Shown: positions 1 through 64,000 of the stretch, piece after piece
Numbering within the stretch: position 1 is the first letter of the stretch
Layout of the letters: every line of letters starts with the position of its first letter
Source of the DNA: Fibrobacteria bacterium
GTDB taxonomy: Bacteria; Fibrobacterota; Fibrobacteria; UBA11236
Length of the DNA stretch: 64,000 nucleotides
Reading direction: 5' to 3'
NCBI GenBank assembly: GCA_025360005.1
Contig: JANYDA010000001.1
Location: 87,144 to 151,143 of the forward strand
Program-made: the position numbers and the translations under genes
The notes under the pieces: model-generated
Database searches by the model: none
The model's input: only the letters and a program-made list of their open reading frames with translations
Told to the model about the DNA's origin: nothing

Positions 1-967
1 AGCCGAGCGGGGGGGAATCGAACCGGATCCCGGGAGAGGCGTATTCATATTCCTTCAGGACCCGGCCCACCAAGGCCCACAGGTCGACGGGTTCCAGGTT
101 CAGGATGCCGGGAGGGCTCTCCAGCCGCGCGGACTCCAGGATCTCATTGATCATTTTTTCCAGTTCCCGGACGTTCCTTCGCGCCACCTCCTTGGATTCC
201 GGCCCATCGATTTCCAGGGACAGCTTGATCCGGGTCAAAGGGGAACGGAGTTCGTGGCTCACATCCAGCAGCAGTTGTTCCTTGGATCGCATTACCTCGC
301 GGATGCCGGACAGCATCGAGTTGAAGGATTGGCCCAATTCCCCCAGCTCGTCCGTCCGCCGGATTTCCACCCGCGCATTCAGATTTCCCCGGCGGGCTTC
401 GGAAAAACCGGAGTGCAATTCCTTCAGGGGCTGGAACAATTTCCGGATCAGCCAATAGCAGATGCTGAGCACCAGCATGATGGAAAGGATCAAGAACGGT
501 ATGAACTCGATCCATTTCTCATGAATGGGTTCCTTCCCGAAGAAGAAGGCGATCCGGCACCCGTCCTTTTGCGCCAATGCGAAGCGGTGGCGTTTGAACC
601 GTCCCAGCCGTATCCCTTTCGATTCCGGGACCGGGCTCGAAAACGATTCCAGTTCCGATAGGGAGGGAAGGCCCGGCAGCGTGGACCAGGAGGATTTGGG
701 TCCTTGCAGGGCGATATCCAAGCCCCATTCGTCGGCAAGCCTCCTTCCGGTCGCCGAATCCGCGCCCGGGTCCATTTTCCCCGCCAGGAAACCCGCGAAG
801 GTCGCGCGCGACTTTTCCGAATTCGGATGATGGTTGTCTTCTACGATCAACTCCAGGAAGCCCGCGATCATCGCCACGATCAACACGCTGGATGCGATAT
901 AAGTCCCCAACAGCTTGAGGAAAATCGAAGGCCGGAAGGCTAAGGATTTGCGGCCCGCGTCAACCAT
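1..967 (-). CDS. Sensor histidine kinase (partial; C-terminus runs off the window start), cognate to the adjacent OmpR-type regulator
   Basis: My own reverse-complement translation; the ORF is absent from the track because it has no stop inside the window. N-terminus MVDAGRKSLAFRPSIFLKLLGTYIASSVLIVAMIAGFLELIV (TM helix) starts at the ATG whose complement is 965-967. A clear H-box EQLLLDVSHELRSPLTRIKLSLE lies around 250-320, and the reading continues to position 1. Its start overlaps the stop of the upstream regulator gene by a few nt. Confidence 0.7.
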   Translation of the reverse strand, partial: MVDAGRKSLAFRPSIFLKLLGTYIASSVLIVAMIAGFLELIVEDNHHPNSEKSRATFAGFLAGKMDPGADSATGRRLADEWGLDIALQGPKSSWSTLPGLPSLSELESFSSPVPESKGIRLGRFKRHRFALAQKDGCRIAFFFGKEPIHEKWIEFIPFLILSIMLVLSICYWLIRKLFQPLKELHSGFSEARRGNLNARVEIRRTDELGELGQSFNSMLSGIREVMRSKEQLLLDVSHELRSPLTRIKLSLEIDGPESKEVARRNVRELEKMINEILESARLESPPGILNLEPVDLWALVGRVLKEYEYASPGIRFDSPPLG

Positions 968-1667
968 TCGGGCCGGCGTCCCGGATGAATAGATAACCTT
1001 CCCCCCATACCGTTTTGATGTAACGCGGATGGTGGGGGTTATCCCCCAATTTCCCGCGCAGCCTGCCGATCACAACATCTATGCTGCGGTTCATGGCTTC
1101 CCACTCCACTCCTTTCGTGCGCAAGGCGATGGTATCGCGGCTGAGGATGGCACCCGCATTCGCTATGAGCAAATCGAGCACGGCGTATTCCATCCCGGTC
1201 AAGTCCAGGGATTTTCCGCCTAGGAAGGCTTGCTTGGAGGAGCCGTCCAAGGTTACCCCGCGGATGCTGTTGACTTCGGTTTTCCCCGGAAAACCGATCC
1301 GCCTGAGGACGGACTGGATACGGGCGACGAGTTCGGTAGGCTCAAAGGGTTTGGGCAGATAGTCGTCCGCCCCAAGTTGCAAGCCCCTGACCCGGTCTTG
1401 AACATCGCCTCTGGCCGTCAGCATGATGATAGGCATCCGGCTCCGGGTCCGGATCTCCCGGCATATGGCGAAACCGTCCTGGCCCGGAAGCATCACGTCC
1501 AGGATCATCAGGGTCGGGTTGGCGCTGGCAATGAGGTTCAAGGCATCCTGGGGAAGGGTGGCAGCCAGGATCTCCCAGCCGAAAGGAGACAGGTAAACCT
1601 TGAGAAGGCTGATAAGCTCTTCGTCATCGTCCAGGATTAGGAGTACCGGTTTGGGTCCGGGCTTCAA
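960..1667 (-). CDS. OmpR/PhoB-family response regulator (receiver + winged-helix DNA-binding domain)
   Basis: Receiver signature LLILDDDEEL...MLDVMLPGQDGF...DDYLPKPF and C-terminal winged-helix LTGMEYAVLDLL...VDVVIGRLRGKL...IKTVWGEGY. 235 aa. Confidence 0.9.
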   Translation of the reverse strand: MKPGPKPVLLILDDDEELISLLKVYLSPFGWEILAATLPQDALNLIASANPTLMILDVMLPGQDGFAICREIRTRSRMPIIMLTARGDVQDRVRGLQLGADDYLPKPFEPTELVARIQSVLRRIGFPGKTEVNSIRGVTLDGSSKQAFLGGKSLDLTGMEYAVLDLLIANAGAILSRDTIALRTKGVEWEAMNRSIDVVIGRLRGKLGDNPHHPRYIKTVWGEGYLFIRDAGPNG

Positions 1668-1924
1668 TACTGTCGGGCCGCCATCAAGAGAAATTACATC
1701 GACGTCGGGGCAAAAGCATCCGGTGACGGCTTGGACGGAGCCGGGGATTTCGTTTTGGATTCATTCCCGCCCGCCGTTTACATTCGGTTTACAAAAAACC
1801 GGCGTAACGGCTCCACGGTATTCCCAGTTCCCGGCCCGGGCCGGAAGAATGAATCAGGTGACGCTTCACCGGGGAGGTTCCTATCTTACCTATCCGCATA
1901 ACCTTTTGCAAAAGAGCTTGATCC

Positions 1925-2173
1925 ATGACGCGTGACGACTTGCTCCCGGTCCTTCTGAAAATAGCCCGGGACGTTACCGACGATGAGCAATTGACGTTCG
2001 CTGCCGAAACCCCGTTTGCGAAGATCGAGGCATGGGATTCCATGAATCATGTCCACATCCTGGTTGGCATGGAGGATACTTTCCGGATCCGCTTCAATGA
2101 TGCGGTGTCGTTGCAAAGCGTAGTGATCGTCCAGGACCTATTGGATATTATCGCCGGCCTGAAAGGGCTTTAG
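1925..2173 (+). CDS. Acyl/D-alanyl carrier protein (DltC-like, phosphopantetheine attachment site)
   Basis: 82-aa protein with carrier-protein Ser motif WDSMNHVHILVGMEDTF. First gene of the dlt-like operon. Confidence 0.7.
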   Translation: MTRDDLLPVLLKIARDVTDDEQLTFAAETPFAKIEAWDSMNHVHILVGMEDTFRIRFNDAVSLQSVVIVQDLLDIIAGLKGL

Positions 2174-2194
2174 TAACTGGCGGCCACCACCAGA

Positions 2195-3622
2195 TTGGCA
2201 AATGAGAAATCCTTGCAATTCCTTTCACTAGAATTCCTGGCTGCCCTAAGCGTGGTTTTCCTCGCTTACTGGGCGATACCCGCCAAGACCTGGCAAAACA
2301 TCCTGCTTCTTTCAGCCTCATTGGGGTTGGTTTTTTACCTCAGCCGGATGGCATTGGCCGTCCTGATTGTTTCCACGATATTCGAGTGGCTCTTAGCGCG
2401 GAAAATGGGCGGCCGCACGCCCGTCCAAGGCCGATCCGCCTTGCTTTGGTCGTCCATTTCCATAAACCTGGCCCAGCTCGCTTTTTTCAAATACTCCGGA
2501 TTCTTTTTGCCCCAAGCGATTGCGCTCGTTTCGCGTTTCGGCCTCAATACGGCGAGCTTGCATATCCTAATGCCCGTCGGCCTCTCCTTCTGGACCTTGC
2601 AGAAAATGACTCTCACGCTGGATGTCTATTTCCGGCGGGCCGAAGCGGAAAAAAACCTTTTGATGTGCCTGCTCTTCACCAGCTTCTTCCCCACCCTGTT
2701 GTCCGGGCCCATCGAGCGTTCCCGGGATTTGCTTCCCCAATTCCGGCGCGGACGCGTGTGGGACCCGCAGCGGTTCTCGGAAGGAGTCTGGTTGTTCGCG
2801 GTGGGCGCATTCCTTAAGGCGGTCATAGCCGATAACGTGGCCTTAAGCGCGGATGCCCTGCTCGCGCCGCGCAACTCGGGTTGGCCGCTTCTGCTGGGGA
2901 TCTGGGCGTACGCGTTGCAAATCTACGGGGACTTCGCCGGCTACTCCTACATGGCCCGCGGCATCGCCAAACTTTTCGGCCTGGAAATCACCCAGAACTT
3001 CCTGGCTCCTTATCTCGCGCGGAACCTGTCCGACTTCTGGAAACATTGGCATATCTCCTTATCGGGATGGTTGAACGAATATATTTTCGTGCCGGCTTCC
3101 ATGAAATTCCGGCGTTGGAAAACCGGCGGCATCATTTTCGCCGTTTGGTTGACGTTCATAGCCAGCGGACTCTGGCACGGAACGGGACTCACCTTCTTCA
3201 TCTACGGGTGCGTACATGCCATCGGCCTGACCTTTTTCATCCTAAGTAAAAATCTTCGCAAACGGGCTAAGGAAAGATTCGGCGGGGCCTACCTGGACGG
3301 ACTCGCCACGTTCATCACCTTCCAATATGTTTGCCTGGGATATGTTTTCTTCCGCGCCCCGGACCTCACCACTGCCCTGGCGCAGATAAAATCCATTTTC
3401 CATTCCGTGGGAAATCCGGCCGGCTCCGGGTTCGACTGGAAGATCCTGCTCGTTTCGGCGGTGACGGTTTACTGGCTGCAATCCCAGATTCGCGAAAAGA
3501 AGGACGTTTTCTGGGTGTTCAAACGTCCTATCTGGTATCGGATGGCCATCTACCTGGTGCTGGGGTTTTTCCTGCTCCGCTTTTATGCTCCCTCCGATGG
3601 ATTCATTTACTTCCAGTTTTAA
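2195..3622 (+). CDS. MBOAT-family membrane-bound O-acyltransferase (DltB/AlgI-like)
   Basis: 475 aa, polytopic and hydrophobic, with conserved-His regions (FWKHWHISLSGWL, WHGTGLTF) typical of MBOAT. Follows the carrier-protein gene. Confidence 0.85.
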   Translation: MANEKSLQFLSLEFLAALSVVFLAYWAIPAKTWQNILLLSASLGLVFYLSRMALAVLIVSTIFEWLLARKMGGRTPVQGRSALLWSSISINLAQLAFFKYSGFFLPQAIALVSRFGLNTASLHILMPVGLSFWTLQKMTLTLDVYFRRAEAEKNLLMCLLFTSFFPTLLSGPIERSRDLLPQFRRGRVWDPQRFSEGVWLFAVGAFLKAVIADNVALSADALLAPRNSGWPLLLGIWAYALQIYGDFAGYSYMARGIAKLFGLEITQNFLAPYLARNLSDFWKHWHISLSGWLNEYIFVPASMKFRRWKTGGIIFAVWLTFIASGLWHGTGLTFFIYGCVHAIGLTFFILSKNLRKRAKERFGGAYLDGLATFITFQYVCLGYVFFRAPDLTTALAQIKSIFHSVGNPAGSGFDWKILLVSAVTVYWLQSQIREKKDVFWVFKRPIWYRMAIYLVLGFFLLRFYAPSDGFIYFQF

Positions 3623-3626
3623 AGGA

Positions 3627-4700
3627 ATGCCCAAGGTGAACCCGCTAAAACCGCTCCTGCGAGATTTCCCCGCCGCCACCCGGGCGTTCCTGCTGGCTGT
3701 TTCCATCACCCTGGTTTTAACATTCGTGATGCGCGTTACGTTCCATAGCAATAAGCCCGGGGTTTTCCTGCTGGGCGATTCCGGGATCGGAAATTACCGC
3801 CTGGATCCGGGACAAAGGCTCCAGGATTTCCTCGAACGCTCCAACCCTAAGACCGAGGTGGATAACTGGGCGGAGCCCGGGGCCACTCCCATGGATTTTT
3901 TCCTGCAGTACAGCCGGGGATGCGCCCTGGCCGGCAAACCCCGCACCGCCATCATCGCCTTTTCACCCGACAAGTTCCTGGAAGCCCCGGATTTCCACCG
4001 CTTCGATGACGGCGGCGTGAACCTGAGATGGCTCCCGTGGAATTCTACGGGGTTGAAACTATTCTCCCGGCTCACCGGGAAGGAGCGGAACGCCGCCATC
4101 GTACAGCAGGCGAGCATGCCGCTCTATGCCGCGGCGGACTTGGGCAAATCCCTGTGGATCCGCTATGTGCAATGGCCGTGGGAACGTTCGCAAATGCTGA
4201 CTCCCTCCGGAGAGCGCAAGAAGCGGATCGAGATGAAATCCATCGAATCCGGAAAAGCCAAGGATACTTTGAAGCTCATCGGCGACGATGCCTTCGCCGA
4301 GCTTCCCTTGGCAAAGGATTGCGAGTTCTTGCTCCGCTCTTTGCGGGAACAAGGCGTAGAGACAAGGGTTATCCTGCTCCCGATCGGAAATCCGAAACTG
4401 ATCCGCCTGACCTATTCCAACCATGCCCAAGCCAATCAGGACTCCGTTAAGGCCAGGATGCGCCATTGGCTGGATGTCCAGGGACAATCCTATGTGGATT
4501 TCAACGCTCCCGGGGAAATGGATCATTTTCCGGACTCCACCTGGGATGACATGAGCCATTTGAAATCCCCCTCCGCTTTCGCCTACATGTCCCGGAGAAT
4601 CCAGGAGTTCCTGAGATCGGCTGCGGTACGCGATGTCCAGATGCCTTATTCTTTGGTCAACTCCAGCGGCGAGGATGGAAACGCGGACGCGAGGAATTGA
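3627..4700 (+). CDS. DltD-like / SGNH-hydrolase-fold membrane-anchored protein
   Basis: The track ORF starts at 3585; the likelier start is ATG 3627 with an AAAGGA RBS immediately after the MBOAT stop. N-terminal TM helix, then a GDS-type motif FLLGDSGIGNY. Position between MBOAT and adenylase matches DltD. Confidence 0.55.
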   Translation: MPKVNPLKPLLRDFPAATRAFLLAVSITLVLTFVMRVTFHSNKPGVFLLGDSGIGNYRLDPGQRLQDFLERSNPKTEVDNWAEPGATPMDFFLQYSRGCALAGKPRTAIIAFSPDKFLEAPDFHRFDDGGVNLRWLPWNSTGLKLFSRLTGKERNAAIVQQASMPLYAAADLGKSLWIRYVQWPWERSQMLTPSGERKKRIEMKSIESGKAKDTLKLIGDDAFAELPLAKDCEFLLRSLREQGVETRVILLPIGNPKLIRLTYSNHAQANQDSVKARMRHWLDVQGQSYVDFNAPGEMDHFPDSTWDDMSHLKSPSAFAYMSRRIQEFLRSAAVRDVQMPYSLVNSSGEDGNADARN

Positions 4701-4701
4701 C

Positions 4702-6294
4702 GTGAGGCCCGATTTTTCCCGGCCCAACCTGGCCGAGCTTTTCTATCACTCCGCTTCCGTGTCTCCTGAAAGCCAAGCCCTGGGTTGCGAGGACCTTTCC
4801 CTGACCTACGCCCAACTCCTGGATCTGGTGGAGTCCGTGCGTGTCCCGCTCGGCGCGGACGGTTCTGAGTTCGTAGGTATCCTCGCCTATCGCAGCCCGC
4901 TGGCTTATGCCGCCGTGCAGGCCATCTTGGCGGAAGGCAAAGCCTATGTTCCCCTCAATCCCCTGTTTCCCGCCTCCCGGAACGCATACATTCTCCGCAA
5001 AGCGCGAATCACCACCCTGATCGTGGGGGAAGAATGCGCGGATTCCCTGTCGGCCCTGCTGCCGGAGTTGCGGAAGGCGGCCCATCCCATCCGGTTGGTT
5101 TTCCCGGAATGGATGCCATCCTTGCGGAGCCTGGTTGATGCGGCCGGCGAGGCGGTTCTTCCGATCGAAATGAAAATGGGATCGGCCCTTTCGCCTACGC
5201 CCGTAAAAGCGATTCCGGAAGACGGGAGCGCTTATGTCCTGTTCACCTCCGGCAGTACGGGCGTGCCCAAAGGAGTGCGGGTGCGGCATGACAATGTCCT
5301 CTCCTATCTGCGTTCCTTCCTGGCCGCCTACCCCATCTACCCGCATGACCGGATTTCCCAGACCTTCGATCTCACTTTCGATGTCAGCGTGCATGACCAG
5401 TTCATCACCTGGGCCGTGGGCGCCGTCCTCATCGTGTTTCCCGTCAAATCGCTTTTCTCGCCGCTGGCCTACGCCGCCGCCCAGAAGCTGACGATATGGT
5501 TCTCGGTGCCGGCGCGCGCCGCTTTCCTGGAAAGCGCGCGTCTGGTGGTACCGGGGGCGTTACCGGACGTACGCATAAGCCTGTTCGCGGGAGAAAAGCT
5601 CACCTGGAAGACATGCGAAATCTGGAAACGGATAGCGCCCCAAAGCCGAATTCTCAACCTGTACGGGCCCACGGAAGCCACTGTCGCTTTCACCCATTTT
5701 GAAATCCCGGAGGATTTTCCGGAAACGCGCGCCTATCAAGGCGGAATCCCCATCGGCAGAGCATGGCCGGGTCAAAGCGTCCAGGTACGCGCGGCCGACG
5801 GTTCCCTTTGCCGGGCCGGGCAGGCGGGATCGCTTTGGCTGGCCGGAGATCAGCTCGCACCCGGTTACCTGGACGAACCGGAAAAAACCGCGGAGAGATT
5901 CATATCGCGCGACGGAACCCTCTGGTATCGCACCGGCGATCTGGTCATCGAGGAGGCGGATGGGGCGCTGCAATACCTGGGCCGCGAGGATTTCCAGGTG
6001 AAGGTGATGGGCTACCGGATCGAGTTGGGCGAGATCGAACATGCCCTGATGAATTGCTCGGGCGCGGCCTTTGCGCTCGCCGACGTCGCGGCCATCCGGG
6101 GAGGGATGGAAGAGATATTTTGCGTGCTTCCCGGGCATCTGGCGGAGAGCAAAAAGGAAATCACCCTTTCCCTGAAGCGCTTGCTGCCCGCTTATATGGT
6201 GCCCCGGCATATTTTTTTCATCGATGACGTCCCCTTGAACGCCAACGGCAAAATGGATCGCGGAGCCCTTAAAGCGCAACTCACGCGGTCATAA
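4702..6294 (+). CDS. AMP-dependent adenylation enzyme (DltA-like carrier-protein ligase)
   Basis: Adenylation core motifs LFTSGSTGVPKGV, NLYGPTEATV, YRTGDL, GREDFQVKVMGYRIELGEIE and NANGKMDR. GTG 4702 with a GAGGAA RBS follows the upstream stop. Alternative ATG at 4675 or the track start 4633. Confidence 0.85.
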   Translation: MRPDFSRPNLAELFYHSASVSPESQALGCEDLSLTYAQLLDLVESVRVPLGADGSEFVGILAYRSPLAYAAVQAILAEGKAYVPLNPLFPASRNAYILRKARITTLIVGEECADSLSALLPELRKAAHPIRLVFPEWMPSLRSLVDAAGEAVLPIEMKMGSALSPTPVKAIPEDGSAYVLFTSGSTGVPKGVRVRHDNVLSYLRSFLAAYPIYPHDRISQTFDLTFDVSVHDQFITWAVGAVLIVFPVKSLFSPLAYAAAQKLTIWFSVPARAAFLESARLVVPGALPDVRISLFAGEKLTWKTCEIWKRIAPQSRILNLYGPTEATVAFTHFEIPEDFPETRAYQGGIPIGRAWPGQSVQVRAADGSLCRAGQAGSLWLAGDQLAPGYLDEPEKTAERFISRDGTLWYRTGDLVIEEADGALQYLGREDFQVKVMGYRIELGEIEHALMNCSGAAFALADVAAIRGGMEEIFCVLPGHLAESKKEITLSLKRLLPAYMVPRHIFFIDDVPLNANGKMDRGALKAQLTRS

Positions 6295-6321
6295 CCGGGT
6301 TTGCATTGCCTGGGTTATCGG

Positions 6322-8922
6322 CTACGCCTTCGCTTTTGCCGCCGCTGCCGCCGCCGCCAGCTTCGGCTCCGGAAGCAGTTTCAATGCCAGCCAGGGCGTA
6401 AGACACATCGACGTCCCCAGCAAGGCCAGCAGGCCCAACACCGCGAACTTACCGATGCTGGCTATTCCCATGTGGGTGGTGAATAGCATCCCCGCATATC
6501 CGGCCGTGGTGGTCAAGGTGGAGACGGCCACCAGCACGCCGATGCCCCCATACAATTCCCCGATGCGATGGCGTCCCAGGCGCAAGTATCCCAGCAGCAT
6601 ATAGCTCCCCACGTCCACGGCATACCCTTGCAGGGTTGTGATGACGATCAGATTGAAAGGCCCGATTTTCAATCCCGACAAACCCATCAATCCCAGTATC
6701 CAAACCAGACCCACCGCCATCTGGATCAAGCAGGCGATCAGCAGGCGCCAATCCCGGAAGATCAGCGCCAGCAACAGGATCAACACCCCGACCATCCAGA
6801 TGGAAACGCGCAAGCTGTCCGATTTCACGATGTGGATGATGTCGCTGAAGACGAAGCTGGTGCTGAAGCTCGCCAACCTTTCGCCGCCGGCGGAGAGATG
6901 GCCGTAATGTTCCTGGAAAACCGAAGCATCCAGGGCGTTGGAGGAATTGTACCGTCCGTAGATGAAACCCAGGCGGCCGTAGCTGCCATCGCGCTCCCGG
7001 AGCAGGTTGAGGGCCCACGGCGGGATATCGGCGGGATGGAAGGGCGACGTCATGGCCAAGTCGCGCAAGTTGGCGATCATGGCGGAATCGTCCCCTTTGG
7101 CCCTATCGAACACGCGTGCGGAGATCAATTCCCCGATGTGGTTTATCTCCAGCATCCGTTCCTGTTGCGCCTGCACGGGCGGTACGAAAGTGGCCAAGGT
7201 AAGGAAGCTGCGCAAATACGGATCGCGGTTCACGGTGAGACGCCGGAGCAAGGTATCCTGGAGCGCGGCCATGGAAGCGGAATCCCTGGCCATGACCACT
7301 ACCGGCTGGCTGCTGGTGCGATTGCTGCCCAACGCCACGCTCACGGGCAGCCCGCCATCCTTCTCGCCGCGCGTGTCGCGCAATTTGGAGAAGTCGTATT
7401 CAAAAGCCAGGCGCGGTATGAAAAAGCCAAGCACCAGGGCACCCGCGCAAACGGTGAGGGCCGTTCCCTTTACCAGCTTGGGCCAATCCGGCCGCCATGA
7501 GAAGGGCCAACGGATCGGATCAGCCGCCCTGATGCGCAGCCATGCGAATCCCGGCACCGAGCCGAGGCTTTCCATAGCGAACAGGTATGCGGGCAAAAGC
7601 AGGTAGACGCCGGCTAGGCTCACCACTATACCTGCCGAGGCCTGGACGCCGAACTCATAGAAACCCACGAATTTGGAAGCCAGCAAGGTCAGCAAACCGG
7701 CCACGGTAGTGGATGCGCCCACCAGCAAGGAGAAGAAAAGCTCATCGAGTGTCCTGGCAAGCGCCGTCGCCCAATCCTCGCCCTCCCGGACCAGTCGCAG
7801 CGCGTACCCCAGCACGTAGATGGAAAAATCGATCCCCATGCCGAACAGGATGGAGACCACGAAAGCCGTATACAAATTCAAATGGCCATAGATACCCATG
7901 GTCAGGGCCAAAGTCACCAAGCAAGCGATGACCGCCTGCAAGAAAACCAGGAACACGGAACCGAAATTTCGGAAAAACGCCGCGATGATGAGGATGTTCA
8001 GTCCCACGGATATCAAGGTTGCCAATAAGCCGTTGCTCGCCAGCGAGTCCACCTCCGCCAATTCCTTGTAAGGGCCCTCCACGCCGATATTCAGCCGCGC
8101 GCCGTATTCGGAACGCAAGGGGCCCAGCAAGGCATGGCTGCGCGCCACTACCGTCTTCACGTAATCGAAATCGGAGCTGGGCTTGGACAGCGATGCCTGC
8201 ACCAATCCCACCAACTTGCCCTCGCGGGTCCTTCCCATCAGGCGGGAACGGAGCGAATCGGGGATGCCGCTCTTGGAGTCGTATTGATCCGCGCCGGTCT
8301 TTCCCTTTTTCAAAAACCGGGTGAAGGACTCGGCGGCCTCGTCCGGAAGTCCCAACTGCTGGGGCAAGTCCGCGTCGAACCACTCCCGCTTGGGTTTGGC
8401 GGCCGCCGAATCCTCGTCCAGAAGATCGACGGTCAATGGCCCTTGCTTGCCCAGGTCCAGCCTCAAGTCCTGGATCTCCCGCGAGATTTTCCGCAACTGA
8501 TCCTGGGGCAGGTAAAGCAATGCGTGTTTGCGGAAAAAGGAATTGTCGCGCTGCGATTGGGCATAGACTACGTCCGGCCACTTCCGCAGCGAATCCGCAA
8601 GCCTATCCTGGATGCGGGCCAGTTCCGCGGGATCCTGGATTGAGATGGCGATGGTATAGAGGTCGGAACTGCCCAAGCGGGTCTTGGCCTCGCGCATGGC
8701 GCGGATGGTTTCCGTGTTCCGCGGCAGCAGGGCGTCGAGATTGGCGTCTATGCGCAGATGGGTGGCATAGAATCCGCAGAGCGCGGAGGCGCCGAGACTG
8801 ATTGCCACGATGAGGAAACGATGGCGTTGGGAACGGCGGATATGCGACAGCAGCAACCGTTTCCAAAACCCGGCTTGGCGGGAGGATGTACCGACAAGGT
8901 TATTTTTCTTCGTTGATGTCAC
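6322..8922 (-). CDS. MMPL / RND-superfamily exporter (two 6-TM bundles with large periplasmic loops)
   Basis: 866 aa; duplicated MMPL-type transmembrane architecture (…GIDFSIYVLGY… and …GYAVDVGSYML…); C-terminal Ala/Lys tail. Its start overlaps the upstream lipoprotein gene by 23 nt. Confidence 0.8.
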   Translation of the reverse strand: MTSTKKNNLVGTSSRQAGFWKRLLLSHIRRSQRHRFLIVAISLGASALCGFYATHLRIDANLDALLPRNTETIRAMREAKTRLGSSDLYTIAISIQDPAELARIQDRLADSLRKWPDVVYAQSQRDNSFFRKHALLYLPQDQLRKISREIQDLRLDLGKQGPLTVDLLDEDSAAAKPKREWFDADLPQQLGLPDEAAESFTRFLKKGKTGADQYDSKSGIPDSLRSRLMGRTREGKLVGLVQASLSKPSSDFDYVKTVVARSHALLGPLRSEYGARLNIGVEGPYKELAEVDSLASNGLLATLISVGLNILIIAAFFRNFGSVFLVFLQAVIACLVTLALTMGIYGHLNLYTAFVVSILFGMGIDFSIYVLGYALRLVREGEDWATALARTLDELFFSLLVGASTTVAGLLTLLASKFVGFYEFGVQASAGIVVSLAGVYLLLPAYLFAMESLGSVPGFAWLRIRAADPIRWPFSWRPDWPKLVKGTALTVCAGALVLGFFIPRLAFEYDFSKLRDTRGEKDGGLPVSVALGSNRTSSQPVVVMARDSASMAALQDTLLRRLTVNRDPYLRSFLTLATFVPPVQAQQERMLEINHIGELISARVFDRAKGDDSAMIANLRDLAMTSPFHPADIPPWALNLLRERDGSYGRLGFIYGRYNSSNALDASVFQEHYGHLSAGGERLASFSTSFVFSDIIHIVKSDSLRVSIWMVGVLILLLALIFRDWRLLIACLIQMAVGLVWILGLMGLSGLKIGPFNLIVITTLQGYAVDVGSYMLLGYLRLGRHRIGELYGGIGVLVAVSTLTTTAGYAGMLFTTHMGIASIGKFAVLGLLALLGTSMCLTPWLALKLLPEPKLAAAAAAAKAKA

Positions 8923-9709
8923 CGGAAGCCTCTATCTTTTGACGGATCCGCAATCCCGCGCCTTGGCAAAACCCGTCGCCCGCGAGCAAAGTAACCCCGG
9001 AATCGCCGGCGGTCGAACCGCTGGCCTCCAGGCAATTTTTCAAATCGACGGTTTTGAACCAATCGTCGACGGTCAATTGCAACAGCAGCTTATTCAGGGC
9101 CGCCGCGGTGATCCTGATCCCGGTGGGACCGTCGAAATCCAATCCGTCCCGCAGATTGAGGCGGACGGAAAACGGCCTTGCCCGGCCGTCCGCGCTATCC
9201 GTCCCCCCCCTGATTTCCATGTTCGGGGTGTTGGTATCCACGGCGGGCGCGGACTCGTTATCGGAAAGCTCCAGGCCGACCCGGGTATAAACGCCTTCCG
9301 GCAAGCGCAGATGTTCCAAAGGCGGATTGGACGCGCCGGTCATCAGATCGACGACGAAAGGCCCCGGAAGCGAAATCCCATCGCTGTCGCACGTGTATCC
9401 GGGAGCCGATTCGCAAGTCAATCCCACCGGAAGACTGAGATCGATTTTGCGCACCGCAATGGTGAGGGAAGAGATCTTGATGGCGGAACCCGCGGAGTCG
9501 AACACCTCGAACGTACCATCCGGGTTACGTATGACCGCGGCGGCGCTTTTCCGCAGCACCGAATCGGTAAGCGAATTGGCCCTGAACACCAACGCGACTT
9601 CGGCCAGGGGCGGGTTGCCGGCGCCCGTTCCGCCGGACACTTTTTCCGGCTGGCAGCGCAGGAGCACCAACCCCAGCGCCAGAACCGCCGCCCTCATTCC
9701 CGGGCTCAT
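8900..9709 (-). CDS. Lipoprotein paralogue 1 (GGTGAGNPPL family; Fibrobacter-type partner of TIGR02147)
   Basis: Likely start MSPGMRAAVLALGLVLLRC with a GAAGGA RBS. Mature N-terminus CQPEKVSGGTGAGNPPL. Shares VDDWF and LAGDGFC blocks with the 10623-11453 paralogue. Confidence 0.6.
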   Translation of the reverse strand: MSPGMRAAVLALGLVLLRCQPEKVSGGTGAGNPPLAEVALVFRANSLTDSVLRKSAAAVIRNPDGTFEVFDSAGSAIKISSLTIAVRKIDLSLPVGLTCESAPGYTCDSDGISLPGPFVVDLMTGASNPPLEHLRLPEGVYTRVGLELSDNESAPAVDTNTPNMEIRGGTDSADGRARPFSVRLNLRDGLDFDGPTGIRITAAALNKLLLQLTVDDWFKTVDLKNCLEASGSTAGDSGVTLLAGDGFCQGAGLRIRQKIEASGDINEEK

Positions 9710-10545
9710 TGCGGATCCTTCTTTACCCGGGTCAAAGGGAACAATTGGAGATTGACTTGGTAGACTGCTTCGGCGTGCTGCTGGGTGCCGGCAAAATCGA
9801 GGATGTCCCTCCAAATCACCTCCATGCGCGACTTCAATTCCAGGAATGCGCTTTGGGTGAGGCCGATGGTCACCGAACGCACATCGCGTTCGCCAGGACC
9901 GAAATGCTTAAGCGCATCCTGCCCCAACTGCATGGCCGCCAGGTGGTAATTCCGGAGCGCGAGTTGGCTGGCCTCCGACTCCGTGGCTATGACGGGGTCC
10001 GCAAGACGCCAAGCCATGGTTTCCGGATCCAACCGGACGAGCCCCAGCTTTTGCAGCACATCCCTCGCGCCGTCGACTTGGGCGGCGGTCAGGCGGGGGA
10101 AGATGCGCTCCGCAATCCATCCGCTGGTTCCGTCGAAGCCAGGGTGAGTCATCAATTCCCGGACCACGGGATTGTACCAATTGCTGAAGAACTCATATTG
10201 CGATTTGTCCAGGGTCTTTACCGCGGCATACCGTTTGTTCTTCAGGATGTTTTGGTAGAAAAGGTTTTTTTCATCCCAGCTCTTGGCTTGGCCGTAGCCA
10301 ACCAGGTTCTGCAGGAATTCCGTTTCCGTACGATTGAGTTTGAATGCCTTTGCCACGGCAACGGCATACTTGGAACTTAGGTTCCGCTTTCCCTGGATGA
10401 CCATTTGCAGGAAGTTGGGAGAGGAAAACCCGGAGCGTTTGGCGAAAGTCCGGAATGAAAGCTTTGGGGAATCGGCCTTCAAGGCCGCGAAAGCATCCCG
10501 AAGATAATCGCGGTATTCGAGATAGGTATGGATGTCCGGTTTCAT
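9706..10545 (-). CDS. TIGR02147-family protein (Fibrobacter succinogenes paralogous family), copy 1; N-terminal HTH-like
   Basis: MKPDIHTYLEYRDYLRDAF…SFRTFAKRSGFSSPNFLQMVIQGKRNLS…QYEFFSNWY. The track ORF begins at 10587; the start was chosen by alignment to the other two copies. Confidence 0.75.
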   Translation of the reverse strand: MKPDIHTYLEYRDYLRDAFAALKADSPKLSFRTFAKRSGFSSPNFLQMVIQGKRNLSSKYAVAVAKAFKLNRTETEFLQNLVGYGQAKSWDEKNLFYQNILKNKRYAAVKTLDKSQYEFFSNWYNPVVRELMTHPGFDGTSGWIAERIFPRLTAAQVDGARDVLQKLGLVRLDPETMAWRLADPVIATESEASQLALRNYHLAAMQLGQDALKHFGPGERDVRSVTIGLTQSAFLELKSRMEVIWRDILDFAGTQQHAEAVYQVNLQLFPLTRVKKDPQ

Positions 10546-10622
10546 GGATGGGAAGCGTTCCCAACCAAGCGGGCCGGGGAATCCCAATTATACAAAATCG
10601 CCGACGGTAAAAACGTCCGGAT

Positions 10623-11453
10623 TCAGGGTTGTTCCACCTGATCCTCATAGTTGATTCCGCCGGATGCCTCGATGTTCCGCCTCACCCTTATGCCGGTCCC
10701 GGAACAGAAACCGTCCCCTTGCAATCGGACAATGCCGGCGCTATCGGAACCGGCCGGGGAGGCGGCCATGCAAGCCTGCATATCCGTCCCCTGGAACCAG
10801 TCGTCCACGTTCAAACCCAAAAGGATGTTGTTCAGAGTATCCGATTTGATCCTTACTCCCACGGGATCTCCGAAATCCAAGCCCTCGGTAAGGTTAATCC
10901 GGATCACGAATCGTTGGCCTGCGGACCCCAGCGCGCCCATCCTTCCCCACAGGACGATATTCTGGCTCGTCGAATCCCAATCGGTCAAGGAGTCCTGTTT
11001 GTTCGCAATCAGTTTAAACCCGATCTTCCGGTAGAGTCCCGCCGGGATCTTGAAAACATTCAAAGCCGGATGGGATATCCCACGCAGCAAATCCAGGTCG
11101 AACGGACCTTCCAGGGTGGTTTCACCGTCCTTGCAGGGAAGCCCGGAAAAGATGGGGCAATCGAGACTGTCCGGCAATGCGAAATCGATGCCCTCCACGC
11201 GCGACACGATGGAATCAAGCGATAACACGGCTCCGGCGGAATCCCGTATCACGAATCCGCTGTCCAAGGCGATGAGGCCGGAGGCGGTGGATTTGGGCAG
11301 AATCCTGGGGCCTGAGGATTTCGCCTTGAGAGCCAAGGTCACCTCGCCGAGCGGCGGGTTCCCTGCGCCCGCGCCTCCGGCTACGCGTTCAGGAATGCAT
11401 TGGAAAAAGGAGATGCAGGTAAGCATGAGGCAAAGACGGAGTACCGGAATCAT
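10623..11453 (-). CDS. Lipoprotein paralogue 2 (GGAGAGNPPL family)
   Basis: Signal peptide MIPVLRLCLMLTCISFFQC. Mature N-terminus CIPERVAGGAGAGNPPL. Paralogous to 8900-9709. Starts 1 nt after the stop of TIGR02147 copy 2. Confidence 0.6.
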   Translation of the reverse strand: MIPVLRLCLMLTCISFFQCIPERVAGGAGAGNPPLGEVTLALKAKSSGPRILPKSTASGLIALDSGFVIRDSAGAVLSLDSIVSRVEGIDFALPDSLDCPIFSGLPCKDGETTLEGPFDLDLLRGISHPALNVFKIPAGLYRKIGFKLIANKQDSLTDWDSTSQNIVLWGRMGALGSAGQRFVIRINLTEGLDFGDPVGVRIKSDTLNNILLGLNVDDWFQGTDMQACMAASPAGSDSAGIVRLQGDGFCSGTGIRVRRNIEASGGINYEDQVEQP

Positions 11454-11454
11454 A

Positions 11455-12306
11455 TCAAACCTTTCCCTCGCGGGAGGAAGGGCCCCGGGTCAGCGGAAAC
11501 AATTGCAGATTCACCTGGTATACCGCATCGGTCTCGCGCTGGGTTCCCGCGATTTCCAAAACTTCTTTCCACACGTTTTCGATTCTGGATTTCAATTCTC
11601 CATAGGCTTCATGGGATAGGCCGATGGTTACCGAGCGGACATCCCTTTCCGCGGGCCCGAATACTTTCAGGCTATCATGCGCCAACTGGATCGCGGCCAT
11701 ATGGTAGTTGCGAATCCCCAGGTGGGTGGTCTCCGAATCCGTGCTTACCACCGTGTCCACCAAGCGCCAGCGACCGGAATCCGGGTCCAAACGGACCAAG
11801 TCCAGGTTCGTCAGCAGGGTTTTGGCGGAGTCCACCTGGGCGATGGTGATGCGCGGGAAAATACGCTCCGCGATCCATCCGCTGCTCCCGTCGAACTCCT
11901 TGTGCACCAGCAGCTCGCGGACGACGGGGATGTACCAATGGGTGAAAAATTCATACTGGGATTTGTCGAGGTATTTCGCCGAGGCATAGCGCGCGTTGCG
12001 CAATATCTTCTGGTAGTAAAGATTTTTTTCGTCGAGACTCTTGGCTTGGTCGTAGCCCACCAGGTACTGGAAGAAATCCGTCTCCTGTTTGTTCAGCTTG
12101 AAGGCCTTGGCAGCGACCACGGCATTCGTGGAACTCAAATTGCGCTTTCCCAAGATGACCATTTGCAGGAAGTTCGGAGACGTGAATCCCGCTTTTTTTG
12201 CGAAGGTCCGGTAAGACATGCGGGGTGAGGCCTTTTGGATAGCCGTGAAGGCGTCCTTAAGGTAGGCCCGATACTGGATGTATTTGAAGATATCCGGTTT
12301 GTTCAT
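11455..12306 (-). CDS. TIGR02147-family protein, copy 2
   Basis: MNKPDIFKYIQYRAYLKDAF…SYRTFAKKAGFTSPNFLQMVILGKRNLS…QYEFFTHWY. The track ORF extends to 12381; the internal Met was chosen by alignment. Confidence 0.75.
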   Translation of the reverse strand: MNKPDIFKYIQYRAYLKDAFTAIQKASPRMSYRTFAKKAGFTSPNFLQMVILGKRNLSSTNAVVAAKAFKLNKQETDFFQYLVGYDQAKSLDEKNLYYQKILRNARYASAKYLDKSQYEFFTHWYIPVVRELLVHKEFDGSSGWIAERIFPRITIAQVDSAKTLLTNLDLVRLDPDSGRWRLVDTVVSTDSETTHLGIRNYHMAAIQLAHDSLKVFGPAERDVRSVTIGLSHEAYGELKSRIENVWKEVLEIAGTQRETDAVYQVNLQLFPLTRGPSSREGKV

Positions 12307-12388
12307 AAAGATGGCTTCCCACTCCGCGGTCGGTTGCCGGGAAGCGGCGATGCCATGGGCACCGCCGCTGTTGAACGGCAAAGAAAGG

Positions 12389-12862
12389 TTATTTCACCTC
12401 CGTGGTGTCGCCACCGGCATGGCCGGACGCTTCCTGTCCTTCGACAGCGTCCTTAACGCCGCCGACCTCTCCATCCTTCTTATCCTCGGTTTTGGTCGAA
12501 TCCGATTTTTCTTCGTCGCCGCCTTTCCCGGCTTCGGTGCCTTCCGCACCTGAATGGTGATCCTTTTCATCGCAACCCGCGACTTCGGCGGAATCCTTTA
12601 CTTCAGTAGAATCCTTTACTTCAGTAGAATCCTTTTCATCGGCCACTTTGGCGCTATCGCCGTCCTCGTGACCTTTCCCCATGGCTTTTTCATGGCTGCA
12701 GCCGGTGCTACCGGTATCGACCACGCCGCCCTTGGTCTGGGTGGACAGGGCTCCGTTGGAATTGCTTGCAGGGTCGGAAATGCCCAGACATCCGGCCATA
12801 AAAGCCAGCGACAGGCATCCTGCCCCCAAGGTGAGAGTATTCCGCATAATGACTCGATTCAT
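12389..12862 (-). CDS. Small acidic secreted lipoprotein with KDSTEV tandem repeats
   Basis: Signal peptide plus lipobox-like LAFMAGC. Low-complexity Asp/Glu/Lys/Gly-rich body with His and Cys. An 18-bp tandem DNA repeat at 12591-12644 encodes KDSTEV KDSTEV KDSAEV. Confidence 0.5.
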   Translation of the reverse strand: MNRVIMRNTLTLGAGCLSLAFMAGCLGISDPASNSNGALSTQTKGGVVDTGSTGCSHEKAMGKGHEDGDSAKVADEKDSTEVKDSTEVKDSAEVAGCDEKDHHSGAEGTEAGKGGDEEKSDSTKTEDKKDGEVGGVKDAVEGQEASGHAGGDTTEVK

Positions 12863-13126
12863 ATTCGTTCTCCAATGTTAGCGTTGACCTGGGGCGACTC
12901 TTCGCTCCGGAACTTAAGATAACATCGATAATAATTCATGATCAAATATTATATATTTTAATATGATTCATCATTATTTACATAAGACATTGATTTTAAA
13001 TATGTTATAGGATAATAAATTTTTAGATTATTTTTATTATGAACCCATTATGATTCATTTAAGTCCGTTTTTGGGAAAATTCGTTTCGCAGTTACTAGGT
13101 TTGGAACCAGTGTCAAGGAGGATATT
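12863..13126. promoter_or_regulatory. AT-rich divergent intergenic/promoter island with two copies of the palindromic motif ATGAnTCAT
   Basis: About 230 bp of >75% A+T inside a GC-rich context. ATGATTCAT occurs at 12963-12971 and 13050-13058. Flanked by divergently transcribed genes (12862 minus, 13127 plus). Confidence 0.5.
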
Positions 13127-13909
13127 ATGGCTCTTGGAAATGAACTCCATCGTTTGTTCGCCACTTTATGGTGCGGCTGCGTCTTGGCGGCCGCCAGCGT
13201 CCCTATGGAAACGGAAACGGCCCGCACCATCACCAGGAACGGCTTTGAGGCCAACGCCTCCGTTGAATACCAAGCCTCTTCGGAAGGGGCCGAATGGGCC
13301 GTACCGTTCGCTTTCGAGTACGGAATCCTGGCAAACCTAGAGCTGCTGGTAGAGCCGGTGTTATTCACTGCAATCCGACCCGATTCCGGGCGCAAGGCCT
13401 CCGGCCTGGGTGACCTGGAGGTTACCCTGAACTACCGGTTCCTGGAAGAGAGGGGAGCCATGCCGGCTTTAGGTCTGGCCGGAGAGGCTAAGATAGCCAC
13501 CTCTAACGATAGGCTGATAGGGACGGGGAAGTCCGATTATGCCGGATATTTCATCGCCAGCAAAAATCTCGGATGGTGCGACGTGCATGGCAACCTGGGG
13601 TATACATGGGTGGGCCAACCTTCCGGAGCGCGACTGAATGATTTGATGTCTTTTTCCCTGGGAATGGAACAGGCCGGGATGGGAAAGTTCCAATTGCTGG
13701 CGGAGGTATCCGGCAATATGCCATCCTTTTTCGGGAAAGCCGGGAATACGCCCGAGAATCCCATCACCCCGGAAGCATCGGGAGGCGAATTGGTGGGCAC
13801 CGTGGGCGCGCGTTATTTCTGCGCACGGAAAATGGCGCTCGCGATTGGCCTCAGCTACGACAATAGCAATGCCTTCCTTCTTTCGCCCGGACTCATTTTG
13901 GGGTTTTAG
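13127..13909 (+). CDS. Outer-membrane beta-barrel protein (MetA-pathway/phenol-degradation-like transporter family)
   Basis: Signal peptide, alternating amphipathic strands, motif LGDLEVTLNYRF, C-terminal …LILGF ending in Phe. 260 aa. Confidence 0.6.
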   Translation: MALGNELHRLFATLWCGCVLAAASVPMETETARTITRNGFEANASVEYQASSEGAEWAVPFAFEYGILANLELLVEPVLFTAIRPDSGRKASGLGDLEVTLNYRFLEERGAMPALGLAGEAKIATSNDRLIGTGKSDYAGYFIASKNLGWCDVHGNLGYTWVGQPSGARLNDLMSFSLGMEQAGMGKFQLLAEVSGNMPSFFGKAGNTPENPITPEASGGELVGTVGARYFCARKMALAIGLSYDNSNAFLLSPGLILGF

Positions 13910-14668
13910 TTCGCCCGGATCCTACGGTTAACCGGGATCAGCATGGATCCGGACCAGTAACCGGGGAGCGTCTCTGGAAGGAGAAGGCACCAGCAGAAAC
14001 TCCATCCGGGAAAGGATGTCCCTTATTTGCGGACGGAGACTGCCGGAGCGAGGGCTGGAGATCGGGGATGCATGCAAGCGGGAAACCGCATATCCGATTA
14101 ACGCCGCGGCCGCGCCGGCCAGAACATCGGAGGGAAATGCTTGCCAGAAGCCACCCGCAGGACTCCCACGGCCGTGGCCGTCCCCAGGCCGCCGGCCCGC
14201 ATCAAGGGAGCCCAGCGAGAATCGGGATGCCTGGCTTGAAAAGTATATCCGGCGAAAACGGCAGCGGGAAAAGCGCCGGTGGCGTGTTGGGAAAATCCCA
14301 TTCCGGTCGCAACCGATATTCCGTGTCTTCCGCGGCTAAGGCCTCACCCAAAGCGAAGCCGAGGAAAGCGGCGGCTATTTTTTTCGGCCGCTTCATCTGC
14401 CGGCCCCGAAATCAAAATGCATCCAAGCGGAATCGAGTCCACTGAAAAAGAACCCAGGGTCAGCTGGAATGCATGCGAAGCAAAATTGATTCATGGATTT
14501 CCGGTTTCCGCCTTCGCCTAAGGTACTTTGGGTTGGGTTCCTGGCGGACCGGGGACATTTATTTTCCGCCTATCCCCCTCAACCGGTTGACGCAGCCATT
14601 AGCCTCCGTCACAATAGGGAGCCGGGGAAGAATAACGAAAACCCGGACAAGAAAAGCAGAGGATCCAA

Positions 14669-15007
14669 ATGGAATTGAAAAATATCGCCAGCCAACCGCC
14701 GACTCCGCGCCAACCGGCTCCTTCCGCCGGAGTGGAATCGGGAACAAGCGGAGCTGTCCAGAATGAGGCGCCGGCACCCACCCCGGCCTCGATTCCGAAT
14801 CAGAAAAGTTCCAACCTGCAAATCAGCGGCGCGGCGAAAAAACTGCTGCAAGAAGCCACCGAGACCGCGGCGCAAACGGCAGCCGAAGCCTCCAAGGGCG
14901 ATCCCCAGGCTAAAAGGCTCCTCGCCAAAGAGGAGGCCGCGAAGGAAAGAAACGAGCCGAATCCTGCCACCGAAGCCAAGGGCGGAAATTTCGACCTGAA
15001 CGCCTAG
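14669..15007 (+). CDS. Small hypothetical protein (Ala/Pro/Glu/Lys-rich), just upstream of the efflux operon
   Basis: 112 aa, with a good AGAGGA RBS 7 nt before the ATG. No recognisable domain; low complexity. Confidence 0.35.
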   Translation: MELKNIASQPPTPRQPAPSAGVESGTSGAVQNEAPAPTPASIPNQKSSNLQISGAAKKLLQEATETAAQTAAEASKGDPQAKRLLAKEEAAKERNEPNPATEAKGGNFDLNA

Positions 15008-15035
15008 CGAGTGCCGAAATAAATATCTTATTGCG

Positions 15036-16295
15036 GTGATCATTCCCTTTCTGGTATTGCTGCTTTCCGGATTTGCGGCAGCTACCCCCGATTCCCTCTC
15101 TCTGGAAGATTGCCTGGCGCTGGCGCGGGAGAGTAATCCCCGTTCCCGGCTATCCGCGAATTCGATCCTGGGTTGGGATTTGTCGCGGCAGGAACTCAAA
15201 GCGCGCAACCGGCCTCAGGTCAAGTTCAAAGGCATCTTTGAGTACGCTCCCGTCGGCAAATACTATGGGTACGATCCGGGCCTAACTAACGGCGGTCAAC
15301 TGGGCAGCCAGATAGCGGTGGAACAAACCGTTTATGACGGCGGCATCACGGGCATCAAGTCCCGGCAAGCCGATTTGGGATGGTCCCGGTCCAACCATGA
15401 GCAAAAATTGGCCGGGCTGGATCTGGAATACGATGTCACGCAGGCATTCACCGAGGTATTGCGGCTGCAAGAGGATTCGGCCCTGAAACAAACCGGCTTG
15501 GCAAGGCTGCGGGAATACTCCGGCCTGGTCGAGCGGATGCATGCCGGAGGCCAAGCCGGGTATACCGACTTGCTCAAGACGCGCATCCATGTTTCCGAAT
15601 CCGAATCGGCGGCCAAGCTTACCAATGCCGATCTGGAAAGCGCAAAATACGCCCTGGCGGAACTCATCGGTCTGGAGCCGTCCGCGTCCATCCAGGTGAA
15701 AGGCGAATTGGATGCGCCGTTCGATCCGATGCCGTTGGATACCACCGTGAATGCGGATTGGAAGATCGCGGAACTGGAAACGCAAATCGCCGACTTGGAC
15801 GTAGCCGCGGCGCGCAGCGAGTGGAAGCCCACTCTTTCCGTGGCGGCGGATATCGGGTTGCTCACCTCCATCGACAATCTGAAAGCGGCGCCGCAGGACC
15901 GGGCCAATATGCTGGGGGCATCCGTGGGGATGCATTTGGACATGCCCATTTTTTCCTGGGGATTGGCAAAGACCCATCTCCTACAGAGCCGGCTCGCCGT
16001 GGAGAACGCGCGGTGGCAATGGCGGGCGCATCGGCGGGAACTGCTCTTCGGATACCGCAAAGCCCTGATGCAATGGGAAGCGGCGCGGGATCATCTGAGC
16101 GGATTGCGGGCCGATCTCACCGCGGCCAAGGACAATTTCGACCTGACCAAGGCGAAATACGCGGGCGGTTCGGGACTGGCCTCCGAGGTCCTGGACGCCC
16201 ATCAGCTCTGGGTGGAAACGCAAGCCAGCCTGCTGCAGGCCCGGGCCGATTTACGGAACCTGGGCGCCAGGCTGAAGCGGTTGGAAGCCCGTTAG
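15036..16295 (+). CDS. TolC-family outer-membrane efflux factor (CzcC-like)
   Basis: 419 aa. N-terminal signal, LSLEDCLALARESNP, OEP repeat structure. Precedes the MFP and RND genes in czcCBA order. GTG start. Confidence 0.85.
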   Translation: MIIPFLVLLLSGFAAATPDSLSLEDCLALARESNPRSRLSANSILGWDLSRQELKARNRPQVKFKGIFEYAPVGKYYGYDPGLTNGGQLGSQIAVEQTVYDGGITGIKSRQADLGWSRSNHEQKLAGLDLEYDVTQAFTEVLRLQEDSALKQTGLARLREYSGLVERMHAGGQAGYTDLLKTRIHVSESESAAKLTNADLESAKYALAELIGLEPSASIQVKGELDAPFDPMPLDTTVNADWKIAELETQIADLDVAAARSEWKPTLSVAADIGLLTSIDNLKAAPQDRANMLGASVGMHLDMPIFSWGLAKTHLLQSRLAVENARWQWRAHRRELLFGYRKALMQWEAARDHLSGLRADLTAAKDNFDLTKAKYAGGSGLASEVLDAHQLWVETQASLLQARADLRNLGARLKRLEAR

Positions 16296-16308
16296 GGCGG
16301 ATGGGGAG

Positions 16309-17319
16309 ATGCGCGTGAAGGCTTATGGAAAAGGAAAATCGATATCCTTGCTTTGCCTGCTGATTCCATTGGGTTGTTCCCGGCACGCCAAGGAAGCGGA
16401 AGAGGCCGCCGCCGCGGCGCCCATCGTCGAGGTCAAATTGGACTCCCTGGTATCGGGCCCGGCCGAGGATGCGCTTTTTGCCACCGGCCGCACCGATGTT
16501 TTGGGCAAGGAGAACGTGGCCTCCCCGATCGCCGGAAAGCTGTTGGCCTTGAAGGCATCCGAAGGCGCTTCGGTAAAACCGGGGCAAGTGGTGGCCTTGG
16601 TGCGCACCAAGGAATCGGAATCCGCCGTGGAGGGAGCGCAGGCATTGTTGAATGGAGCGGGAAGCGATGCCGAAAGACGGGAAGCCAAAAGGGCCTTGGA
16701 CCTGGCTCTGGCTACCCAAAGCACCCTTTCGTTGCGGGCCAAACAAGGCGGCGTAGTGGCCAGCCGCCTGGCCCAGGAGGGAGAGCAGATCGTCGAAAAC
16801 CAAAGTCTGATGCTGATCCTGGATCTGAGTACCCTGGATTTCCAGGCAGAGGTTCCCTTGTCCGGAATCGAACGCATCCGCGTGGGGCAGTCGGCCACGG
16901 TCAGCTTGCAGGCATTGCCGGGATCGGTTTTTTCCGCGCAGGTCCAGGCCATTCTGCCCCAGATCCAGACGGCCAGCCAGACCTTGTCCATCCGGCTGCG
17001 CTTCACGGGCCGGCCGGGCGATGGGATGCGCGGGGTTTTGAAAGCCGATATGGCGGGCGAAGCGCGTGTCATCCTTTCCACCCGGCCCAATTCGCTCTTG
17101 GCCCCCAAAACCGCCTTGTTGCGCAGCGATGAAGACGGCAGTTATTCCCTGGTGACGGTGGGTCCGGATTCCTTGGCGCACATAGTGAAGGTCAAACCCG
17201 GGTCTCCGCAGGGAGAGCGCGTGGAAATCCTGGGCGATGGTTTACGCCCGGGCCTGCGGGTGGTGACCCAGGGCCAGCATGGCTTGGCGGATTCCACCAA
17301 GGTCAAACCCGTTCCATGA
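16309..17319 (+). CDS. RND efflux periplasmic adaptor (membrane fusion protein, HlyD/CzcB-like lipoprotein)
   Basis: 336 aa; lipobox LGCS; biotinyl-lipoyl-like and beta-barrel MFP regions. Overlaps the RND gene start by 4 nt. Confidence 0.85.
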   Translation: MRVKAYGKGKSISLLCLLIPLGCSRHAKEAEEAAAAAPIVEVKLDSLVSGPAEDALFATGRTDVLGKENVASPIAGKLLALKASEGASVKPGQVVALVRTKESESAVEGAQALLNGAGSDAERREAKRALDLALATQSTLSLRAKQGGVVASRLAQEGEQIVENQSLMLILDLSTLDFQAEVPLSGIERIRVGQSATVSLQALPGSVFSAQVQAILPQIQTASQTLSIRLRFTGRPGDGMRGVLKADMAGEARVILSTRPNSLLAPKTALLRSDEDGSYSLVTVGPDSLAHIVKVKPGSPQGERVEILGDGLRPGLRVVTQGQHGLADSTKVKPVP

Positions 17320-20300
17320 ATCCGGGTTTCTCGCCGCTGGGTTTCCTGCGCAGGCACGCCAAGGCATTCCTCTTCCTCACCCTGGTACTGGCCCTTTCCG
17401 GCGCCGTCATGTCCGGCCTGATGCCGGTGTCCCTGTTCCCGGATATCACCTTCCCCCGCATCACCATCCTTGCGGACAACGGCGAACAACCCGTGGAACG
17501 GATGATGGCGGAGGTGACCAAGCCCTTGGAAGAGGTTTCCAGTTCGCTTCCTGGCATCCGGGAAGTCCGTTCCGTCACCGGCCGGGGTTCCACGGAAATC
17601 TCCCTCTTCCTGGATTGGAATGCCAACGTCCTGCAATCCCTGCAAACCCTGCAGGGGAAAATATCCGCCATCCGCAATACCCTTCCGCCCTCCGCGGCCG
17701 TGCAGGCCGAGCAGATGACGGTTTCGGTTTTTCCGGTGATGGGATATAGCCTGGCGTCTTCCCAACGCAGCCTGGTGGAACTCCGGGATATCGCCCTTTA
17801 CCAGATCCGTCCCGCGCTGCTGCGGGTGCCCGGAGTGGCGAAGGTGGAGATCACCGGCGGCAAGACGCGGGAGTACCTGGTGGCCTGCCGGCCCGACAAG
17901 CTGCAAAGCTACGGGATCACGCCCTTGCAAGTATCGGAAGCCATTTCCAAATCGAACCAGGTCTCCGCTTCCGGGCTCCTGGAAGACAATTACCAGATTT
18001 ACCTGACCCTGGCTTCGGAAAGCCTGCAAGGCTTGGAAGGGATCCTCAAAGCGACCGTTGCGGTCAAGAACGGAGTGCCCATTCCGGTATCCGCGGTCGC
18101 GGAAGTGCGGAGTTCCATCCAGGACGAACTCATCCGCACCACCGCCCAAGGGGGCGAAGCGGTCCTCATCACCGTGCTGAAACAACCGCAAGGCAGCACG
18201 GTGAGCATCGGCGCGGAAATCGCGGCGCGCTTTTCGGGATTGAAGCTGCCGCCGGATATCCATGTCGAAAACTTCTACGATCAGGGCGATTTCATTCGCG
18301 GATCGATCTCGTCAACCAAGGACAGCATTCTCATCGGCATGGCGCTGGCCATGATCGTCCTCTTCTTTTTCCTGCGTAGCTGGCGCGTTACCCTGGTGAT
18401 AGCCATCGTGGTTCCCTGCACCTTGGCGGCTACCTTCGCCATCCTGCATATGCTGGGCCAATCGGTGAACATCATGACCTTGGGCGGCATCGCGGCCGCG
18501 GTGGGGCTGCTCATCGACGATTCGATCGTCGTGCTGGAAAACATCTTCTACCACATGGCCCATGGGGAAGCCCAGCAAGCCGTTTCCCAGGAGGGGTTCC
18601 GCAAAGCCGCGGATCTCTCCCTCAAGGAAATGTCCGCCGCCATCCTGGGATCCACCGCGACCACGCTGGTCATCTATATCCCTTTGGCTTTCCTGGGCGG
18701 ACTCACCGGCAGCTTCTTCGCGCCCCTTTCCATAACCATGGTCATCGCTCTCACCTTGTCATTCGTCCTCTCGGTAACGCTGACGCCGCTGCTGGCTTCC
18801 AAGTTCATCGGGAAAAAGGATATCGAAAGGGAACGGAAAAAGGAAGGGCGGCATTCCGCCTTCGGCGCCCGCTACGAAAGGCTCCTCCACGGCCTGTTGG
18901 GGTTGAAATGGCTTATCGTCCCGGCCGCCGTGATCGTTCTGGCGGGAACTTGGCTTATCTACCGTAACGTAGGCAGCGGGTTCCTGCCGGACATGGACGA
19001 AGGGACCTTTATCCTCGACTACGAATCGCCTCCCGGAACCTCGCTCGCGGAAACGGGCCGTATGCTGGCGAAGGTGGACCGGATCCTGATGGCCATCCCG
19101 GAAGTGGAATCCTACTCCTGCCGCACCGGGACGCAGTTGGGATTTTTCCTGACCGAGCCCAACTCCGGGGACTATACCGTCAAGCTCCGAAAGCAACGCG
19201 CCCGCGGGATAGAAGACGTGATCTCCGAGGTCCGGGGCAAAATCGAGGGCAGCCTGCCTACGTTGAGGGTGGATTTCGGCCAATTGATGGCGGACGTCAT
19301 CGGCGATTTGGCCAACAATCCCTCCCCCATCGAGATCAAGATTTTCGGCGAAGACCAGGCCCTGGTGCAAAATACGGCCAAGGAAGTGAAAGCCAAGATA
19401 GAATCGGTGCACGGCGTGGTGGACGCATTCGCAGGCATAGTGATTTCAGGCCCGTCTTTCTTGATCCATATCGACGAACGCAAAGCCGCCCTGGCCGGAT
19501 TCGCGCCCGGAGAAGCGGCGGAGAACCTGGAGATAGTCCAAAGCGGCAAAGCGGATTCCCATGTCCAAATCGGAGAAAAACTCATTCCCATCCGCGTACG
19601 TTACCCGGACGAGTACCGCGGCAGCATGGAAAAGCTGAAGGGCCTGGTACTGCTGACCGCGCAGGGAAATCCGGTCCCGCTCAACCGGATCGCGGATTTC
19701 GAAGTGGTGCCGGGCCAGGCGGAATTGCGCCGGAACGGACTACGGCCTTTCGTCGCCGTTACGGCCCGCATCGAAGGCCGGGATCTGGGCAGCACGGTGG
19801 CCGAAATCCAGAGCCTGCTCAAAAAGGACCTCCGGCTTCCGCCCGGGATGAGCCTGGAATTCGGCGGCCTGTACGAAACGCAGCAGGAATCCTTCCTGGG
19901 TTTGCTGTGGGTAGCCGTGATCGCCGTACTGTTGGTTTTCGCGGTCCTGCTCATCGAGTTCCGGGAATTCACGGTCCCGGTTTCCATCCTCATCATCAAT
20001 GCCATGTCCCTCTTCGGGGTGGTCGCCGCCTTATGGATCACCGGGGTCAGTTTCAACGTTTCGAGTTTCGTCGGTTTGATCATGATCATCGGCATCGTCG
20101 CCGAGAACGCGGTCTTCCTGATGCATTATGTCCACCTGGCCCAGGCCGAGGGCATGGATCTGGAAGCCGCATTGGTGCATGCGGTCCGCATCCGCACGCG
20201 GCCTATCCTGATGACCATGTTGGCGGCGGTATCCGCGCTGTTACCCCTGTCCCTGGGCTTGGGAGCCGGGTCCCAGATGCAACAACCGCTCGCCATCGCC

Positions 20301-20399
20301 GTAATCGGCGGTTTCGCGATATCCAGCTTTCTATTGCTGTTCGGACTCCCGATGGTCTACTTGATCCTCAAAGGCGGAAGCGCGAACCGGACCGGCTGA
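17316..20399 (+). CDS. Heavy-metal-efflux-type RND permease (CzcA/CusA family)
   Basis: 1027 aa; 12-TM AcrB/CzcA architecture. N-terminus GFLRRHAKAFLFLTLVLALSGAV…LFPDITFPRITIL is typical of the CzcA/CusA HME family. Confidence 0.9.
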   Translation: MNPGFSPLGFLRRHAKAFLFLTLVLALSGAVMSGLMPVSLFPDITFPRITILADNGEQPVERMMAEVTKPLEEVSSSLPGIREVRSVTGRGSTEISLFLDWNANVLQSLQTLQGKISAIRNTLPPSAAVQAEQMTVSVFPVMGYSLASSQRSLVELRDIALYQIRPALLRVPGVAKVEITGGKTREYLVACRPDKLQSYGITPLQVSEAISKSNQVSASGLLEDNYQIYLTLASESLQGLEGILKATVAVKNGVPIPVSAVAEVRSSIQDELIRTTAQGGEAVLITVLKQPQGSTVSIGAEIAARFSGLKLPPDIHVENFYDQGDFIRGSISSTKDSILIGMALAMIVLFFFLRSWRVTLVIAIVVPCTLAATFAILHMLGQSVNIMTLGGIAAAVGLLIDDSIVVLENIFYHMAHGEAQQAVSQEGFRKAADLSLKEMSAAILGSTATTLVIYIPLAFLGGLTGSFFAPLSITMVIALTLSFVLSVTLTPLLASKFIGKKDIERERKKEGRHSAFGARYERLLHGLLGLKWLIVPAAVIVLAGTWLIYRNVGSGFLPDMDEGTFILDYESPPGTSLAETGRMLAKVDRILMAIPEVESYSCRTGTQLGFFLTEPNSGDYTVKLRKQRARGIEDVISEVRGKIEGSLPTLRVDFGQLMADVIGDLANNPSPIEIKIFGEDQALVQNTAKEVKAKIESVHGVVDAFAGIVISGPSFLIHIDERKAALAGFAPGEAAENLEIVQSGKADSHVQIGEKLIPIRVRYPDEYRGSMEKLKGLVLLTAQGNPVPLNRIADFEVVPGQAELRRNGLRPFVAVTARIEGRDLGSTVAEIQSLLKKDLRLPPGMSLEFGGLYETQQESFLGLLWVAVIAVLLVFAVLLIEFREFTVPVSILIINAMSLFGVVAALWITGVSFNVSSFVGLIMIIGIVAENAVFLMHYVHLAQAEGMDLEAALVHAVRIRTRPILMTMLAAVSALLPLSLGLGAGSQMQQPLAIAVIGGFAISSFLLLFGLPMVYLILKGGSANRTG

Positions 20400-20535
20400 C
20401 CACAGTCAGGGCTGACACGGAACGGTGAAGCGCCTGAAACCCCGCCGCAATCCCGGCTTGATAGTTTGCACGACGGGAACTCACTCCCGCTTTCCGGCCC
20501 GACGCGGCCGGATATCAATCCAAAGGAGATCATCG

Positions 20536-22061
20536 TGCAAAAAACCGTTTCCCTACCGGATATGTATCCACGCACCGCCGCTTTGCCGGGAAAGTGGAGT
20601 TGCGCTCTGGGAATTTTCCTGGGGCTGGCCTTTTCCGCATCGGCCCATGAGCGCCAATGCCGGGATATCGATCGCGTTCTGCTCCTGAGCGTGGACGGAC
20701 TGCATGCGGTTGACCTGGAGAGGTACATCGCGCTCCATCCCCATTCCAACCTGGCCCGCTTGGCCGGTTCCGGGGTCACCTACACGGCGGCTTCGGCCGC
20801 CAAGCCTTCCGATTCCTTTCCGGGATTGCTGGCCATCGTCACGGGCGGAACGCCGGTATCCACCGGGGTTTATTACGACAATGCGTACGACCGCGGTTAC
20901 TGCCCTCCCGGCTCCGGCTGCTCCACCCACGGCACCGAAGTTGTCTTCGATGAATCCATCGACATCAACCAGGATTTGCTGGATGCGGGCGGCGGCATCG
21001 ACGTTGCCAAGCTCCCGCTGGATCCCAAACGCGGCAACGCCCCGGTCTATCCCCACGACTACCTGCGCGTCAATACCCTCTTTGAAGTGGTCAAAGCCAC
21101 CGGACGCCGCACCGCCTGGTCCGACAAGCATCCCGCGTACGATATCGTGAACGGTCCCTCCGGCCACGGAGTGGACGATCTGTACACTCCGGAGATCAAC
21201 AACGCCGCCAATCCCACCGGCAACGTAATGCTTACGGAAGCCTATGACGATTTGAAGGTCGCGGCTATACTCAATGAAATCGGCGGCTGGGACCATGCGG
21301 GCAAAAAGCGCGTGGGCGTGCCCGCCGTGTTCGGCATGAATTTCCAGGCGGTGAGCGTCGGCGAAAAGCTGGTGGGCTACGTGGACGGATCCGGAGAACC
21401 CTCCCCGGCGTTGGAGAATGCCTTGGATCATACCGACAATTCCCTGGGTTTGATGATCAAGGAATTGGAAAAGCGCCGCTTGTCGGAGTCCACCGTGATC
21501 ATCCTCTCCGCCAAGCACGGCCAGTCCCCCATCGATCCCGCCAAGCGGCATATCGTCAGCGACAAGATCATCCCCGGTATCGTCGAGGGAGTGATGCCCG
21601 GGCTTTTGGCCAAGGCTACCGAGGACGACGTGGCTTTGCTTTGGTTGACCGACGCGAGCAAAGCCCCCCAAGTGGCCAAAGCCTTGCGCGACAATGCCGC
21701 CACCGCGGACATCCAGGAGGTTCTCGAGGGCCAATCCCTGCAGCTGATGTTCCCCAATCCCAAGAAGGACAGCCGGGCGCCGGATTTGATCGTCCTGCCG
21801 AACCAAGGCGTCATCTACGCCAAACCCACCGCGACCAAGACCGCCGAGCACGGCGGCTTCAGCCTGGACGATGTGAACGTGCCTATCTTGATTTCCAACC
21901 CGCGCTGGGATAGCGAAAAGATCAAAACCCCGGTGCAGACCACCCAGATCGCTCCCACCTTGCTGAAGCTGTTGAGGATCAATCCCCGCCGTTTGCAGGC
22001 GGTGGTGGCGGAGCACGTTTCGGTATTGCCCGGTATCCAGTATGCCGAAGAGCGGGATTGA
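20536..22061 (+). CDS. Type I phosphodiesterase / nucleotide pyrophosphatase (alkaline-phosphatase superfamily), secreted
   Basis: Motif LLLSVDGLHAVDL and further phosphodiesterase-family blocks; signal peptide. The track ORF starts at 20466; GTG 20536 is preceded by an AAGGAGA RBS. Confidence 0.75.
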
Positions 22062-22075
22062 TGGATAACTGAAGG

Positions 22076-22434
22076 ATGGTTTCGGCCGTTTGGATCTCAG
22101 CCGCTTTATTTCCGGTTTCCGTGAACGAACGAACGCGCGAAATCGGCTTGCGGCGATCGATAGGCGCCACCGGCCGCGCCATCCTGCTCCAGTTCCTATC
22201 CGAATTGGTGCTGCTTTCCGTGATAGGCGGGTTGAGGGGAGTCGTGCCGGAAGTGGGGGGGCGGCCTACCTGATATCCGATTTGGCCGGATGGATAGTGT
22301 TGGTGACCTATCCCGCGATAGCGATCGCATTCCTATTCTCCGTAAGCGTCGGGGTGGTATTCGGTTTTAACCCGCCCGGAAAGCACCCCGGCTTACCCCG
22401 GTGGAAGCGCTTCGCTATGATGTACCCACGCTGA
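22076..22434 (+). pseudogene. Fragment of an FtsX/MacB-type ABC permease (C-terminal ~120 codons only, with a frameshift)
   Basis: Two overlapping frames read …NERTREIGLRRSIGATGRAILLQFLSELVLLSVIGGL… and …AAYLISDLAGWIVLVTYPAIAIAFLFSVSVGVVFGFNPP…, matching the conserved FtsX C-terminus. There is no N-terminal portion. The frame opens directly after the phosphodiesterase stop. Confidence 0.6.
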
Positions 22435-22454
22435 CGGGGACCCTGAATGGACCC

Positions 22455-22491
22455 GAAGAAATCAAAAGGAGGGGAAATAAATTTCCCCTCC
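22455..22491 (-). terminator. Rho-independent terminator of tRNA-Lys
   Basis: Hairpin GGAGGGG…CCCCTCC at 22468-22491. On the minus strand it is followed by a TTTTGATTTCTT run, ~50 nt downstream of the tRNA 3' end. Confidence 0.5.
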
Positions 22492-22539
22492 AAGCCTGAG
22501 CCTTTTTCTTGCGAACCAGACCGGTTTGGAGGGGGGAAG

Positions 22540-22615
<76 letters not shown>

Positions 22616-22674
22616 GAGGCGCATAAATATAAACCATTGTTGTATTATTTCAACTTATTCAAACCAAGATTCCC

Positions 22675-23643
22675 ATGCCGCCCCACTCCCCCATTCCCGA
22701 CCCGGCCATTCCCATGGAAGACGGGTATTTGGCCCACCTGCGCCTGGAAAAAAGGCTCAGTCAGGAAACGGTTTCCGCCTACCTTTCGGACCTGCGGCTT
22801 TTTTTCCGGCAGGCAACCCCGCCCCCGCCCAAGCCCGCAGCAATGGGGCTGGCGACCCTGACGCTTCCCAACCTGCGCGCGTTCATCCGGAGCCTGGTGG
22901 AATTGGGCTTCGCGTCCGCCAGCATTTCCAGGTATCTCTCCGCGCTCAAAAGTTATACCGGGTATCTTGCGGATGAAAACCTGATCGCCGGGGATCCTAT
23001 CCAAGGTTTGCAAGGTCCGCGCCAACAGCGTTACAAACCGCAGAGCCTTTCCCGCCGGGACATCGAAGCCTTGTACGATTCCCTGGATGCGGCCGTGCTG
23101 CGCCGGGACGCAGGGGCAAGGCGCGACCTGTGCCTGGTGGAATTGCTGTACGGACTGGGCCTCCGCATTTCCGAAGCCACCGGCCTCAAACTGGATCAGA
23201 TCAATCCGCCGGAGGGCGTGGTGCTGGTGCAAGGCAAAGGCAAAAAGCAACGCCTGGTTCCCTTGGGGGGCAAAGTCGCCCTGTCCATCCGCGCCTACCT
23301 GGAGAGCGATTGGGACGCCAAGGGCCGCACCGAAACCTTGCTGCTCAATCGTTTCGGACGCAGCCTTTCCCGCATGGGCGCCTGGAAAATAGTGCAGCGC
23401 ATCTGCGCGCGGGCGGAGATCCGCATCGCCGTTTCCCCGCATACTTTCCGGCATTCCTTCGCCACCCATTTGATAGAGGCGGGCGCCGATTTGCGATCGG
23501 TACAGGAGATGCTGGGGCATGCCGACATCAGCACCACCCAGATCTACACCCATCTCGATCAGGCATACCTGCGGGAAGTGCATGGCAGCTTCCATCCGCG
23601 CAACCGCCGGGTGCCTGGGGCCGCCCAGCTTCCCAAAAATTGA
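22675..23643 (+). CDS. Tyrosine site-specific recombinase, XerC/XerD family
   Basis: 322 aa. N-terminal SAM-like core-binding domain. Catalytic region with R…HTFRHSFATHL…LGHADISTTQIYTHL, including the catalytic Tyr. Confidence 0.9.
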   Translation: MPPHSPIPDPAIPMEDGYLAHLRLEKRLSQETVSAYLSDLRLFFRQATPPPPKPAAMGLATLTLPNLRAFIRSLVELGFASASISRYLSALKSYTGYLADENLIAGDPIQGLQGPRQQRYKPQSLSRRDIEALYDSLDAAVLRRDAGARRDLCLVELLYGLGLRISEATGLKLDQINPPEGVVLVQGKGKKQRLVPLGGKVALSIRAYLESDWDAKGRTETLLLNRFGRSLSRMGAWKIVQRICARAEIRIAVSPHTFRHSFATHLIEAGADLRSVQEMLGHADISTTQIYTHLDQAYLREVHGSFHPRNRRVPGAAQLPKN

Positions 23644-23787
23644 AACCGCCACCCTACCTACGTCCTTATTTTTTGCGAGCGAGGCGGTATACTCTCACAA
23701 AATCCAAGAGATCTTTTAAAAATCCTACGTTTTTCCAGTCTGAACCGGCTTTCTCGCCTACATTCTAGGGATTCCGGCCAATCGAAG

Positions 23788-25212
23788 ATGGAACGGCTCG
23801 GAGGGAGAACGAAAATCATGCATTCGATCCTGCGCAATTCTTGTTTTGCCGCCGCTTTGGCCATGCTACCCGCTGCGGCGCAGATTCCCACCGGCGTCAC
23901 CTTCGAGACCTTTTACGACGTGGCCAAGATCTCTTTCACGCAGCCCACTTTCGTGGGACCGGTTCCGGGCGATCCGGATCAATTGATCGTGATCGAGCGC
24001 GCCGGGAAGGTCTCGCGTCTGGTCAAGTCCGCCTCCGGCTATGAGAAGAAAGCCTGGTTCTCCGTGGACCCGGACACCGCCACGCATTGGGACGGAGTCT
24101 GGACGGTGGAGTTCCATCCGAAATTCCTCCAGAACCATCTCTTCTACGTTCTTTACCGTCAAAAGATCAACGCCACCCGATCCGTGATCGAGGAATGGAA
24201 GGCCGATGCGGATCTGGCCAACCCGGTCAAGCTCCGCTCCGTCATGGAGTTCGACCAGAAAGGCATTCATTCCTCCGGCGACATGAAGTTCGGGCCGGAC
24301 GGATACCTGTATTCCTCCCAAGGCGATCGCCAGCAAAGCGGCCAGGATCTGAACGAAACCTGGGGCAAGATGCTCCGCATCGACGTGGACAAGAAGGATC
24401 CCGGGCTGGAATACGCCATCCCCGCGGACAACCCTTTCCGCACGCAGGCGGGAACGCGCGCCGAGATCTATGCCTTGGGATTCCGCATGCCTTGGCGCAT
24501 GAGCTTCGACAAATTGAACGGGGATCTGTTCCTGGGCGACGTGGGGGAAACCACCCATGAGGAAATCAACCTCGTCACCAAGGGCTCCAATTACGGCGCC
24601 GGAATCGTGGAAGGCAATTGCGCCACCAACTGCGCCAAGCTGACGGACCCGCTGGTGGCGGAAGCGCGGACGGCTGCGCAATGCGTCATCGGCGGATTCG
24701 TATACCGAGCGGATCCGACTTCGAAATTCTACGGGATCTACCTGTTCGGGGACTATGCCATCAAGAAGATTTACGCCGGCCGATTGAATGCCGCCAAGAC
24801 CGCCTTCTCGGAAGTGGTCTCCGTGGCGGACGCCATGCCCGGAAACGTCTCAGCCCTGGGCCAGGACGGTCGAGGCAATTTCTACGCCGCCATGTATACG
24901 GAAACCGGCGCGTCCCTTGCCACCCAGATCTACCGGCTTAAGCACGCGGAATTGCGGCCCGAAGCCAGCGTGGGCATCCTGTCGCGTACATCACCGGGGA
25001 TCCAAGGTAACGGAAATGTTACCTCGGATGCGGGCGGTTACCGCGTTTTCTCCTTGGATGGCAAAGCGCTGGGGCGGATAGAGTTCCCGAGCGGCCCGGA
25101 ATCCGGTAGCCGGGCAAGCGGCGAAACCGGAAACAAATCCGGCGCCAACGTGCGTATCTTCCGCGATGAGAACACCGGTCGCATACGAAAGTTTATCCTC
25201 CCCTCGCCGTAA
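23788..25212 (+). CDS. PQQ-dependent soluble sugar (aldose/sorbosone) dehydrogenase-family beta-propeller with C-terminal sorting-domain-like tail
   Basis: GKMLRIDVD…IPADNPF motif of the sGDH/YliI family; signal peptide; C-terminal ~70-aa tail resembling a T9SS-type CTD. Alternative start at Met 11 (23818). Confidence 0.7.
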   Translation: MERLGGRTKIMHSILRNSCFAAALAMLPAAAQIPTGVTFETFYDVAKISFTQPTFVGPVPGDPDQLIVIERAGKVSRLVKSASGYEKKAWFSVDPDTATHWDGVWTVEFHPKFLQNHLFYVLYRQKINATRSVIEEWKADADLANPVKLRSVMEFDQKGIHSSGDMKFGPDGYLYSSQGDRQQSGQDLNETWGKMLRIDVDKKDPGLEYAIPADNPFRTQAGTRAEIYALGFRMPWRMSFDKLNGDLFLGDVGETTHEEINLVTKGSNYGAGIVEGNCATNCAKLTDPLVAEARTAAQCVIGGFVYRADPTSKFYGIYLFGDYAIKKIYAGRLNAAKTAFSEVVSVADAMPGNVSALGQDGRGNFYAAMYTETGASLATQIYRLKHAELRPEASVGILSRTSPGIQGNGNVTSDAGGYRVFSLDGKALGRIEFPSGPESGSRASGETGNKSGANVRIFRDENTGRIRKFILPSP

Positions 25213-25312
25213 GCACCCCAACCGCGGCAATCTTGCCGCGGGTTTCCGGCGGAAACCCATTCCCAAGACCATACCCTCCGCGTGGATCCTTCAGCGGTGG
25301 AATCCGCATCGA

Positions 25313-26275
25313 TCAAACACCCGACCCGCGCGGATGCAACCGCTTAACAAGCCCGTCCAGGTTCCCGAAGCAACCGTACAGCAGGACCAGCATCAACAAA
25401 GCGAACCAGATCACCGGACCGAAGGCCAGGCCGATGAACACATGCATGCCCAGTCCCACCCACAGCGCCGACTTGCGCGTGAACGGGAGCAGGAACCAAA
25501 GCGGCGCCCCGGTTTCAAAAGCCAGCACCACGTATTGCAGCACCGGCCAGGCGGAATACGGCAGGCTCCTGGCTATCCAATAGGAAGCCCGCGTCTGATA
25601 GGTATCGAACAGATGCGTCCATAGCACATGGCTGTTACTGAGCCAATCCCCGTGGATCTTGCTGATGCCGGAAGCCATATACAACGTCACGAGCAAAGCC
25701 TGGAAGAACCGGATGTTGCCCCAGGTCACCCTGGGTTCCTCCGCTCCCGGGCCGCGCTTGCGGAAACGCCTCCGGGCATCGACTCCGTATGCGCACCCGC
25801 TTGGCGTCAGGAACAGCGCCACCGCCAATACCGCTCCCAGCTTGCTGACGGTAAAAGCCGCCAGCCTGTCCGCCATCGCCAGGTATAAAAGGCATAGCGC
25901 GAAAATGCCGGTCGCGAGGCGTGTCATGAATCCCGCCGACACGCAAAGGCCCGCGGCTGCCGTGACGGCGCATATGGCGATAGCGCCCCACAAGGGCGGC
26001 GGCGGAAAGTACCAAGGCTGGCGCCAATCACGGTGGCCCAGATCGGGAACCTGGAACCCATGCTGGGTAAGCCACTCGCCGGGATGCATCAGCCTGGAAC
26101 TCAGGAATCCGAGTATCGCCAAGGGGATTAACGCGCGCAGGAATTCCAGGCGGAGGGCGGGCTGCGCCGCGAAAAAGCGATCGATCCGTTTCCGCCCGGC
26201 GGCCGCGACCGCCGAACCCATCCGCAATCGCCGTCCCTGCGAAGCTTTCATTCCCGTTCGCGGCAGCGTTTCCAA
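25313..26275 (-). CDS. HTTM-domain (vitamin-K-dependent gamma-carboxylase-like) integral membrane protein
   Basis: 320 aa, polytopic, with HTTM-type blocks (…FLRALIPLAILGF…, …WGNIRFFQALLVTLYMASGISKIHGDWL…). Start uncertain, with several in-frame Met. Overlaps the upstream ORF. Confidence 0.7.
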   Translation of the reverse strand: METLPRTGMKASQGRRLRMGSAVAAAGRKRIDRFFAAQPALRLEFLRALIPLAILGFLSSRLMHPGEWLTQHGFQVPDLGHRDWRQPWYFPPPPLWGAIAICAVTAAAGLCVSAGFMTRLATGIFALCLLYLAMADRLAAFTVSKLGAVLAVALFLTPSGCAYGVDARRRFRKRGPGAEEPRVTWGNIRFFQALLVTLYMASGISKIHGDWLSNSHVLWTHLFDTYQTRASYWIARSLPYSAWPVLQYVVLAFETGAPLWFLLPFTRKSALWVGLGMHVFIGLAFGPVIWFALLMLVLLYGCFGNLDGLVKRLHPRGSGV

Positions 26276-26874
26276 ATCGCATTCTCCGAAGATTCATAAA
26301 GGGTTTTCACGGCCGCCGCCGGGTAGTCCGATAGAGGTCTGCGCGCATAGCGTTGCGCGCCTTCCTCCGGCCTGGGAATCGGGGTCATGGCACTGACGAT
26401 GCGGACCCCGCCTATGAGCCCTACATCCGGCTCCTTACCGGCCGCTTCCAAGGCGGCAACCCGGGCATTGTGGGCCCGGATCAGAAAGCGATCCAAATGC
26501 CCCATCACCTTGCCGTTGGCGTGATAGAAATAGACGGCGCGCTGGAAGCGGTTTTCCTTGTTTCCCGCCTGGATGGGAAAATGCGCGTCGACATCCATCT
26601 CCCGGAACAGCCCGTCCCGGCAAGACCAACCCAGGACGCGGAACTCCATATCCGCCTTTTTGGATTCGGTGAATAAGCCGGCCACTTGGGTGAAATAGAG
26701 TATGGGGCCGGGGACCCAGGCATAGGCGAGCCCGCTCCGCCACTCCCCGATGATCACTACCAGAAAATACAACAGCGATCCCGCTGCCAGCGCGTACCGG
26801 AAAACGGCGGGCCCGGGATTGGCCACCGTCGCCTTGTTTTCCCCTGCCGCGATGCTTGCCGTACCCCTGGCCAT
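26248..26874 (-). CDS. Hypothetical single-TM protein co-transcribed with, and overlapping, the HTTM gene
   Basis: 208 aa with one N-terminal TM helix (FRYALAAGSLLYFLVVIIGEW). No recognisable domain. 28-nt overlap with the HTTM ORF. Confidence 0.45.
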   Translation of the reverse strand: MARGTASIAAGENKATVANPGPAVFRYALAAGSLLYFLVVIIGEWRSGLAYAWVPGPILYFTQVAGLFTESKKADMEFRVLGWSCRDGLFREMDVDAHFPIQAGNKENRFQRAVYFYHANGKVMGHLDRFLIRAHNARVAALEAAGKEPDVGLIGGVRIVSAMTPIPRPEEGAQRYARRPLSDYPAAAVKTLYESSENAIWKRCRERE

Positions 26875-26961
26875 TGCCCTTGCCTTGAACCGTGAATGCG
26901 GGGTAACTTACTTAATCCTTTCCCGGATCAAATCCGGACGGCGCAGCCAAGCCGTGAAAAT

Positions 26962-27861
26962 TCAGGCAGCTACCGGCTGCCCCATGCCGGCCATGGTCTC
27001 GCAAATGCTCTGCAGCCTCAGGATGGCGGCCTTGTCACCGCGGTATTTGCAGGCCAGTTCCTTGCGGTTCTCCCAGAACTTACCGTTGACGCCCGTCAAT
27101 TCCGGAGCGGCAGCCAACCAAACGGCCGTATCCGCGCCTTCGGAGGGCGTCCTTCCGCCCAGCTTGGAAACCATGCCGAACAGGAATTTCTCGAACCCCT
27201 TGGCGCTGCGGTTCAAATCCGTTTTCACCAGACCCGGGCTCATGGCGTTGGCGGTGACCCCGCTTCCGCGCACTTGGTCCGCCAAGGCCCAGGTGAGCAT
27301 CCTATCGGCCTGCTTGGCGGCGGCATACAGGTTGGCGCCATTGTACTTTCGTTGCTTGTACTCCACATCGTTGAGGTTCAGTCCTTTCGCGAAAGTGGAC
27401 GCGATATTGATTATGCGCGCATCCGGCGCGTCCGCTCCGTTCTTGGCCGCCGCCGACAAGGCCGGCAATAGCAATTGCGTCAGCAGATGCGGCGCCACCA
27501 CATTGGTCATCCAGATCAGATCGATGCCGTCCGGCCCCAGCTGACGATCGGATGACCAGGATCCCGCGTTGTTGATCAGGATGTCCAGCTTGGAATACCT
27601 GTCCAGAAAAGCCTTGGCGAAGGAACGCGTCGAGGCAAGCTTGCCCAGATCCACCTGCATGATGGAAAGGGAGGCCGAGGGCGCGTCCGCCTGCAACTCC
27701 CGCTTCACCGCATCCGCCTTGATCAGGTTGCGGCAGGCCAGGATCACGTCCGCCCCTTGCCTGGCCAGGCCGCGGGCGATTTCCTTGCCTATCCCGGAAG
27801 ACGCACCCGTGACGATTGCGAGCTTGCCTTTTAGGCCGTAGGCGGTTTTAGGATCGGACAT
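26962..27861 (-). CDS. Short-chain dehydrogenase/reductase (SDR) family oxidoreductase
   Basis: TGASSGIGKEIARGLA (Rossmann TGxxxGxG), NNAG, catalytic YAAAK. 299 aa. Confidence 0.9.
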   Translation of the reverse strand: MSDPKTAYGLKGKLAIVTGASSGIGKEIARGLARQGADVILACRNLIKADAVKRELQADAPSASLSIMQVDLGKLASTRSFAKAFLDRYSKLDILINNAGSWSSDRQLGPDGIDLIWMTNVVAPHLLTQLLLPALSAAAKNGADAPDARIINIASTFAKGLNLNDVEYKQRKYNGANLYAAAKQADRMLTWALADQVRGSGVTANAMSPGLVKTDLNRSAKGFEKFLFGMVSKLGGRTPSEGADTAVWLAAAPELTGVNGKFWENRKELACKYRGDKAAILRLQSICETMAGMGQPVAA

Positions 27862-27895
27862 GGGATGCTCCCCGGTTTCAGGTTTCAGGTTTTAC

Positions 27896-27915
27896 CTAGC
27901 TATGAAATTAGCTAG
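27896..27915. promoter_or_regulatory. Candidate HxlR operator: inverted repeat CTAGCTA-tgaaat-TAGCTAG
   Basis: Perfect 7-bp arms with a 6-bp spacer in the 100-bp divergent hxlR/SDR intergenic region. A neighbouring triple direct repeat GGTTTCA GGTTTCA GGTTTTA lies at 27873-27893. Confidence 0.4.
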
Positions 27916-27961
27916 TCGCTATACTTTTTACAAGGACCTAACATTTTTATAGCTTGATGCC

Positions 27962-28399
27962 ATGCTGTACAAGGGGAAGAAGCTGGAAGTGAGGATGAAC
28001 GGGCGCACCTACCATTGCGCGCTGGACATCACCATGGATTACCTGGGAGGGAAATGGAAGGCCATCGCGCTCTGGTACCTGATGGGCAAGCCCCTGCGCT
28101 TCAGCGAACTGAAAAGGCGGATTCCCGAAATCACGGAGAAAATGCTTTCCCTGCAATTGAAAAACCTGGAAACGGATGGTCTGGTATCGCGCAAGGTGTT
28201 CGCGGAGGTGCCGCCGCGCGTCGAATACACCCTGACCGCGGACGGCAAAACCCTTATCCCGGCGCTCAAAGCCATGGCGAAATGGGGACGGACCAAGGCC
28301 CAGCGGGACGGGAAAATCATCGCCGTACCGCTGGAGGCGGCGCGTAAGGCGTCCCGCAGGCGTTCCGGGGCCGCGCCTAAGGCAAGGAAAAAACCTTGA
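27962..28399 (+). CDS. HxlR-family winged-helix transcriptional regulator
   Basis: CALDITMDYLGGKWKAIALWYL…RFSELKRRIPEITEKMLSLQLKNLETDGLVSRKVFAEVPPRVEYTLT, the canonical HxlR/DUF24 fold. Divergent from the SDR gene. Confidence 0.85.
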   Translation: MLYKGKKLEVRMNGRTYHCALDITMDYLGGKWKAIALWYLMGKPLRFSELKRRIPEITEKMLSLQLKNLETDGLVSRKVFAEVPPRVEYTLTADGKTLIPALKAMAKWGRTKAQRDGKIIAVPLEAARKASRRRSGAAPKARKKP

Positions 28400-29924
28400 C
28401 GGTCAGCCGATCCGTTGCGGAATTGTCGCCGTAGCCGATATCGATGTAGGTGAAATCGATGGGCTTGCCGGTGCCGGTGAAGAGCATGTAGTAGGTGTGA
28501 TCCTTGCGCCAGGTTCCCCACCAACGCAAGCGGGGCGCATAGGCATTGGGAGCCCCCGTCTGCATCTCATCCACCGCCAGGCCATAGTCGGTGTTGGCGT
28601 CGCCCACGTCCAATTGCCCCACCCCTTCCGCATTGTAGTCCATGTAGTCGGCATCGCCCTGCCCAAGGCCGCCTCCGCCCACCTTGCCGGAACCGGCGGC
28701 CTGCAAGAGGTATACCCGTGACAGCTGGGTTACCAAAGCCGAATGCACGGTCTGGCGGAGCACGGGAACCTGCATGCTGTCCAGGGGCTTGCCCAAGGCA
28801 GGGGGTGCGGGAGACAAACGGATCAGGGAAACAGTGATGTTACCCCCGGTAGCCGTCCCGGATTTGGCGAGCTTGAGGGACAATGGCGTTCCTTCTCCGG
28901 TGACGGTCAGATAATAGGCATGATCCGCTTTTGCCCCCCCGTACCACTTCATGCGCCCCGCCTTCGCGCCCTTGGCCAGGTGGATGGCCGGCCGGCCGAT
29001 GTCCACGCCCACATCGATTCCCGAAATGGAATCCGAACCGTTCCCGCCCGCAGGGAAGCCGTACTCGGCATCGACCAGGCCTCCGTCCCCCAACGCCACC
29101 GCACCGGCAGCCTTCAGCAGGTACAGTTCGCCTTTGGCCAAAGCGGTCGCGAAAGCCACCGATGCCCCTCCCGCGGGGACCTGTACGGATTCCAAGGCTT
29201 GCGGGGGGATGATCCCCGAAGTGTCCGGGGTCATTTTCAGGGTTATGCCCGGGGCCTTGGGCGTGCCGGCGGGCACGCTCAGGCTATCCCGGCGATATCC
29301 CTTTTTCACGAAGGAGACGAGATGCGGTTTCGAGGTAGCCATCCCTTTGGATAGAGCCTTGCCGGCCGCCCCCCGGCTTGCCTGGTCGGCGCGGAACAAT
29401 GCCGGACCGGAAGGCAGCTTGGCCAACCGGAACCGTTCGCTCCCCGCGCCGGTTCGCAAGGTCGCGGAATAAATCCCCAAGGGAAGATCCCGTAAGGACA
29501 CGGTCCAGGCTCCGCTGCCGGGCGGGGAAGCGAAGTCCGCGATCCGGCGACCATGGAAATCCAACAAGGAAATCACTGCGTGATCGGCGTATCCATTGAG
29601 AGTGATATTTTCGCCGCCCACGGCCATTGACGTATGCGCGGATGCCCGTTCCGGAAGGACGATGGCTGAATTTGGATCCGGGAGGATCAAGGTGAAACGC
29701 CCGTCGGGGGCGGTGGCCGCCGACGCGCCCTCCGCGCTTACGGAAACGGAATCCAAGGGCGCGTTGGATGCGGCATCGGTCACCAGTCCCGTCAAGGTGT
29801 CATTGACTTGCGCTTGGGCGCCGGCCAGGCCCAGGCAAACCAGCCCGGCCAAGAACTTATTTGGTAGCCGCCGGGCCGTCTTCTTTGGAATTGATTTCAA
29901 CGGAGCTGTTCCGGTATTCATCAT
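28377..29924 (-). CDS. Secreted protein with N-terminal carboxypeptidase-regulatory-like domain and two internal repeats
   Basis: Signal peptide; LTGLVTDAASNAPLDSVSVSAEG…DGRFTL (CarbopepD_reg-like). Two similar ~150-aa repeats (…LLKAAGAVALGDGGLVDAEYGF…KWYGGAKADHAYYLTVTG… and …LLQAAGSGKVGGGGLGQGDADYMDY…LRWWGTWRKDHTYYMLFTG…). Confidence 0.55.
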   Translation of the reverse strand: MMNTGTAPLKSIPKKTARRLPNKFLAGLVCLGLAGAQAQVNDTLTGLVTDAASNAPLDSVSVSAEGASAATAPDGRFTLILPDPNSAIVLPERASAHTSMAVGGENITLNGYADHAVISLLDFHGRRIADFASPPGSGAWTVSLRDLPLGIYSATLRTGAGSERFRLAKLPSGPALFRADQASRGAAGKALSKGMATSKPHLVSFVKKGYRRDSLSVPAGTPKAPGITLKMTPDTSGIIPPQALESVQVPAGGASVAFATALAKGELYLLKAAGAVALGDGGLVDAEYGFPAGGNGSDSISGIDVGVDIGRPAIHLAKGAKAGRMKWYGGAKADHAYYLTVTGEGTPLSLKLAKSGTATGGNITVSLIRLSPAPPALGKPLDSMQVPVLRQTVHSALVTQLSRVYLLQAAGSGKVGGGGLGQGDADYMDYNAEGVGQLDVGDANTDYGLAVDEMQTGAPNAYAPRLRWWGTWRKDHTYYMLFTGTGKPIDFTYIDIGYGDNSATDRLTVKVFSLP

Positions 29925-29944
29925 ACCGGCGCGGATTGCGTGTT

Positions 29945-29985
29945 TCGCATTTGTCCCATTTGTTCCATTTGTTCCTGTTCAATTC
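29945..29985. repeat. Three tandem CATTTGTYC direct repeats in the promoter region of the 28377-29924 gene
   Basis: gCATTTGTCCCATTTGTTCCATTTGTTCCtgttcaattcc lies 20-60 bp upstream of the minus-strand start codon. Confidence 0.4.
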
Positions 29986-30163
29986 CGCATTCGCGATTGG
30001 GGGTGAATAGCCCGGCTCCAGCATAATACGCGCGGATAAGGATTCGCGCCTCTCACTTGTCGCACGCTGAGGATAATCCGGTAATCGTGCAAGTGAACCG
30101 GGAAAAGAGCAACCCCCCGGGCAAGCCGACCCGCCTTGATGTCGGTGGGCGCCAGTTGCAGGG

Positions 30164-30179
30164 CCGCGGATATATCCGC
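30164..30179. promoter_or_regulatory. Perfect 16-bp palindrome CGCGGATATATCCGCG in a non-coding region
   Basis: Read directly from the sequence. Sits in a ~600-bp ORF-free stretch, 29925-30530. Confidence 0.4.
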
Positions 30180-30356
30180 GCCGGTGGGATCCCGGGGGGG
30201 GTTCCATGCCGACATAGCCGGCTTTGCGGAACGTCAGGGTATTGGCCGCGGCGGAGGCCTTCCTCGGATAAAGGTTGGATGGGTCTCCACTTTCCGAGGG
30301 GGAGTGGGCGAAGTTTAACCCGGAGGTCCGCTTTCCCGGTTCCGCCGCGTAGGGAT

Positions 30357-30400
30357 TCCGCTGGCAAAACGCCAGCGAGTTTGCAGGGCGGTTTTTTTCA
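30357..30400 (+). terminator. Terminator-like hairpin (CGCTGGC-aaaac-GCCAGCG) followed by a T7 run
   Basis: 7-bp GC-rich stem at 30357-30375, then GGCGGTTTTTTT ending about 30400. No annotated plus-strand gene lies upstream, suggesting a small transcript or attenuator. Confidence 0.3.
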
Positions 30401-30530
30401 GGATGCGCCATCATTGGTAGGTTTTTTGAATCCTCAGGCAAGCCTTGCGCCCTCCGTGGCAACATGTCCTCCCGGGGCCGAAACCATTCTCGTCGGTTTT
30501 GAGGTATAATGCATAGGATCGAAGAACGCT

Positions 30531-31388
30531 ATGAAAGCATCCAAGCAAGAACCAAACGCCAGGCCCGATATTTTCCGTTATGCGGACTATCGCGCCTTCC
30601 TCAAGGACAGCTATGAATCGCGTAAGGCCGCCAACCCGGCGTTCTCGCACCGTTACCTGGCCGCCAAGATAGGTTTCGATGCCGGGCAGTTCTCCAAGAT
30701 CCTGAGCGGAAAGCGCAACCTGACGCATGCCATGATCCTGAAGTTCTCGGATCTGTTCAAGCTGGGAAAGAAGGAAAAGGAATACTTCGAGCTTCTGGTG
30801 CTGGCCAATCACGCGAAAACACCCACCGACCGCGCGGAACTGCTCGCGAAGCTTCCGCCGTTGCGCCCCAAGGCCGCCAAAGCCGTGGCCTCCGGCCTGG
30901 ATGAATATTACCGGCATTGGTACCATAGCGCTTTGCGGGAGCTGCTTGGCTTCTATCCTTTCCGCGGCGACTGGAACGCCTTGGGGCGGATGCTCGTCCC
31001 TGCCCTTTCGGCCGAGCAAGCGGAAAAAGGCGTGATGCTATTGGTAGAGTTGGGATTCCTGCAGAAGGATGCGCAAGGCGGATTCCGCATTTCCGATCCG
31101 CATATCACCACCGGGTACAAAAGCCCTTCCGCGGCCGTGCACCATTTCATCCGGACCACGCTGGACCTGGCAAAAGGCTCCTTGGACGGCTTTCCCAAGG
31201 ATATCCGCAATCTGTCCACCCTGACCTTCAGCACCTCGGAGAACCACTTCCTGCAGATCCAGGAAAAGATCCGGCTGTTCCGCAAAGAGCTGGCGGATGA
31301 AGTGGACAAGGTGGAAAAGCCCGAACGCGTCTACCAACTCAATATGCAAATCTTCCCGCTATCGGAAACCTGGGGATCCGGCAAATGA
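30531..31388 (+). CDS. TIGR02147-family protein, copy 3
   Basis: …RPDIFRYADYRAFLKDSY…SHRYLAAKIGFDAGQFSKILSGKRNLT…YYRHWYH… aligns with copies 1 and 2. A TATAAT element lies 21 bp upstream. Overlaps the downstream lipoprotein gene by 4 nt. Confidence 0.75.
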   Translation: MKASKQEPNARPDIFRYADYRAFLKDSYESRKAANPAFSHRYLAAKIGFDAGQFSKILSGKRNLTHAMILKFSDLFKLGKKEKEYFELLVLANHAKTPTDRAELLAKLPPLRPKAAKAVASGLDEYYRHWYHSALRELLGFYPFRGDWNALGRMLVPALSAEQAEKGVMLLVELGFLQKDAQGGFRISDPHITTGYKSPSAAVHHFIRTTLDLAKGSLDGFPKDIRNLSTLTFSTSENHFLQIQEKIRLFRKELADEVDKVEKPERVYQLNMQIFPLSETWGSGK

Positions 31389-32749
31389 AAATCCCGTCGA
31401 CGCTATCCGTGCTGGCGGCCAGCTGCGGCGTGATGGCGGGGCTTTGCCTCACCGCATGCGGACCCAACCGCGTCGCCGGAGGCACCAGTTCGGAGGCGGA
31501 GGCGCTTCTGCAAGGAACGGTGACCAAGCCGGACGGTTCGGCCGCGGCGGGAGCCCGCGTGCGCATCCGCCCCATCGGCTACCTCTCCCGCTCCGGAACG
31601 GATACCTCCGCGCTCGCCGATTTGGTCGCCGATTCCCTGGGCAAGGTGAAATGGACCACCCGCGATACGGGACTCTTCAACCTGGAAGCGGAACTGGGGG
31701 ATACCTTGGGAACGCTGATAAGGGACATTTCCCCCGGCCGCGAATCCGGGCATCTCACCGCATCCCTGGACACCAACGGATCCATCCGCGTCAACCTGGC
31801 CACGCCTCAAGCCGGCTCCGGCTATTCCCTGCGCGTCTACGGAATGGAACGGTTCCAGGCAGCCGATGCCCAGGGTATCTTCCATGTTACCCTACCCGCC
31901 GGCGGCTACTCCCTCCTCATAGAGCATTCTCCGCCCTCCGGATCCCCGCTCTTGGTCCGGGACGTGCAGGTGGCCAGTGGAAAAACCACCCTGCTGGATT
32001 CGCTGCGCTTCCCGGCTTTGGATTCGGTCCTGCTGGGATACTGGGCCTTCGAGGAAGGCGGCGGCGATTCCGCCCGGGACGGCTCCGGGAACGGGCACGC
32101 GGGAATGGTGCGCGGCGCCCAATGGGTCGCGGGCAGGAAGGGCCTGGGACTCCGCTTTACGCAGGGACAGGGATACGTGGACATGGGAATTCCCCAACCG
32201 GACACTTTCGCCTTCGGCGCGGCCAGGGACTATTCCTTTTCGGTATGGGCCAAGACCGACAACCCCGTGCCCAACCGGGGGCTGGGGCGACGCATCATTT
32301 CCAAGCAAGGGGGCGCCAACGGATTCTCGTATTTCCTGCGCATCTTCCCGGATGGACGGCCCGGCTTCGCTTCCAACACGCGCAAGGACACGGTAAAAGC
32401 TCCCGCCGGATCCGTTACGGCCGCGCGGGATTTGATCGCGCCCGTGAACGTGGGCGACGGCGCCTGGCACCATTGGGCCGGGGTCCGCAAGCGGAACCGC
32501 CTGACCTTGTATATAGACGGCCAGGCTGTCGCCTCCGCCAGCGACGACAGCCTGAGATCGGATTATAGTTTTATCGATTACAATGATCACAGTGCCCTGC
32601 TATACCCGGATCCCGGGCAGGACAATCACCTTTTGATCGGCTGCGCCAAAACCGGCGTGGACGGTTTCGACGGCGTGATCGATGAAGCCCGCGTATACGG
32701 CCGCGCGCTCACGCCCCAGGAAATCCTGCTGCTCGCCGATCCTTTCTAA
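31385..32749 (+). CDS. Lipoprotein with C-terminal LamG/concanavalin-A-like lectin domain
   Basis: Lipobox LTAC. Mature N-terminus CGPNRVAGGTSSEAEAL. C-terminal LamG-type blocks (DGAWHHWAGVRKRNRLTLYIDGQAV…DGVIDEARVYGRALTPQEI). Confidence 0.75.
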   Translation: MKIPSTLSVLAASCGVMAGLCLTACGPNRVAGGTSSEAEALLQGTVTKPDGSAAAGARVRIRPIGYLSRSGTDTSALADLVADSLGKVKWTTRDTGLFNLEAELGDTLGTLIRDISPGRESGHLTASLDTNGSIRVNLATPQAGSGYSLRVYGMERFQAADAQGIFHVTLPAGGYSLLIEHSPPSGSPLLVRDVQVASGKTTLLDSLRFPALDSVLLGYWAFEEGGGDSARDGSGNGHAGMVRGAQWVAGRKGLGLRFTQGQGYVDMGIPQPDTFAFGAARDYSFSVWAKTDNPVPNRGLGRRIISKQGGANGFSYFLRIFPDGRPGFASNTRKDTVKAPAGSVTAARDLIAPVNVGDGAWHHWAGVRKRNRLTLYIDGQAVASASDDSLRSDYSFIDYNDHSALLYPDPGQDNHLLIGCAKTGVDGFDGVIDEARVYGRALTPQEILLLADPF

Positions 32750-32761
32750 GGATCCGTTAAG

Positions 32762-33994
32762 TTACTCCCCCAGTTTCCCGCGCAGGAATTTCACTTCCGT
32801 CTTGGAACTGGTGAGGCCGATGGCGGCCTGGAAATGCGCGCGGGCCTTCTCCGTCTCCCCCACCTGCGAATACAGCTCCCCTAATGTCGCATGCAGCAGG
32901 TAGTAGCCCTTAAGCTTGGGATGCTCTTTCAACGGTTCCAACTTTCCGATCGCCGCCCGCGGCCCTTGGGTTTGCGATAGGATCACCGCCCGGTTCAGTT
33001 CGATCACTGGATTATCCTTCAGCTCCGCCAATAAGGCGTAGCAGCCGTCGATCCGGTCCCACCGCGTGGACGCAAAATCCGGAGCCGTGCAATGTTCCGC
33101 CGCAATGGCGGCTTCCAGGTGGTATTCCGTAAGCTCATCCCCCTTGGCCGCCTCGGTCAACAGGTATTGGCCCGAACGGATAAGTTCTCTGCTCCAGCGT
33201 GTTCGATCCTGCCGGGAGAAAAGGATCAACGCTCCCCGATCATCGATGCGGCTTTCCAGGCGCGCGGCATGGAAGCACATCAAGGCCATCAGGGCGGAGG
33301 AGGCGGGCTGGCCGGGGAAACCGTCCAGGAGCAGCCGGCACAAGCGCATGGCCTCGTAGCAAAGATCCTTGCGGATCAGGAAATCCGGATGGGAAGAGTT
33401 ATAGCCTTCGTTGAAAAGCAGGTAGATGCCCAGGCGCACGCCCTTGAGGCGATCCTGCAGGGATGCATCGTCGGGGATTTCCAGCGGCAGATCCCGATCG
33501 CGGAACTCCTGCTTGGAACGGGCCAGCCGCTTTTCGATGGCGGATTCATTGGACAGCAGCGCGTTGGCGATCTCCTGCACGGAAAAGCCGCAGATGATCT
33601 TGAGGGTGAGGGCGAGCCGGGATTCCAGGGGCAGGATGGGATGGCAGCAGACGAACATCATGCGCAGCATGGAATCCTCCACGCGCTCTTGCTGGAAGGA
33701 CTCCTCGAAGCTGCCGAGGGTGAGGCCGTTCAGCTCCAGATCCAAGGCGTATTTGCCGGCCAGGGTCTCCCGCTTGAGATGGTTCAGGGCCTTGCGTTTG
33801 GCCACCGTCATGATCCAGGCGCTGGGGTTTTCGGGGACGGATCCATAGCTCCATTGCGTGAAGGCCGCCAGCAATGCTTCTTGCACCACGTCCTCGGCCA
33901 GTTGCAGGTTGCGCACTCCGAAAATCCCCGCAAGCAGGGAGACTATTCTCCCCGACTCATGGCGGAAGAAATGCTCCATCTCTTCCGGGGCCAT
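32762..33994 (-). CDS. ECF-type sigma-70 factor with long C-terminal extension (co-encoded with a YciI-like protein)
   Basis: Sigma region 2 (…EDVVQEALLAAFTQW…) and region 4 (…FSVQEIANALLSNESAIEKRLARSKQE…) followed by a ~230-aa extension. The track ORF starts at 34030; the internal Met (MAPEEMEHFF) abuts the upstream gene's stop. Confidence 0.8.
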   Translation of the reverse strand: MAPEEMEHFFRHESGRIVSLLAGIFGVRNLQLAEDVVQEALLAAFTQWSYGSVPENPSAWIMTVAKRKALNHLKRETLAGKYALDLELNGLTLGSFEESFQQERVEDSMLRMMFVCCHPILPLESRLALTLKIICGFSVQEIANALLSNESAIEKRLARSKQEFRDRDLPLEIPDDASLQDRLKGVRLGIYLLFNEGYNSSHPDFLIRKDLCYEAMRLCRLLLDGFPGQPASSALMALMCFHAARLESRIDDRGALILFSRQDRTRWSRELIRSGQYLLTEAAKGDELTEYHLEAAIAAEHCTAPDFASTRWDRIDGCYALLAELKDNPVIELNRAVILSQTQGPRAAIGKLEPLKEHPKLKGYYLLHATLGELYSQVGETEKARAHFQAAIGLTSSKTEVKFLRGKLGE

Positions 33995-34329
33995 TACATA
34001 TTGCCCAGTTTGCGAACCTCCAGCTGGCAATGGTCCAGCAGCGGGTTCTCCTTGGCCAAGGCCACAGCATCATCGTAATCCTTGGCCAGCACGATGCAAT
34101 AGCCGCCCACGATTTCCTTGGACTCCAGGAAAGGCCCGTCCGTAATAACGGTTTTCTTGTCCTTTACCAACCGCCCGGTGCCGGGTTCCAGCGGCTGCCC
34201 GCCTTTGTAACGTCCCGCCACGACCATCTTTTCCTTCCATACGGTGAAGGCTCCCATCCGCTTTTGCATCACCTCGGGGGAGACGTCGTTGTAATCGTAT
34301 CCGCGCACCAGGAAAATGAATTCATCCAT
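33994..34329 (-). CDS. YciI-like (YCII-related) small protein, partner of the ECF sigma factor
   Basis: 111 aa, …YKGGQPLEPGTGRLV… and …GGYCIVLAKDYDDAVALAKENP… typical of the YCII fold. Immediately upstream of, and co-directional with, the sigma gene. Confidence 0.8.
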   Translation of the reverse strand: MDEFIFLVRGYDYNDVSPEVMQKRMGAFTVWKEKMVVAGRYKGGQPLEPGTGRLVKDKKTVITDGPFLESKEIVGGYCIVLAKDYDDAVALAKENPLLDHCQLEVRKLGNM

Positions 34330-34491
34330 CGTAAACTCCTTGTTTGCATCCCGGGCCTAACATCGGGCCCGATTAACACGATGACAAGCGGCCGGATCGG
34401 TTCCGGACAAATAAATAATCTTTCCCATCCCGCCTAGGGATTTCCCCTACTTGTTTTAAGGGCCTCTACCCGATTCAAACCGCGGCGATTC

Positions 34492-35526
34492 TTGGTAAAC
34501 TCTGTTTTATGTCCATGCAGTGAAAGCATGATTTTCCCGATGGAGGCCATGCGAGTGGATGTCATTGCGGGCGCCGGCAAGAAACGCCGAAGTAAAAAGC
34601 CATTCCTGCGGCCCCAGGAAAAAGTGGCGGAAATGATTCTCGCATCCCTCGGTCCTTTCGGGGAAATCCGCAGCAGGACCGTATCGGGCCTTGAAAAGCC
34701 CGGGCTCGCCGACTGCCTCTTGATCGAAGGCATGGTAAAAGGCAAACATCATCGGGTCATGGTAGCCAATGCCCGGGCAGCATCCAGTACCTCCGCGGAA
34801 GGCTTTCGGCGGGTGGCCGCCCTCCGCAAAACCTTGGGGGCGGATGCAGCATTCATCTGCGTTCGCGGCGCTCTTGGCGGCGAGGCATTGCTCCGCTGCC
34901 TCCACCTGGGTTTGATACCCGTTGAGATCCATTCCTCCGGGAAAGGGCTTAAGGTCCATTTGGGGTCCGCCACCGTGGTGCGGCACACATCCATCCAATC
35001 CTGGGCGCTCTCCACATCCGATTCCTCCGATGCCGGAAACGGGAAATCCTTCGACGAGGAATCCGGGGAGCTTCTATTCCAAGGCAAATCCGTCCGCCAT
35101 TGGATAGGCCGGGAATCCGCGCGGCTGCTCCGCAAGGTGGAACGGGATTGCATCCTTTCCGCCCGTTACCGTTTCAAGCAAAGGGTCACATTCCGGATCC
35201 GGAAAGGAACGTTCACCGCAGACGCCTTCGAAATCCGCTTCGCATGCCGGATCCGGAACCGGGTGCACTCCCTGCAGGCCGATCTGGAGGGATTGGAATA
35301 CCGTCACCGCCTGCGCCAAGCGGTCCCAGCCGCAAGAAAATCCAACCGGAAGCCGGGGCCGGGAGGATTGGCAGGCTTGATCCAAAACGAATCCCCGCTC
35401 GCCGCCACCGTCCCGGTCAAGCCCCGGTTGCTGGTGTACCATCCCGTGGAAGCCCCATCCCGGCCAGGTCTGCCGGATTTGTCGCGGCGGATCCTATCCG
35501 TGAGCGTTGATATCAAATATTCCTGA
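34492..35526 (+). CDS. Hypothetical protein (no recognisable domain)
   Basis: 344-aa ORF with GC-rich third positions. No motif identified. Could be a shadow ORF in a decayed region; see the adjacent receiver remnant. Confidence 0.3.
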   Translation: MVNSVLCPCSESMIFPMEAMRVDVIAGAGKKRRSKKPFLRPQEKVAEMILASLGPFGEIRSRTVSGLEKPGLADCLLIEGMVKGKHHRVMVANARAASSTSAEGFRRVAALRKTLGADAAFICVRGALGGEALLRCLHLGLIPVEIHSSGKGLKVHLGSATVVRHTSIQSWALSTSDSSDAGNGKSFDEESGELLFQGKSVRHWIGRESARLLRKVERDCILSARYRFKQRVTFRIRKGTFTADAFEIRFACRIRNRVHSLQADLEGLEYRHRLRQAVPAARKSNRKPGPGGLAGLIQNESPLAATVPVKPRLLVYHPVEAPSRPGLPDLSRRILSVSVDIKYS

Positions 35527-35800
35527 GCATATCCTTACGGCCCAGGCCGGGCAGGCTCCAATCGCTGATGATGATCTGGAATTTGCGGCTGAGCAGGGAC
35601 AATCAAGCCTTTTCCGCGTCTTCCACGGCAACCGCTTCGTGCCCCCGGCCTTTCAGAAAGGAGTCGCACGGGGCCGGATTGACGGGATCATCTTCGACGA
35701 GGAGTATGTTCCTGGAGGTTCCACAGGATCGGCAGCTTGCTTCATACCGTGGGGATATCCTATCATTGATCGCGGATACAATCACGGCAAAGGAGCCTTG
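35527..35800 (-). pseudogene. Remnant of a response-regulator receiver domain interrupted by in-frame TGA stops
   Basis: Minus-strand frame reads MQGSF…NILLVEDDPVNPAPCDSFLKGRGHEAVAVEDAEKA*LSLLSRKFQIIISDWSLPGLGRKDMLRNI*. This is a canonical receiver N-terminus (LLVEDD…, …DLIISDW.MPG.DG…) continuing through one TGA and ending at a second. Confidence 0.45.
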
Positions 35801-35802
35801 CA

Positions 35803-36498
35803 TTGAAAACCGAGCCGGATGCCACAAGCAAAGCCACTCTACGGATCCTGGTCGTGGACGACCATCCCGTGGTGAGGCAGGGGCTGGTGATGACCTTGGG
35901 CAGGCATCCCGGATTTTCCGTCTGCGGGGAAGCGGCGAGTCTGCCTGAGGCATTGGACGCGATCGCCAAGAACCCGCCCGATCTGGTCCTCTCCGATCTG
36001 GTGCTCGAAGGCGCCAGCGGATTGGACCTGATCAAAGAGATCCGCGCCCGGCATCCCGGCGTACCTGCGCTCATCCTCTCCATGCATGACGAGGAAGTCT
36101 ATTCGGAAAGGGTTTTGCGCGCCGGGGCGCGGGGCTACCTGATGAAGAACGAACATCCCGATCGCATTGTGGAAGGCATCCTCACTGTTCTGAAAGGCGA
36201 AATCGCCATCAGCGAAAAGATGAAAGCCAAGATCCTGGGACGTATGGCCGGAAGCAGGGAAGCGAAGCAGGGCTTTTCCGTGGATCGCCTAACGGATAGG
36301 GAGCTGGAGGTATTCCGCCTAGTCGGCGAGGGGCTTTCCACGCGGAAGATGGCCGACAAACTCTCCCTCAGCATCAAAACCATCGAGGCCCACATCGCGC
36401 ATGTTAAACGAAAATTGGGTACCGAATCGGGAAGGGAGTTGCAATTGCGCGCCTTCAATTGGATAGCCGATTCCGGATCCCGCCGCCCTCCGGTATAG
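35803..36498 (+). CDS. NarL/FixJ (LuxR-type) family response regulator
   Basis: Receiver LRILVVDDHPVVRQGL…LVLSDLVLEG…; C-terminal LuxR HTH LTDRELEVFRLVGEGLSTRKMADKLSLSIKTIEAHIAHVKRKLG. Confidence 0.9.
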   Translation: MKTEPDATSKATLRILVVDDHPVVRQGLVMTLGRHPGFSVCGEAASLPEALDAIAKNPPDLVLSDLVLEGASGLDLIKEIRARHPGVPALILSMHDEEVYSERVLRAGARGYLMKNEHPDRIVEGILTVLKGEIAISEKMKAKILGRMAGSREAKQGFSVDRLTDRELEVFRLVGEGLSTRKMADKLSLSIKTIEAHIAHVKRKLGTESGRELQLRAFNWIADSGSRRPPV

Positions 36499-36582
36499 CC
36501 CTTTCGCCTCCCGATCCATCGCTTGCTTCATCAGCTTGATCCGTTCTACCCGTCCGGCGCCGGGTCCGGTATCTGCGTTGCG

Positions 36583-39500
36583 TTAACGCGGCGTCTCCAG
36601 TAAGCCGCAGGTTTCCTCGAACACATCCTCCAAATGCGGAAACATGGCGGCGAGGTTTTCCGTCCGGCCCGATCCGGCTTCCCCTTCCATGGCTTCCAAC
36701 TGCCCGAACATGCCCCTGGCCCCGATGGTCCCGCAACCGCCCTTCATCTTATGCAAGGCTTTTCCCACCTGCCTCCAGCGGGAGGCGTCCAGATCCGCGC
36801 GGAGGGATTCCAAGGAAGTCCGCGTGGTATCCACGAACAGCCGGATCAGGCTCCGCACCATCTCGGAACCCCGGCTTGTCCCGTCGGTCAAGTTTTCCAA
36901 GCGCGCCCAATCCACCATGGATTGGGCGGCTCCGCCATTGCCATCGGATGGCATATCCGATGAGGATGGAGAACCGGGGAACGGCAGGGCATCCGCCTCC
37001 GTCTTGATCCATTTGCGGAGAATCTTGGCGATTTGCTCCAAGGTAAAAGGCTTGGAGATATAATCGTCCATGCCCTCGGCCAGGCAGCGTTCCCTGGCGC
37101 CGTTGACGGCATGCGCCGTCAGGGCGACGATGCGGGTACGCCGTCTTCCGCTTTCCTGCGCCCGCAGCCGCCGGGTGGTTTCGTAGCCGTCCATGACGGG
37201 CATTTGGCAGTCCATGAATACCAGATCATAAGGTCTGGCCAGGGCGGCGAAGAGCGCCGCGGAACCTTCCTGGACGGTTTCCACGTCGCACCCCATCCGC
37301 TTCAGCATGGCGGAAGCCACCGTAAGATTGACGGGGTGATCGTCCACCACCAGGATCCGGGGCGGGAAGGCCCAGTCCGGGGAGATGGAACCGGCGCCGG
37401 CCTTTTCCGGAACGGCAAGGCCTACCCCGTGCCAATCCGGGAGCGCGCAGCGGATGGCGTTGTATACGTCCGAACCGCGCCAAGGCTTGGCCAGGATCCC
37501 CGCCGCTCCCGCGCGGACGAGTCCGGCCCAGCGCGCCTGTGCGAAAAAAGGTAACGTACAAAGTACCGGTACTCCTGCGATACGGGCGCGGGACAGGATC
37601 CGCAGCGTCGCCTCGGATTCGGCCGCCTCCTGAGGCAGCGCCAGGATGGCCAGCGCAACGCCGGACTCCCCCGGAGCGTCCAGGTGGCGCAGCAATTCCT
37701 GGCCATCGGCCAATGCCCGGGTGGCGAAACCGAAGCGCGTCAGGATCGCTTGGGCCTGGGAAAGGGACTCCCCATGGGGTTCCACCATCAAGGCCAGCTG
37801 TTTTTCCCCGTCCCGATCGGCATCGTTCTCCCATCCGCCGCTTGTCCCGCTCTCCCCCAGCCTTACCGTGAACCGGAAACAGGTTTCCTCCCGCGGTTTG
37901 CTCTCCACCCAGATCCTTCCCCCCATCCGTTCGACCAGTTCCTTGCTGATGGCCAGACCGAGTCCGGTCCCGCCCGCCTTGCGCGCCAGCGTGGCGTCCC
38001 CTTGCCGGAAAGGCCGGAACAGGTTCTCCATGGCGGCGGGGGAAATCCCCGGTCCCCGATCGGCCACTTCAAAAAGTACTTCGCAAGCACCGCCGCTTTT
38101 CGCGAGCAGGCTGCTGCCGATGCGGATGGTTCCCCGATCGGAAAACTTCACGGCATTGCCCAGCAGGTTCATGAGTACCTGTTGCAGGCGCACGGGATCG
38201 CCGATCACGCGCGCGGGGATGGCCGGATCCGGCTTGACGGCGATTTCCATGCCTTTCTTCTGGGCCATTTCCAAGACCGACGTGAAGGCGCCTTCCACCA
38301 CCGCATCCAGGGAGAACTCGCTGGAATCCAGATCCATGCGGCCGCTTTCCAGCTTGGAGAAATCCAGCACCTGGTTGATGAGCGAAAGCAGATGGTCCCC
38401 GCTTTCCCTGCCGGCCCGCGCATAAGTCTGCTGTTCCGCGCTTAACTCCGTATCCGACAGCAAGGACATCATTCCCAATACCCCGTTCAAGGGGGTGCGG
38501 ATTTCATGGCTCATATGGGCCAGGAATTCCGACTTGGCATGATTGGCGGCTACGGCCTCCTTTTCCGCCGCGGCCAAGGCCGATTGCGTGGCTTTCTCAT
38601 GGGTCAAATCGATGGCGACGATGAGGTATCTTTCCGATTCGTCCACATGGGCCACGCCGCGATAAACCGGCACCGTCGAGCCGTCCTTCCTGCGGTAGCG
38701 GGTTTCCTGCGGATCCATTTTCCCGGTATTCCGGACGGAAACCTCCACTTCGGCATATTGCCGTTTCAGCTCCGGGACATGGAGCGATTCGGCGGTAACC
38801 TTTCCCGCTTCCAGTTCCTGCCGCGTATATCCGGTCAGATCCAAGTACGCATCATTGGCTTCCTCGAATACCCTGGACTTATTCATAACGGCCATGCCGA
38901 CGATGTTGGAATCGAACATGTTCTTGAAACGGGATTCCACCACCCGCAATTCCGCCTTGGTCCGTTTCAACTCGTTGGTATCCAGGACCATGCACAGGGC
39001 GTTCCCATTGCCTTCCATCTTGGTGGCGAAGAACAGAGTATTCAAGCGGGCGCCGTCCCGCAATTGCCATTCCCGATCGAAAGGCCCCATGCGTCCCGTT
39101 CGCTGGAACTGCCCGCGGCGCGCCTCCGCCCCGTCCGCGTACTCCGGAGTGGCCATGGCGGCGGTGTAGATCAATCCCGCCTCCAATTCGGGGCGGGTAT
39201 GCCGGATCATGGCGAGGAAGGTATCGTTCGCTTCGGTGACTTGCCCGCGCAGGTCGGTGACGAAAATACCTATCAGCGTGCTGGACAGGAGATCGCGGTA
39301 GCGCGAATCGCGCAAGCGCAATTCCCGCCGGGCGTGCTTCAATGGGCCTATGTCCATCACCATGCACAGGGCCCGGTCCGGTTCCTCCATCAGCGAAGCA
39401 TAGGCCAGGCTGCTGAATACCCTGCCGTCCCGCAAGGTCCAGTCCCGCTCGAAGGGGCCGATCTGCCCATCCAGCCGGAAACGCGCCGCGTTGGCCTGGG

Positions 39501-40662
39501 CCTGCCCCAGGCCTTCCGGAGTGGTCATGCTGTACATATCGATTTCGCCTTGGGCCAAATCCTCCCGGGTGTATCCCATCATGGCCAGGAAGGTTTCGTT
39601 CGCCTCCTGGACCTTGCCTTGCAAATCCGTAACGTAGATGCCGATCAATTTGCTGTTCCACAAGCAGCCGTAGCGCGATTCACGGCTGCGCAGGGCGGCT
39701 TCCGTGCGCCGCTGGCTTTGAATGAGGGCGGCCGGAACCAAGGAACAGAAGGCGGCGGCATATGGGAATACCTGCATGGAGACCAGCATCCCGGAACCCG
39801 GTTCCCCGCCCAAGGCGAAAGGCCCTTGGCCGCGGCTGGTGAACCAGGCCGTGATCACATAAACGCCCAGTTGCACCGTGGTCGCACCGCGCGCTCCGAA
39901 GCGCAGGGCCGCCCACACCAGGAAGGGAAAGGCGATGTACGGCATCGGCCTGCCCAATGCGGACCAGAGGACGGCAGGGCGGGCGAAAGTCACGTAGGCC
40001 ATGAACAAGGCTGCGGCGGTCCCGGCCGCGAACTCGGCGCTGGACCACTTCCTCCTTTCCCAACGGAAGCCGCCATGCAGCCAGGCCAGCATAACCGGCG
40101 TAGTCACCGCCAAGCCTGCCGCATGGGTTACCAGCCAATTCCCGCATTGACGGGCGATGCCGCCGCCGTAAAAGAGGGAAGCGGTGACCCCGCCGATGGC
40201 GGCGGAAACTCCCGCGCTGCCCAGGCAGACTATTGTGAAGAAGCGGATGGTACCCGGGAGGTTACCCAGAAAGGCGGAGCCCCCCGGAAGCCCTTTCACA
40301 AGGCGGAAGGCCGCGGCCACCTCCGCGATGTTGGCGAGGGTGAAACCCAGGCTGGGAAGCACGGTTTTGCCATGGAACAGATTGGCTGAGAAAAGCGCGA
40401 GCGCGCTCATGCCCAAGACGGCCCGGCGCCAGGGCGGCGGGCAGCGGAGCAATACCGCAAGGAGGAAACCGTTGCCGGGCCAGAAAACGGAAACGGAATC
40501 CGGACCCCGGGCGAATAACATGCTGGCGGCGATGAAGGCCAGGTAGAGGCCGGCCAGGCCGCCAATGGCCGCGATGTCTTTGAAAGCCTGCGATCCGCGC
40601 CCCTGACCCGTTTGCTTGGCTATTGCCGGATCCGTTCCATCTTCATTGATAGGCTTATCCAT
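36583..40662 (-). CDS. Hybrid sensor histidine kinase: MASE1 membrane sensor + four PAS + HisKA/HATPase + two receiver domains + C-terminal Hpt
   Basis: 1359 aa. Polytopic N-terminus (MASE1-like). Four PAS-like repeats (…LIGIYVTDLQGKVQEANETFLAMMGYTREDL… and similar). H-box AHMSHEIRTPLNG. HATPase G-boxes. DDHPVNL… and …VDDHPVNLTVASAMLKRMGCDVETVQEG…FMDCQMPVMDGYE receiver domains. Terminal Hpt with HKMKGGCGTIGA. Confidence 0.9.
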   Translation of the reverse strand: MDKPINEDGTDPAIAKQTGQGRGSQAFKDIAAIGGLAGLYLAFIAASMLFARGPDSVSVFWPGNGFLLAVLLRCPPPWRRAVLGMSALALFSANLFHGKTVLPSLGFTLANIAEVAAAFRLVKGLPGGSAFLGNLPGTIRFFTIVCLGSAGVSAAIGGVTASLFYGGGIARQCGNWLVTHAAGLAVTTPVMLAWLHGGFRWERRKWSSAEFAAGTAAALFMAYVTFARPAVLWSALGRPMPYIAFPFLVWAALRFGARGATTVQLGVYVITAWFTSRGQGPFALGGEPGSGMLVSMQVFPYAAAFCSLVPAALIQSQRRTEAALRSRESRYGCLWNSKLIGIYVTDLQGKVQEANETFLAMMGYTREDLAQGEIDMYSMTTPEGLGQAQANAARFRLDGQIGPFERDWTLRDGRVFSSLAYASLMEEPDRALCMVMDIGPLKHARRELRLRDSRYRDLLSSTLIGIFVTDLRGQVTEANDTFLAMIRHTRPELEAGLIYTAAMATPEYADGAEARRGQFQRTGRMGPFDREWQLRDGARLNTLFFATKMEGNGNALCMVLDTNELKRTKAELRVVESRFKNMFDSNIVGMAVMNKSRVFEEANDAYLDLTGYTRQELEAGKVTAESLHVPELKRQYAEVEVSVRNTGKMDPQETRYRRKDGSTVPVYRGVAHVDESERYLIVAIDLTHEKATQSALAAAEKEAVAANHAKSEFLAHMSHEIRTPLNGVLGMMSLLSDTELSAEQQTYARAGRESGDHLLSLINQVLDFSKLESGRMDLDSSEFSLDAVVEGAFTSVLEMAQKKGMEIAVKPDPAIPARVIGDPVRLQQVLMNLLGNAVKFSDRGTIRIGSSLLAKSGGACEVLFEVADRGPGISPAAMENLFRPFRQGDATLARKAGGTGLGLAISKELVERMGGRIWVESKPREETCFRFTVRLGESGTSGGWENDADRDGEKQLALMVEPHGESLSQAQAILTRFGFATRALADGQELLRHLDAPGESGVALAILALPQEAAESEATLRILSRARIAGVPVLCTLPFFAQARWAGLVRAGAAGILAKPWRGSDVYNAIRCALPDWHGVGLAVPEKAGAGSISPDWAFPPRILVVDDHPVNLTVASAMLKRMGCDVETVQEGSAALFAALARPYDLVFMDCQMPVMDGYETTRRLRAQESGRRRTRIVALTAHAVNGARERCLAEGMDDYISKPFTLEQIAKILRKWIKTEADALPFPGSPSSSDMPSDGNGGAAQSMVDWARLENLTDGTSRGSEMVRSLIRLFVDTTRTSLESLRADLDASRWRQVGKALHKMKGGCGTIGARGMFGQLEAMEGEAGSGRTENLAAMFPHLEDVFEETCGLLETPR

Positions 40663-40853
40663 GCTTGCGATATTATCGCATTCCCACCCCTATTGGGACC
40701 GTGCTAAACCCGGCGCGGGAGTACCGCGGGCCTGCGAAAGGCCAGAATCACGGGAAATAGCCAACTGGTCCCAGCCCCGGAGAAACAGCTCGATTTACAT
40801 ATTAGCTATAAGCCCACGCGTACGATAACGGCAGTCCAGGAGGCGACGATACC

Positions 40854-41669
40854 ATGAAAGCCAATCAACCGATGTCGAAGGCTTGCTTCGCGATCCTCGC
40901 GCTGGCCTGCATAGCCTGGTGCCAGGCCCCCGGGTGTTCCGACGACTTCTCCAATCCGGATGTCGGCGGCGGCAAGACCTGGAAATTCGTGGACGCGGAC
41001 AGTTCCGTTTCCGGCGCCGCAACCGTTGCCGGCGGCATGTTGGATCTTTCGGGACGGGGCGCGGATATCTACGGCAAGAGGAACCAATTCGTCGCGGTCG
41101 ATCGGCAGGATGTCAAAGGCGATTTCGATGTCTCAGTGAAAATCACCTCCCAGACCAACAGCAACGGCTGGGCCCAAGCGGGCATATTGATCGCGAACAA
41201 TACCGAGAAGCTTGCCGAGGGGGGCTATTTCGTACTCGACGTTTCCCCCGCCAACGGCCAGAACGTTTTCTACGATGCCAAGGACAGCCTGGGCCAATTG
41301 GAAAGCCGCGTCGGCACCGTGGGCAAGACGGCCTATCCGGTCTGGCTGCGCGTCAAAAAATCGAACAAGAAATTTTCCGCCTGGTACAAAAATGCCGAAG
41401 CGGACGCCTGGAAGGTGGTTGCGGAAAACATCGCCCCGCAAGGCACGCTGGCCGATTCGCATATCGCCCTTATCAGCGTGAGCCATAATGTCGATATGGA
41501 TGCCCACACTCTTTTCGACGACTTCACCTGCCTTAACGGCACGGCTACGGGTTTGCGGGCTTACCCGCCTCTCCCCGAGTCTGTTCGGAGCCCCATGAAA
41601 GAGGCCGTGAACGCCCTGGGCCGAAGCGCGCCGGAGGCAACCGGCTTCCTGTGGAAGCGCAAAGGTTAA
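40854..41669 (+). CDS. Secreted lipoprotein with DUF1349-like (concanavalin-A-like) domain
   Basis: Signal peptide with Cys. …LDLSGRGADIYGKRNQFVAVDRQDVKGDFDVSVKITSQ…NGWAQAGILIAN…WLRVKKSNKKFSAWYKN… resembles the DUF1349/GH43-associated beta-sandwich. Confidence 0.6.
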   Translation: MKANQPMSKACFAILALACIAWCQAPGCSDDFSNPDVGGGKTWKFVDADSSVSGAATVAGGMLDLSGRGADIYGKRNQFVAVDRQDVKGDFDVSVKITSQTNSNGWAQAGILIANNTEKLAEGGYFVLDVSPANGQNVFYDAKDSLGQLESRVGTVGKTAYPVWLRVKKSNKKFSAWYKNAEADAWKVVAENIAPQGTLADSHIALISVSHNVDMDAHTLFDDFTCLNGTATGLRAYPPLPESVRSPMKEAVNALGRSAPEATGFLWKRKG

Positions 41670-42491
41670 ACGGGTATGGCTTGATCAGCGCGACGCCGTT
41701 CGGTCCTGCAACCGCTTTGCCTGATCCAGATGCGCAGCAACATGCACCCGCAGTTCGGCCCAGCGCTTTTTGACGGCATCGTTAACGGCATTGGGAACCA
41801 ACTGCGAATCGATGGTCTCCAGCGCTTTGGCATGGCCTTTTGCCATTGCGTCTATATAGGCATGCTCGAAGTCCTTGCCATCCAAGGAGGAAAGAGCCGC
41901 CAATTCCCCTGCGCCATCGCTGCGGAGTTGATCGACGCTTTCATTCGCCGCAAGAGCCACTTTCAATTTTTTAGCCAGCCTTTCGGTCTGGGCGGCATCC
42001 GCCGTATGTTGATCCAGGAGCATACCGGCATAAGCGGTCGCCTCGGGCCCCATCATCTTTTTTCCAGCCACGTTGGCCGCGGCCACCTCATTGCCGTCCA
42101 ACGTCAGGACCCACGCCAGGATTTGCGCGTCCGTGAATTTCTCGATCTGCGCGGGGGGCACGACCGTATCCGGAACCATGCCCGCGGCTGAGCCGGAGGG
42201 AGCTTGGGCTATGGAAGGGGGGGGCGGCAAAGACCGCGGCGGTGACGCAGGTCTGTCCTCAACAAACCTATTCGCCCGGGGGAGAACAAGCGCAATTGCG
42301 GGGTTTTCGTTTTTTTGGGGTGGAATCCAATCCGCGCAAGCCGGATGGTTCAAAAGGGCCCTTCCCCCTCGCATCGGCTTAAGCCTCTTGGGAAACTTTG
42401 CTGCGTTTTTTGCACCGCTTTGTCGGAATCGCATCCACGACGCGACCCCGGCTGGCCCTCCTACTGATACCATCAGGGAACGGAGTCCGGT

Positions 42492-43910
42492 ATGGGTATG
42501 AAAATGGGCGCGACACGAACCTTGATTTTGTTGGCGTTGGGAATGATCCGCGCGGCGACGGCGCGGGATTTCGTCCATCCGGGAGGCTTGCTGACGCAAC
42601 CGGATATCGATCGCATCAAGTCCTCCATCGCCGCGAAAACGGAACCCTATTCCCGCGCTTGGACGGCCTTCAATCAACGCGCGCCTTCCACGGGCCGGCA
42701 GCCCAGACCTTATGCCGTGCTTACCGATGCCGGCAATTCCGCCTCCGTGTATGCGATGCAGAACGATGGCCATGATACGTATGCGCTCGCGGTGTACTGG
42801 GCGCTTACCGGCAACGATGCGTACGCCGCCGCCGCGGTCAGGATGATCATGGGATGGGCCGCCGTCCTGGACGCGAAAAGCGGCACTCCCGTCGCCACCA
42901 TGAGGACCGGCATCGGCATCAACCAGATGATCAATGCGGCGGAACTGCTGCGCCATGCCAACGGAGGATATGCGGGATATACGGCGTCCGATATCGCCGC
43001 CACGGAAAGGATGTTGCGGATAGCCGTCTATCCGATCCTGCACTCCGCGTGGGGGAATGTTCCCGCCGCTTGCGGACCGCCCGGAGCGTGCCAGCTTCCC
43101 TATGGCGACGGCAATTGGGGGACCGCGGCATTGGCCGGCTTGATGGCCGGCGCGGTTTTTCTGGGTGATTCCGCCTGGTTCCAGGAGGCGGTGGAGGTAT
43201 ACAGGCATGGCAAGTGCCCTTCCGTGAACCGCTACATCCTTGCCGACGGCGTCTTTACCGGCGAAACCGCCGAGAGCGGCCGGGACCAAGGACATCCGCA
43301 ATTCGCCGTGGGCAATCTTCTCCAGATCGCGGAGATGGCTTGGAACCAGAACCTGGATCTGTACGGCGAAAGCGACAACCTGCTGTTGAAGGGCGTTGAG
43401 TATCTGGCCAAATACGGACTCGGAAATACCGTCCCCTATACGATCTTCGGTACCTGCCATGTTACCTACCCTTCCATCTCCTCCCAAAACCGGGGGGTTT
43501 GGTATCCCATCTATGAATTGGCCTGGAACCATTACCACAACCGCCGCGGGCTGGCAGTTCCTTACGCCGAGCAGGTGCGCTCGAAATACGCTCCGGAAGC
43601 TTCCGTCACCGACCAATTCGGGTTCGGCACCCTGTTATATACGCGTTCCTTTTCCCCGCAAGCGCCCCAAAGCATTGCGCGGCGATACGGCGGCATCCCG
43701 CTGTCGTCTCCGGAAGCATCGGCCCTTTCCTTTACGGATGCCGTAGGGAGGACCGTGATCCTGGCGCGAAGCGGAGCGTCGTATGCGCCGGATCGATCGG
43801 CCGCAGGGCCGATCTTTCCGTTACCGGCAACGCAGTCGAAAGCAAAACCCGGCCGGGGTAACGTCGGCGCTGCGCCCCAGGCAGCGGTAATTGACTCCAC
43901 CCGCCGCTAG
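42492..43910 (+). CDS. Alginate-lyase-family (PF05426-like) polysaccharide lyase, secreted; paralogue A
   Basis: Signal peptide; FVHPGGLLTQPDIDRIK…; GRDQGHPQFAVGNLLQIAEMAWNQNLDLYG…LLKGVEYLAKY. Paralogous to 53657-54928. The 643-aa antisense ORF 41685-43616 is a shadow ORF. Confidence 0.65.
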   Translation: MGMKMGATRTLILLALGMIRAATARDFVHPGGLLTQPDIDRIKSSIAAKTEPYSRAWTAFNQRAPSTGRQPRPYAVLTDAGNSASVYAMQNDGHDTYALAVYWALTGNDAYAAAAVRMIMGWAAVLDAKSGTPVATMRTGIGINQMINAAELLRHANGGYAGYTASDIAATERMLRIAVYPILHSAWGNVPAACGPPGACQLPYGDGNWGTAALAGLMAGAVFLGDSAWFQEAVEVYRHGKCPSVNRYILADGVFTGETAESGRDQGHPQFAVGNLLQIAEMAWNQNLDLYGESDNLLLKGVEYLAKYGLGNTVPYTIFGTCHVTYPSISSQNRGVWYPIYELAWNHYHNRRGLAVPYAEQVRSKYAPEASVTDQFGFGTLLYTRSFSPQAPQSIARRYGGIPLSSPEASALSFTDAVGRTVILARSGASYAPDRSAAGPIFPLPATQSKAKPGRGNVGAAPQAAVIDSTRR

Positions 43911-44020
43911 GCCGCATGCGATTGCCGGACCGACCGCATCTTGGATAACATCGGCCTGCCTGGGTGGAACCCGGAGGACGGGAATAGCACCGCCGATCCG
44001 GCCAAGAAGGATATTTCAGA

Positions 44021-46528
44021 ATGAGAAAATGGGTCCTGCTTATTCCGGCTGCCATCATCGCAAGCCGCGCGGAGGCCGCGCAGAAGGCGGGCGATTGGGA
44101 AACGCTGAAGCTGAGCTACTCGCAGCCTTCCTCGCCCAACGATTTCGGCGGCGTTCTCCCCATCGGCAACGGGAGGTTGGGAGCGAAGGTTTTCGGCGAT
44201 CCGGCCAACGAGCATTTGGATTTGAACGATGCCACTTTATGGGCCGGGGAACCGCATCCATCGGGCACCTCCCAGGACCGCCAAAAGCTCCTTGCTCTCC
44301 GCGCGGCGCTGGAGGCCCGTGATTTCGGGAACGCCAACGGCCTGGGAGGCCAGATGGGCCAAGGGAACAACTGGGCCTACCAACCTTTGGGAAGCCTGGA
44401 TCTCCAGGTGGACGGAACCGCCGGGTATTCCGGCTACAAGCGGGAGCTTGATCTGGACCGCGCCTTGATCACCGTAAGCTACACGGCCGGAGGGACCCTC
44501 TTTACCAGGCAAACCTTCGCAAGTTATCCCGACCAGGTTATCGTGATGCGGATATTCGGCAACCGCCCCGGAAAGGTGGGATTCACCGCCAAGCTGGCCA
44601 CGCAGTTGCAGGGGAAATACGCTTTGGACGGCGGCAATACGATGGTAGCGACGGGCCGGGCCCCCTACTATAACCGGGGCGGAACGGGGGGAACCGCGCA
44701 GTGGTCGCAGACGCGCGGCATGGGGTTCGAGTCCAGGTTGCGGATAGAGAACATGGGCGGCGCGATTTCACCGAATAGCGGGGGACTCCGCGTGGCCGGC
44801 GCCGATACCGCCGTGCTGATCTTTTCCGCCGCCACCAGTTTTAATGGTGTGGACAAGGATCCGGCGACGCAGGGAACGGATCCATCGCCCATCGCAATGA
44901 GGGCCCTGGACGCCGCTGCGGGCAAAAGCTATGACCAATTGCTGGCCGCCCACTTGTCGGATTGGCGGGACTTGTTCCGCAGGGTCTGGGTGGATATCAA
45001 CGGGGAAAAGCCCAACCGCTATGCCATGGCGTTCCAATGCTCCCGCTATAGCCTCATGTCCTGTTCGCGTCCCGGGCATGCCGCTCCCCGGAATGAGCAA
45101 GGGATCTGGAACCGGGATCTCCATCCCGCCTACGATGCCAATTATACCCTGAACGAAAATCCCGAGAAATTCTACTCCCTGGCCGAACCGGCCAACATCC
45201 CGGAGACCACGGAGCCTTTGCTGGCCTTCATAGCCAACCTGGCCCGCAACGGAGCGGCCACCGCCAAAGACGTTTACGGATCCAGGGGCTGGGTGGCGCA
45301 CCATAGATCCGATGTGTGGGCCATGACCGCTATCGCGGATGGCCCTTCGGACGCTTGCGTTTGGCCTGTGGGCGGCATCTGGCTTTGCCAACATCTGTGG
45401 GAGCATTTCGCTTTCGGTCTGGATACCGCCTATTTACGGGATTCGGCTTTCCCCTTGATGAAAGGCGCGGCCCTATTCGCTCTGGATCTGTTGGTCGATG
45501 ATCACAAGGGGCATCTGGTCACTTCCCCATCGATCTCTCCGGAGAACGGCTTCAAGAATCCCGTGGGCGGAGGCCGGGTCGCGCTGAGCCGGGGATCGAC
45601 GATGGATCTCGCTTTGATCCGCGAGCTGTTCGGCAATTGCCTCAAAGCCATGGATATCATCGGGGATGACCCCGCCCTGCGGAGCGAAATCCAAACCGCG
45701 CTCCCCAAGCTCCTCCCCTACGCAATCGGCAGCCAGGGCCAATTGCAGGAATGGTCGGAAGACTTCCAGGAAACCGAACCTACCCATCGCCATGCCTCCC
45801 ATTTGATCACGGTCTGGCCTCTGTCGCAAATAACCAAGCGGGCAACGCCGGATTTGTTCGCGGCGGCGCGCAAATCCCTGGAGTTGCGCGGCTCGGGAGG
45901 GTTCCACCCCGACAAAGCCGGCATGTGGGCGCGGCTCCAGGACGGCGATCGCGCCGCGGCCGCGTATGGCACCAATTGGCCTGCCCTGTACGAACAGCCT
46001 CCCGGAGCCATCGCGGAGATGCTGTTGCAAAGCCATACCGCGGACTTGGATCTGCTCCCGGCCTTGCCTTCCACCTGGGCGAGCGGAAGGGCGATGGGCC
46101 TGCGGGCCCGGGGAGGATTCGAGGTCGACATCGAATGGAATGCCGGACATCTTACGCGGGCGGCCATCCGATCCGCTTCCGGCCGCGCCCCCCAAGTGCG
46201 CATCCAAGGCGCCGTCGTCACGCTCCCCGATCCGCGCATCGCGATAACCACGGCCACTCCCGTGCGCGCGCCCGGCACAGGGGATCCTTCCGGATTCACG
46301 ATGGTAACTTTGTCCGACGGATACCGCATGGTGAATCCCTTTCCAGGTCCCTACCGGGCTTTGATCCTGGATAGCCGGGGAAAGCAAGTCAAACGGTTTT
46401 CCGGAAAGGGTCCGGCGATGTATTACTTTTCCAAAAGAGACATGCATCCAGGCGCCTACCTGCTCACTTATGAACTCGGGGACGGGAAGATCCGCGGCGC
46501 GCGGATACTACCCGTGGTTTTACCGTGA
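44021..46528 (+). CDS. Glycoside hydrolase family 95 (alpha-L-fucosidase-type) with C-terminal sorting-domain-like tail
   Basis: N-terminal GH95 signature …[33 protein letters not shown]…; 835 aa; signal peptide; ~80-aa beta-sandwich-like tail. Confidence 0.75.
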
Positions 46529-48855
46529 CCCGTTCGCCATGGTTGCCCTTCTTCGTTTGGAAAGGCCTGTTCATACTGGGTCTTTTCGCCGGGACAAAGG
46601 CGTGGTCGGCGGAAATCGATTCCAGGGAAGCGGAAGCCGGCTCGCTGGGAAACGGAGCCGCGCAGACCCCCGTTGCGAACGCCTCGGGCGGAGCCGGAGT
46701 TTCCGGCCTGGACCATGCCGGCGCTTACGCGCAGTGGGCCGACGTCGAGGGCGGAGCCGGAGGGGCTTGCGTTTTCCAAATCGTCTACGCATGCGCATCC
46801 CCCGCATCGGCCGTCATGAGCGTATATGCCAACGGCACCAGAACCCATCGCCTGACCTTCCCGGTTACCGGGAGTCCCGGAACGTTCGCAACGCTTACCG
46901 ATACCATCCCCTTGTATCCCGGGCGGGCCAATACGATCAAAATCCAGCATGACCCGGCCGACACCGGGGCCCAAATCGTGCTCGACAGAGTCGCCATCCT
47001 GGATCCCGTCCGCGAGAACCCGGATGTTTTCCAATTCATGATCCGGACCCCCGACTACGCCGCTTGGCTGTGGATCCCTCCCAAGGCCCCGTTCGTACGC
47101 GGTGTGGTCGTCGACAAATACAATCTCCTGGATCCGGCGATCGTGACCGATGCCTCCATCAGGAAAATCTGCGCGGAGGAAAAACTCGCGATTGCATACA
47201 TAATGGCCTTGAACGCAAACGCCCCGATGCTGAACCTGATGAACTTCGCGTACACGGCGGGAGCGGGCGATACCCTTTTGAACATCCTTTCCGGTCTCGC
47301 CAAAGCCTCCGGCTACCAGGAGGTCGCCCATGCTCCCATCATGACCATCGGCCATTCGGCCCAGGCGGGATTCGCGTGGCGGCCGGCCTATTGGGACAAG
47401 TCCCGCGTATTCGCGGAAGTCTCGATCAAGGCGATCCAACTGGGCGGTTATAACGGGGATAACATGGACGGCGTACCCGTTTTGCATATGGTGGGCGATT
47501 ATGATGAGTGGCAAATCAAGGACTACGATACCTACGGATGGAAATTCACCCAAACCGATTTGGGCTTGCGTGGAAACGGCGCCAACCTGGTCGCCACCGT
47601 GGTGGAATGGGGCGGCGGCCATTTTGAATTCTCCCAAGATGCGGGGAAATTGGTCGCCTTGTTCATCAAGAAGGCCGCGCAAGCGCGGATCCCGAATGCG
47701 GCGGCCATGACCAATCCCGTAACCTTGTTGCACATCAATGCGAACTCCGGTTGGCTGAACTCGGCCTACTACGATAACAGCCGCTCCTGGGAACCGAAGC
47801 CGACCGGCCAATACGACGGGGACGCAAAGAAGGCTTTCTGGTATTTCGATCAGGAGTATGCCTTTGGGTGCAGGAACTTCACCTTGGAAAGCAAGGGCGG
47901 GAAAAGGCAAATGGCCGCCTTCCTGACCAATGGGCAGCCCTCTCCGCAATATTCGGCCACCGCTTCCGCCGGGGCCATCGGCCCGCTGGACAATCTTATC
48001 CCGGAGGCGGACGGGGTAACTTTCCGGATACCTATGGCTTTTAGGCAATCGATTCCGGACTACCTGGCTCCCAACGGCGGCATGGCCTTGGAGCATGGGT
48101 CGGCCGCCCCCAATTTCAGGGTTATCGATGGCCCCCTGATCAAATTGTCGGAAGACAGATTCCGCATCGCCTACAACATCACGGCCTATTACAAATGGGA
48201 AACCTGGCTCGATGCCTATGCGCCTACGGACGGCGTTTTCGGATACATGCAGCAGCCGGCGACGCTGGACATCCCCAAGAATACCTCCGGCGCAAGCCAG
48301 ACCATCGCCTTCGGCAACCTGCCGGACATAACCGGCAATGCGGGAGAGATCACGCTGGATGGCCGCTCAAGCGCGGGAGCCCAGGTGGGATACTTCATCC
48401 TGAAAGGGCCCGCGGTGATACGCGACGGCAACAAACTTTCCTTGACGCAAATCCCGTCCCGAAGCAAGTTCCCGCTGGAAGTCACCGTAGTCGCCTACCA
48501 ATGGGGACGGAACACGGCCCCTCGCATGCAAACCGCGGCTCCGGTAGAGCGGACCTTCCGGATATTGACGCCTACGTCAATCCGGCCCGTTGCGGCCCTG
48601 CCGAGGTTGCAGGGGATGGCGGTGAAAAGAACGGGAAGGACCTTATCCGTTTCATTTTCATTGTCCCAGCCGGCTAGGATCGGCCAAAGCATTCTGGGCT
48701 TGACGGGCAGGATGGAATACGATTTGGGAACGATCGCGTATCCGCAAGGATGGCGCACCGTGGCCTGGGACGCCGGGATTTTCAGGAAGGGAAACCATAT
48801 CCTGGCCTTGAAAATCGGGGGGCAAACCTTCCGCAAAGTATTCACGCTGGATTGA
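46525..48855 (+). CDS. Secreted protein with N-terminal CBM6/CBM35-like carbohydrate-binding module and C-terminal sorting-domain-like tail
   Basis: Signal peptide; …[10 protein letters not shown]…[13 protein letters not shown]…IVLDRVAIL (CBM6-like). Large central region of unknown fold. ATGA overlap with the GH95 stop. Confidence 0.6.
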
Positions 48856-48869
48856 TAGGCTCCGGTTTT

Positions 48870-50285
48870 TCAGAACCCCCAGGTAAGGCGCGTCAAGTAA
48901 TAGAATTGCCGCTTGGGATCGGTCAGTACCGTGCGGGTGGTGAGGTTGTAATTGAGATCGATGAGACGCAGGTGATCGGAAGCCACCTGCAATACCACGG
49001 TCAGCCCGAAAGGGAACTTTTTCTTGGCGAAAACCGACCAACGCCAATCGTCCTTATGCCCCACGCTATCCGTATCCCAATGATCCGCTGCATACCCTAT
49101 GGGAAGCGGGGTATTGCCCGTCAGTTGCGTGCTCCAATCATTCGCGTAAGGATTCCGCAGGTATTCGGCCTGGAGGCATAGGATATCCGCCGCCCCAAAG
49201 GCCGGTAAATTTATGCCGGCCATTACGGGCATGCGGTCGATCCGTTTTGTGAAATAGACCGGATAGTTTTTGACGCCGAGCAAAGCCACTTCGGAAAAGA
49301 TGCGCAAGTCTTCCTCGCCCAACCCCGCCTTCCCCTCCAGGCCGAACAGGGCCTTGAGATCCAAGGCCAGGCGCCCCATCAATTTGGTGGACTGATAGGT
49401 ATAATACTGTTTGGAAAGCGATTTGACGGCGGTGGTATCCTGGGCAATGGCCGATCCCGAATATGCCCCTCCCGCGGTGTCGAGGGAAGCATAGTCCCCG
49501 GCCGGCACGAAAACCTTGCGGGACCCGTCATGGATATCCGCAATCGAATCTCCCGCGAAGTGGAAGTAGTAATAATTCCTGGGGGTGGTGAAAGACGGCC
49601 GCGCGGGAAGCACCCGATCAAAGCTGATCCCGCCGCCTATTTCCAGCGCCCGGCCCAAATGGAGCGAGCCCAGATAGGTCAGGCTCATATCGTAAAGCGG
49701 ATAGCGGTTGGTCTCCGAGGTAAACAGGATGTGGTTTTCCATCCTTCCATTCCAGGCATGGTTCTCCAGATCGACGCCCAGCAGGCCGGCCCGCGCGTCA
49801 TCGGCTATGATATAGCCGCCGGTTTGCAAGGTGAGCGGATAGGCGCTGGAGCGGAAAAGGTATTCGCCCAGGTTGCGCGCGTCCTGATTGTACTTCAGCG
49901 GGAATTGGCCCAAGGTCATTTTCAAATAAGGATTGCCGGGATCCCCGAAGCTATAGTCCAGGGAGGCTTGGGATATCCCGAAAATGAACATGCGCTGTTC
50001 CGTCTGGATGAAATTCAATTCGGTCGGGAAGGCATAGAAGTACATGCCGCCCAGCCCTAAGCGGAAGCGGAGCCTGCCGTTGACTACCGCTTCGTCATCC
50101 ACCCAGACACCCAGGCGGTTGATTACCTGATTCGAATACCCTTCCCCTTTGACTCCGTATACCAACGAATCGATCATCCCTCCTTCAAAGGTGCCCAGGA
50201 AGGAAATCGGCTTCCGCTCGATGTCCATGGGCGCGGCGGCTGAGACGAAAACGGCTAGCAGAAACAAAATCATTCGCATCGGCAT
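48870..50285 (-). CDS. Outer-membrane beta-barrel protein (porin-like), last gene of a minus-strand operon
   Basis: Signal peptide MPMRMILFLLAVFVSAAA; amphipathic beta-strand pattern throughout; C-terminal …LTRLTWGF ending in Phe. 471 aa. Confidence 0.55.
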   Translation of the reverse strand: MPMRMILFLLAVFVSAAAPMDIERKPISFLGTFEGGMIDSLVYGVKGEGYSNQVINRLGVWVDDEAVVNGRLRFRLGLGGMYFYAFPTELNFIQTEQRMFIFGISQASLDYSFGDPGNPYLKMTLGQFPLKYNQDARNLGEYLFRSSAYPLTLQTGGYIIADDARAGLLGVDLENHAWNGRMENHILFTSETNRYPLYDMSLTYLGSLHLGRALEIGGGISFDRVLPARPSFTTPRNYYYFHFAGDSIADIHDGSRKVFVPAGDYASLDTAGGAYSGSAIAQDTTAVKSLSKQYYTYQSTKLMGRLALDLKALFGLEGKAGLGEEDLRIFSEVALLGVKNYPVYFTKRIDRMPVMAGINLPAFGAADILCLQAEYLRNPYANDWSTQLTGNTPLPIGYAADHWDTDSVGHKDDWRWSVFAKKKFPFGLTVVLQVASDHLRLIDLNYNLTTRTVLTDPKRQFYYLTRLTWGF

Positions 50286-50321
50286 GGAGGAACCCTTTTG
50301 GAATCGGAGTGGACTTGCGCT

Positions 50322-51740
50322 TCAGGGCCCGGAAAGGCCGGCGCGCTCGGGTATTGGCAGGGCGCGGCCGTTGAGAATGAACCATCCAGGCTCGTGCCCG
50401 GGCGCCGGAAAGGTGAACGAGCCTTGATTGGCCCGGTCGATCCTGTCCATGCTTGCCTTGAGAGGCGAGGGCAAGGATGGCGATCCGCGCCGGATAGCCG
50501 TGGCCCGGGGAACCTGCAGATAGATTTGCACCCCGTTCTTACTCGATACCACGATGTCGGGGAATCCGTCCTTGTCCAGATCAGCCACTTGGAACTGCGT
50601 CCCCACGCCGGAGTGATCCGCTTTGATGACATAGTAGTCGAATTTCGGGTTGGCTCCCGGCGTGACCTTGACCCAGTACAATTCGGCCGGTTCCTGATCC
50701 CCCTTGGATCCGCTATGCGCCCACTTCCGCTTTCCGCCTACCACGTCCGGAATCCCGTCCCCGTCCAAATCCGCTTGGTACAAGGCGTGGTTGGTGAAAG
50801 GAACGGGGTTGATCATGTTCTGCTTCCAGGCATTGTTCCCCAGGTTCTCCACCCACCAGATTCCGGGGCCGTGGGAGGACGCGGAGATAAAATCCATCTT
50901 CCCATCCTGGTTGAAATCGTAGGGAAGCATATGGCTCATGGCGTTTCCGCCGTCGGTTTGCAGGATTGTCGCGTTGAGGAAATTCGCGGCGGTATACACC
51001 CAGGCTCCCGTACCGTTGGCAGGCTGTTTATACCATCCCAGCGAGTGCACCAGATCCGGTTTGCCGTCCCCGTCCAGATCGAAAACCCCCATGCCATGGC
51101 TGAACACATAGCTGTATTGGCCTTTGCCGGCCGGGCAGATTTTGGTTTCCACGAAATTGCCGGCATTGTCGGGCGTCCAATAGCTCCAGCTGTTGTCGCC
51201 ATAGTTGGAGGTCACCAGGGATTTTTTCCCGGAGCCGTTGATGTCCCCGAACCAGGATTGTTCTACGCCGTAGGAATACCCCTGGCCCGCTCCCAGCACG
51301 TGCGCGGTCCAGGACGAATTGGTTTTGCTTCCCTTGGGGTTCTCGTACCAAGTGGGATGATCCCCGTGATAGGGCACCACCAACTCGTCGGGCCAGCCGT
51401 CTCCGTTGAAATCCGCCACGAACGCGCCGTGGCAATTACTATACCGGCCGGGATCGTAATAACCGTTGGCGGCGCGCGCATTCGTCCCCACCGCGGGATG
51501 GATGGGATGCCGGATCCAAGCGCCGGCCATTTGGGGATTGGGCGATTCATACCAGTAATCGCCCACGTACAGATCGTTCTTCCCATCCCCATCCACGTCC
51601 GCAACGCCCACCCCTTCGGAAACGAACAGGCTGTCCACCACGTAATGATCGAATTGGATGGGACCGCTGATAAGCCGTTCCGCATTCGCCGCGCAGCATA
51701 GGATGCCTACGGTCGAGAAGATCAAATCCACGTTTCGCAT
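50322..51740 (-). CDS. FG-GAP/VCBS-repeat beta-propeller protein, secreted
   Basis: Six Ca-binding-type repeats (DVDGDGKNDL, DFNGDGWPDE, DLDGDGKPDL, DFNQDGKMDF, DLDGDGIPDV, DLDKDGFPDI); signal peptide. Confidence 0.75.
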   Translation of the reverse strand: MRNVDLIFSTVGILCCAANAERLISGPIQFDHYVVDSLFVSEGVGVADVDGDGKNDLYVGDYWYESPNPQMAGAWIRHPIHPAVGTNARAANGYYDPGRYSNCHGAFVADFNGDGWPDELVVPYHGDHPTWYENPKGSKTNSSWTAHVLGAGQGYSYGVEQSWFGDINGSGKKSLVTSNYGDNSWSYWTPDNAGNFVETKICPAGKGQYSYVFSHGMGVFDLDGDGKPDLVHSLGWYKQPANGTGAWVYTAANFLNATILQTDGGNAMSHMLPYDFNQDGKMDFISASSHGPGIWWVENLGNNAWKQNMINPVPFTNHALYQADLDGDGIPDVVGGKRKWAHSGSKGDQEPAELYWVKVTPGANPKFDYYVIKADHSGVGTQFQVADLDKDGFPDIVVSSKNGVQIYLQVPRATAIRRGSPSLPSPLKASMDRIDRANQGSFTFPAPGHEPGWFILNGRALPIPERAGLSGP

Positions 51741-51753
51741 TCGCTTCCCTTGG

Positions 51754-53436
51754 TCAGAATATGATTTTGGCCGTCACTACGCCTTCGGCCGCGACAACCT
51801 TCAATAAATAAAGACCGGGACGCAATGAGGCGGGCACTCGGTACTCCTGCGGAATGGTTCCCTGGACCGAGAACGCCAGCACCCCGTTCGGATCCCAGAG
51901 TGAAATGGAGTGGGCGCCGGATGAACCGATGGAAATGAGCCGCGATCGCATTCGCAGCCAGCCCGCATCCCTGAGACCCAGGATGGGCGTAGCATTCGCC
52001 GCCGGGAAAAGTCCAGCGTCCTTGCAAGCGCCGGTATAGCGTATCCGGAACAGCCCTCCCTCATAGGACACGAAATACAGAACGCCATCCGGACCATGCT
52101 GCATATCCACGATTTGACCCGGATAGGAAAGCTGCGCGAATATTTTCACATCGCCCGTGATACTGTCCAAACTCGGGTTCATGCTCCAAAGGTGGAATCC
52201 ATAGGAAACATTCCGGCAATCCGCCACCAGCCATTTCCGATCGAATTGCGGCGGGAATCCCGATGGGGGCAGATTCCTCCCGTCATACCGGAACAAAGGT
52301 CCCGAGGTGGGGCATCCCTTGGTGCGCTCATACAGGGCGTTGTGGTTGGGCGGAAGCTTGTGCACGGGGACATCGGGATTGTTGTTGACGATATTGTTCC
52401 TGTCGTGGATGGGCGGGATGGGGATCCCATACAGCGTCCCGCTGCCCGCGCCGTTCCTGGCCAAATGCTCGGGACCCATTTCGTAACGCGCCGCGAAGTA
52501 AGGCCAACCGCCGTAGAAGGGTTCTTTGATAACGTCGAACTCTTCCAGGGGAACCGCATTGTTGGGATTGGTATTCGGATCCGGATCGGGACCGAACTCC
52601 GAAAACAGCATGCGGCCGCTTACGGAATCCGAATGGAGGGTGTAGACGTTCCGATTGCCTTTGATATAGAGTTCCGGACGCACTTTGGCGGAATCGGAAT
52701 AGTCGTCCGCGAGCAACGGATTACCGGAAGCGCGGTATTTGGCCGCGAAGAACTCGCCGAAATTCCCGGGCGGTACGCCGTATCCCCTTGCGCCATTGTC
52801 GGGATGGATGCGCAGGATGGCGCCGCGCAGGTCCTTGGTATTCCCTGGCCCCAGTTCCATGGTTTGATTGTCTCCCACGGCGATCCACAAATTCCCTTTG
52901 GCATCGAAGCTCATTACGCCGCCGGTATGCCAATGATTGCGGCCGCTGGGGATTTTCAGGAGGATTTTTTCCGAAGCCGGATCGATGTTTCCGTCCGGGG
53001 CCAGGGCGAACCTGGAGATACGGAACGAGGACTCGGCGGGTTGCCCGCTTTTATTCTGGAAGGAGTAGTTGAAATAGATGAATCGGTTTCGTTGAAAATC
53101 CGGATCCAAGGCTATTCCAATCAAACCATCTTCGTTACTGGTCGCCGCGGGCAGATTGCCGATTGTGGTCACCTGGCCGGTGGCCCCGTCGAATTTCCGC
53201 ACGGCACCGGACTTTTCGGTGAAGTAAACCTCGACATTATGATCCGGCCGTTCGGCAACGGTCAATTTGGTGGGGCCGTTGGCCCCCGTCAACGGTTTGG
53301 CCAGGTTCTCGATCAGGAAGTTCTGGTCGCTCGCCTGGCATCCCTTGTACGTCCCCAAATCCACCGCCCGGGCAAGGCCCGCGAAAGAGAATAGGATGAA
53401 ACAAGGCCACAGGGCGCGTTTGCCGACTTCATACAT
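51754..53436 (-). CDS. PQQ-dependent soluble sugar dehydrogenase-family beta-propeller with C-terminal sorting-domain-like tail; paralogue of 23788-25212
   Basis: …LIGIALDPDF…, GAILRIHPDNG (sGDH GK/AILRI motif); signal peptide; terminal …PGLYLLKVVAAEGVVTAKIIF typical of T9SS-type CTDs. Confidence 0.7.
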   Translation of the reverse strand: MYEVGKRALWPCFILFSFAGLARAVDLGTYKGCQASDQNFLIENLAKPLTGANGPTKLTVAERPDHNVEVYFTEKSGAVRKFDGATGQVTTIGNLPAATSNEDGLIGIALDPDFQRNRFIYFNYSFQNKSGQPAESSFRISRFALAPDGNIDPASEKILLKIPSGRNHWHTGGVMSFDAKGNLWIAVGDNQTMELGPGNTKDLRGAILRIHPDNGARGYGVPPGNFGEFFAAKYRASGNPLLADDYSDSAKVRPELYIKGNRNVYTLHSDSVSGRMLFSEFGPDPDPNTNPNNAVPLEEFDVIKEPFYGGWPYFAARYEMGPEHLARNGAGSGTLYGIPIPPIHDRNNIVNNNPDVPVHKLPPNHNALYERTKGCPTSGPLFRYDGRNLPPSGFPPQFDRKWLVADCRNVSYGFHLWSMNPSLDSITGDVKIFAQLSYPGQIVDMQHGPDGVLYFVSYEGGLFRIRYTGACKDAGLFPAANATPILGLRDAGWLRMRSRLISIGSSGAHSISLWDPNGVLAFSVQGTIPQEYRVPASLRPGLYLLKVVAAEGVVTAKIIF

Positions 53437-53656
53437 ATTCCCAACCTAGCGGTTTTAATGGTCAGGACGGGGATATTTTCCTCGGCAGGAAGGAAAATCG
53501 CTGCCCGATACGCAGCGGATTCTCATGCGGCGCGCCGTTTATGCCCTTGCTCTTTCCGGCCAAGTCTTAACTTCCTGCATTCAGGCGCGAGGCATGGCCA
53601 CGCTTACGCGCCCACCCGGGGAAATCACGGCCGTGTTCGATCGAGTGCGATATTTC

Positions 53657-54928
53657 ATGAAGAAACCGTTCCTTCGCCGTTACCTCCCCTATTCCCTGCT
53701 GCTGTTGGGATCCACCCTGCATACCGCCGAAGCCTTCACCCATCCGGGTCTGTTGGATACCCGCCTGGATTTGCAACGCATGAAAAAGGAAGTGGCCGCT
53801 GGCACGCATCCTTACCTTGACGGCTGGAACAAATTGCGCCAGGATCCGCACGCCTCCCCCGCTTACAATCCGCTTCCCTGGGATACCGTCACGCGCACCC
53901 TGGGCGCGGTAGGCACGGGCTTTCAGGATTTGAACTCGGACGCCCTGGCGGCCTATTACAACGCCATCGCATGGAACATCACCGGTGACAGCGCCCGCGC
54001 CCGCAAGTCCGTGGAAATCCTGAACGCCTGGTCCGGCCGGTTGCAGGCTATCGAAGGCGACGGCGATAAGTATTTGGTGGCCGGCATTTACGGATCGCAA
54101 CTGCTCTTCGCCGCGGAAATCATCCGGCATACCTATGCCGGTTGGAAACCGGCGGATATAAACCGCTTCACGGATCTGATGCTGCGGGTCTTCTATCCGC
54201 TGAACCATGATTTCCTGATCCATCACAACGGTTCGCGCGTGGATCATTATTTCGCCAATTGGGATGCCTGCCAAATGCTGGCCATCGCGGCCTTGGGGGT
54301 GTTTCTCGACGACTCGGCCAAATACCTGGAAGCCACGGAATATTTCAAATCCGGCCGCGGCAACGGTTGCATCCTGAAGGCGGTATGGGACGGGGAAACC
54401 GGCCAATTGCAGGAAAGCGGACGCGATCAGGCGCATGCCCAATTAGGCATCGGGCTGCTGGCCGAGCTTTGTGAAATCGCCTGGAGCCAAGGGGACGATC
54501 TGTACGGATTCGCCGGCAACCGCCTGCTAAAAGGTTTCGAGTACACCGCCGGCTATTTACTGGGCAACGACGTCCCCTTCAAGATCTATTCCGATTCCAG
54601 CCGCACCTTTACCGTCATCTCCGCGGTGAATCGGGAACAGCGCCGGCCCATTTACGAAATGGTCTGGAACCATTACGAAAACCGCCGCGGCACCCCGGCA
54701 CCCTACACCAGACAATTGGCCGAGGCGATCCGACCCGAAGGCTACCATGCCGATCATCCCGGCTTCGGAACCTTGTTCTTCACTTTGCCGCGCCTTCCCA
54801 TCGCCATGCAAAAGCCGCGTCCCATGGGGGCCCGGCCCGGAGAAGAAACCTTTGTCGACGCCTTGGGCAAAATAAGCCCAGGCAAACTTTCCAGGAAGGA
54901 ATATCCATGTCCCAAAACAAGCGGTTAG
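53657..54928 (+). CDS. Alginate-lyase-family polysaccharide lyase, secreted; paralogue B
   Basis: The track ORF starts at 53525; likely start MKKPFLRRYLPYSLLLLGSTLHTAEA (signal peptide). FTHPGLLDTRLDLQRMKK…GRDQAHAQLGIGLLAELCEIAWSQGDDLYG…LLKGFEYTAGY parallels paralogue A. Confidence 0.65.
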   Translation: MKKPFLRRYLPYSLLLLGSTLHTAEAFTHPGLLDTRLDLQRMKKEVAAGTHPYLDGWNKLRQDPHASPAYNPLPWDTVTRTLGAVGTGFQDLNSDALAAYYNAIAWNITGDSARARKSVEILNAWSGRLQAIEGDGDKYLVAGIYGSQLLFAAEIIRHTYAGWKPADINRFTDLMLRVFYPLNHDFLIHHNGSRVDHYFANWDACQMLAIAALGVFLDDSAKYLEATEYFKSGRGNGCILKAVWDGETGQLQESGRDQAHAQLGIGLLAELCEIAWSQGDDLYGFAGNRLLKGFEYTAGYLLGNDVPFKIYSDSSRTFTVISAVNREQRRPIYEMVWNHYENRRGTPAPYTRQLAEAIRPEGYHADHPGFGTLFFTLPRLPIAMQKPRPMGARPGEETFVDALGKISPGKLSRKEYPCPKTSG

Positions 54929-56043
54929 CCCCCAAAAAACTCTGGTTGATTTTGCTGGGCGCCTTGGCGTCATCGGCGGCGGCCGCGGAAGATTCGGCGT
55001 GGGTGCAAATTTTCAACGGCAAGGATATGTCCGACTGGGATATCAAATTCCAACATCATCCTCTGAATGAAAATTTCCGCAACACCTACAAGGTGGTCAA
55101 TGGCCTCTTGACCGTCGACTACGGCGCTTGGCCGGACTTTCCCAGCTTCGGCCATGCGGCTTACAAGGTGCGGCCTTTCACCCATTACCTGTTGCGGTCC
55201 GAATACCAGGTGTGGGGAAAGCAGGCTCCGGGAGGCCCCGGTTGGGCCGTGGAGAACAACGGTTTCATGCTCCACTCCCAATCCATGGCGAGCATGGGCC
55301 TGGATCAGGACTTCCCCATCAGCCTGGAAGCCCAGCTATTGGGCCCCCACAATGGTTCGGGCTCGCCGAATGCCAAAGGCACCATGAATCTGTGCACGCC
55401 CGGCACGGCCTTCTATACCACGCCCAGCGGCGGCAGCGTTGTGACCAGCCATTGCCTGTCGGCGACGGCGAATCCGCGCGCTCCCGTGGATACGGGGTGG
55501 GAACGGGTTTCGGCGCTGGTGCTCGCGGATTCCCTGCTCCAGTTCCGAGTGGACGATAAATCCGTGCTGGAATTCTACCGGCCGGTCTATTGGAAGGGGA
55601 ATGTGTCCGGAGATACCCTCCATGCCCCCGCAAACGGCACGCCCTTGACCGGCGGATATATCACCATCCAAGCGGAAAGCGCGCCTTACCGGTTCAGGAA
55701 AATCGAAGTCTTGAATCTGGTGGGCTGCATGGATAAAAAGTCTCCCGCCTACCGCTCCTATTTCGTGAAAAATGATCCGGCCGCCTGCTCGGCCACGGTC
55801 TTGGATGCGCCGGGGGCATCCGCCTCCTGGGGCCTCAGCATGGAAGAAGATGCGGACGGCATCTCCCTGCGCGGATCCCAGGCCGGCATCCTGGAATTGC
55901 GTGCGCTTTCCGGAGCCATCCTGCAACGCTATCCGGAGGCGCAATCCTTCCAAAGGCATATCCGGCTTCCTGGCCGGGGAGTGTACCTGATAACGTGGAA
56001 AACCGGGCGCGGAACCTGGATTAAGAAGTGGGGAATGCCATGA
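54907..56043 (+). CDS. DUF1080 (3-keto-disaccharide hydrolase-like) secreted protein with sorting-domain-like tail
   Basis: …WVQIFNGKDMSDWDIKF…ENNGFMLHSQ…GWERVSALVLADSLLQFRVDDKSVLEF…GYITIQAESAPYRFRKIEV is the classic DUF1080 jelly-roll. Signal peptide. Confidence 0.8.
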   Translation: MSQNKRLAPKKLWLILLGALASSAAAAEDSAWVQIFNGKDMSDWDIKFQHHPLNENFRNTYKVVNGLLTVDYGAWPDFPSFGHAAYKVRPFTHYLLRSEYQVWGKQAPGGPGWAVENNGFMLHSQSMASMGLDQDFPISLEAQLLGPHNGSGSPNAKGTMNLCTPGTAFYTTPSGGSVVTSHCLSATANPRAPVDTGWERVSALVLADSLLQFRVDDKSVLEFYRPVYWKGNVSGDTLHAPANGTPLTGGYITIQAESAPYRFRKIEVLNLVGCMDKKSPAYRSYFVKNDPAACSATVLDAPGASASWGLSMEEDADGISLRGSQAGILELRALSGAILQRYPEAQSFQRHIRLPGRGVYLITWKTGRGTWIKKWGMP

Positions 56044-56924
56044 AGTATTCGATGAACATGTTGCTATGGAGCGATTGCGTTCTGGAGGAAAAATATTTCC
56101 CTCTCTTTGATCGGCTTAAGGAAATGGGATTCGACGGGATTGAAATCCCCGTTTTCGATCCGCAACCGGATAAATACGCGGCCCTGGGCCGGAGGCTGGA
56201 CGCCGTGGGATTGGAACGCACGGCGGTAACGGTAGCCGGTCGGGAAGCGAATCCCATCAGTCCTGATCCCGCCAACCGTAAACGCGCGGTGGAAAACCTC
56301 AAGAAAGTATTGGACTGCTGCCAAAGCGGCGGGATGGAGATATTGGTCGGACCCTACTATGCCGCCATCGGCGAGTTCACGGGCCAAGCGCCCACCGGGG
56401 ACGAATGGAAATGGGGATTGGAAAGCATGCGGCAGGTAGCGGAGTACGGGCGGAAACTGGGCGTAGGCCTGGCGCTGGAATTCCTTAACCGCTTCGAGAT
56501 CTATTTCCTCAACTGCGCCGCCGATACGGACCGGTTCGTCCGGGAAATCGGCATTCCAGGCTGCGGCAGCCTCTACGATACTTTCCACGCCAACATCGAG
56601 GAAAAATCGGCCTCCCTTGCCATCGAAAAAATCGCGGGAACGTTGCGGCAAGTGCATATCTCCGAAAACGATCGCAGCACCCCGGGACTAGGAAACGTAG
56701 CCTGGGAGGAAACCTTTCTTTCCCTGCAGCGGGTGGGGTATGATGGCTGGCTTACCATCGAAGCGTTCGGCATGGCCATGCCCGCCTTGTCGGCGGCGAC
56801 CAAGATTTGGCGCCGGATGTTCCAGGACGAAGAGAAGCTCGCCAGGGACGGCCTGGCCTTCATGAAAAAAATGGCCGCGGGCGGACCCGGAAGGAGCGCC
56901 CTTTTGGAAAAGCCGCTCCCCTGA
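56040..56924 (+). CDS. Sugar phosphate isomerase/epimerase (xylose-isomerase-like TIM barrel)
   Basis: …FDGIEIPVFD…GLALEFLNRFE…HISENDRSTPGLGNVAWEETFLSLQRVGYDGWLTIEAF… ATGA overlap with the DUF1080 stop. Confidence 0.85.
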   Translation: MKYSMNMLLWSDCVLEEKYFPLFDRLKEMGFDGIEIPVFDPQPDKYAALGRRLDAVGLERTAVTVAGREANPISPDPANRKRAVENLKKVLDCCQSGGMEILVGPYYAAIGEFTGQAPTGDEWKWGLESMRQVAEYGRKLGVGLALEFLNRFEIYFLNCAADTDRFVREIGIPGCGSLYDTFHANIEEKSASLAIEKIAGTLRQVHISENDRSTPGLGNVAWEETFLSLQRVGYDGWLTIEAFGMAMPALSAATKIWRRMFQDEEKLARDGLAFMKKMAAGGPGRSALLEKPLP

Positions 56925-56944
56925 AGGGGTAACGGGTACTTTCA

Positions 56945-57412
56945 TCACCCGGGATTCCCATGGGATTTGTCGATGCTTGCTTGCACCATGCCCAGGAAAT
57001 TCGCAACGTCCACGCTCAGGAAAGGTTTCGCGAAAAGGCCATCCATCCCCGCTTTCATGCAACGATCCCGGTTTTCCTCCATCGCATCGGCCGTGACCGC
57101 GAAAATGGGAATCCGCTTTCGGCCCAGGAGAATTTCTTTTTTCCGGATCGCCATGGTGGTTTCGTAGCCATCCATGCCGGGCATCTGGCAGTCGAGTAAA
57201 ACGGCCGCGATGCCTCCCTGGTCCAGGAGTTCCAGGGCTTCAGCGCCGTCTTGGGCTATCTTCACGGACCAGCCCTGTTTCTGGAAAAGCATGGCGACGA
57301 TTTTCTGGCTCAAATAATTGTCTTCAGCCAGGAGGATTGTCTTTGCGACTGAGGAAGGCAACGCTGCAGAGGAGGACGCCGGCATCCGTTTGGAATCACC
57401 CTGGTTTTCCAC
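56945..57412 (-). CDS. Single-domain response regulator (CheY-like receiver)
   Basis: …TILLAEDNYLSQKI…AVLLDCQMPGMDGYETT…KPF… Divergent from the hybrid HK operon. Confidence 0.85.
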   Translation of the reverse strand: MENQGDSKRMPASSSAALPSSVAKTILLAEDNYLSQKIVAMLFQKQGWSVKIAQDGAEALELLDQGGIAAVLLDCQMPGMDGYETTMAIRKKEILLGRKRIPIFAVTADAMEENRDRCMKAGMDGLFAKPFLSVDVANFLGMVQASIDKSHGNPG

Positions 57413-57785
57413 TCTGACCCCGCTCCGATTCCGGATCCACCCGAAGGCAATAAAAGCTTAGCGCTATTGAGGGCTATTGCGCATCATCCAGCGATCCCGC
57501 GCCACCGGTTCCGAGCCGCGCATCCGATACCCCGTCACCGAATTGACGAAGATAACTCTACCCGCATCGCATCACAATTAATTCCCGCATTAAACTGGGA
57601 ATGGGAAAGTACAATCCGCACAGCGCGGAAAAAACCGTGCACTTTGTGCGTACCAAAACCCTATCCCGCAGAGGTTTTCGCAGAGGCAAATGAGGGAACA
57701 TATGTTACACCGATGACATTTACAAATCATTGATTGAGGTAGGCGTTGCGCGCCCCAAACCGTTGCCACGCTCCGGGAGCATTGA

Positions 57786-60158
57786 ATGGGTTTGTTCCGC
57801 ATCCTTCGATTCCAGGATCCCGCGAATCCCTCGAGGACTCCCCTTCCGGTAAACTTGGAAGGCATACCCTGCGAAGTCACCCATGTGGAAACCACGGCCG
57901 CATTCGAGGACGCGCTATCCCGGGGCTTCTTCAACCTGATACTATGCGAAGACGGTATTCCCGGGGGATGGGGGGATACCCAGGCAAAGCGGGTGTTTTC
58001 CACCGGCAAGGCCCACAGCGGCGGGGTACGCTGGCGGTTGCGCGGCGAAACGGAGTTCCGTTGGTCCTACTTCAAATCCGTCCCCATCCTGAACGGGGAT
58101 GGCAGCATCGGAATGGTGATTAACACCAGCGTGGACATCACCGAACTTAAAAAAAGCCAGCAGGCGCTCGAAGAGAAGGAGCGCTTCTTCGCCATGTCCT
58201 TGGACATGCTGTGCATCTTGGGTTTCGACGGCCATTTCAAGCAGCTGAATCCCGCTTGGGAAAAATGCCTGGGTTGGAGCAATGAGGAAATGCTTACCCG
58301 CCACAACAGCGAACTCATCCATCCGGAGGACAGCGAGCAGACGCTGGAAGCGGCGCGCAAGATGTTCCAGGGCGAAACCCCGATTTCATTCGAGAACCGC
58401 TACCTGTGCAAGGACGGGACCTACAGGTGGCTGCAATGGAACTCCACCGCGCATATGGAGGCCAAGGTGATTTTCGGCTTGGCGCGGGATATCACGGACC
58501 GAAAGCGCATTGATCAGGAGATCCTCAAGGCCAAGGAAAAAGCGGAGGAATCGAGCCGCGCCAAGGGCAGGTTCCTGGCCAATATGAGCCATGAAATCCG
58601 CACGCCCATGAACGGCATCATGAGCATGGCCGGATTGCTGGCGGATATGGACTTGGATGAAAAGCAAAAGCATTTCGTACGCATCATCCAGACTTCCGGG
58701 AATTCCCTGCTGCGTATCATCAACGACGTTCTGGATTTTTCCAAAATAGAACAAGGGAAGCTCCAGCTCTATGAAAAGCCGTTCCACCTACCTGAAACGG
58801 TTTCCGACGTGGTAGCGCTTTTGGAAACCCAGGCGGAGGAAAAGGGCTTGGATCTAAGCTGGTCGTTCGCGCCGGGTATGCCCAACAGCTATCAAGGGGA
58901 TGCGGGGCGGTTGCGGCAGGTCCTGATCAACCTGCTCGGGAATGCCATCAAGTTCACGCTCAAGGGGAAGGTGGATCTTCGCGTAATGGCATCCGCTCGG
59001 GGGGACGATGGGGTGCTGCTCCGATTCGAAATCGAAGATACCGGTATCGGGATCAATTCGGAGACGGAGGCCAAACTGTTCCAGGCCTTTTCGCAATCCG
59101 ATACTTCCGACACCCGGCGCTTCGGCGGCACTGGATTGGGATTGGCGATCTGCAAACAACTGGTCGGATTATTACGGGGGGAAATAGGATATGCCAAGCG
59201 GTCGGGACAGGGCAGCATCTTCTGGTTCACGGCGCGCATGGGCATCCATGATCCGAAAAAGGACGTGGATCCCCGGGTGCGGGCGCAGCCTCTTCCGCCG
59301 GCGCCGGAAAACCTTCCCCCCCTGAAAATCCTGGTGGCGGAAGACAACAGGATCAATCAAATGGTGGTCCTCAGCCTGTTGGAAAGGCTGGGGCAGCGCG
59401 CTGATCTGGCGGTCAATGGCCGCCAAGCGCTGGAGGCCTGCCACCTCCAGGACTATGATCTCATCTTGATGGACTGCCAGATGCCGGAGATGGACGGCTA
59501 TACGGCATCCAACAGTATCCGCCATCTGGAAAGGAAGAATCAAAAGAAGCGCGCATTCATAGTAGCCATGACCGCGGACGCCCAAACCGGTACGCGGGCA
59601 AGATGCGAGGCCGCCGGCATGGACGGCTACATCAGCAAGCCCATCATGACCCAATCCCTCCAGGAAGCGATCGCGAAAACGTATTCGGGAACGGAGCAGG
59701 AGGAATTCCACGGTAAACCCGATGAAAGCGAAGTCCCGTCCGCCGCGGATGATTTGGACCAGCGCATTCTGAACCGGCTCCGGGCCCTTTCCGAGGATGA
59801 TGAAGCCGGAATGTTCCTGGAGTTGGTCTCCGGCTTTCTGGAGCAATCGGCGGAGAAAAGCGCGGAACTGAAAAGGCTTCTGGGCGCACAGGATTATCCC
59901 GCCCTGGGAAAGGCGGCGCATGGGTTGAAAGGACTGAGCCTGAATTTCGGGGCCGCGGCCATGGCCAGGAAATGCGATTCGCTTCAGTCCGCGGCGAAGA
60001 TCGAGGACAGGCAAAGCGCTCTGGAAATCCTCTCCGGATTGGATGCCGCTTTGGCAAGGACGCGCGTCGCCCTATCCGGTCTCTCCGGCCTGGGCGGGCA
60101 GGGATGGGATATTTCAACGCCGGCTTCGCAACCGGAGAAAAGAGAGGCCGATGGCTAA
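57786..60158 (+). CDS. Hybrid sensor histidine kinase: PAS + HisKA/HATPase + receiver + Hpt
   Basis: PAS region; H-box ANMSHEIRTPMNGIMSMAGLL; G-boxes …EDTGIGI…GGTGLGLAICKQLV…; receiver ILVAEDNRINQ…LMDCQMPEMDGY…; C-terminal Hpt …GKAAHGLKGLSLNFGA. The first ~60 aa of the track ORF may not be translated. Confidence 0.9.
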   Translation: MGLFRILRFQDPANPSRTPLPVNLEGIPCEVTHVETTAAFEDALSRGFFNLILCEDGIPGGWGDTQAKRVFSTGKAHSGGVRWRLRGETEFRWSYFKSVPILNGDGSIGMVINTSVDITELKKSQQALEEKERFFAMSLDMLCILGFDGHFKQLNPAWEKCLGWSNEEMLTRHNSELIHPEDSEQTLEAARKMFQGETPISFENRYLCKDGTYRWLQWNSTAHMEAKVIFGLARDITDRKRIDQEILKAKEKAEESSRAKGRFLANMSHEIRTPMNGIMSMAGLLADMDLDEKQKHFVRIIQTSGNSLLRIINDVLDFSKIEQGKLQLYEKPFHLPETVSDVVALLETQAEEKGLDLSWSFAPGMPNSYQGDAGRLRQVLINLLGNAIKFTLKGKVDLRVMASARGDDGVLLRFEIEDTGIGINSETEAKLFQAFSQSDTSDTRRFGGTGLGLAICKQLVGLLRGEIGYAKRSGQGSIFWFTARMGIHDPKKDVDPRVRAQPLPPAPENLPPLKILVAEDNRINQMVVLSLLERLGQRADLAVNGRQALEACHLQDYDLILMDCQMPEMDGYTASNSIRHLERKNQKKRAFIVAMTADAQTGTRARCEAAGMDGYISKPIMTQSLQEAIAKTYSGTEQEEFHGKPDESEVPSAADDLDQRILNRLRALSEDDEAGMFLELVSGFLEQSAEKSAELKRLLGAQDYPALGKAAHGLKGLSLNFGAAAMARKCDSLQSAAKIEDRQSALEILSGLDAALARTRVALSGLSGLGGQGWDISTPASQPEKREADG

Positions 60159-60531
60159 AAAGGGACGGGTTCTGGTGATTGATGATGAAAAATTGATCGT
60201 CAAAACCACATGCATCCTCCTGAGGCATTTGGGGTACGAGACCCTGGAGGCTTACGGCGGCGAGTCGGGATTCACCATGGCCAAGGAAGGTAAGCCCACG
60301 CTCATCCTCCTGGACCTGGTGATGCCCGGCATGGATGGCTGGGAGGTATTGCGGAAACTCCGGGCGGATCCCGAAATGGCGAATGTCCCCGTGGTGATTT
60401 TCACCGCGAAGGAATACGCCAACGCCGAAGTGGTCGGCAACCTGCAAGGCGCCATCGGCCATATCGGAAAGCCCTTCGAGCCCGAGGATTTGGAAGAGGT
60501 CTTGCGGAAAATAGAGGGCGGCGATGCCTAA
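60151..60531 (+). CDS. Single-domain response regulator (receiver only)
   Basis: MAKKGRVLVIDDEKLIVK…LILLDLVMPGMDGWEVL…GKPF. The start overlaps the hybrid HK stop by 8 nt. The track ORF 60043-60531 extends upstream of the likely ATG. Confidence 0.85.
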   Translation: MAKKGRVLVIDDEKLIVKTTCILLRHLGYETLEAYGGESGFTMAKEGKPTLILLDLVMPGMDGWEVLRKLRADPEMANVPVVIFTAKEYANAEVVGNLQGAIGHIGKPFEPEDLEEVLRKIEGGDA

Positions 60532-61603
60532 TCCCATGATAGTCGACTATGAGGGACTGAAGAAAATCCTCGATCAGTTTTCCTGCGGCGTTATCCTTGC
60601 CGGCGAGGACGGCGAAATCCTGGTTTGCAACGGCAAGGCTCCCGCGTTGTTGCAAACCGATCCCATCGACCTGATGGAAAGAGGGGTGGCTGCCGCGCCC
60701 GCCTGGTCCGGCCTGGCATCCGCGATCCGTTCCGCCTGCCAAACCCAACAGCTCCGGCAATCGGTGGAAGCGTCCCATGACGGCAAGCGCTTTTCCATTA
60801 CCGTGGTGAGGGACGGCCTCTGCGTTTACGGCAAGGCCTGCATTGTGGCCATGATTGACGACATCACCCGCCAGAAAGATCTCGAAGAGTTATGCTCGGG
60901 GTTCTTTTCCGAATTTCTAAGGCGCATAAAAGGCCCGCTGACCTCGGTGAAAACCGCCTTGTCCGTTCTCAGCTCGGACCAATACGCTTCCCTGGACACC
61001 GAGGCGCGCGAAGTGGCCAATCTTGGCCATGAAGAAGTACGCCGTCTGCACGCGCTACTGTCCGACATGGGGGATCTTTTCGCCCTGGACAGCCCTAACG
61101 CGGCCACGGATCTTTTTCTGGAGAACGTCGAGGTCCGCTCCGTCATTAACCGTTGCTTGCGCCGGGTGCAGAAGGGGCCTCACGGGCTGGACCGCAGGAT
61201 TGCGATTGCTTTGCCGGAAGGCGGGCCGCCCTTGTGTCTGGTGGCCGACTACGAAAAACTGGGGTTAGTCCTTTACCATCTTCTGGAAAATGCCTTGGCT
61301 TATTCTCCCGCTTCCGAGGCGGTGTACATCAAGGCCGCCCAGGCGGAAGGCATGATCGAGATCCGTGTCGAGGATCAGGGGATCGGGATCTCCCCTGCGG
61401 ATATGCCGCAGGTTTTCAACCGGTTTTTCCGGTCCTCCGATCCCGCGGCCGCCAAATCGGAAGGGGGCGGCCTGGGGCTGTTCCTGGCCAGGGGCTTTAC
61501 CCGGCTCATGGGCGGCACGCTGGTGCTGGAAAGCCGGCTTGGGAAGGGCACTACTGCGGTGATCCGCCTTCCCCGCCCCACCGAGGGGGGATGGATAGAA
61601 TGA
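60524..61603 (+). CDS. Histidine-kinase-like protein with intact HATPase_c but lacking the conserved phospho-acceptor His (candidate pseudokinase)
   Basis: PAS-like N-terminus. At the H-box position the sequence reads FFSEFLRRIKGPLTSV (60911-60943), where the SHELRTPLT consensus has become LRRIKGPLT with His replaced by Arg. N-box HLLENALAY; G-boxes DQGIGI…GGGLGLFLARGF… 8-nt overlap with the upstream RR. Confidence 0.65.
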   Translation: MPNPMIVDYEGLKKILDQFSCGVILAGEDGEILVCNGKAPALLQTDPIDLMERGVAAAPAWSGLASAIRSACQTQQLRQSVEASHDGKRFSITVVRDGLCVYGKACIVAMIDDITRQKDLEELCSGFFSEFLRRIKGPLTSVKTALSVLSSDQYASLDTEAREVANLGHEEVRRLHALLSDMGDLFALDSPNAATDLFLENVEVRSVINRCLRRVQKGPHGLDRRIAIALPEGGPPLCLVADYEKLGLVLYHLLENALAYSPASEAVYIKAAQAEGMIEIRVEDQGIGISPADMPQVFNRFFRSSDPAAAKSEGGGLGLFLARGFTRLMGGTLVLESRLGKGTTAVIRLPRPTEGGWIE

Positions 61604-63438
61604 AGGAAGGGGGCGAGGCCGACGACTTGATGCAGGGGCTTCAGGAGGAAATCGATCGGCTGGAAAAACTTCGGCATGTGGCGGCGATGGAGGAAAAGCC
61701 GGCGGGGCCGGCCAACCCCGATCGGGAAACGGTTTCTTGTATCCACGTGAAGGACGGCGGTTCCCTCAACCCCTCCTTTCTTAAAGGGATCGAGTTCGCG
61801 CGCCTGACCGTGGAATATAAACTTGAAGCCCTGCTTCCCTCCCAATTCCTTTTCCTGGCGGAAGTGGAAAAGGACGGAGTGATAGCCAACCGGGATAACC
61901 GGAGAAAATGCGAGCTGAGTCCCGGGGAAAATATTTCTTCCCGTATCGTAGCAGGCCTGGAAAGGTATCAGGCCAAGGTACGGGGACGGGTGATTGCCAT
62001 CGGCGATCAATTCCACATCCTTCCCTCGGACGTGGACGGAAAGATGGTTTCCCGGAAGGATGCCACGAATTTATCCGCCTATCTCGACGTCTACCCCGCT
62101 TTCGGCAGCGGACGCGTGACCGATTTGGCGGCGGTCAGGGAATTCCTGGAAAAGAACAACATCCGCTACGGCATTCGGGAAGGCGCGATCCTGGAAGCGC
62201 TCGAAAGCTGCGGCAAAACCCGGAAGCCCGTCAAGGATGTGCTCGTCTCCAAAGGATTCCCACCGGTGGACGGAAAACCCGGTTCCATCGAATATCTCTT
62301 CGATCGGAATTTCCAAGGTCCCCTGCACCTTGATTTGAACAATGAAGGCAAGGTCGATTTCCGGAACGTGAAATGGATTCCGGTGGTGACCCAGGATCAG
62401 TTGCTGGCGCGCATCACCTCCGCCGTTCCCGGTACCGATGGCGTGGACGTTACCGGCCGCAGCCTGCCTCCCAAGCCGATCCCCAAGTCCTATTTGGTAC
62501 CCGGTAGAAACGTGCGCACGGAGAAGGAGGAAACCGAATTCTATTCGGAAATCAACGGGTGCGTGCAGCTGAACGGATCCCTGCTGGACGTCATGAACGT
62601 CTTCGTGGTCAATTCGGATGTCGATTACCATACCGGGAACATCACCTTTGAAGGCAATATCATGATCACGGGAAGCGTGCGCAAAGGGTTCGAAGTAGCG
62701 GCGGATGGCGATATCCTGGTTCTGGAAAACGTGGAACCCTGCAAAGTCAAAGCCGGAAGGGACATCCACGTCAAGGGCGGCGCCCTGGGCGCGGGCAAGG
62801 GCCAGTTCCGGTTGGAGGCGGGACGGGACATTTCCGTGGGGTATTCGGAAAACGCCTGGCTCGAGGCCCATGGAGACATAGTAGTGGAAAACTTTTCCCT
62901 GCAAAGCTTCCTGTATTGCAGCGGCCGGATCCTCCTGGAGAAAAAAAAGGGGTCTTTGTTGGGCGGCGAAGCCATCGCCGCCAAGGGCGTCGAAGCCAAA
63001 TCCTTCGGGTCATCCTCGGGAATCAAAACCCACGTGGCCACCGGGGTCGATTATGCCCTCAAACGCCAGCAGGCATCGCTTGCGCGCCAGGCTTCCGAAT
63101 TGAATGAGGCCATGGCCAAGATCGATCGGTTCCTCCGTTCCCTGCTCGAGCTTTCCAGCCGCGGCGCCCTCCATCCTTCCAAAGCGCAAGCCCTCAAGGA
63201 GATCGTGGAAAAGCGCAGGCAGATTTCCAAAGCCCATGCGGCCATCACCACGCGAAGCCAGGAATTGGAATACCAACAGGAAAACCTGGAGCCGGGCCGG
63301 ATAAAAGCCATTGAAATAGTCCACCCGGAAGTATTCATTTCCATCCGCGGGCGGACCGTTAAGGTGGTAGAGTCCCACTACCGATCGCTTTTCCGCCTGG
63401 ACGAGAAAACCGACCAGATCATACGCGGACCCGCCTGA
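61600..63438 (+). CDS. FapA/DUF342-family protein (N-terminal FapA domain, beta-helix repeats, C-terminal coiled coil)
   Basis: The track ORF starts at 61153 in a frame overlapping the HK-like gene; the likely start is MKEGGEADD at 61600, an ATGA overlap with the upstream stop. Beta-helix repeat region …DVDYHTGNITFEGNIMITGSVRKGFEVAADGDILVLENVEPCKVKAGRDIHVKGGALG… and a C-terminal coiled coil. Confidence 0.65.
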   Translation: MKEGGEADDLMQGLQEEIDRLEKLRHVAAMEEKPAGPANPDRETVSCIHVKDGGSLNPSFLKGIEFARLTVEYKLEALLPSQFLFLAEVEKDGVIANRDNRRKCELSPGENISSRIVAGLERYQAKVRGRVIAIGDQFHILPSDVDGKMVSRKDATNLSAYLDVYPAFGSGRVTDLAAVREFLEKNNIRYGIREGAILEALESCGKTRKPVKDVLVSKGFPPVDGKPGSIEYLFDRNFQGPLHLDLNNEGKVDFRNVKWIPVVTQDQLLARITSAVPGTDGVDVTGRSLPPKPIPKSYLVPGRNVRTEKEETEFYSEINGCVQLNGSLLDVMNVFVVNSDVDYHTGNITFEGNIMITGSVRKGFEVAADGDILVLENVEPCKVKAGRDIHVKGGALGAGKGQFRLEAGRDISVGYSENAWLEAHGDIVVENFSLQSFLYCSGRILLEKKKGSLLGGEAIAAKGVEAKSFGSSSGIKTHVATGVDYALKRQQASLARQASELNEAMAKIDRFLRSLLELSSRGALHPSKAQALKEIVEKRRQISKAHAAITTRSQELEYQQENLEPGRIKAIEIVHPEVFISIRGRTVKVVESHYRSLFRLDEKTDQIIRGPA

Positions 63439-63510
63439 ATCGATCCGGCGCACCGGTTCCTCAAAGGGAGAGGATGGCGCAGGACTCCCTATTTGAAGCG
63501 CACTACCGCG

Positions 63511-64000
63511 CTACTCCTTCGCCACCTTCACTTGGACGCCACTTTGCCCGGCCACCTTAAGGCGTACGATATAGGTTCCCCCGGGGATTCGCCGGGCCGC
63601 CCAGTTGGTGGTATAGGTCCCGGCTTTTGCGCGCCCATCCAGGATTACCGCCGCCCGGCCGCCCTTTACATCGAATACTTCCAGCCTTACCGCCACCAGT
63701 TCGGTCGCTCCCTTGGGAATGGAATAGGTGATGGCCAGGTTTCCGGAGGAACGGGAAACGCTCAGCCGCGCCCTTTGCGGGCCCGCGCCCGCCTGCGCAT
63801 TCGGCACGATGCCGGTGGTGGAATAGGAACCGGTCAGGAAAACCGAATGCAATGCGGCCAGGTTCAGGCGCACCCTGGTGATGACGGCGCCGCCCTCGGT
63901 CACCTGCGTGTATTCGGGAGTGGATATGGCGCCGGTATGCGGATCCCATTGCTGCGGCGTGAAGCTGCCCCGCAAGCGCGCGAAGGCGTTCACGGTAGCC
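63511..64000 (-). CDS. C-terminal portion of a secreted protein ending in a T9SS-type sorting-domain-like tail (partial; N-terminus beyond the window)
   Basis: …LVAVRLEVFDVKGGRAAVILDGRAKAGTYTTNWAARRIPGGTYIVRLKVAGQSGVQVKVAKE*. The ORF runs off the window end. Confidence 0.55.
   Translation of the reverse strand, partial: ATVNAFARLRGSFTPQQWDPHTGAISTPEYTQVTEGGAVITRVRLNLAALHSVFLTGSYSTTGIVPNAQAGAGPQRARLSVSRSSGNLAITYSIPKGATELVAVRLEVFDVKGGRAAVILDGRAKAGTYTTNWAARRIPGGTYIVRLKVAGQSGVQVKVAKE

Follow-up and report, generated by a model that had tools for sequence, protein, structure and literature searches.

In the DltABCD(X) systems of Firmicutes, an adenylation enzyme loads a small carrier protein, an MBOAT protein passes the acyl group across the membrane to a tyrosine in an FxYxxF motif, and an SGNH protein anchored in the membrane hands it on to the acceptor. 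The dra genes of Bordetella pertussis are close homologues of dlt and lie in a dlt-like order. This Gram-negative locus (Taneja et al. 2013, ref. 20 in PMC9410548) serves as a diderm precedent for aminoacylating an outer-membrane component by way of a carrier. In the AlmEFG system of Vibrio cholerae, which modifies lipid A with glycine, AlmE charges the carrier AlmF with glycine (PMC12930378). Systems of the PatA/PatB, AlgI/AlgJ(X) and WssH type pair an extracytoplasmic SGNH protein with an MBOAT of about 470–485 amino acids (aa) whose C terminus bears two additional helices and ends in FxYxxF; these fused-motif pathways are described as carrier-free and are assumed to use acyl-CoA (PMC12148441). 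For DltX and PatA, it is established that the acyl group shuttles via a tyrosine, and the published dichotomy sets a carrier with DltX against acyl-CoA with a fused motif (PMC12148441).

Here we describe an operon that falls between the two sides of this dichotomy, in that it has a carrier and yet a fused motif. It lies in a 64-kb stretch of Fibrobacteria DNA (the window), and we found no description in the literature of its combination of a Dlt-type amino-acid loading half with a Gram-negative acetylation membrane half. We consider it fairly probable that the operon encodes a carrier-dependent aminoacyl transfer pathway that esterifies a periplasm-exposed envelope molecule with a small α-amino acid.

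Table 1 Positions of the features discussed, numbered from the first nucleotide of the window
Feature	Position	Strand	Evidence
Sensor histidine kinase (HK), partial	1–967	−	HAMP 4.6e-14, HisKA 9.5e-11 (Pfam)
OmpR/PhoB-family response regulator (RR), 235 aa	960–1667	−	Response_reg 8.3e-27, Trans_reg_C 9.6e-21 (Pfam)
Divergent intergenic region, 257 bp	1668–1924		
Direct repeat GTTTACA-N4-GTTTACA, 11-bp periodicity, PhoP-box-like; candidate RR site	1776–1793	+	Read in sequence
Four-gene operon	1925–6294	+	
Stand-alone carrier protein, 82 aa	1925–2173	+	Weak ACP matches and WDS(39)M phosphopantetheine-site motif
MBOAT, 475 aa	2195–3622	+	PF03062, 68.5 bits, 8e-19
Membrane-anchored extracytoplasmic SGNH-fold protein, 357 aa	3627–4700	+	Motifs and fold
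Stand-alone amino-acid adenylation enzyme, 539 aa	4675–6294	+	PF00501, 1.9e-55
HpnN-like MMPL/RND (HAE3-type) transporter	6322–8922	−	PF03176, 5.7e-11
TolC-like OEP, HlyD and AcrB operon	15036–20399		Diderm-envelope indicator

Positions 1–6294 hold a partial HK and an RR on the minus strand, followed by the divergent genes for carrier, MBOAT, SGNH protein and adenylase, with the MMPL gene convergent downstream (Table 1). A preliminary description of this DNA had named the same genes, all of which we recovered in place, and had correctly given the operon order as C–B–'D'–A. It had also called the genome GC-rich and diderm, in agreement with the 56–60% GC of the window and with its TolC-like OEP, HlyD and AcrB operon; its guess of an FCB genome was right, because the relatives are uncultured Fibrobacteria and Fibrobacterota metagenome-assembled genomes (MAGs). 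The four genes are separated by gaps of 21 and 4 bp and a 26-bp overlap, which indicates a single transcript. The four genes are syntenic in related genomes: they recur, in unchanged order, at about 12 independent loci (41–83% protein identity). One further locus (L025) has the reordered cassette CP–MBOAT–A–SGNH, giving a total of about 13 independent syntenic loci, mostly in Fibrobacterota, with two in Myxococcales-labelled MAGs. This arrangement is far beyond chance. An analogous SGNH–MBOAT–CP–X–A cassette, whose MBOAT ends in FVYLQF, is found in Verrucomicrobiae.

The adenylase falls among the amino-acid adenylation domains (TIGR01733, E = 1e-91; 307.8 bits, cut-off 317.4) and not with fatty-acyl ligases (best fatty-acid ligase model, E = 3.8e-45). 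It scores 237–243 bits against DltA models with cut-offs of 476–560, and its PDB matches are AlmE, DltA and NRPS A domains. With positions checked against 1AMU numbering, DltA (3e7w) and AlmE (4oxi), its specificity code (PheA 235, 236, 239, 278, 299, 301, 322, 330, 331 and 517) reads DVHFLALVAK, compared with DLHLFCLIAK for AlmE and DLMTMCTVAK for DltA. The code is conserved in 12 orthologues and includes Asp235 and Lys517. Over the pocket region, AlmE is the best match among enzymes of known small-substrate specificity and the closest solved small-amino-acid enzyme (163 bits; DltA entries, 100–130). Five of the ten code residues are shared with AlmE (D235, H239, L322, A331 and K517) and four with DltA; glycine can therefore be preferred but not called: judged from the pocket, the amino acid is probably glycine, with alanine or D-alanine possible. 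Adenylase relatives of about 40% identity occur in non-MBOAT tailoring contexts, beside a carbamoyltransferase (L023) or a formyltransferase and an N-acetyltransferase (L026).

The carrier matches the acyl carrier protein (ACP) model PRK12449 of NCBIfam below its cut-off (E = 4.2e-6) and, in the PDB, the putative ACP 2lml (E = 1.4e-8). Ser39 lies within a conserved (E/P)WDS(M/L)NH motif, of which WDS is invariant in 12 orthologues. A stand-alone carrier and a diderm host are further features in common with AlmEFG; by contrast, AlmG is a lipid A acyltransferase of the cytoplasmic face, no AlmG-like gene is present at the operon, and transfer here is predicted to be periplasmic, by way of MBOAT and SGNH protein.

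The MBOAT starts at one of two TTG codons, 2195 or 2213; the automatic start, at 2252, cuts off conserved residues. Its catalytic His328 lies in a WHG motif. DltB is its only family match in NCBIfam (TIGR04091, 172 bits, cut-off 375, residues 7–386 only) and the PDB (6bug/8jem, E = 2e-20 over residues 120–387). Past this DltB-homologous core, the protein continues for about 90 aa at its C terminus and ends in the acyl-shuttle hexapeptide F470-IYFQ-F475, which contains Tyr472. FIY[FQ]QF forms the C terminus in 13 of 13 loci, and no other open reading frame in the window ends in F.Y..F. The fused motif accounts for the lack of a separate DltX. Over its full length, the protein is 35–39% identical to hundreds of MBOATs of 470–485 aa across many phyla, and 117 of its 120 closest homologues end in F.Y..F. 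By these sequence criteria it is of the AlgI/PatA type, with a fused shuttle motif that DltB lacks. The preliminary description had noted that a different acylation pathway would be indicated if the MBOAT clustered with alginate-type acetylases and the adenylase with fatty-acyl-AMP ligases; the former clustering was found and the latter was not.

This kinship raises the alternative that the MBOAT and SGNH protein O-acetylate peptidoglycan or an exopolysaccharide from acetyl-CoA, as an ordinary pair of the PatAB or AlgIJ kind, and that the carrier and adenylase serve another pathway. The nearest MBOAT relatives beyond its own clade are indeed in ordinary two-gene MBOAT–partner pairs without a carrier, among them one from Flavobacteriales, as stated for fused-motif pathways generally (PMC12148441). 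That this MBOAT draws on the carrier is inferred solely from synteny, because its nearest kin outside the clade lack one and fused-motif MBOATs are assumed to depend on acyl-CoA (PMC12148441). However, the pair is strictly syntenic with the carrier and the amino-acid adenylase: in the roughly 12 loci of conserved order, the carrier gene lies immediately before that for the MBOAT, and the adenylase gene comes straight after the SGNH gene or overlaps it. The association outlasts both reordering, as in L025, and passage into other phyla (L024/L027; Myxococcales-labelled MAGs), and the close spacing of the genes also argues against two separate pathways. We therefore regard an ordinary O-acetylation pair as improbable.

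The 357-aa protein matches no Pfam or NCBIfam family above threshold. It has a transmembrane helix at residues 15–39 or thereabouts and the SGNH residues Ser52 (GDS), Gly85 (EPGA), Asn255 (GNP), and Asp308 and His311 (WDDxxH); neither the catalytic Ser/Asp/His nor the oxyanion Gly/Asn varies in the family. Its structure was modelled with confidence, and the fold matches SGNH proteins, DltD giving the longest alignments. A profile search of 1.84 billion proteins delimited a small, sharply bounded family of 42 representatives, and DltD was not found by it. The earlier label 'DltD-like' thus gives way to a distinct, tiny SGNH family.

Could the operon nonetheless be a true dltABCD orthologue, acquired from Firmicutes and serving to D-alanylate a teichoic-acid-like polymer? 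JGI pipelines apply the names 'D-alanine--poly(phosphoribitol) ligase' and 'DltB' to relatives, DltB is the sole family match of the MBOAT, the SGNH protein has its longest structural alignment with DltD, and the adenylase code agrees with that of DltA at positions 330 and 331. Such an origin is nevertheless highly improbable, as the four proteins fall below the Dlt equivalog cut-offs or have no match. The MBOAT has a two-helix extension and FxYxxF, both absent from DltB, where Dlt systems have the motif on the DltX microprotein (PMC12148441); the SGNH protein belongs to an unrelated sequence family; and the adenylase pocket, nearer to AlmE, differs from DltA at six of ten positions. The gene order is also unlike dlt, the host is diderm, and teichoic acid is not expected. 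In lacking dlt orthologues the operon also differs from dra, whose genes are close dlt homologues. Taken together, the preliminary interpretation stands as regards a functional analogue of the Dlt machinery (amino-acid adenylase, carrier, MBOAT and extracytoplasmic SGNH protein), the synteny, the adenylase class and a recurrent MMPL neighbour, and lacks support or needs correction as regards dlt orthology, the likeness to DltD and the link to the two-component system.

For carrier-dependent aminoacyl transfer, we propose a pathway whose steps are all predicted, for the family, from sequence and analogy. The adenylase would form an aminoacyl-AMP and load the phosphopantetheine on carrier Ser39 as a thioester, as suggested by domain content, Asp235/Lys517 and the AlmE-like pocket. 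By analogy with DltB-to-DltX transfer and PatA auto-acylation, the MBOAT, through His328, would accept the carrier-bound aminoacyl group on the cytoplasmic side and pass it across the membrane to its own Tyr472. From there the group would move to Ser52 of the SGNH protein and on to the acceptor, as in DltD and PatB.

Our leading guess for that acceptor is an outer-membrane-bound lipid or glycolipid, because of the recurrent neighbour, an MMPL lipid transporter resembling HpnN. The MMPL matches only the hopanoid transporter HpnN in the PDB (5khn and 6wu0). Its best NCBIfam model is TIGR03480 HpnN, but with 163 bits against a cut-off of 752 it does not qualify as an equivalog; the window showed no genes for hopanoid biosynthesis. 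Its gene converges on the operon across a 27-bp gap and is thus not co-transcribed with it. MMPL genes adjoin the cassette in six of roughly 11 distinct loci and take three arrangements there; one of them, in a Myxococcales-labelled MAG, is a distant paralogue (25% identity). The transporter is a possible functional partner of the operon. Alternatively, the cassette might make an exported small lipid or lipo-amino acid, a secondary metabolite, with the MBOAT O-acylating a lipid alcohol, the MMPL exporting the product and no envelope polymer being decorated. The recurrent MMPL and the adenylase relatives at L023 and L026 would fit this scheme, which we think unlikely: the conserved cassette contains no condensation, thioesterase, PKS or fatty-acyl-activating genes, a periplasmic acyl-shuttle motif with an extracytoplasmic SGNH partner is a signature of envelope-polymer acylation (PMC12148441), and the MMPL is missing beside the cassette in about half of the loci (L002, L008, L018, L020 and L025).

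On the other side of the operon, the window holds the N-terminal 322 aa of the HK (two transmembrane helices, a periplasmic loop, HAMP and HisKA), the rest lying beyond its edge. The HK start overlaps the RR stop by 8 bp, and L001 has an identical gene call. The top NCBIfam models for the RR, OmpR and RpaB, score about 210 bits, all under equivalog cut-offs. That this pair is the operon's dedicated regulator, in an envelope-charge circuit like GraRS, PhoPQ or CarRS, is possible though doubtful. Divergent adjacency across a shared intergenic region speaks for it, as does the precedent of the CarRS two-component system, which activates almEFG (PMC12930378). The repeat in this region, a candidate binding site for the RR, is the sole match in 64 kb with two mismatches allowed; against this, 5 of 100 shuffles yield at least one match, and no such repeat lies upstream of the cassette in other loci. 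Nor does an OmpR-type RR or HK adjoin the cassette at any of the other loci, even in the closest relative, L014, where the upstream sequence extends for 8 kb. The GraRS/PhoPQ-style control envisaged earlier thus reduces to adjacency in one genome. The two-component system lies outside the conserved system, and may regulate the operon in the genome of the window.

The open-reading-frame listing, translation and profile searches recovered every gene named in a preliminary description made from the sequence alone, which had proposed a dlt-like operon with OmpR-type regulation and an MMPL exporter beside it. The four genes of the operon, encoding a putative carrier protein, an MBOAT, an SGNH protein and an adenylase, are tightly packed, with a 21-bp gap, a 4-bp gap and a 26-bp overlap between successive genes. 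The kinase and response-regulator genes are translationally coupled to each other, and a 257-bp intergenic region separates the regulator from the operon. GC content is 56–60%, and a 12.8-kb Logan contig (L001) is identical to the window and carries the same gene calls. The window also encodes a complete OEP–HlyD–AcrB efflux operon, and the host is therefore diderm.

Features of the window, in window coordinates
Feature	Position	Strand	Remarks
Sensor kinase, first 322 residues in window	1–967	-	Two TM helices, HAMP, HisKA
OmpR/PhoB-type response regulator	960–1667	-	Receiver and winged-helix Trans_reg_C
Direct repeat GTTTACA-N4-GTTTACA	1776–1793		In intergenic region; candidate site only
Element AATGAATCAGGTGAC(G/A)CTTC	1848–1869		About 60–80 bp upstream of carrier start
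Putative carrier protein, 82 aa	1925–2173	+	First gene of four-gene set
MBOAT, 475 aa	2195–3622	+	PF03062
mraW RNA match	2687–2786	+	Inside MBOAT coding sequence
SGNH protein, 357 aa	3627–4700	+	Without Pfam family; motifs in alignment
Stand-alone adenylation enzyme, 539 aa	4675–6294	+	PF00501
HpnN-like MMPL/RND transporter	6322–8922	-	Convergent with operon, 27-bp gap
Two tandem lipoprotein/DUF4423 gene pairs	8900–12381	-	Directly downstream of MMPL gene
Tripartite RND efflux operon, complete	15036–20399		TolC-like OEP, HlyD-type adaptor, AcrB-type pump
tRNA-Lys(CTT) and tyrosine recombinase gene	22540–23643		tRNA on (-) strand
Third DUF4423 gene	30531–31388	+	Followed by Laminin_G_3 protein (region 30531–32749)
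LuxR-type regulator	35803–36498	+	
Large hybrid histidine kinase	36583–40662	-	MASE1/PAS...HisKA-HATPase-REC-Hpt
Probable polysaccharide-utilisation genes	42492–56924		
Single-domain receiver	56945–57412	-	
Large hybrid histidine kinase	57786–60158	+	MASE1/PAS...HisKA-HATPase-REC-Hpt

The adenylase matches PF00501 with 188.7 bits (threshold 29.9), and among solved structures it is related to NRPS A domains and to stand-alone ligases for small amino acids. Clustering with fatty-acyl-AMP ligases, one half of the outcome that the preliminary description had said would indicate a different acylation pathway, was not observed: the amino-acid adenylation model TIGR01733 scored 307.8 bits (E = 1e-91), just under its cut-off of 317.4, whereas fatty-acid ligase models gave E values of 3.8e-45 or worse. 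Scores against the DltA equivalog models fell short of their cut-offs (TIGR01734, 237.3 versus 559.85 bits; NF003417, 243 versus 476). Code positions, in PheA numbering, were fixed through the recovered 1AMU sequence, B. subtilis DltA (3e7w) and the AlmE alignment; D236 and K526 of the window enzyme align with PheA D235 (alpha-amino group) and K517 (A10). The AMP-binding fold, Asp235 and Lys517 place it among NRPS-type adenylation domains, and the two residues indicate that its predicted substrate is an alpha-amino acid. A fatty-acyl or aryl substrate was rejected given the far better fit of the amino-acid model and the presence of Asp235.

Specificity codes of the adenylase and two reference enzymes (PheA numbering)
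Enzyme	235	236	239	278	299	301	322	330	331	517
Window adenylase	D	V	H	F	L	A	L	V	A	K
AlmE	D	L	H	L	F	C	L	I	A	K
DltA (B. subtilis, 3e7w)	D	L	M	T	M	C	T	V	A	K

The pocket itself is not of the DltA type, with identity at 4 of the 10 code positions. His239 and Leu322 are common to the window enzyme and AlmE, the Vibrio cholerae glycine ligase, but not DltA, and a search with the pocket region alone placed AlmE (4oxi) second overall at 163 bits, compared with 100–130 for DltA entries. The code is conserved in 12 adenylase orthologues, two of which have Leu236 and Cys301 exactly as in AlmE. With the bulky His239, Phe278, Leu299 and Leu322, the pocket would fit only a very small side chain. Asp235 and Lys517, these bulky residues and the positions shared with AlmE make glycine the favoured candidate substrate, with Ala or D-Ala as the alternatives. 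As a further possible clue to the substrate, a riboswitch (for example, for glycine) was sought with Rfam in positions 1–13000 at E values up to 1; only an mraW RNA match was returned, which we judged to be chance (24.9 bits versus a gathering threshold of 50, E = 0.16). Adenylases about 40% identical to that of the window, and paired with carriers of their own, were also seen in the planctomycete Symmachiella macrocystis (L023, 8001–14284), beside a carbamoyltransferase and a GNAT-like gene, and in deltaproteobacterium TL4 (L026, 8001–11544), where the neighbours are a formyltransferase gene and one resembling aminoglycoside N-acetyltransferases; here one and the same ligase–carrier module is put to other uses.

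The second protein of the operon is a clear MBOAT (PF03062, 68.5 bits versus 27). Solved DltB matches it at E = 2e-20 over residues 120–387, and W327-H328-G329 aligns with the WHG of DltB, which makes His328 the predicted catalytic histidine. The DltB model TIGR04091, however, reaches 172.2 bits against a cut-off of 375, covering residues 7–386 of 475. The approximately 90 residues past this DltB-homologous core form two hydrophobic helices followed by a terminal F-I-Y-F-Q-F. This terminus, FIY[FQ]QF, is present in all 13 cassette MBOATs and reads FVYLQF in the Verrucomicrobial MBOAT. FxYxxF is an acyl-shuttle motif (Anderson, Schultz et al., PMC12148441). The Dlt pathway has it on a separate microprotein, DltX, whose Tyr receives D-Ala from DltC via DltB, whereas PatA, AlgI and other MBOATs carry it fused at their C terminus on two extra TM helices; PatA auto-acetylates its own Tyr from acetyl-CoA (PMC12148441). 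A six-frame scan of the 64 kb for ORFs ending in F.Y..F, which would reveal a separate DltX-like microprotein, returned the MBOAT as the sole match; thus the enzyme differs from DltB, which has no fused shuttle motif and relies on separate DltX. Its nearest relatives outside its own clade number in the hundreds, come from many phyla, are 470–485 aa long and share 35–39% identity over 98–99% of their length; the terminal F.Y..F is found in 117 of the 120 nearest homologues. One relative, from Flavobacteriales, is encoded in a plain two-gene pair without carrier or adenylase. By its sequence, then, the window MBOAT belongs to the fused-motif (PatA/AlgI type) group. It clusters with alginate-type acylases, the other half of the outcome that the preliminary description had named as pointing to a different acylation pathway.

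The other two proteins are likewise placed outside the Dlt families. In the putative carrier, WDS39(M/L)NH is invariant in 12 orthologues, and a putative ACP in the PDB (2lml) matches at E = 1.4e-8. No curated model reaches its cut-off: Pfam PP-binding gives no match, and the NCBIfam matches comprise only generic ACP models (at most 26.6 bits), with no DltC model among them. In a 33-sequence alignment the SGNH protein, called DltD-like in the preliminary description, shows a hydrophobic anchor near its N terminus with basic residues ahead of it, together with invariant G50-D51-S52, G85, G254-N255 and W306-D-D308-x-x-H311. The invariant residues fill blocks I (GDS), II (G), III (GxN) and V (DxxH) of the SGNH/GDSL superfamily, whose fold the protein also has. 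A membrane anchor followed by an extracytoplasmic SGNH fold with a Ser-Asp-His triad is also the architecture of DltD, yet no Pfam or NCBIfam family matched the protein, nor did any PDB sequence at E values up to 10. The SGNH protein is thus DltD-like in architecture (anchor, SGNH core and helical inserts) and outside the DltD sequence family; it appears to define a small new family of predicted SGNH transferases. Only 47 relatives were found among 5.8 billion clustered proteins, and the profile of the 33 sequences retrieved only 42 representatives from 1.84 billion proteins, with matches breaking off sharply at about E = 1e-9.

Scanning one genome per GTDB species with the SGNH protein yielded 13 loci, 11 from uncultured Fibrobacteria/Fibrobacterota MAGs and two from MAGs labelled Myxococcales, which places the window in an uncultured Fibrobacteria lineage; the nearest species representative is 68% identical in this protein. 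We assessed synteny by tblastn of the window proteins against all fetched loci and by reading precomputed gene calls. Absence of the four-gene arrangement from related genomes had been set beforehand as grounds for rejecting the proposal, but the order carrier–MBOAT–SGNH–adenylase is kept in about 12 independent loci at 41–83% protein identity. Carrier and adenylase genes flank the MBOAT–SGNH pair in about 13 loci, and a 4.4-Mb Fibrobacteres MAG contig (L025) has the order carrier, MBOAT, adenylase, SGNH. Two Verrucomicrobiae loci (L024 and L027) carry an analogous cassette that encodes, in order, a PF00884 sulfatase-family protein, an SGNH-like protein with GDS...DxxH and an N-terminal TM helix, an MBOAT, a carrier of 84–94 aa with an IDSF motif, an LVIVD-repeat protein and an adenylase 40–42% identical to that of the window. 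Some Fibrobacteria MAGs contain a second, stand-alone SGNH paralogue away from any MBOAT (L006/L007/L019, L013 and L016). In L006 this gene (8001–9023) sits downstream of a CapB(Mur_ligase_M)/CapC-like cluster for poly-gamma-glutamate synthesis and upstream of two GSDH genes; as a clue to the acceptor, poly-gamma-glutamate was rejected because the adjacency seen in L006/L007/L019 is not repeated in L013 or L016 and the polymer offers no hydroxyl acceptor.

On the Pfam, NCBIfam and PDB sequence searches we thus rejected Dlt orthology, and the system may work like Dlt by analogy yet lies outside DltA, DltB, DltC, DltD and DltX. With PatAB and AlgIJ it has in common the MBOAT + SGNH architecture, but it differs in its predicted carrier-linked amino-acid donor: the flanking carrier and adenylase genes depart from the PatA/AlgI type, in which the donor is acyl-CoA and the pathway has no carrier. 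The ligase resembles AlmE in its pocket, but the cassette and its surroundings have no gene for AlmG, the lipid A acyltransferase of the AlmEFG system, or for an LpxL-type acyltransferase. Because the MBOAT is alginate-type but the adenylase amino-acid-type, the system is a hybrid. MBOAT–SGNH systems have been split into Dlt, with a carrier donor and the DltX Tyr, and all others, with acyl-CoA, a fused Tyr and no carrier; non-Dlt pathways are stated to lack a carrier protein and to use acyl-CoA as the donor (PMC12148441). The operon, as read from its sequence, seems to pair an MBOAT that has a fused shuttle with an amino-acid donor linked to a carrier, in an arrangement conserved across several diderm lineages. 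Among open-access papers we found none that describes a fused-motif MBOAT dependent on a carrier. Parts and chemistry alike are already known; what is new is their combination, the SGNH family and the question of the acceptor in poorly studied diderm phyla.

By homology, the adenylase would form an aminoacyl-AMP and load it onto Ser39 of the carrier. The MBOAT, through His328, would then move the aminoacyl group from the carrier thioester onto its own Tyr472 at the periplasmic face, and the SGNH protein, through Ser52, would relay it from the resulting Tyr ester to an acceptor hydroxyl or amine; we infer these two steps from the strict synteny and the published DltB/DltX and PatA mechanisms. 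No acceptor clue in the form of LPS, lipid A, hopanoid or glycan synthesis genes was found in the rest of the window. The sole recurrent neighbour of the cassette is the MMPL gene, whose product passes PF03176 (42.4 versus 20.5 bits). HpnN is its only solved relative and also its best NCBIfam model, far below cut-off (TIGR03480, 163.4 versus 751.85 bits; NF052374, 96.2 versus 1100). An MMPL gene adjoins the cassette in the window, in L009/L010, L011, L015 and L017 (63–82% identical) and in L004/L021, a Myxococcales-labelled MAG in which the gene is a paralogue of 25% identity running in the same direction as the operon; none is adjacent in L002/L003, L008, L018, L020 or L025. This neighbour points weakly to a lipid or glycolipid acceptor bound for the outer membrane. 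The PF00884 family includes LtaS, OpgB and EptA, and the PF00884 neighbour in Verrucomicrobiae hints at a phosphoglycerol- or phosphoethanolamine-bearing acceptor, which we treat as a lead only. In those loci (L024, 659–9623; L027, 619–9641) the PF00884 (+ Phosphodiest) protein is a 624-aa membrane protein preceding the cassette, and a secreted LVIVD/Ig-repeat protein of about 775 aa lies between carrier and adenylase; these surroundings may hint at the acceptor.

A tentative proposal, and one that we consider rather unlikely to hold in full, is that these loci represent an unrecognised class of diderm envelope modification in Fibrobacterota, Verrucomicrobiota and some Myxococcota-labelled MAGs: a carrier-fed fused-Tyr-shuttle MBOAT, together with SGNH transferases of a new family, would attach glycyl or alanyl esters to an outer-membrane lipid or glycolipid in the periplasm, and many lineages would couple this step to an HpnN-like MMPL lipid transporter. 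On this reading the architecture would be the missing link between acetyl-CoA-type MBOAT–SGNH pathways and Dlt, with DltX arising by fission of the MBOAT C-terminal helices. If the operon works by the mechanism proposed above, whatever its acceptor, fused-motif MBOATs would not be confined to acyl-CoA donors, charge-altering aminoacyl decoration of the envelope would reach environmental diderm phyla where none such is known, and a plausible evolutionary route would connect Dlt-type and acyl-CoA-type systems.

The two-component system is outside this conserved system. The Trans_reg_C regulator with its receiver and the HAMP–HisKA kinase belong to the OmpR/PhoB family, and none of the specific regulator equivalogs (OmpR, PhoP, PmrA, CpxR and others) matched the response regulator at cut-off. 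The regulatory link suggested by the preliminary description did not extend to other genomes: no OmpR-type regulator or kinase lies beside the cassette in any other locus, including several loci with 8 kb upstream. Moreover, the region is rich in signalling genes, among them two large hybrid histidine kinases, a LuxR-type regulator and a single-domain receiver, and a two-component system beside the operon is therefore less remarkable. Local control of the operon by its neighbour is nevertheless possible, and the control of almEFG by CarRS provides a precedent (PMC12930378). The intergenic region contains a GTTTACA direct repeat with 11-bp periodicity that is unique in the window at up to two mismatches (5 of 100 shuffles gave at least one match) and absent upstream of the cassette in other loci. 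Such periodicity is typical of OmpR/PhoB-family sites, and the repeat resembles the enterobacterial PhoP box. Counts of sigma-70 promoters and intrinsic terminators in 1500–9200 were at or below shuffle expectation and hence uninformative. The AATGAATCAGGTGAC element is also found upstream of the carrier gene in L014, the closest relative of the window locus, and could be a promoter or operator, or could reflect mere relatedness of the two loci.

Elsewhere in the window, each tandem pair downstream of the MMPL gene consists of a putative lipoprotein of about 270–300 aa without a Pfam match and a DUF4423/TIGR02147 'Fibrobacter succinogenes paralogous family' protein; similar pairs occur near the cassette or the SGNH paralogue in L006 and L025. 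The tyrosine recombinase adjoining tRNA-Lys(CTT) has Phage_integrase and SAM-like N domains and is xerC/D-like or else marks the border of an integrated element. The probable polysaccharide-utilisation cluster encodes two alginate-lyase-family proteins together with GH95, FG-GAP, GSDH, 3-keto-disaccharide hydrolase and xylose-isomerase-like TIM-barrel proteins.

Follow-up and report, generated by a model that had tools for sequence, protein, structure and literature searches.

The conserved unit in the DNA analysed here, a stretch of 64,000 nucleotides from a Fibrobacteria bacterium (hereafter the window), is a pair of genes, the first encoding a protein of the TIGR02147/DUF4423 family (T47) and the second a lipoprotein bearing a Gly-rich motif that ends in Asn. 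Two such pairs lie side by side ahead of a gene for an MMPL/RND-superfamily transporter. We consider it moderately likely that they represent two self-contained cassettes, each made of a regulator and its lipoprotein, in front of a housekeeping lipid exporter, and not a single six-gene system.

Gene array and junctions

Six minus-strand ORFs were confirmed at 6322-12862, all with homologues elsewhere, and the co-directional array running from an AT-rich island to the MMPL gene, described in the first-pass annotation, was thus borne out in both ORFs and junctions. None of the six proteins matched the PADLOC models of anti-phage defence (E<=0.01). The genes of the array, the operon facing it and a third cassette of the window are:

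1925..6294, plus strand: convergent dlt-like operon (ACP, DltB-like MBOAT, 371-aa protein, DltA-like adenylation enzyme)
6322..8922, minus strand: MMPL/RND-superfamily transporter, 866 aa, HpnN/BstA-like, GTG start at 8922
8900..9709, minus strand: LPb, second four-Cys lipoprotein, 269 aa, with SGGTGAGNPPL, ATG start at 9709
9706..10545, minus strand: T47b, second TIGR02147/DUF4423 protein, 279 aa, ATG start at 10545
10623..11453, minus strand: LPa, four-Cys beta-rich lipoprotein, 276 aa, with AGGAGAGNPPL after the lipobox Cys
11455..12306, minus strand: T47a, TIGR02147/DUF4423 protein, 283 aa, predicted cytoplasmic, ATG start at 12306
12389..12862, minus strand: Asp/Glu/His-rich repeat lipoprotein (acidic lipoprotein), 157 aa, ORF with signal peptide ...LAFMAGC
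30531..32749, plus strand: third cassette, T47c and a 454-aa lipoprotein
30531-31388, plus strand: T47c, 28-29% identity to T47a/b by tblastn
31385-32749, plus strand: 454-aa lipoprotein with CarboxypepD_reg and Laminin_G_3, ATGA overlap with T47c

Read from the sequence, the intergenic gaps of the array measure 82, 1 and 77 nt, and the two other junctions overlap, by 4 and 23 nt. LPa starts 1 nt past the T47a stop, the T47b stop and the LPb start share an ATGA, and the LPb stop lies 23 nt inside MMPL. The MMPL segment FWKRLLLSHIRRSQRHRFLIVA is kept in orthologues and lies upstream of all alternative starts; the start was therefore placed, on N-terminal homology, at GTG 8922, and the 23-nt overlap is real. 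Given this overlap, MMPL is likely to share a transcript with T47b-LPb in this genome.

T47a and T47b, for which a profile search had been proposed, were confirmed as TIGR02147 members with 256.1 and 238.7 bits against a cutoff of 50, over profile positions 2-271 of 272, and scored 100 and 98 bits against 30 for PF14394. The T47 fold models as an XRE-type HTH (five-helix Cro/C1-type) plus a winged helix; the model also shows a helical linker, an ArsR/HxlR-like character of the winged helix and two long C-terminal helices, with about 120 residues outside the two DNA-binding modules and no membrane segment. From the fold and footprinting, we infer DNA binding and autoregulation. The earlier proposal of HTH-like regulators for the array stands as to the predicted fold and the tight coupling to lipoprotein genes, but not as to MMPL, whose link with them is not conserved.

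Both LPa and LPb carry (A/S)GGxGAGNPPL after the lipobox cysteine. Four Cys and one Trp are invariant in their family, which is small, and a hydrophobic stretch followed by an invariant Cys was found in 22/22 members, as well as in nearly all T47 partners, although position -1 of the lipobox is an atypical Q, R or H in this subfamily. Lipidation of T47 partners is predicted from that stretch and the lipobox Cys. The predicted fold of LPa and LPb is weakly MbnP-like, in a model of moderate confidence only (pLDDT 67.8). The suggested relation of the lipoproteins to TIGR02145 did not hold, no match with TIGR02145/PF09603, or with any other family, being found in LPa, LPb or the acidic lipoprotein (Pfam and NCBIfam, E<=0.01).

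As to the duplicated modules reported earlier, two T47/lipoprotein modules do lie side by side, but identity is 66% between the two T47 proteins and only 39% between LPa and LPb. LPa is closer to the lipoproteins of loci L001-L003 (56-57% identity) and LPb to those of L004, L007 and L008 (47-51%), loci with an acidic lipoprotein upstream. A recent tandem duplication was rejected, since each module has closer relatives in other genomes; on sequence identity, the two are old paralogues placed next to each other.

In the third cassette the lipoprotein carries a degenerate motif, C-GPNRVAGGTSSEAE, and a TATAAT lies upstream of T47c at 30505. The window thus holds three T47 genes in 64 kb. A TolC-MFP-RND operon was also observed nearby, with a CusA/CzcA-like score of 511 bits, below cutoff; the multidrug type scores equally well.

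T47-lipoprotein pairs across phyla

The TIGR02147 family is found in Fibrobacterota, Bdellovibrionota and Myxococcota, and the pairing was surveyed in 80 loci of these phyla (Fibrobacteria and Chitinivibrionia for the first, Oligoflexia-type lineages included in the second). The T47 gene is almost always followed by that of a protein with a lipobox Cys, typically at -4, -8 or +1 nt, and every LPa homologue inspected has a DUF4423 gene before it, the two overlapping by 4 nt. A strict regular expression for the motif matched 54/87 ORFs downstream of T47 and 20/2452 of the remaining ORFs (odds ratio 199, Fisher p 3e-71), and the misses among the former are mostly visible variants of the motif. 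Loci L016-L018, L021 and L024 offer a natural control: there a four-Cys homologue upstream of T47 is devoid of the motif, whereas the downstream one carries it.

Across T47 partners the motif is Gly/Ser/Thr-rich with an almost invariant terminal Asn(-Pro/Gly), 3-16 residues from the Cys. The third positions of its codons vary freely, indicating selection at the protein level, and the signal peptides of these lipoproteins are not conserved. T47 is conserved while its cargo varies widely: the partners range from 122 to 634 aa in a set of 67 proteins (a 1587-aa partner was left out), with CarboxypepD_reg in 18, Laminin_G_3 in 10, DUF2341 in 6 and, further, LRR, DUF4382 and CCP_MauG domains. T47 identity tracks lipoprotein type, the four-Cys type being found with T47 proteins at least 39% identical to T47a wherever the downstream gene was readable.

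Promoter island and internal signals

The AT-rich promoter island was confirmed, with a GC content of 0.38 at 12801-13200 against about 0.58 elsewhere. It precedes the acidic lipoprotein gene, which contains an 18-nt tandem repeat (12591-12635) encoding DSTEVK and whose product had no Pfam or NCBIfam match. Homologues of this gene lie directly upstream of T47 in L004, L006, L007 and L008, and the protein is His/Asp/Glu-rich in all orthologues. The signals in and downstream of the island are:

12917..13057, minus strand: promoter island upstream of the acidic lipoprotein gene, by alignment with orthologous loci
13057..13040, minus strand: inverted repeat TGAATCATAATGGGTTCA, in the island
12969..12964, minus strand: GAATCA box, in the island
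12953..12948, minus strand: TATAAT, candidate -10, in the island
12945..12940, minus strand: TTGATC, alternative candidate -35, in the island
12922..12917, minus strand: TTATCT, alternative candidate -10, in the island
12334..12381, minus strand: stem-loop between the acidic gene and T47a, 12-bp core stem at 12343-12369
10587..10592, minus strand: perfect TATAAT, candidate internal promoter, 41 nt upstream of the T47b start

When the island was aligned with seven orthologous loci, the blocks GAAT.A-N7-TTC, TTA and GAATCA were invariant and the rest was diverged AT-rich DNA. Orthologous promoters of the T47a type have a GAATCA-N6-GATTC-type inverted repeat in common, and the same boxes stand directly 5' of T47 in L003, L010 and L012, loci without the acidic gene. 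In the 64-kb window by itself, the palindrome does not exceed what chance predicts. A family-wide 6-mer scan retrieved no universal operator (GAATCC reached a z of 3.5 only); its top word was TATACA (z 5.3), which resembles a -10 element. A divergent outer-membrane protein gene uses the same AT-rich island, and in L013 the gene immediately before T47 is of the Fur family.

The stem-loop after the acidic gene has a perfect GC-rich stem without a U-tract, and its predicted energy of -36.8 kcal/mol (z -3.59; shuffled sequences average -26.1) was equalled in 0/200 shuffles. L004, L007 and L008 have analogous GC hairpins in this position, and the structure is possibly an attenuator or a partial terminator. 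The hairpin in the LPa/T47b spacer was not significant (z -0.52). The TATAAT before T47b is flanked by GAATCC and GGATTC half-sites; the window contains only seven such hexamers, both strands counted, and each of the three T47 units has one of them shortly before it in the proper orientation. The single transcription unit proposed at first thus stands for MMPL and T47b-LPb, likely co-transcribed, but the hairpin and the TATAAT inside the array speak against its extension to all six genes.

In the cassette reading that we favour, each T47 would be a transcription factor dedicated to the cassette that encodes it, acting in T47a-type orthologues at the GAATCA-N6-GATTC-type inverted repeat and the GAATCA box of the promoter island. 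The lipoprotein would be the exported cargo, here a beta-sandwich in the periplasm or at the surface, probably with two disulfides and weakly MbnP-like in fold. The Gly-rich...Asn motif would serve these lipoproteins in common as a tether or sorting signal, recognised by some factor of the envelope. A promoter in the island (P1) would drive the acidic lipoprotein gene and then, past a hairpin perhaps damping read-through, T47a and LPa, while a second promoter (TATAAT at 10592) would drive T47b, LPb and MMPL, the last probably co-transcribed only because the cassette landed directly on its start codon. Both promoters and the role of the motif are what we infer from these signals. Against this reading, the conserved boxes may be those of another regulator, given the Fur-family gene of L013 and the divergent outer-membrane protein gene at the island, and an operator common to the whole family did not emerge from the scan. 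Moreover, the strict co-occurrence of a cytoplasmic regulator with a periplasmic tether motif does not follow from a simple scheme of regulator and cargo, the lipobox is atypical at position -1, and the pairs may be loosely linked to MMPL (3/6 genomes and L011, see below).

Alternative readings and known systems

A role in metal, possibly copper, homeostasis, with an MbnP-like four-Cys lipoprotein, an acidic metal buffer or chaperone and metal-responsive T47a/b, seems to us unlikely but deserves the first place among the alternatives; being about what this subfamily carries as cargo, it is compatible with the cassette reading. The four invariant Cys and the Trp of the lipoprotein, the His/Asp/Glu-rich partner in all orthologues and the Fur-family gene of L013 are consistent with it, as are the T47 of a distant locus (L056), the only one followed by a di-haem CCP_MauG (MbnH-like) lipoprotein, and the CusA/CzcA-like score of the nearby RND operon. 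However, that pump fits the multidrug type as well, no sequence-level relation to MbnP or TIGR04052 was found, the structure prediction is only moderately confident, and the window's genes at 3585-13909 include none for an MbnH-like di-haem cytochrome c peroxidase.

The MMPL protein belongs to PF03176 (42.4 bits against a gathering score of 20.5) and has two large periplasmic loops in a 12 TM-type architecture. It matches HpnN over about 560 and BstA over about 420 residues (E 6e-48 and 1e-40), but stays below the equivalog cutoffs (TIGR03480 HpnN, 163.4 vs 751.85; NF052374, 96 vs 1100; NF045600 BstA, 139 vs 1400). Its orthologues occur throughout Fibrobacterota and, judged by homology, it is a core Fibrobacteria HpnN/BstA-like lipid exporter. 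Hopanoid or sterol genes are not conserved beside it; its conserved neighbour is the acyl-carrier/MBOAT operon, on which the array does converge, as had been noted, and the same convergent arrangement was found in L086, L087 and L088. The operon is called no more than dlt-like because its DltA and DltB scores fall below the equivalog cutoffs (TIGR01734, 237 vs 560; TIGR04091, 172 vs 375); the 371-aa protein in the DltD position had no family match.

HpnN/BstA-type RND exporters work with periplasmic or outer-membrane partners (BstABC is named in NCBIfam NF045600), and one operon could accordingly form one system, in which T47-regulated lipoproteins cooperate with MMPL to export lipids or lipoproteins or to remodel the surface. 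The homology-confirmed 23-nt overlap and the tight co-directional packing favour such a system, as does the search for a canonical terminator on the minus strand, which found none. Of six genomes viewed through MMPL, three (the window, L086 and L087) have a T47-lipoprotein pair within a few kb ahead of it, and in L011 MMPL lies on the strand opposite to the pair, so some loose linkage may exist. However, two genes and about 3.3 kb separate the upstream pair from MMPL in L087, and three genes, one of them on the opposite strand, and about 4.7 kb in L086; both pairs are other paralogues, whose lipoproteins differ in architecture, and a density of three T47 genes in 64 kb makes such proximity partly expected by chance. 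The closest MMPL orthologues, in L089 (84%), L090 (76%) and L088 (70%), have unrelated genes upstream and no pair. Among 13 distinct four-Cys loci at 55% T47 identity or more, only L011 has MMPL within the flanks; elsewhere the four-Cys lipoprotein is followed by unrelated genes, TPR and CapB/CapC-like or an S8 peptidase and a 460-aa protein. With the hairpin and the TATAAT inside the array, we regard the one-system reading as quite improbable. The first-pass annotation had itself named what would speak against it, and all three were found: no conserved synteny of MMPL with the pair, internal signals, and no relation of the lipoproteins to TIGR02145.

Least probable is trans-envelope signalling, in which the lipoprotein would sense a cue and its export, motif cleavage or signal-peptide release would be relayed to T47 (precedents would be anti-sigma cascades, or lipoprotein-signal-peptide pheromones read by RRNPP-type XRE-HTH regulators): overlapping or abutting codons suggest translational coupling, T47 and its lipoprotein seem to have diversified together in the different phyla, the motif, conserved at the protein level, goes with T47 adjacency and not with lipoprotein fold, and the extra T47 residues could bind a ligand, but the cassette has no conserved transmembrane partner, T47 is without a membrane segment, signal peptides are not conserved, and the cargo domains resemble adhesin- or enzyme-type modules rather than sensors.

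The earlier remark that no system of this composition had been described agrees with the literature searched, where no functional study of the TIGR02147 family was found and a single paper mentions DUF4423, in a proteome table. T47a, T47b and T47c (about 129 bits) are clear members, about 280 aa long, of TIGR02147 ('Fsuc_second')/DUF4423, catalogued only as of unknown function; the lipoprotein pairing, the dual HTH/winged-helix fold and the promoter repeat, described nowhere in that literature, are added here. Compared with XRE autoregulators (P22 c2, C.AhdI controller proteins, DdrO, HigA), T47 has in addition the linker, the ArsR/HxlR-like winged helix and the C-terminal helices, and its partner is an exported lipoprotein instead of a restriction enzyme, toxin or protease.

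The tentative resemblance of LPa and LPb to MbnP of the MbnPH 'metallo-mystery pair' (PDB 7L6G) goes with 12% identity; neither matched an MbnP family in NCBIfam (E<=0.01, TIGR04052 included), and a profile of the 22 four-Cys members retrieved nothing from PDB sequences at E<=10. To our knowledge, the N-terminal lipobox and the GGxGxGNPPL motif are absent from MbnP. The motif has a parallel in the lipoprotein export signal (LES) of Bacteroidota, reportedly a short acidic run directly after Cys+1. Both are short motifs just after the lipidated Cys, common to many otherwise unrelated lipoproteins; unlike the LES, the motif described here is Gly/Ser/Thr-rich, ends in Asn and is tied to an adjacent regulator gene. 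The LES is nonetheless the best analogy for what the Gly-rich...Asn motif might do.

The six-gene array and its origin

The six minus-strand genes that the first-pass annotation had read as one transcription unit linked to an MMPL exporter were all present as ORFs, with junctions near to those described (by sequence reading, three are gaps, of 82, 1 and 77 nt, and two are overlaps, one of 4 nt at ATGA and one of 23 nt). The same holds for the two claimed TIGR02147/DUF4423 proteins (T47a and T47b, hereafter T47 proteins), both unambiguous members of the family, for the MMPL/RND gene ending the array, for the AT-rich island upstream (GC 0.38 against about 0.58) and for the convergence on a dlt-like operon.

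12862..12389, minus: acidic lipoprotein, Asp/Glu/His-rich (ORF)
12306..11455, minus: T47a (TIGR02147, 256 bits against a cutoff of 50)
11453..10623, minus: LPa, four-Cys lipoprotein (ORF)
10545..9706, minus: T47b (TIGR02147, 239 bits against a cutoff of 50)
9709..8900, minus: LPb, four-Cys lipoprotein (ORF)
8922..6322, minus: MMPL, RND-superfamily transporter (PF03176, 42 bits)
1925-6294, plus: dlt-like operon (82-aa ACP, DltB-like MBOAT, 371-aa protein in the DltD position, DltA-like adenylation enzyme)

Every named match of the dlt-like operon lay under the Dlt equivalog cutoffs. No array protein matched PADLOC models, and Rfam, searched over 6000-13400 at E ≤ 1, returned nothing except two chance matches. 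The acidic gene carries a perfect 18-nt tandem repeat (12591-12635, minus strand, 2.5 copies) that encodes DSTEVK repeats.

For MMPL, which among named proteins comes nearest to HpnN and BstA but scores far under their equivalog cutoffs, homology places the start at the GTG at 8922. Indeed, the segment FWKxLLxSHIxFSxRHRFLIVA, kept in orthologues, lies upstream of all other possible starts, so that the public gene call (828 aa, P0102), which begins 38 codons late, is too short and the 23-nt overlap with LPb is real; the start-codon annotation is here corrected by these 38 residues. At the other end, a (GCC)7 repeat (6338-6358) gives the protein an Ala-rich C-terminal tail.

The two T47-lipoprotein modules had been regarded as a tandem duplication; a recent one is excluded by the identities to other loci. 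T47a and T47b share 66% identity, and each is 71-75% identical to the T47 proteins of three loci in other genomes (L004, L007 and L008). The nearest relatives of LPa are the lipoproteins of L001-L003 (56-57%), whose downstream genes are of the TPR/Cap type, and those of LPb are the lipoproteins of L004, L007 and L008 (47-51%), with an acidic lipoprotein gene upstream. The window thus juxtaposes two old subfamilies, probably brought side by side by a rearrangement.

The TIGR02147-lipoprotein pair and its post-lipobox motif

No signal peptide or membrane segment was found in T47a, and its confident predicted model (pLDDT 89.2) has a helical linker and two long C-terminal helices; on this model, T47 therefore looks cytoplasmic, with two modules of DNA-binding type. 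The family is large, with 14,459 matches at E ≤ 1e-10 in a profile search of 1.84 billion representatives (50%-identity clusters). It occurs in Fibrobacterota, Bdellovibrionota and Myxococcota, and F. succinogenes and Bdellovibrio are culturable organisms that carry it. From the TIGRFAMs entry for TIGR02147, we take the cellulolytic model Fibrobacter succinogenes to hold about 24 paralogues. A literature search for DUF4423/TIGR02147 retrieved one paper only, in which Bd3700 is an entry of a Bdellovibrio proteome table and is given no function. Some representatives of about 596 aa (P0269 and P0278) contain two matched stretches and result either from a fusion of tandem T47 proteins or from gene calls that were merged.

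LPa and LPb gave no match in Pfam or NCBIfam, and the kinship with TIGR02145 named in the first-pass annotation was not borne out. Their family is very small: a word-indexed search of 5.8 billion proteins found 22, all from Fibrobacteres/Fibrobacteria metagenome bins, and remoter four-Cys members were found beside T47 genes of 39-46% identity. The alignment shows as invariant a Cys after the hydrophobic leader, followed a few residues on by GG-x-G-x-GNPPL, as well as cysteines 99, 107, 228 and 250 and a DxW motif. PDB sequences compared with the T47 and four-Cys profiles gave nothing meaningful.

In every contig examined, the LPa homologue is preceded by a DUF4423 gene with a 4-nt overlap, and the later genes differ, being a CarboxypepD_reg/TPR protein with CapB- and CapC-like genes in L001-L003 and an S8 peptidase with a 460-aa protein in L004 and L005. 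A scan with a 20-sequence T47 alignment, taking one genome per species, gave 80 loci labelled Fibrobacteria, Chitinivibrionia, Bdellovibrionota (including Oligoflexia-type) or Myxococcota, apart from some bins whose labels were different or implausible. In nearly every locus, the gene downstream of T47 has its start at -4, -8 or +1 nt and encodes a protein whose leader ends in Cys, with a Gly/Ser/Thr-rich stretch 3-16 residues on that closes with a near-invariant Asn (for example AGGxGxGNP, GTGTGNP, GTAVGNPG, GGSGSETTNG and STEVENE). A deliberately strict regular expression for this motif matched 54 of the 87 ORFs downstream of T47; of the remaining ORFs of 100 aa or more in these loci, it matched 20 out of 2452 (odds ratio 199, p 3e-71). 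Of the 33 downstream ORFs missed, most carry a variant of the motif that can be recognised by eye, and the 20 matching controls include several more lipoproteins of this type.

The partners themselves are diverse, ranging from 122 to 634 aa among the 67 proteins scanned, with one of 1587 aa outside this set; their domains include CarboxypepD_reg (18), Laminin_G_3 (10), DUF2341 (6) and SdrD_B (6), as well as LRR, DUF4382 and CCP_MauG. No NCBIfam family spans the motif in ten assorted lipoproteins that carry it, taken from Myxococcota and Bdellovibrionota. In five loci (L016, L017, L018, L021 and L024), a four-Cys homologue without the motif lies upstream of T47 and a copy with the motif downstream, the two being homologous (hhalign probability 99.3%, E 3e-20); therefore, the motif tracks the post-T47 position and not the fold. 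Selection on the motif is, from the codons compared, at the peptide level. A DNA or RNA element was also considered and is excluded, since the third codon positions of GGxGxGNP vary freely in 20 genes.

The window holds a third T47 gene, T47c, whose partner has a degenerate post-Cys motif (GGTSSEAE, no Asn).

30531-31388, plus: T47c; ATGA overlap with the lipoprotein gene; TATAAT at 30505, 20 nt upstream of the start
30531-32749, plus: whole T47c cassette, with a 454-aa partner lipoprotein (CarboxypepD_reg and Laminin_G_3)

As judged from these loci, the conserved unit is the T47-lipoprotein pair and not the six-gene array.

Promoters and candidate operators

In the closest relatives (L004, L006, L007 and L008), a homologous Asp/Glu/His-rich lipoprotein gene precedes T47 with a GC-rich hairpin in between. 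The orthologues of this lipoprotein vary greatly in length (136-188 aa), which suggests expansion and contraction of repeats in its gene. The hairpin of the window has a perfect 12-bp stem in a structure of -36.8 kcal/mol (z -3.6; 0 of 200 shuffles as stable) and no U-tract. When the AT-rich region before the first gene of the unit (the acidic gene if present, otherwise T47) was aligned for eight loci, the following invariant blocks were found within otherwise diverged DNA.

13057..13040, minus: inverted repeat GAAT(C/T)A-N7-TTC (best form TGAATC-N6-GATTCA)
AT-rich island: TTA block (CTTAT in most loci)
12969..12964, minus: GAATCA box
Downstream of the GAATCA box: sigma-70-like hexamers

Since the same boxes stand directly before T47 in loci without the acidic gene, a single promoter probably serves the acidic gene, T47a and LPa. 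The inverted repeat is a reasonable candidate for a T47 operator. In the window alone TGAATC-N6-GATTCA does not exceed chance (4 matches, with 2.98 expected), so that its significance rests solely on conservation across loci; GTGAATCA is under-represented in the window. Across the 150 nt before 85 T47 genes, an unbiased 6-mer scan revealed no operator common to the family; its top words were TATACA/ATACAC (z about 5.3), which resemble -10 elements, and GAATCC reached z 3.5. In gut Fibrobacter orthologues (L071, L077, L080, L081, L083 and L059), a perfect palindrome CGTTGTA-N5/6-TACAACG, different from the window repeat, lies about 60-75 nt upstream of T47, just past the stop of the upstream gene, with GAATCC and TTGTATTTTTAG after it. 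This palindrome may be a terminator or else an operator particular to the subfamily.

In the spacer between LPa and T47b, a perfect TATAAT precedes the T47b start by 41 nt, and three of the seven TATAAT on both strands of the 64-kb window (10592, 12953 and 30505) lie just upstream of T47 units on the correct strand; T47b is thus very probably served by its own promoter. The single transcription unit originally proposed holds only in part: the genes are tightly packed and no canonical minus-strand terminator was found between them, but the hairpin after the acidic gene and the TATAAT before T47b speak against it.

From the same AT-rich island diverges the gene of a putative 260-aa outer-membrane beta-barrel protein (13127-13909, plus; weak match to PF13557, Phenol_MetA_deg), whose position is kept in L007 (2861-3673) and L009 (about 5002-5523), so that the conserved boxes could regulate in both directions. 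An efflux operon (TolC-like, MFP and RND permease genes) is found at 15036-20399 on the plus strand, with permease scores of 560 bits for the multidrug and 511 bits for the CusA/CzcA heavy-metal families, both under cutoff; L009 has the same TolC/MFP genes near a T47 cassette.

Readings of the locus

On balance, we favour self-contained T47-lipoprotein cassettes with a shared motif as the somewhat probable account. Each dual-HTH T47 would control transcription of its own unit, the lipoprotein would be the exported cargo, and the Gly-rich…Asn motif would serve as a common post-lipobox tether or sorting signal. One promoter, P1, would transcribe the acidic gene, the hairpin, T47a and LPa, and a second, P2, T47b and LPb, together with MMPL by accident of insertion. 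This simple model leaves without explanation the strict tie of a cytoplasmic regulator to a periplasmic tether motif. More tentatively, the pair may be an ancient obligate two-component unit, in which the motif is an unrecognised lipoprotein signal (for sorting, surface export or regulated release) functionally wired to the dual-HTH T47; this would be a new envelope-to-gene feedback or lipoprotein-deployment system, beyond a regulator beside its target.

A role of the window's four-Cys cargo in metal homeostasis, compatible with the cassette model, is rather unlikely, even if the weak MbnP-like fold predicted for the four-Cys lipoprotein, the His/Asp-rich partner lipoprotein, the Fur neighbour in L013 and the CCP_MauG partner in L056 are in its favour. 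In L013 the Fur-family regulator gene (5364-5813) is directly upstream of T47, and in L056 (Sandaracinaceae; 4491-7994) the gene after T47 encodes a di-haem CCP_MauG (MbnH-like) lipoprotein, with a motif-bearing lipoprotein upstream, an exceptional arrangement that hints at a metal or redox theme.

An integrated MMPL system, as first proposed, appears improbable. MMPL has orthologues across the whole of Fibrobacterota, with identity falling to 38% in Fibrobacter, and the closest without a cassette (L089, 84%; L090, 76%; L088, 70%) have unrelated upstream neighbours, the nearest being on the opposite strand in L089 and L090. A T47-lipoprotein pair does lie upstream of MMPL in L086 (about 4.7 kb, three genes between) and L087 (about 3.3 kb, two between), but there the paralogues are not those of the window and their lipoproteins differ in architecture, and with three T47 cassettes in 64 kb some proximity to MMPL is expected. 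Among 13 distinct relative loci (four-Cys family, T47 identity at least 55%), MMPL was in range only in L011, on the opposite strand to the pair and with a PMT_2 glycosyltransferase gene between. The occurrence of MMPL orthologues without a cassette and of four-Cys loci without MMPL makes the link, on present comparisons, specific to the window genome. The convergence of MMPL with the same dlt-like operon in L086, L087 and L088, where the upstream genes differ, is conserved across Fibrobacteria genomes and suggests that these two act together; an acylation-export pair for a lipid or polymer would be unusual in a Gram-negative phylum. The first-pass annotation was thus right about the genes, its MMPL-centred interpretation fails the refutation tests it had set itself, and chance in local gene order accounts for most of the six-gene arrangement. 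That T47 and the lipoprotein form a trans-envelope signalling pair is the least probable reading, and a very doubtful one.

The comparison leaves a very large, wholly uncharacterised family of dual-HTH proteins with a simple rule: the next gene, overlapping or abutting, almost always encodes a motif-tagged lipoprotein. This rule of pairing seems to be undescribed, as do the motif and the promoter repeat, and all three are open to testing in culturable organisms. They offer a handle on how these bacteria deploy dozens of different lipoproteins at the surface or in the periplasm (adhesin-like, lectin-like and MbnP-like), and on a possible new post-lipobox signal. For the motif, the nearest precedent is the lipoprotein export signal of Bacteroidota, which it resembles in kind and not in sequence.

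Follow-up and report, generated by a model that had tools for sequence, protein, structure and literature searches.

A conserved N-terminal peptide tag on exported, probably lipid-anchored proteins encoded directly behind TIGR02147 regulators

The window, the whole stretch of 64,000 nucleotides analyzed here, comes from a Fibrobacteria bacterium (GCA_025360005.1 JANYDA010000001.1:87144-151143). It contains three gene pairs, each made up of a TIGR02147/DUF4423 regulator gene and a lipoprotein-like partner gene:

9706..10545, minus strand: regulator gene a, TIGR02147/DUF4423, XRE HTH and winged helix (NCBIfam TIGR02147, E 6.6e-71; Pfam DUF4423, E 4e-28)
8900..9709, minus strand: Lipo1, open reading frame of the family A partner; its ATG overlaps the regulator a stop (ATGA, gap -4)
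11455..12306, minus strand: regulator gene b, TIGR02147/DUF4423
10623..11453, minus strand: Lipo2, open reading frame of a second family A partner; its start lies 1 nt past the regulator b stop
30531..31388, plus strand: regulator gene c, TIGR02147/DUF4423 (NCBIfam TIGR02147, E 9.2e-82)
31385..32749, plus strand: Lipo3, family B partner with a CarboxypepD_reg-like region and Laminin_G_3; its ATG overlaps the regulator c stop (ATGA)

An earlier sequence-only reading had placed each of the three lipoproteins behind a TIGR02147 gene, and the NCBIfam and Pfam matches bear this out, as do the junctions: Lipo1 and Lipo3 each overlap their regulator gene by ATGA, and Lipo2 starts after a gap of 1 nt. 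The window regulators matched TIGR02147 over profile positions 2-271 of 272 with 239-275 bits (cut-off 50; E 7e-71 to 9e-82), and DUF4423 with 99-103 bits (cut-off 30). Regulators a and b are 65% identical, and regulator c aligns with either of them at ~28% identity. The structure model of the regulator confidently shows an XRE HTH and a winged helix, with no TPR or other recognizable peptide-binding domain in the model. TIGR02147 (Fsuc_second), or Pfam DUF4423, is described solely as a family whose function is unknown; public data contain about 14,600 clusters of it at 50% identity. From the family records, Fibrobacter succinogenes is presumably a cultivable host. In the literature, we found no description of an obligate tagged partner or of the HTH plus winged-helix architecture for this family. 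The DUF4423 protein Bd3700 of Bdellovibrio bacteriovorus, another cultivable host, has an entry in a proteome table (PMC12546842).

Lipo1 and Lipo2 are paralogues that align along their whole length at 39% identity (E 5e-69), and Lipo3 is unrelated to both except at the N-terminus. The three window lipoproteins therefore represent only two independent families, and their description as otherwise divergent holds for Lipo3 but not for the Lipo1/Lipo2 pair. Lipo1 is member P0013 of the family A alignment A1, and all 22 members of the Lipo2 family come from Fibrobacteres-type assemblies. Lipo3 matched Pfam Laminin_G_3 with an E value of 1.2e-21 and CarboxypepD_reg weakly; of the nine orthologues found, one was examined starting from the lipoprotein gene, and a DUF4423 gene immediately precedes it.

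The shared N-terminus C-x-P-[EN]-[KR]-V-[SA]-G-G reported for the three lipoproteins is present as exact strings. The six-frame translation of the window contains exactly three matches, all just past the signal-peptide Cys:

9655-9605, minus strand: Lipo1 tag CQPEKVSGGTGAGNPPL, strict pattern match, preceded by LLR (non-canonical lipobox)
11399-11349, minus strand: Lipo2 tag CIPERVAGGAGAGNPPL, strict pattern match, preceded by FFQ (non-canonical lipobox)
31457-31507, plus strand: Lipo3 tag CGPNRVAGGTSSEAEAL, strict pattern match, preceded by LTA (canonical lipobox), a degenerate variant of the tag

Since this strict pattern was drawn post hoc from three window sequences, two of them paralogues, the evidence against chance rests on other genomes, independent loci and a shuffle control. 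Scored with a position weight matrix (PWM), the Lipo1 core GTGAGNPPL reached 17.4 bits, the Lipo2 core 13.5 bits and the Lipo3 core only 4.0 bits. Across alignment A1 the residues C..GG.G.GNPPL are invariant. In Lipo3, [LV][AS]GGT[TS]T[ED]TEA is kept in 8/8 orthologues aligned and fits the GG-x-[ST]-E-T variant of other lineages, and C-x-P-[EN]-[KR]-V is not kept in the orthologues. C-x-P-[EN]-[KR]-V is a lineage-specific spacer and not the tag core; of the segment first singled out, the [SA]-G-G part survives within a wider core.

The comparison covered 104 TIGR02147 ORF hits in 97 sequences (the window and 96 loci), a biased sample in that all loci are centered on TIGR02147 genes and the counts exclude tag-bearing lipoproteins elsewhere in those genomes. 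A protein with a signal peptide and Cys was found behind nearly all of these TIGR02147 genes with downstream room, and behind almost every one when all 102 related loci are taken together. The hydrophobic stretch ending in Cys was present in all three window proteins and in 76/80 unique downstream proteins, and regulator and partner met in a 4-bp ATGA overlap in 38 of the 70 non-redundant cases (54%).

The partners carry the core [AG]-G-G-[TS]-[EG]-[TVA]-G-N-[PA] at 0-15 residues past the Cys, and an unsupervised PWM recovered G-[TS]-[EG]-[TVA]-G-N-[PA]. Among motif-bearing partners, Asn was found in 57/57 and the preceding Gly in 55/57; tag position 2 was Thr or Ser in 50/57, and Thr was preferred at position 4. 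In roughly one case in four, Ala, Val or Ser stood in place of the Pro after G-N, and a GG-x-S-E-T variant occurs without Pro. While the spacer between Cys and tag is free in both length (0-15 residues) and sequence, the tag stands at a fairly constant 30-50 residues from the protein start. The widely conserved core reads [LV]-A-G-G-x-x-[TS]-[EG]-[TVA]-G-N-[PA], and AGG-T-x-[ST]-E-[TA]-E-A is a variant of it. The window N-terminus is a local version of this tag (about AGG-x-x-T-E-T-G-N-P), which is widespread and apparently undescribed. In exported, probably lipid-anchored proteins the tag occupies the stretch near the N-terminus that separates the signal-peptide Cys from the first folded domain; it does follow the Cys, as first reported, but at a variable distance and not right at the acylated N-terminus.

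The tag is nearly exclusive to exported proteins whose genes stand directly behind TIGR02147 regulator genes. It was present in 43/50 partners versus 1/47 of the remaining lipoprotein-like ORFs in these loci (Fisher p about 8e-19), so that the proposed enrichment over background lipoproteins was obtained, as a feature of TIGR02147 operons and not of lipoproteins in general. The "non-partner" matches left over turned out to be additional genes within these TIGR02147 operons: the lipoprotein-like ORFs of these loci outside such operons had the tag in 0/45. CarboxypepD_reg proteins not adjoining DUF4423 had neither the Cys nor the tag. At a threshold of at least 10 bits, the PWM recognized 57/70 non-redundant partners, and 8 more had the variant form, giving 65/70 with a form of the motif behind the Cys. 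A threshold of 13 bits gave 58 unique matches in 730,000 six-frame residues, and 52 of these stand just behind a signal peptide and Cys. In five independent loci outside the matrix training, a tag form followed the Cys in 5/5 (GAGAGNPPF, GTETGTTD twice, GTETGNPDI and TTETEAL); two exceeded the 10-bit threshold (10.3 and 19.1 bits), and three, at 1.7-3.4 bits, were called variants by eye.

The tag codons vary at their third positions (0.1-0.26 bits, versus 1-2 bits at the first two), and selection therefore acts on the peptide and not on the nucleic acid. The three copies in the window differ in their choice of codons and give no indication of gene conversion. Chance or composition, or a DNA or RNA element under the coding sequence, accordingly has next to no probability as an explanation. 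The post hoc origin of the pattern had spoken for chance, and nothing in its favor was left after testing: besides the enrichment and the independent loci, only 0.3% of composition-matched shuffled segments reached 10 bits, which strongly supports the original judgment that the conservation is not fortuitous. The unconstrained third positions and the differing codons of the window copies argue against a nucleic acid element.

Selection on the peptide would also suit a nascent-chain element acting in the ribosome or translocon, for example a pause ~30-45 codons into the gene that couples synthesis with targeting, as would the fairly constant position of the tag and the Pro often found next to G-N. 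However, the tag has no likeness to known arrest peptides, and the Pro is replaced in about a quarter of cases and missing from the GG-x-S-E-T variant; we regard this mechanism as very improbable.

The bodies behind the tag fall into 23 BLAST clusters of diverse Pfam content, including CarboxypepD_reg, LamG, LRR, beta-propellers and an MbnP-like sandwich; MbnP (the four-Cys protein of the "metallo-mystery pair"; PDB 7l6g) is among the closest known systems. Judged from these sequences, the tag is modular: at least 20 passenger families unrelated to one another follow it, and it is kept while the passenger changes freely. The partners are 150-830 aa long. Regulators 45-65% identical to each other can have partners without detectable body similarity and with the same tag. 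Regulator and tagged partner form a two-gene cassette, presumably cotranscribed and usually translationally coupled, that has multiplied within genomes and occurs in Fibrobacterota, Ca. Raymondbacteria, Bradymonadales and other delta-type lineages. No conserved third gene was found around the pair in the loci compared.

It is conceivable that the tag is inherited passively, the signal peptide and a Gly-rich linker forming a conserved 5' module while cassettes diversify by duplication and replacement of the 3' passenger, with the linker as a mere flexible spacer. Cassettes do evolve as units (the nearest regulator relative had the same partner family in 46/70), and the tag region is rich in Gly, Ser and Thr. 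In the AlphaFold2 model of Lipo2, a beta-sandwich body follows an N-terminal 54 residues, including the tag region, with pLDDT <50 (alignment of only 22 sequences), which is weak evidence of disorder. But a spacer needs no invariant Asn or Gly with a preferred Pro or Ala next to it, and the true spacer, between Cys and tag, varies freely. The residues were kept over phylum-level distances while synonymous sites were randomized, and shuffles of the same composition almost never score. Passive inheritance is thus doubtful.

The Thr or Ser at position 2, the preferred Thr at position 4 and the invariant Asn, all in an exposed segment just ahead of the first domain, could instead mark a modification site, such as a sequon for O-glycosylation of positions 2 and 4 or a cleavage site at Asn. 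Against this, the family A form G-A-G-A-G-N-P-P is often without Ser or Thr, the Pro past the Asn excludes a classical N-x-S/T sequon, and neither a glycosyltransferase nor a protease is conserved nearby. We consider such a site improbable.

We then compared the residues before the Cys with the canonical lipobox [LVI][ASTVI][GAS]C, which has a small residue at -1. Lipo3 has the canonical LTAC, whereas the residue before Cys is Arg in Lipo1 (LLRC) and Gln in Lipo2 (FFQC). A -1 residue other than G, A or S was found in 29/52 tag-bearing proteins versus 7/45 other ORFs, and Q, H, R or N in 20 versus 1. Since the Lipo1 and Lipo2 lipoboxes are non-canonical, we regard acylation of the Cys, and lipidation of the partners, as no more than probable; the unusual -1 residues call normal LspA processing, and possibly lipidation itself, into question. 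The genome of one relative encodes Lnt (LNT_N plus CN_hydrolase).

To our knowledge, only a few signals behind the lipoprotein Cys set the destination of the protein, namely Lol avoidance and the LES of Bacteroidota. Lol avoidance retains lipoproteins in the inner membrane, for example by Asp at +2 in E. coli, and like the tag it places information in the first residues past the acylated Cys. We reject it here because the window proteins have Q, I or G at +2 and most relatives G, S, A or L, and the tag is out of register with the Cys. According to Lauber et al. (2016, PMC5080379), the LES is K-(D/E)2 or Q-A-(D/E)2 after the Cys and depends on position and charge. The LES resembles the tag in being a short, passenger-independent peptide signal just past the lipoprotein Cys, on binding proteins of regulator-containing loci, and differs from G-T-E-T-G-N-P at 0-15 residues from the Cys in being an acidic run. 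Bacteroidota and Fibrobacterota belong to the same FCB superphylum, most phyla of which have the Bacteroidota-type BAM subunits BamG and BamH (PMC12611786). Unlike the LES, which is general to surface lipoproteins, the tag is confined to TIGR02147 operons, and it also occurs in delta-type lineages outside FCB. The residues past the Cys in the window (QPEKV, IPERV and GPNRV) and the Gly/Thr/Asn-rich conserved part at variable distance led us to reject identity with the LES. Lol-avoidance signals and the LES are both read in register with the Cys, so the variable distance argues against either type; the suggested comparison with Lol-avoidance and surface-exposure signals has therefore yielded no fit.

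Three further candidates were rejected. A Slam-dependent surface lipoprotein did not apply, as it would call for an adjacent Slam (DUF560) outer-membrane gene and only the partner is conserved around the regulator. The TIGR04134 radical-SAM-associated lipoprotein profile gave at best 14-22 bits (signal peptide and first domain) against a cut-off of 39.8. A double-glycine leader of C39 substrates was dismissed since the GG lies past a Sec-type signal and Cys and no ABC/C39 gene is conserved nearby.

A general sorting signal should also occur elsewhere, and the near-exclusive occurrence of the tag in regulator operons is therefore left unexplained by a pure sorting model. This linkage, the 54% ATGA overlaps, which suggest 1:1 production, and the tag being the only segment kept while the partner bodies diverge favor a feedback in which the tag is sensed either directly by the TIGR02147 protein or by a pathway that leads to it. 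The signal could be the un-exported cytoplasmic precursor or a released N-terminal (lipo)peptide, by which each regulator would monitor the export or turnover of its own partner. There is general precedent: the RNPP family of Firmicutes comprises XRE-HTH regulators that bind peptides from adjacent exported precursors, and some enterococcal pheromones come from lipoprotein signal peptides. RNPP systems such as PlcR/PapR and PrgX share with the present cassettes the XRE-HTH regulator, the exported partner immediately downstream and the information in its N-terminal region; here, however, the organisms are diderm and the partners large and multidomain. Membership in RNPP was rejected, as no TPR domain is fused to the XRE HTH and no partner is a small pro-peptide. 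These same features speak against feedback, as do the lack of specificity between cassettes, the tag being common to all paralogues of one genome, and the location of the tag beyond the signal peptide, extracytoplasmic once exported. Sensing of the tag by the regulator is thus unlikely.

A sorting, tethering or processing role, as first suggested from the three N-termini, would still be the leading hypothesis. With somewhat less than even confidence, we propose that the tag is a docking or processing peptide, on the cassette partner of the TIGR02147 regulator, read by a shared envelope factor. The partner would be exported by Sec and modified at the Cys; the tag would then act as a docking or processing site, and one shared envelope factor would read it and place, hold or release the binding proteins at the cell surface, while each regulator would control expression of its own partner. 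Recognition by such a factor is our inference; no candidate was found among the genes near the cassettes in the loci compared. The adhesin- and lectin-like passenger domains are what suggests a surface location. A bolder version, to which we give a rather low probability, is that regulator and tagged exported partner form an unrecognized two-component envelope module, in which the tag and the Q, H or R before the Cys would direct a maturation or release route apart from Lgt-LspA-Lol, and the state of the partner would be reported to its own regulator.

The tag is sharply defined, with its invariant Gly-Asn, independent of the passenger, kept over several phylum-level lineages and tied to one uncharacterized regulator family. 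TIGR02147/DUF4423, a family without a function, thereby gains an obligate partner and a testable handle. In cellulolytic and predatory bacteria, an annotation rule built on the tag could also pick out a large class of probable surface binding proteins.

Three putative lipoproteins in the window, here called Lipo1, Lipo2 and Lipo3, are each encoded behind a TIGR02147 regulator gene (a, b and c, respectively), in the arrangement listed below.

Regulator genes and lipoprotein genes in the window
11455-12306, minus strand: regulator b, TIGR02147 gene, followed by Lipo2 after a 1-nt gap
10623-11453, minus strand: Lipo2, behind regulator b
9706-10545, minus strand: regulator a, TIGR02147 gene, its stop overlapping the Lipo1 ATG
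8900-9709, minus strand: Lipo1, behind regulator a
30531-31388, plus strand: regulator c, TIGR02147 gene, overlapping the Lipo3 ATG
31385-32749, plus strand: Lipo3, behind regulator c, with a Laminin_G_3 domain

All three window regulators matched NCBIfam TIGR02147 (E values from 7e-71 to 9e-82) as well as Pfam DUF4423, and these matches agreed with the gene coordinates in placing each lipoprotein directly behind a TIGR02147 gene. The sequence-only reading had described a shared mature N terminus, C-x-P-[EN]-[KR]-V-[SA]-G-G, in three otherwise divergent lipoproteins. When the window was translated in all six frames, the pattern was found at three sites and no others, one in each of these proteins. 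"Otherwise divergent" was correct for Lipo3, which has the N terminus alone in common with the other two, and incorrect for Lipo1 and Lipo2, which are full-length paralogues (39% identity, E of 5e-69). Since Lipo1 and Lipo2 are paralogues, the three copies represent only two independent families, family A (Lipo1, Lipo2 and relatives) and family B (Lipo3).

In public annotation, Lipo2 (P0001, 267 aa, 10623-11426, minus strand) begins at an internal Met (MLTCISFFQC). With the longer start MIPVLRLCLMLTCISFFQC (10623-11453, minus strand), the gene abuts the stop of regulator b and the signal peptide becomes more plausible. Regulator b is itself immediately preceded, on its own strand, by a gene for a small, very acidic lipoprotein (12389-12862, minus strand) with a canonical FMAG-C lipobox and KDSTEV-type repeats. 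Orthologous regulators in the related loci L001, L003 and L017 are preceded by similar acidic genes, so the operon may begin at the acidic gene. At the other end, a gene for an 866-aa MMPL/RND-type transporter (6322-8922), likewise on the minus strand, shares 23 nt with the 3' end of Lipo1. In a further relative locus (L097), an MMPL gene lies near the regulator and partner genes on the opposite strand, and the linkage is therefore not conserved. A TATAAT hexamer precedes regulator a by about 40 nt (10585-10590, minus strand), and another precedes regulator c by about 20 nt (30505-30510, plus strand). None is present upstream of regulator b, which may be read through from upstream. Promoter and terminator consensus scans did not exceed shuffled expectation, and inspection by eye upstream of the closest regulators revealed no obvious conserved palindrome as a shared operator.

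Scans of genome and metagenome collections, the latter with a 6-sequence regulator alignment as the query, yielded 96 related loci carrying the regulator, and exact-protein look-ups added 7 more. The window and the 96 loci contained 104 TIGR02147 ORFs, and nearly every one with room for a downstream gene had behind it a gene for a protein whose signal peptide ends in Cys. We refer to this exported protein as the partner and to the two genes as the cassette. Among 70 non-redundant partners, the junction with the regulator was a 4-bp overlap in 38 and fell between -17 and +15 nt in about 63. Cassettes occur in assemblies labelled as Fibrobacterota (including Chitinispirillaceae), Ca. Raymondbacteria and Bradymonadaceae, and in others labelled "Deltaproteobacteria" and "Pseudomonadota".

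An expectation-maximisation motif search of the 35 residues after the Cys of the partners converged on G-[TS]-[EG]-[TVA]-G-N-[PA], usually preceded by [LVI]-A-G; we call the extended peptide the tag. With a position weight matrix made from the partners, 57 of the 70 scored at least 10 bits, a value reached by 0.3% of composition-matched shuffles. The Asn was present in all 57 and the Gly just before it in 55. Eight further partners carried the variant GG-x-[ST]-E-[TA]-x, and the last five were near-threshold or were ORFs not truly adjacent to the regulator. In family A (22 members, all from Fibrobacteres-type assemblies), the best-conserved stretch was C-x-P-[DE]-[KR]-[LVM]-A-G-G-x-G-x-G-N-P-P-L, in which GG.G.GNPPL was invariant. 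Lipo3 belongs to the variant class, and all eight of its orthologues read [LV]-[AS]-G-G-T-[TS]-T-[ED]-T-E-A. The V-[SA]-G-G of the earlier pattern thus makes up the first half of the extended tag. That part of the pattern was conserved; C-x-P-[EN]-[KR] proved to be a lineage-specific spacer that is lost in the Lipo3 orthologues.

The residue just before the Cys is Arg in Lipo1 (9656-9658, minus strand) and Gln in Lipo2 (11400-11402, minus strand), making both lipoboxes non-canonical. When one permissive search pattern was applied to both sets, a residue other than Gly, Ala or Ser preceded the Cys in 29 of 52 tagged partners versus 7 of 45 other lipoprotein-like ORFs (p = 5e-5), and Gln, His, Arg or Asn did so in 20 of 52 versus 1 of 45. 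The atypical residues were mostly in Fibrobacterota-type cassettes, and delta-type cassettes had canonical lipoboxes. Judged from these residues, signal-peptide processing of tagged partners may be relaxed or different.

The tag was specific to TIGR02147 operons among the sampled loci, all of which were centred on the regulator, so that the count covers proteins encoded near TIGR02147 genes. It was present in 43 of 50 partners versus 1 of 47 other lipoprotein-like ORFs of the same loci (Fisher p of about 8e-19). The enrichment over the lipoprotein background, together with the shuffle control, bears out the earlier view that the resemblance is not due to chance. Of four apparent non-partner matches, two proved to be partners and two came from further genes in the same TIGR02147 operons. 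Six-frame ORFs totalling 730,000 residues contained 58 unique matches scoring 13 bits or more, and 52 of these were directly behind a signal peptide and Cys. In each of five loci outside the matrix training, the Cys was followed by some version of the tag. Scores of 10 bits or more were limited to two of them (10.3 and 19.1 bits); in the remaining three, scoring 1.7 to 3.4 bits, the tag was identified by visual inspection as a GTETG- or TETE-type variant. The flanks of these five loci contained no further signal-proximal matches.

The reverse search, from tag to adjacent regulator, covered the Lipo3 family: a Lipo3 orthologue taken as the starting point had a DUF4423 gene directly upstream with a 4-bp overlap. 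In the same locus, CarboxypepD_reg proteins not adjoining DUF4423 had ordinary signal peptides with neither Cys nor tag. Since unrelated folds are also preceded by the tag, it was rejected as an intrinsic part of the CarboxypepD_reg domain. A general lipoprotein property of these organisms was rejected as well, because almost no other lipoprotein-like ORF was tagged, and none in the window. Some TIGR02147 operons encode a second tagged lipoprotein, as in two of the related loci.

Second tagged lipoproteins
L091, 3825-4568, plus strand: CxxCH cytochrome-like, ...LQGC-DALQPDKTALAGSGAGNA
L084, 10790-12808, plus strand: paralogue of the partner, GGSTTTDNA

The tag is a peptide element. Its third codon positions carried 0.1 to 0.26 bits versus 1 to 2 bits at first and second positions, and synonymous differences separate the three window copies. 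These observations exclude recent gene conversion and a DNA or RNA element beneath the coding sequence; chance or a nucleic-acid element is refuted as an explanation. A nascent-chain element is highly improbable, and a site of modification is improbable.

The tag is also modular and independent of its passenger. Partner bodies formed 23 BLAST clusters, with CarboxypepD_reg in 19 of 52, Laminin_G_3 in 6 and DUF2341 in 5, as well as LRR, beta-propellers, BNR/Sortilin, NHL and DUF4382. Where regulators are 45 to 65% identical, partners can share the tag yet show no detectable body similarity. It is quite unlikely that the tag is merely an inherited linker, a reading disfavoured by the invariant G-N and by the shuffle control. 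The distance from Cys to tag varied from 0 to 15 residues; the downstream side was more regular, with Gly and hydrophobic positions 4 to 6 residues past the tag Pro or Ala. The tag is therefore positioned relative to the first domain, not to the acylated end. AlphaFold2 modelled family A with a pLDDT below 50 over its 54 N-terminal residues, tag included, and the tag is probably exposed. A segment that is strongly conserved, yet modelled with low confidence and variably spaced, is characteristic of a short linear motif recognised by another protein.

In its AlphaFold2 model (pLDDT 88), the regulator has an XRE-type HTH, then helices and a winged helix, and no solved structures were found among its sequence relatives. 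The TIGR02147 family has about 14,600 representatives at 50% identity (E of at most 1e-10). In two proteins, P0214 (596 aa) and P0262 (597 aa), a single chain has two TIGR02147 matches, which may reflect either a tandem fusion or the merging of two gene calls. An RNPP system was ruled out, as the regulator has no TPR domain, and an anti-phage defence system was rejected, as there was no PADLOC match. The neighbourhood comparison revealed no conserved third gene, such as a sorting enzyme or transporter, around the cassette, which ruled out the Slam system. A double-glycine leader was also ruled out. The TIGR04134 radical-SAM lipoprotein family gave only sub-threshold matches and was rejected; matches to Leptospira LIC_11051, LIC11996 and Xop were far under the cut-off and reflected generic LRR or propeller similarity.

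The sequence-only reading had named Lol-avoidance and surface-exposure signals for comparison, and neither matched. For Lol avoidance, the tag has the wrong +2 residues and no fixed register with the Cys. The Bacteroidota lipoprotein export signal (LES; PMC5080379) is likest in working, yet the tag is not of that class: its composition is different, and its spacing is variable, whereas LES depends on position and charge. The tag, unlike LES, is found beyond the FCB group as well and is confined to a single type of operon.

The cassette thus consists of two genes, and in the partner a tag conserved at the peptide level lies after the signal-peptide Cys and ahead of the first domain. We propose that Sec would export the partners and their Cys would receive a lipid, that a single envelope factor common to all of them would then recognise the tag and dock, display or release these adhesin- and lectin-like proteins, and that the regulator would control its own operon. 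We hold this scheme as a whole tentatively, at somewhat short of an even chance. What counts most against it is that a signal serving sorting alone would not be expected in just one type of operon. Another reading, which we regard as fairly unlikely, is feedback sensed by the regulator. The shared N terminus is real and not due to chance, and the earlier interpretation is partly supported. Our literature searches returned one incidental mention of TIGR02147/DUF4423 and nothing relevant on the motif strings, and we found neither the tag nor the regulator-partner pairing described. The tag is apparently an undescribed and widespread N-terminal mark of exported TIGR02147 partners.
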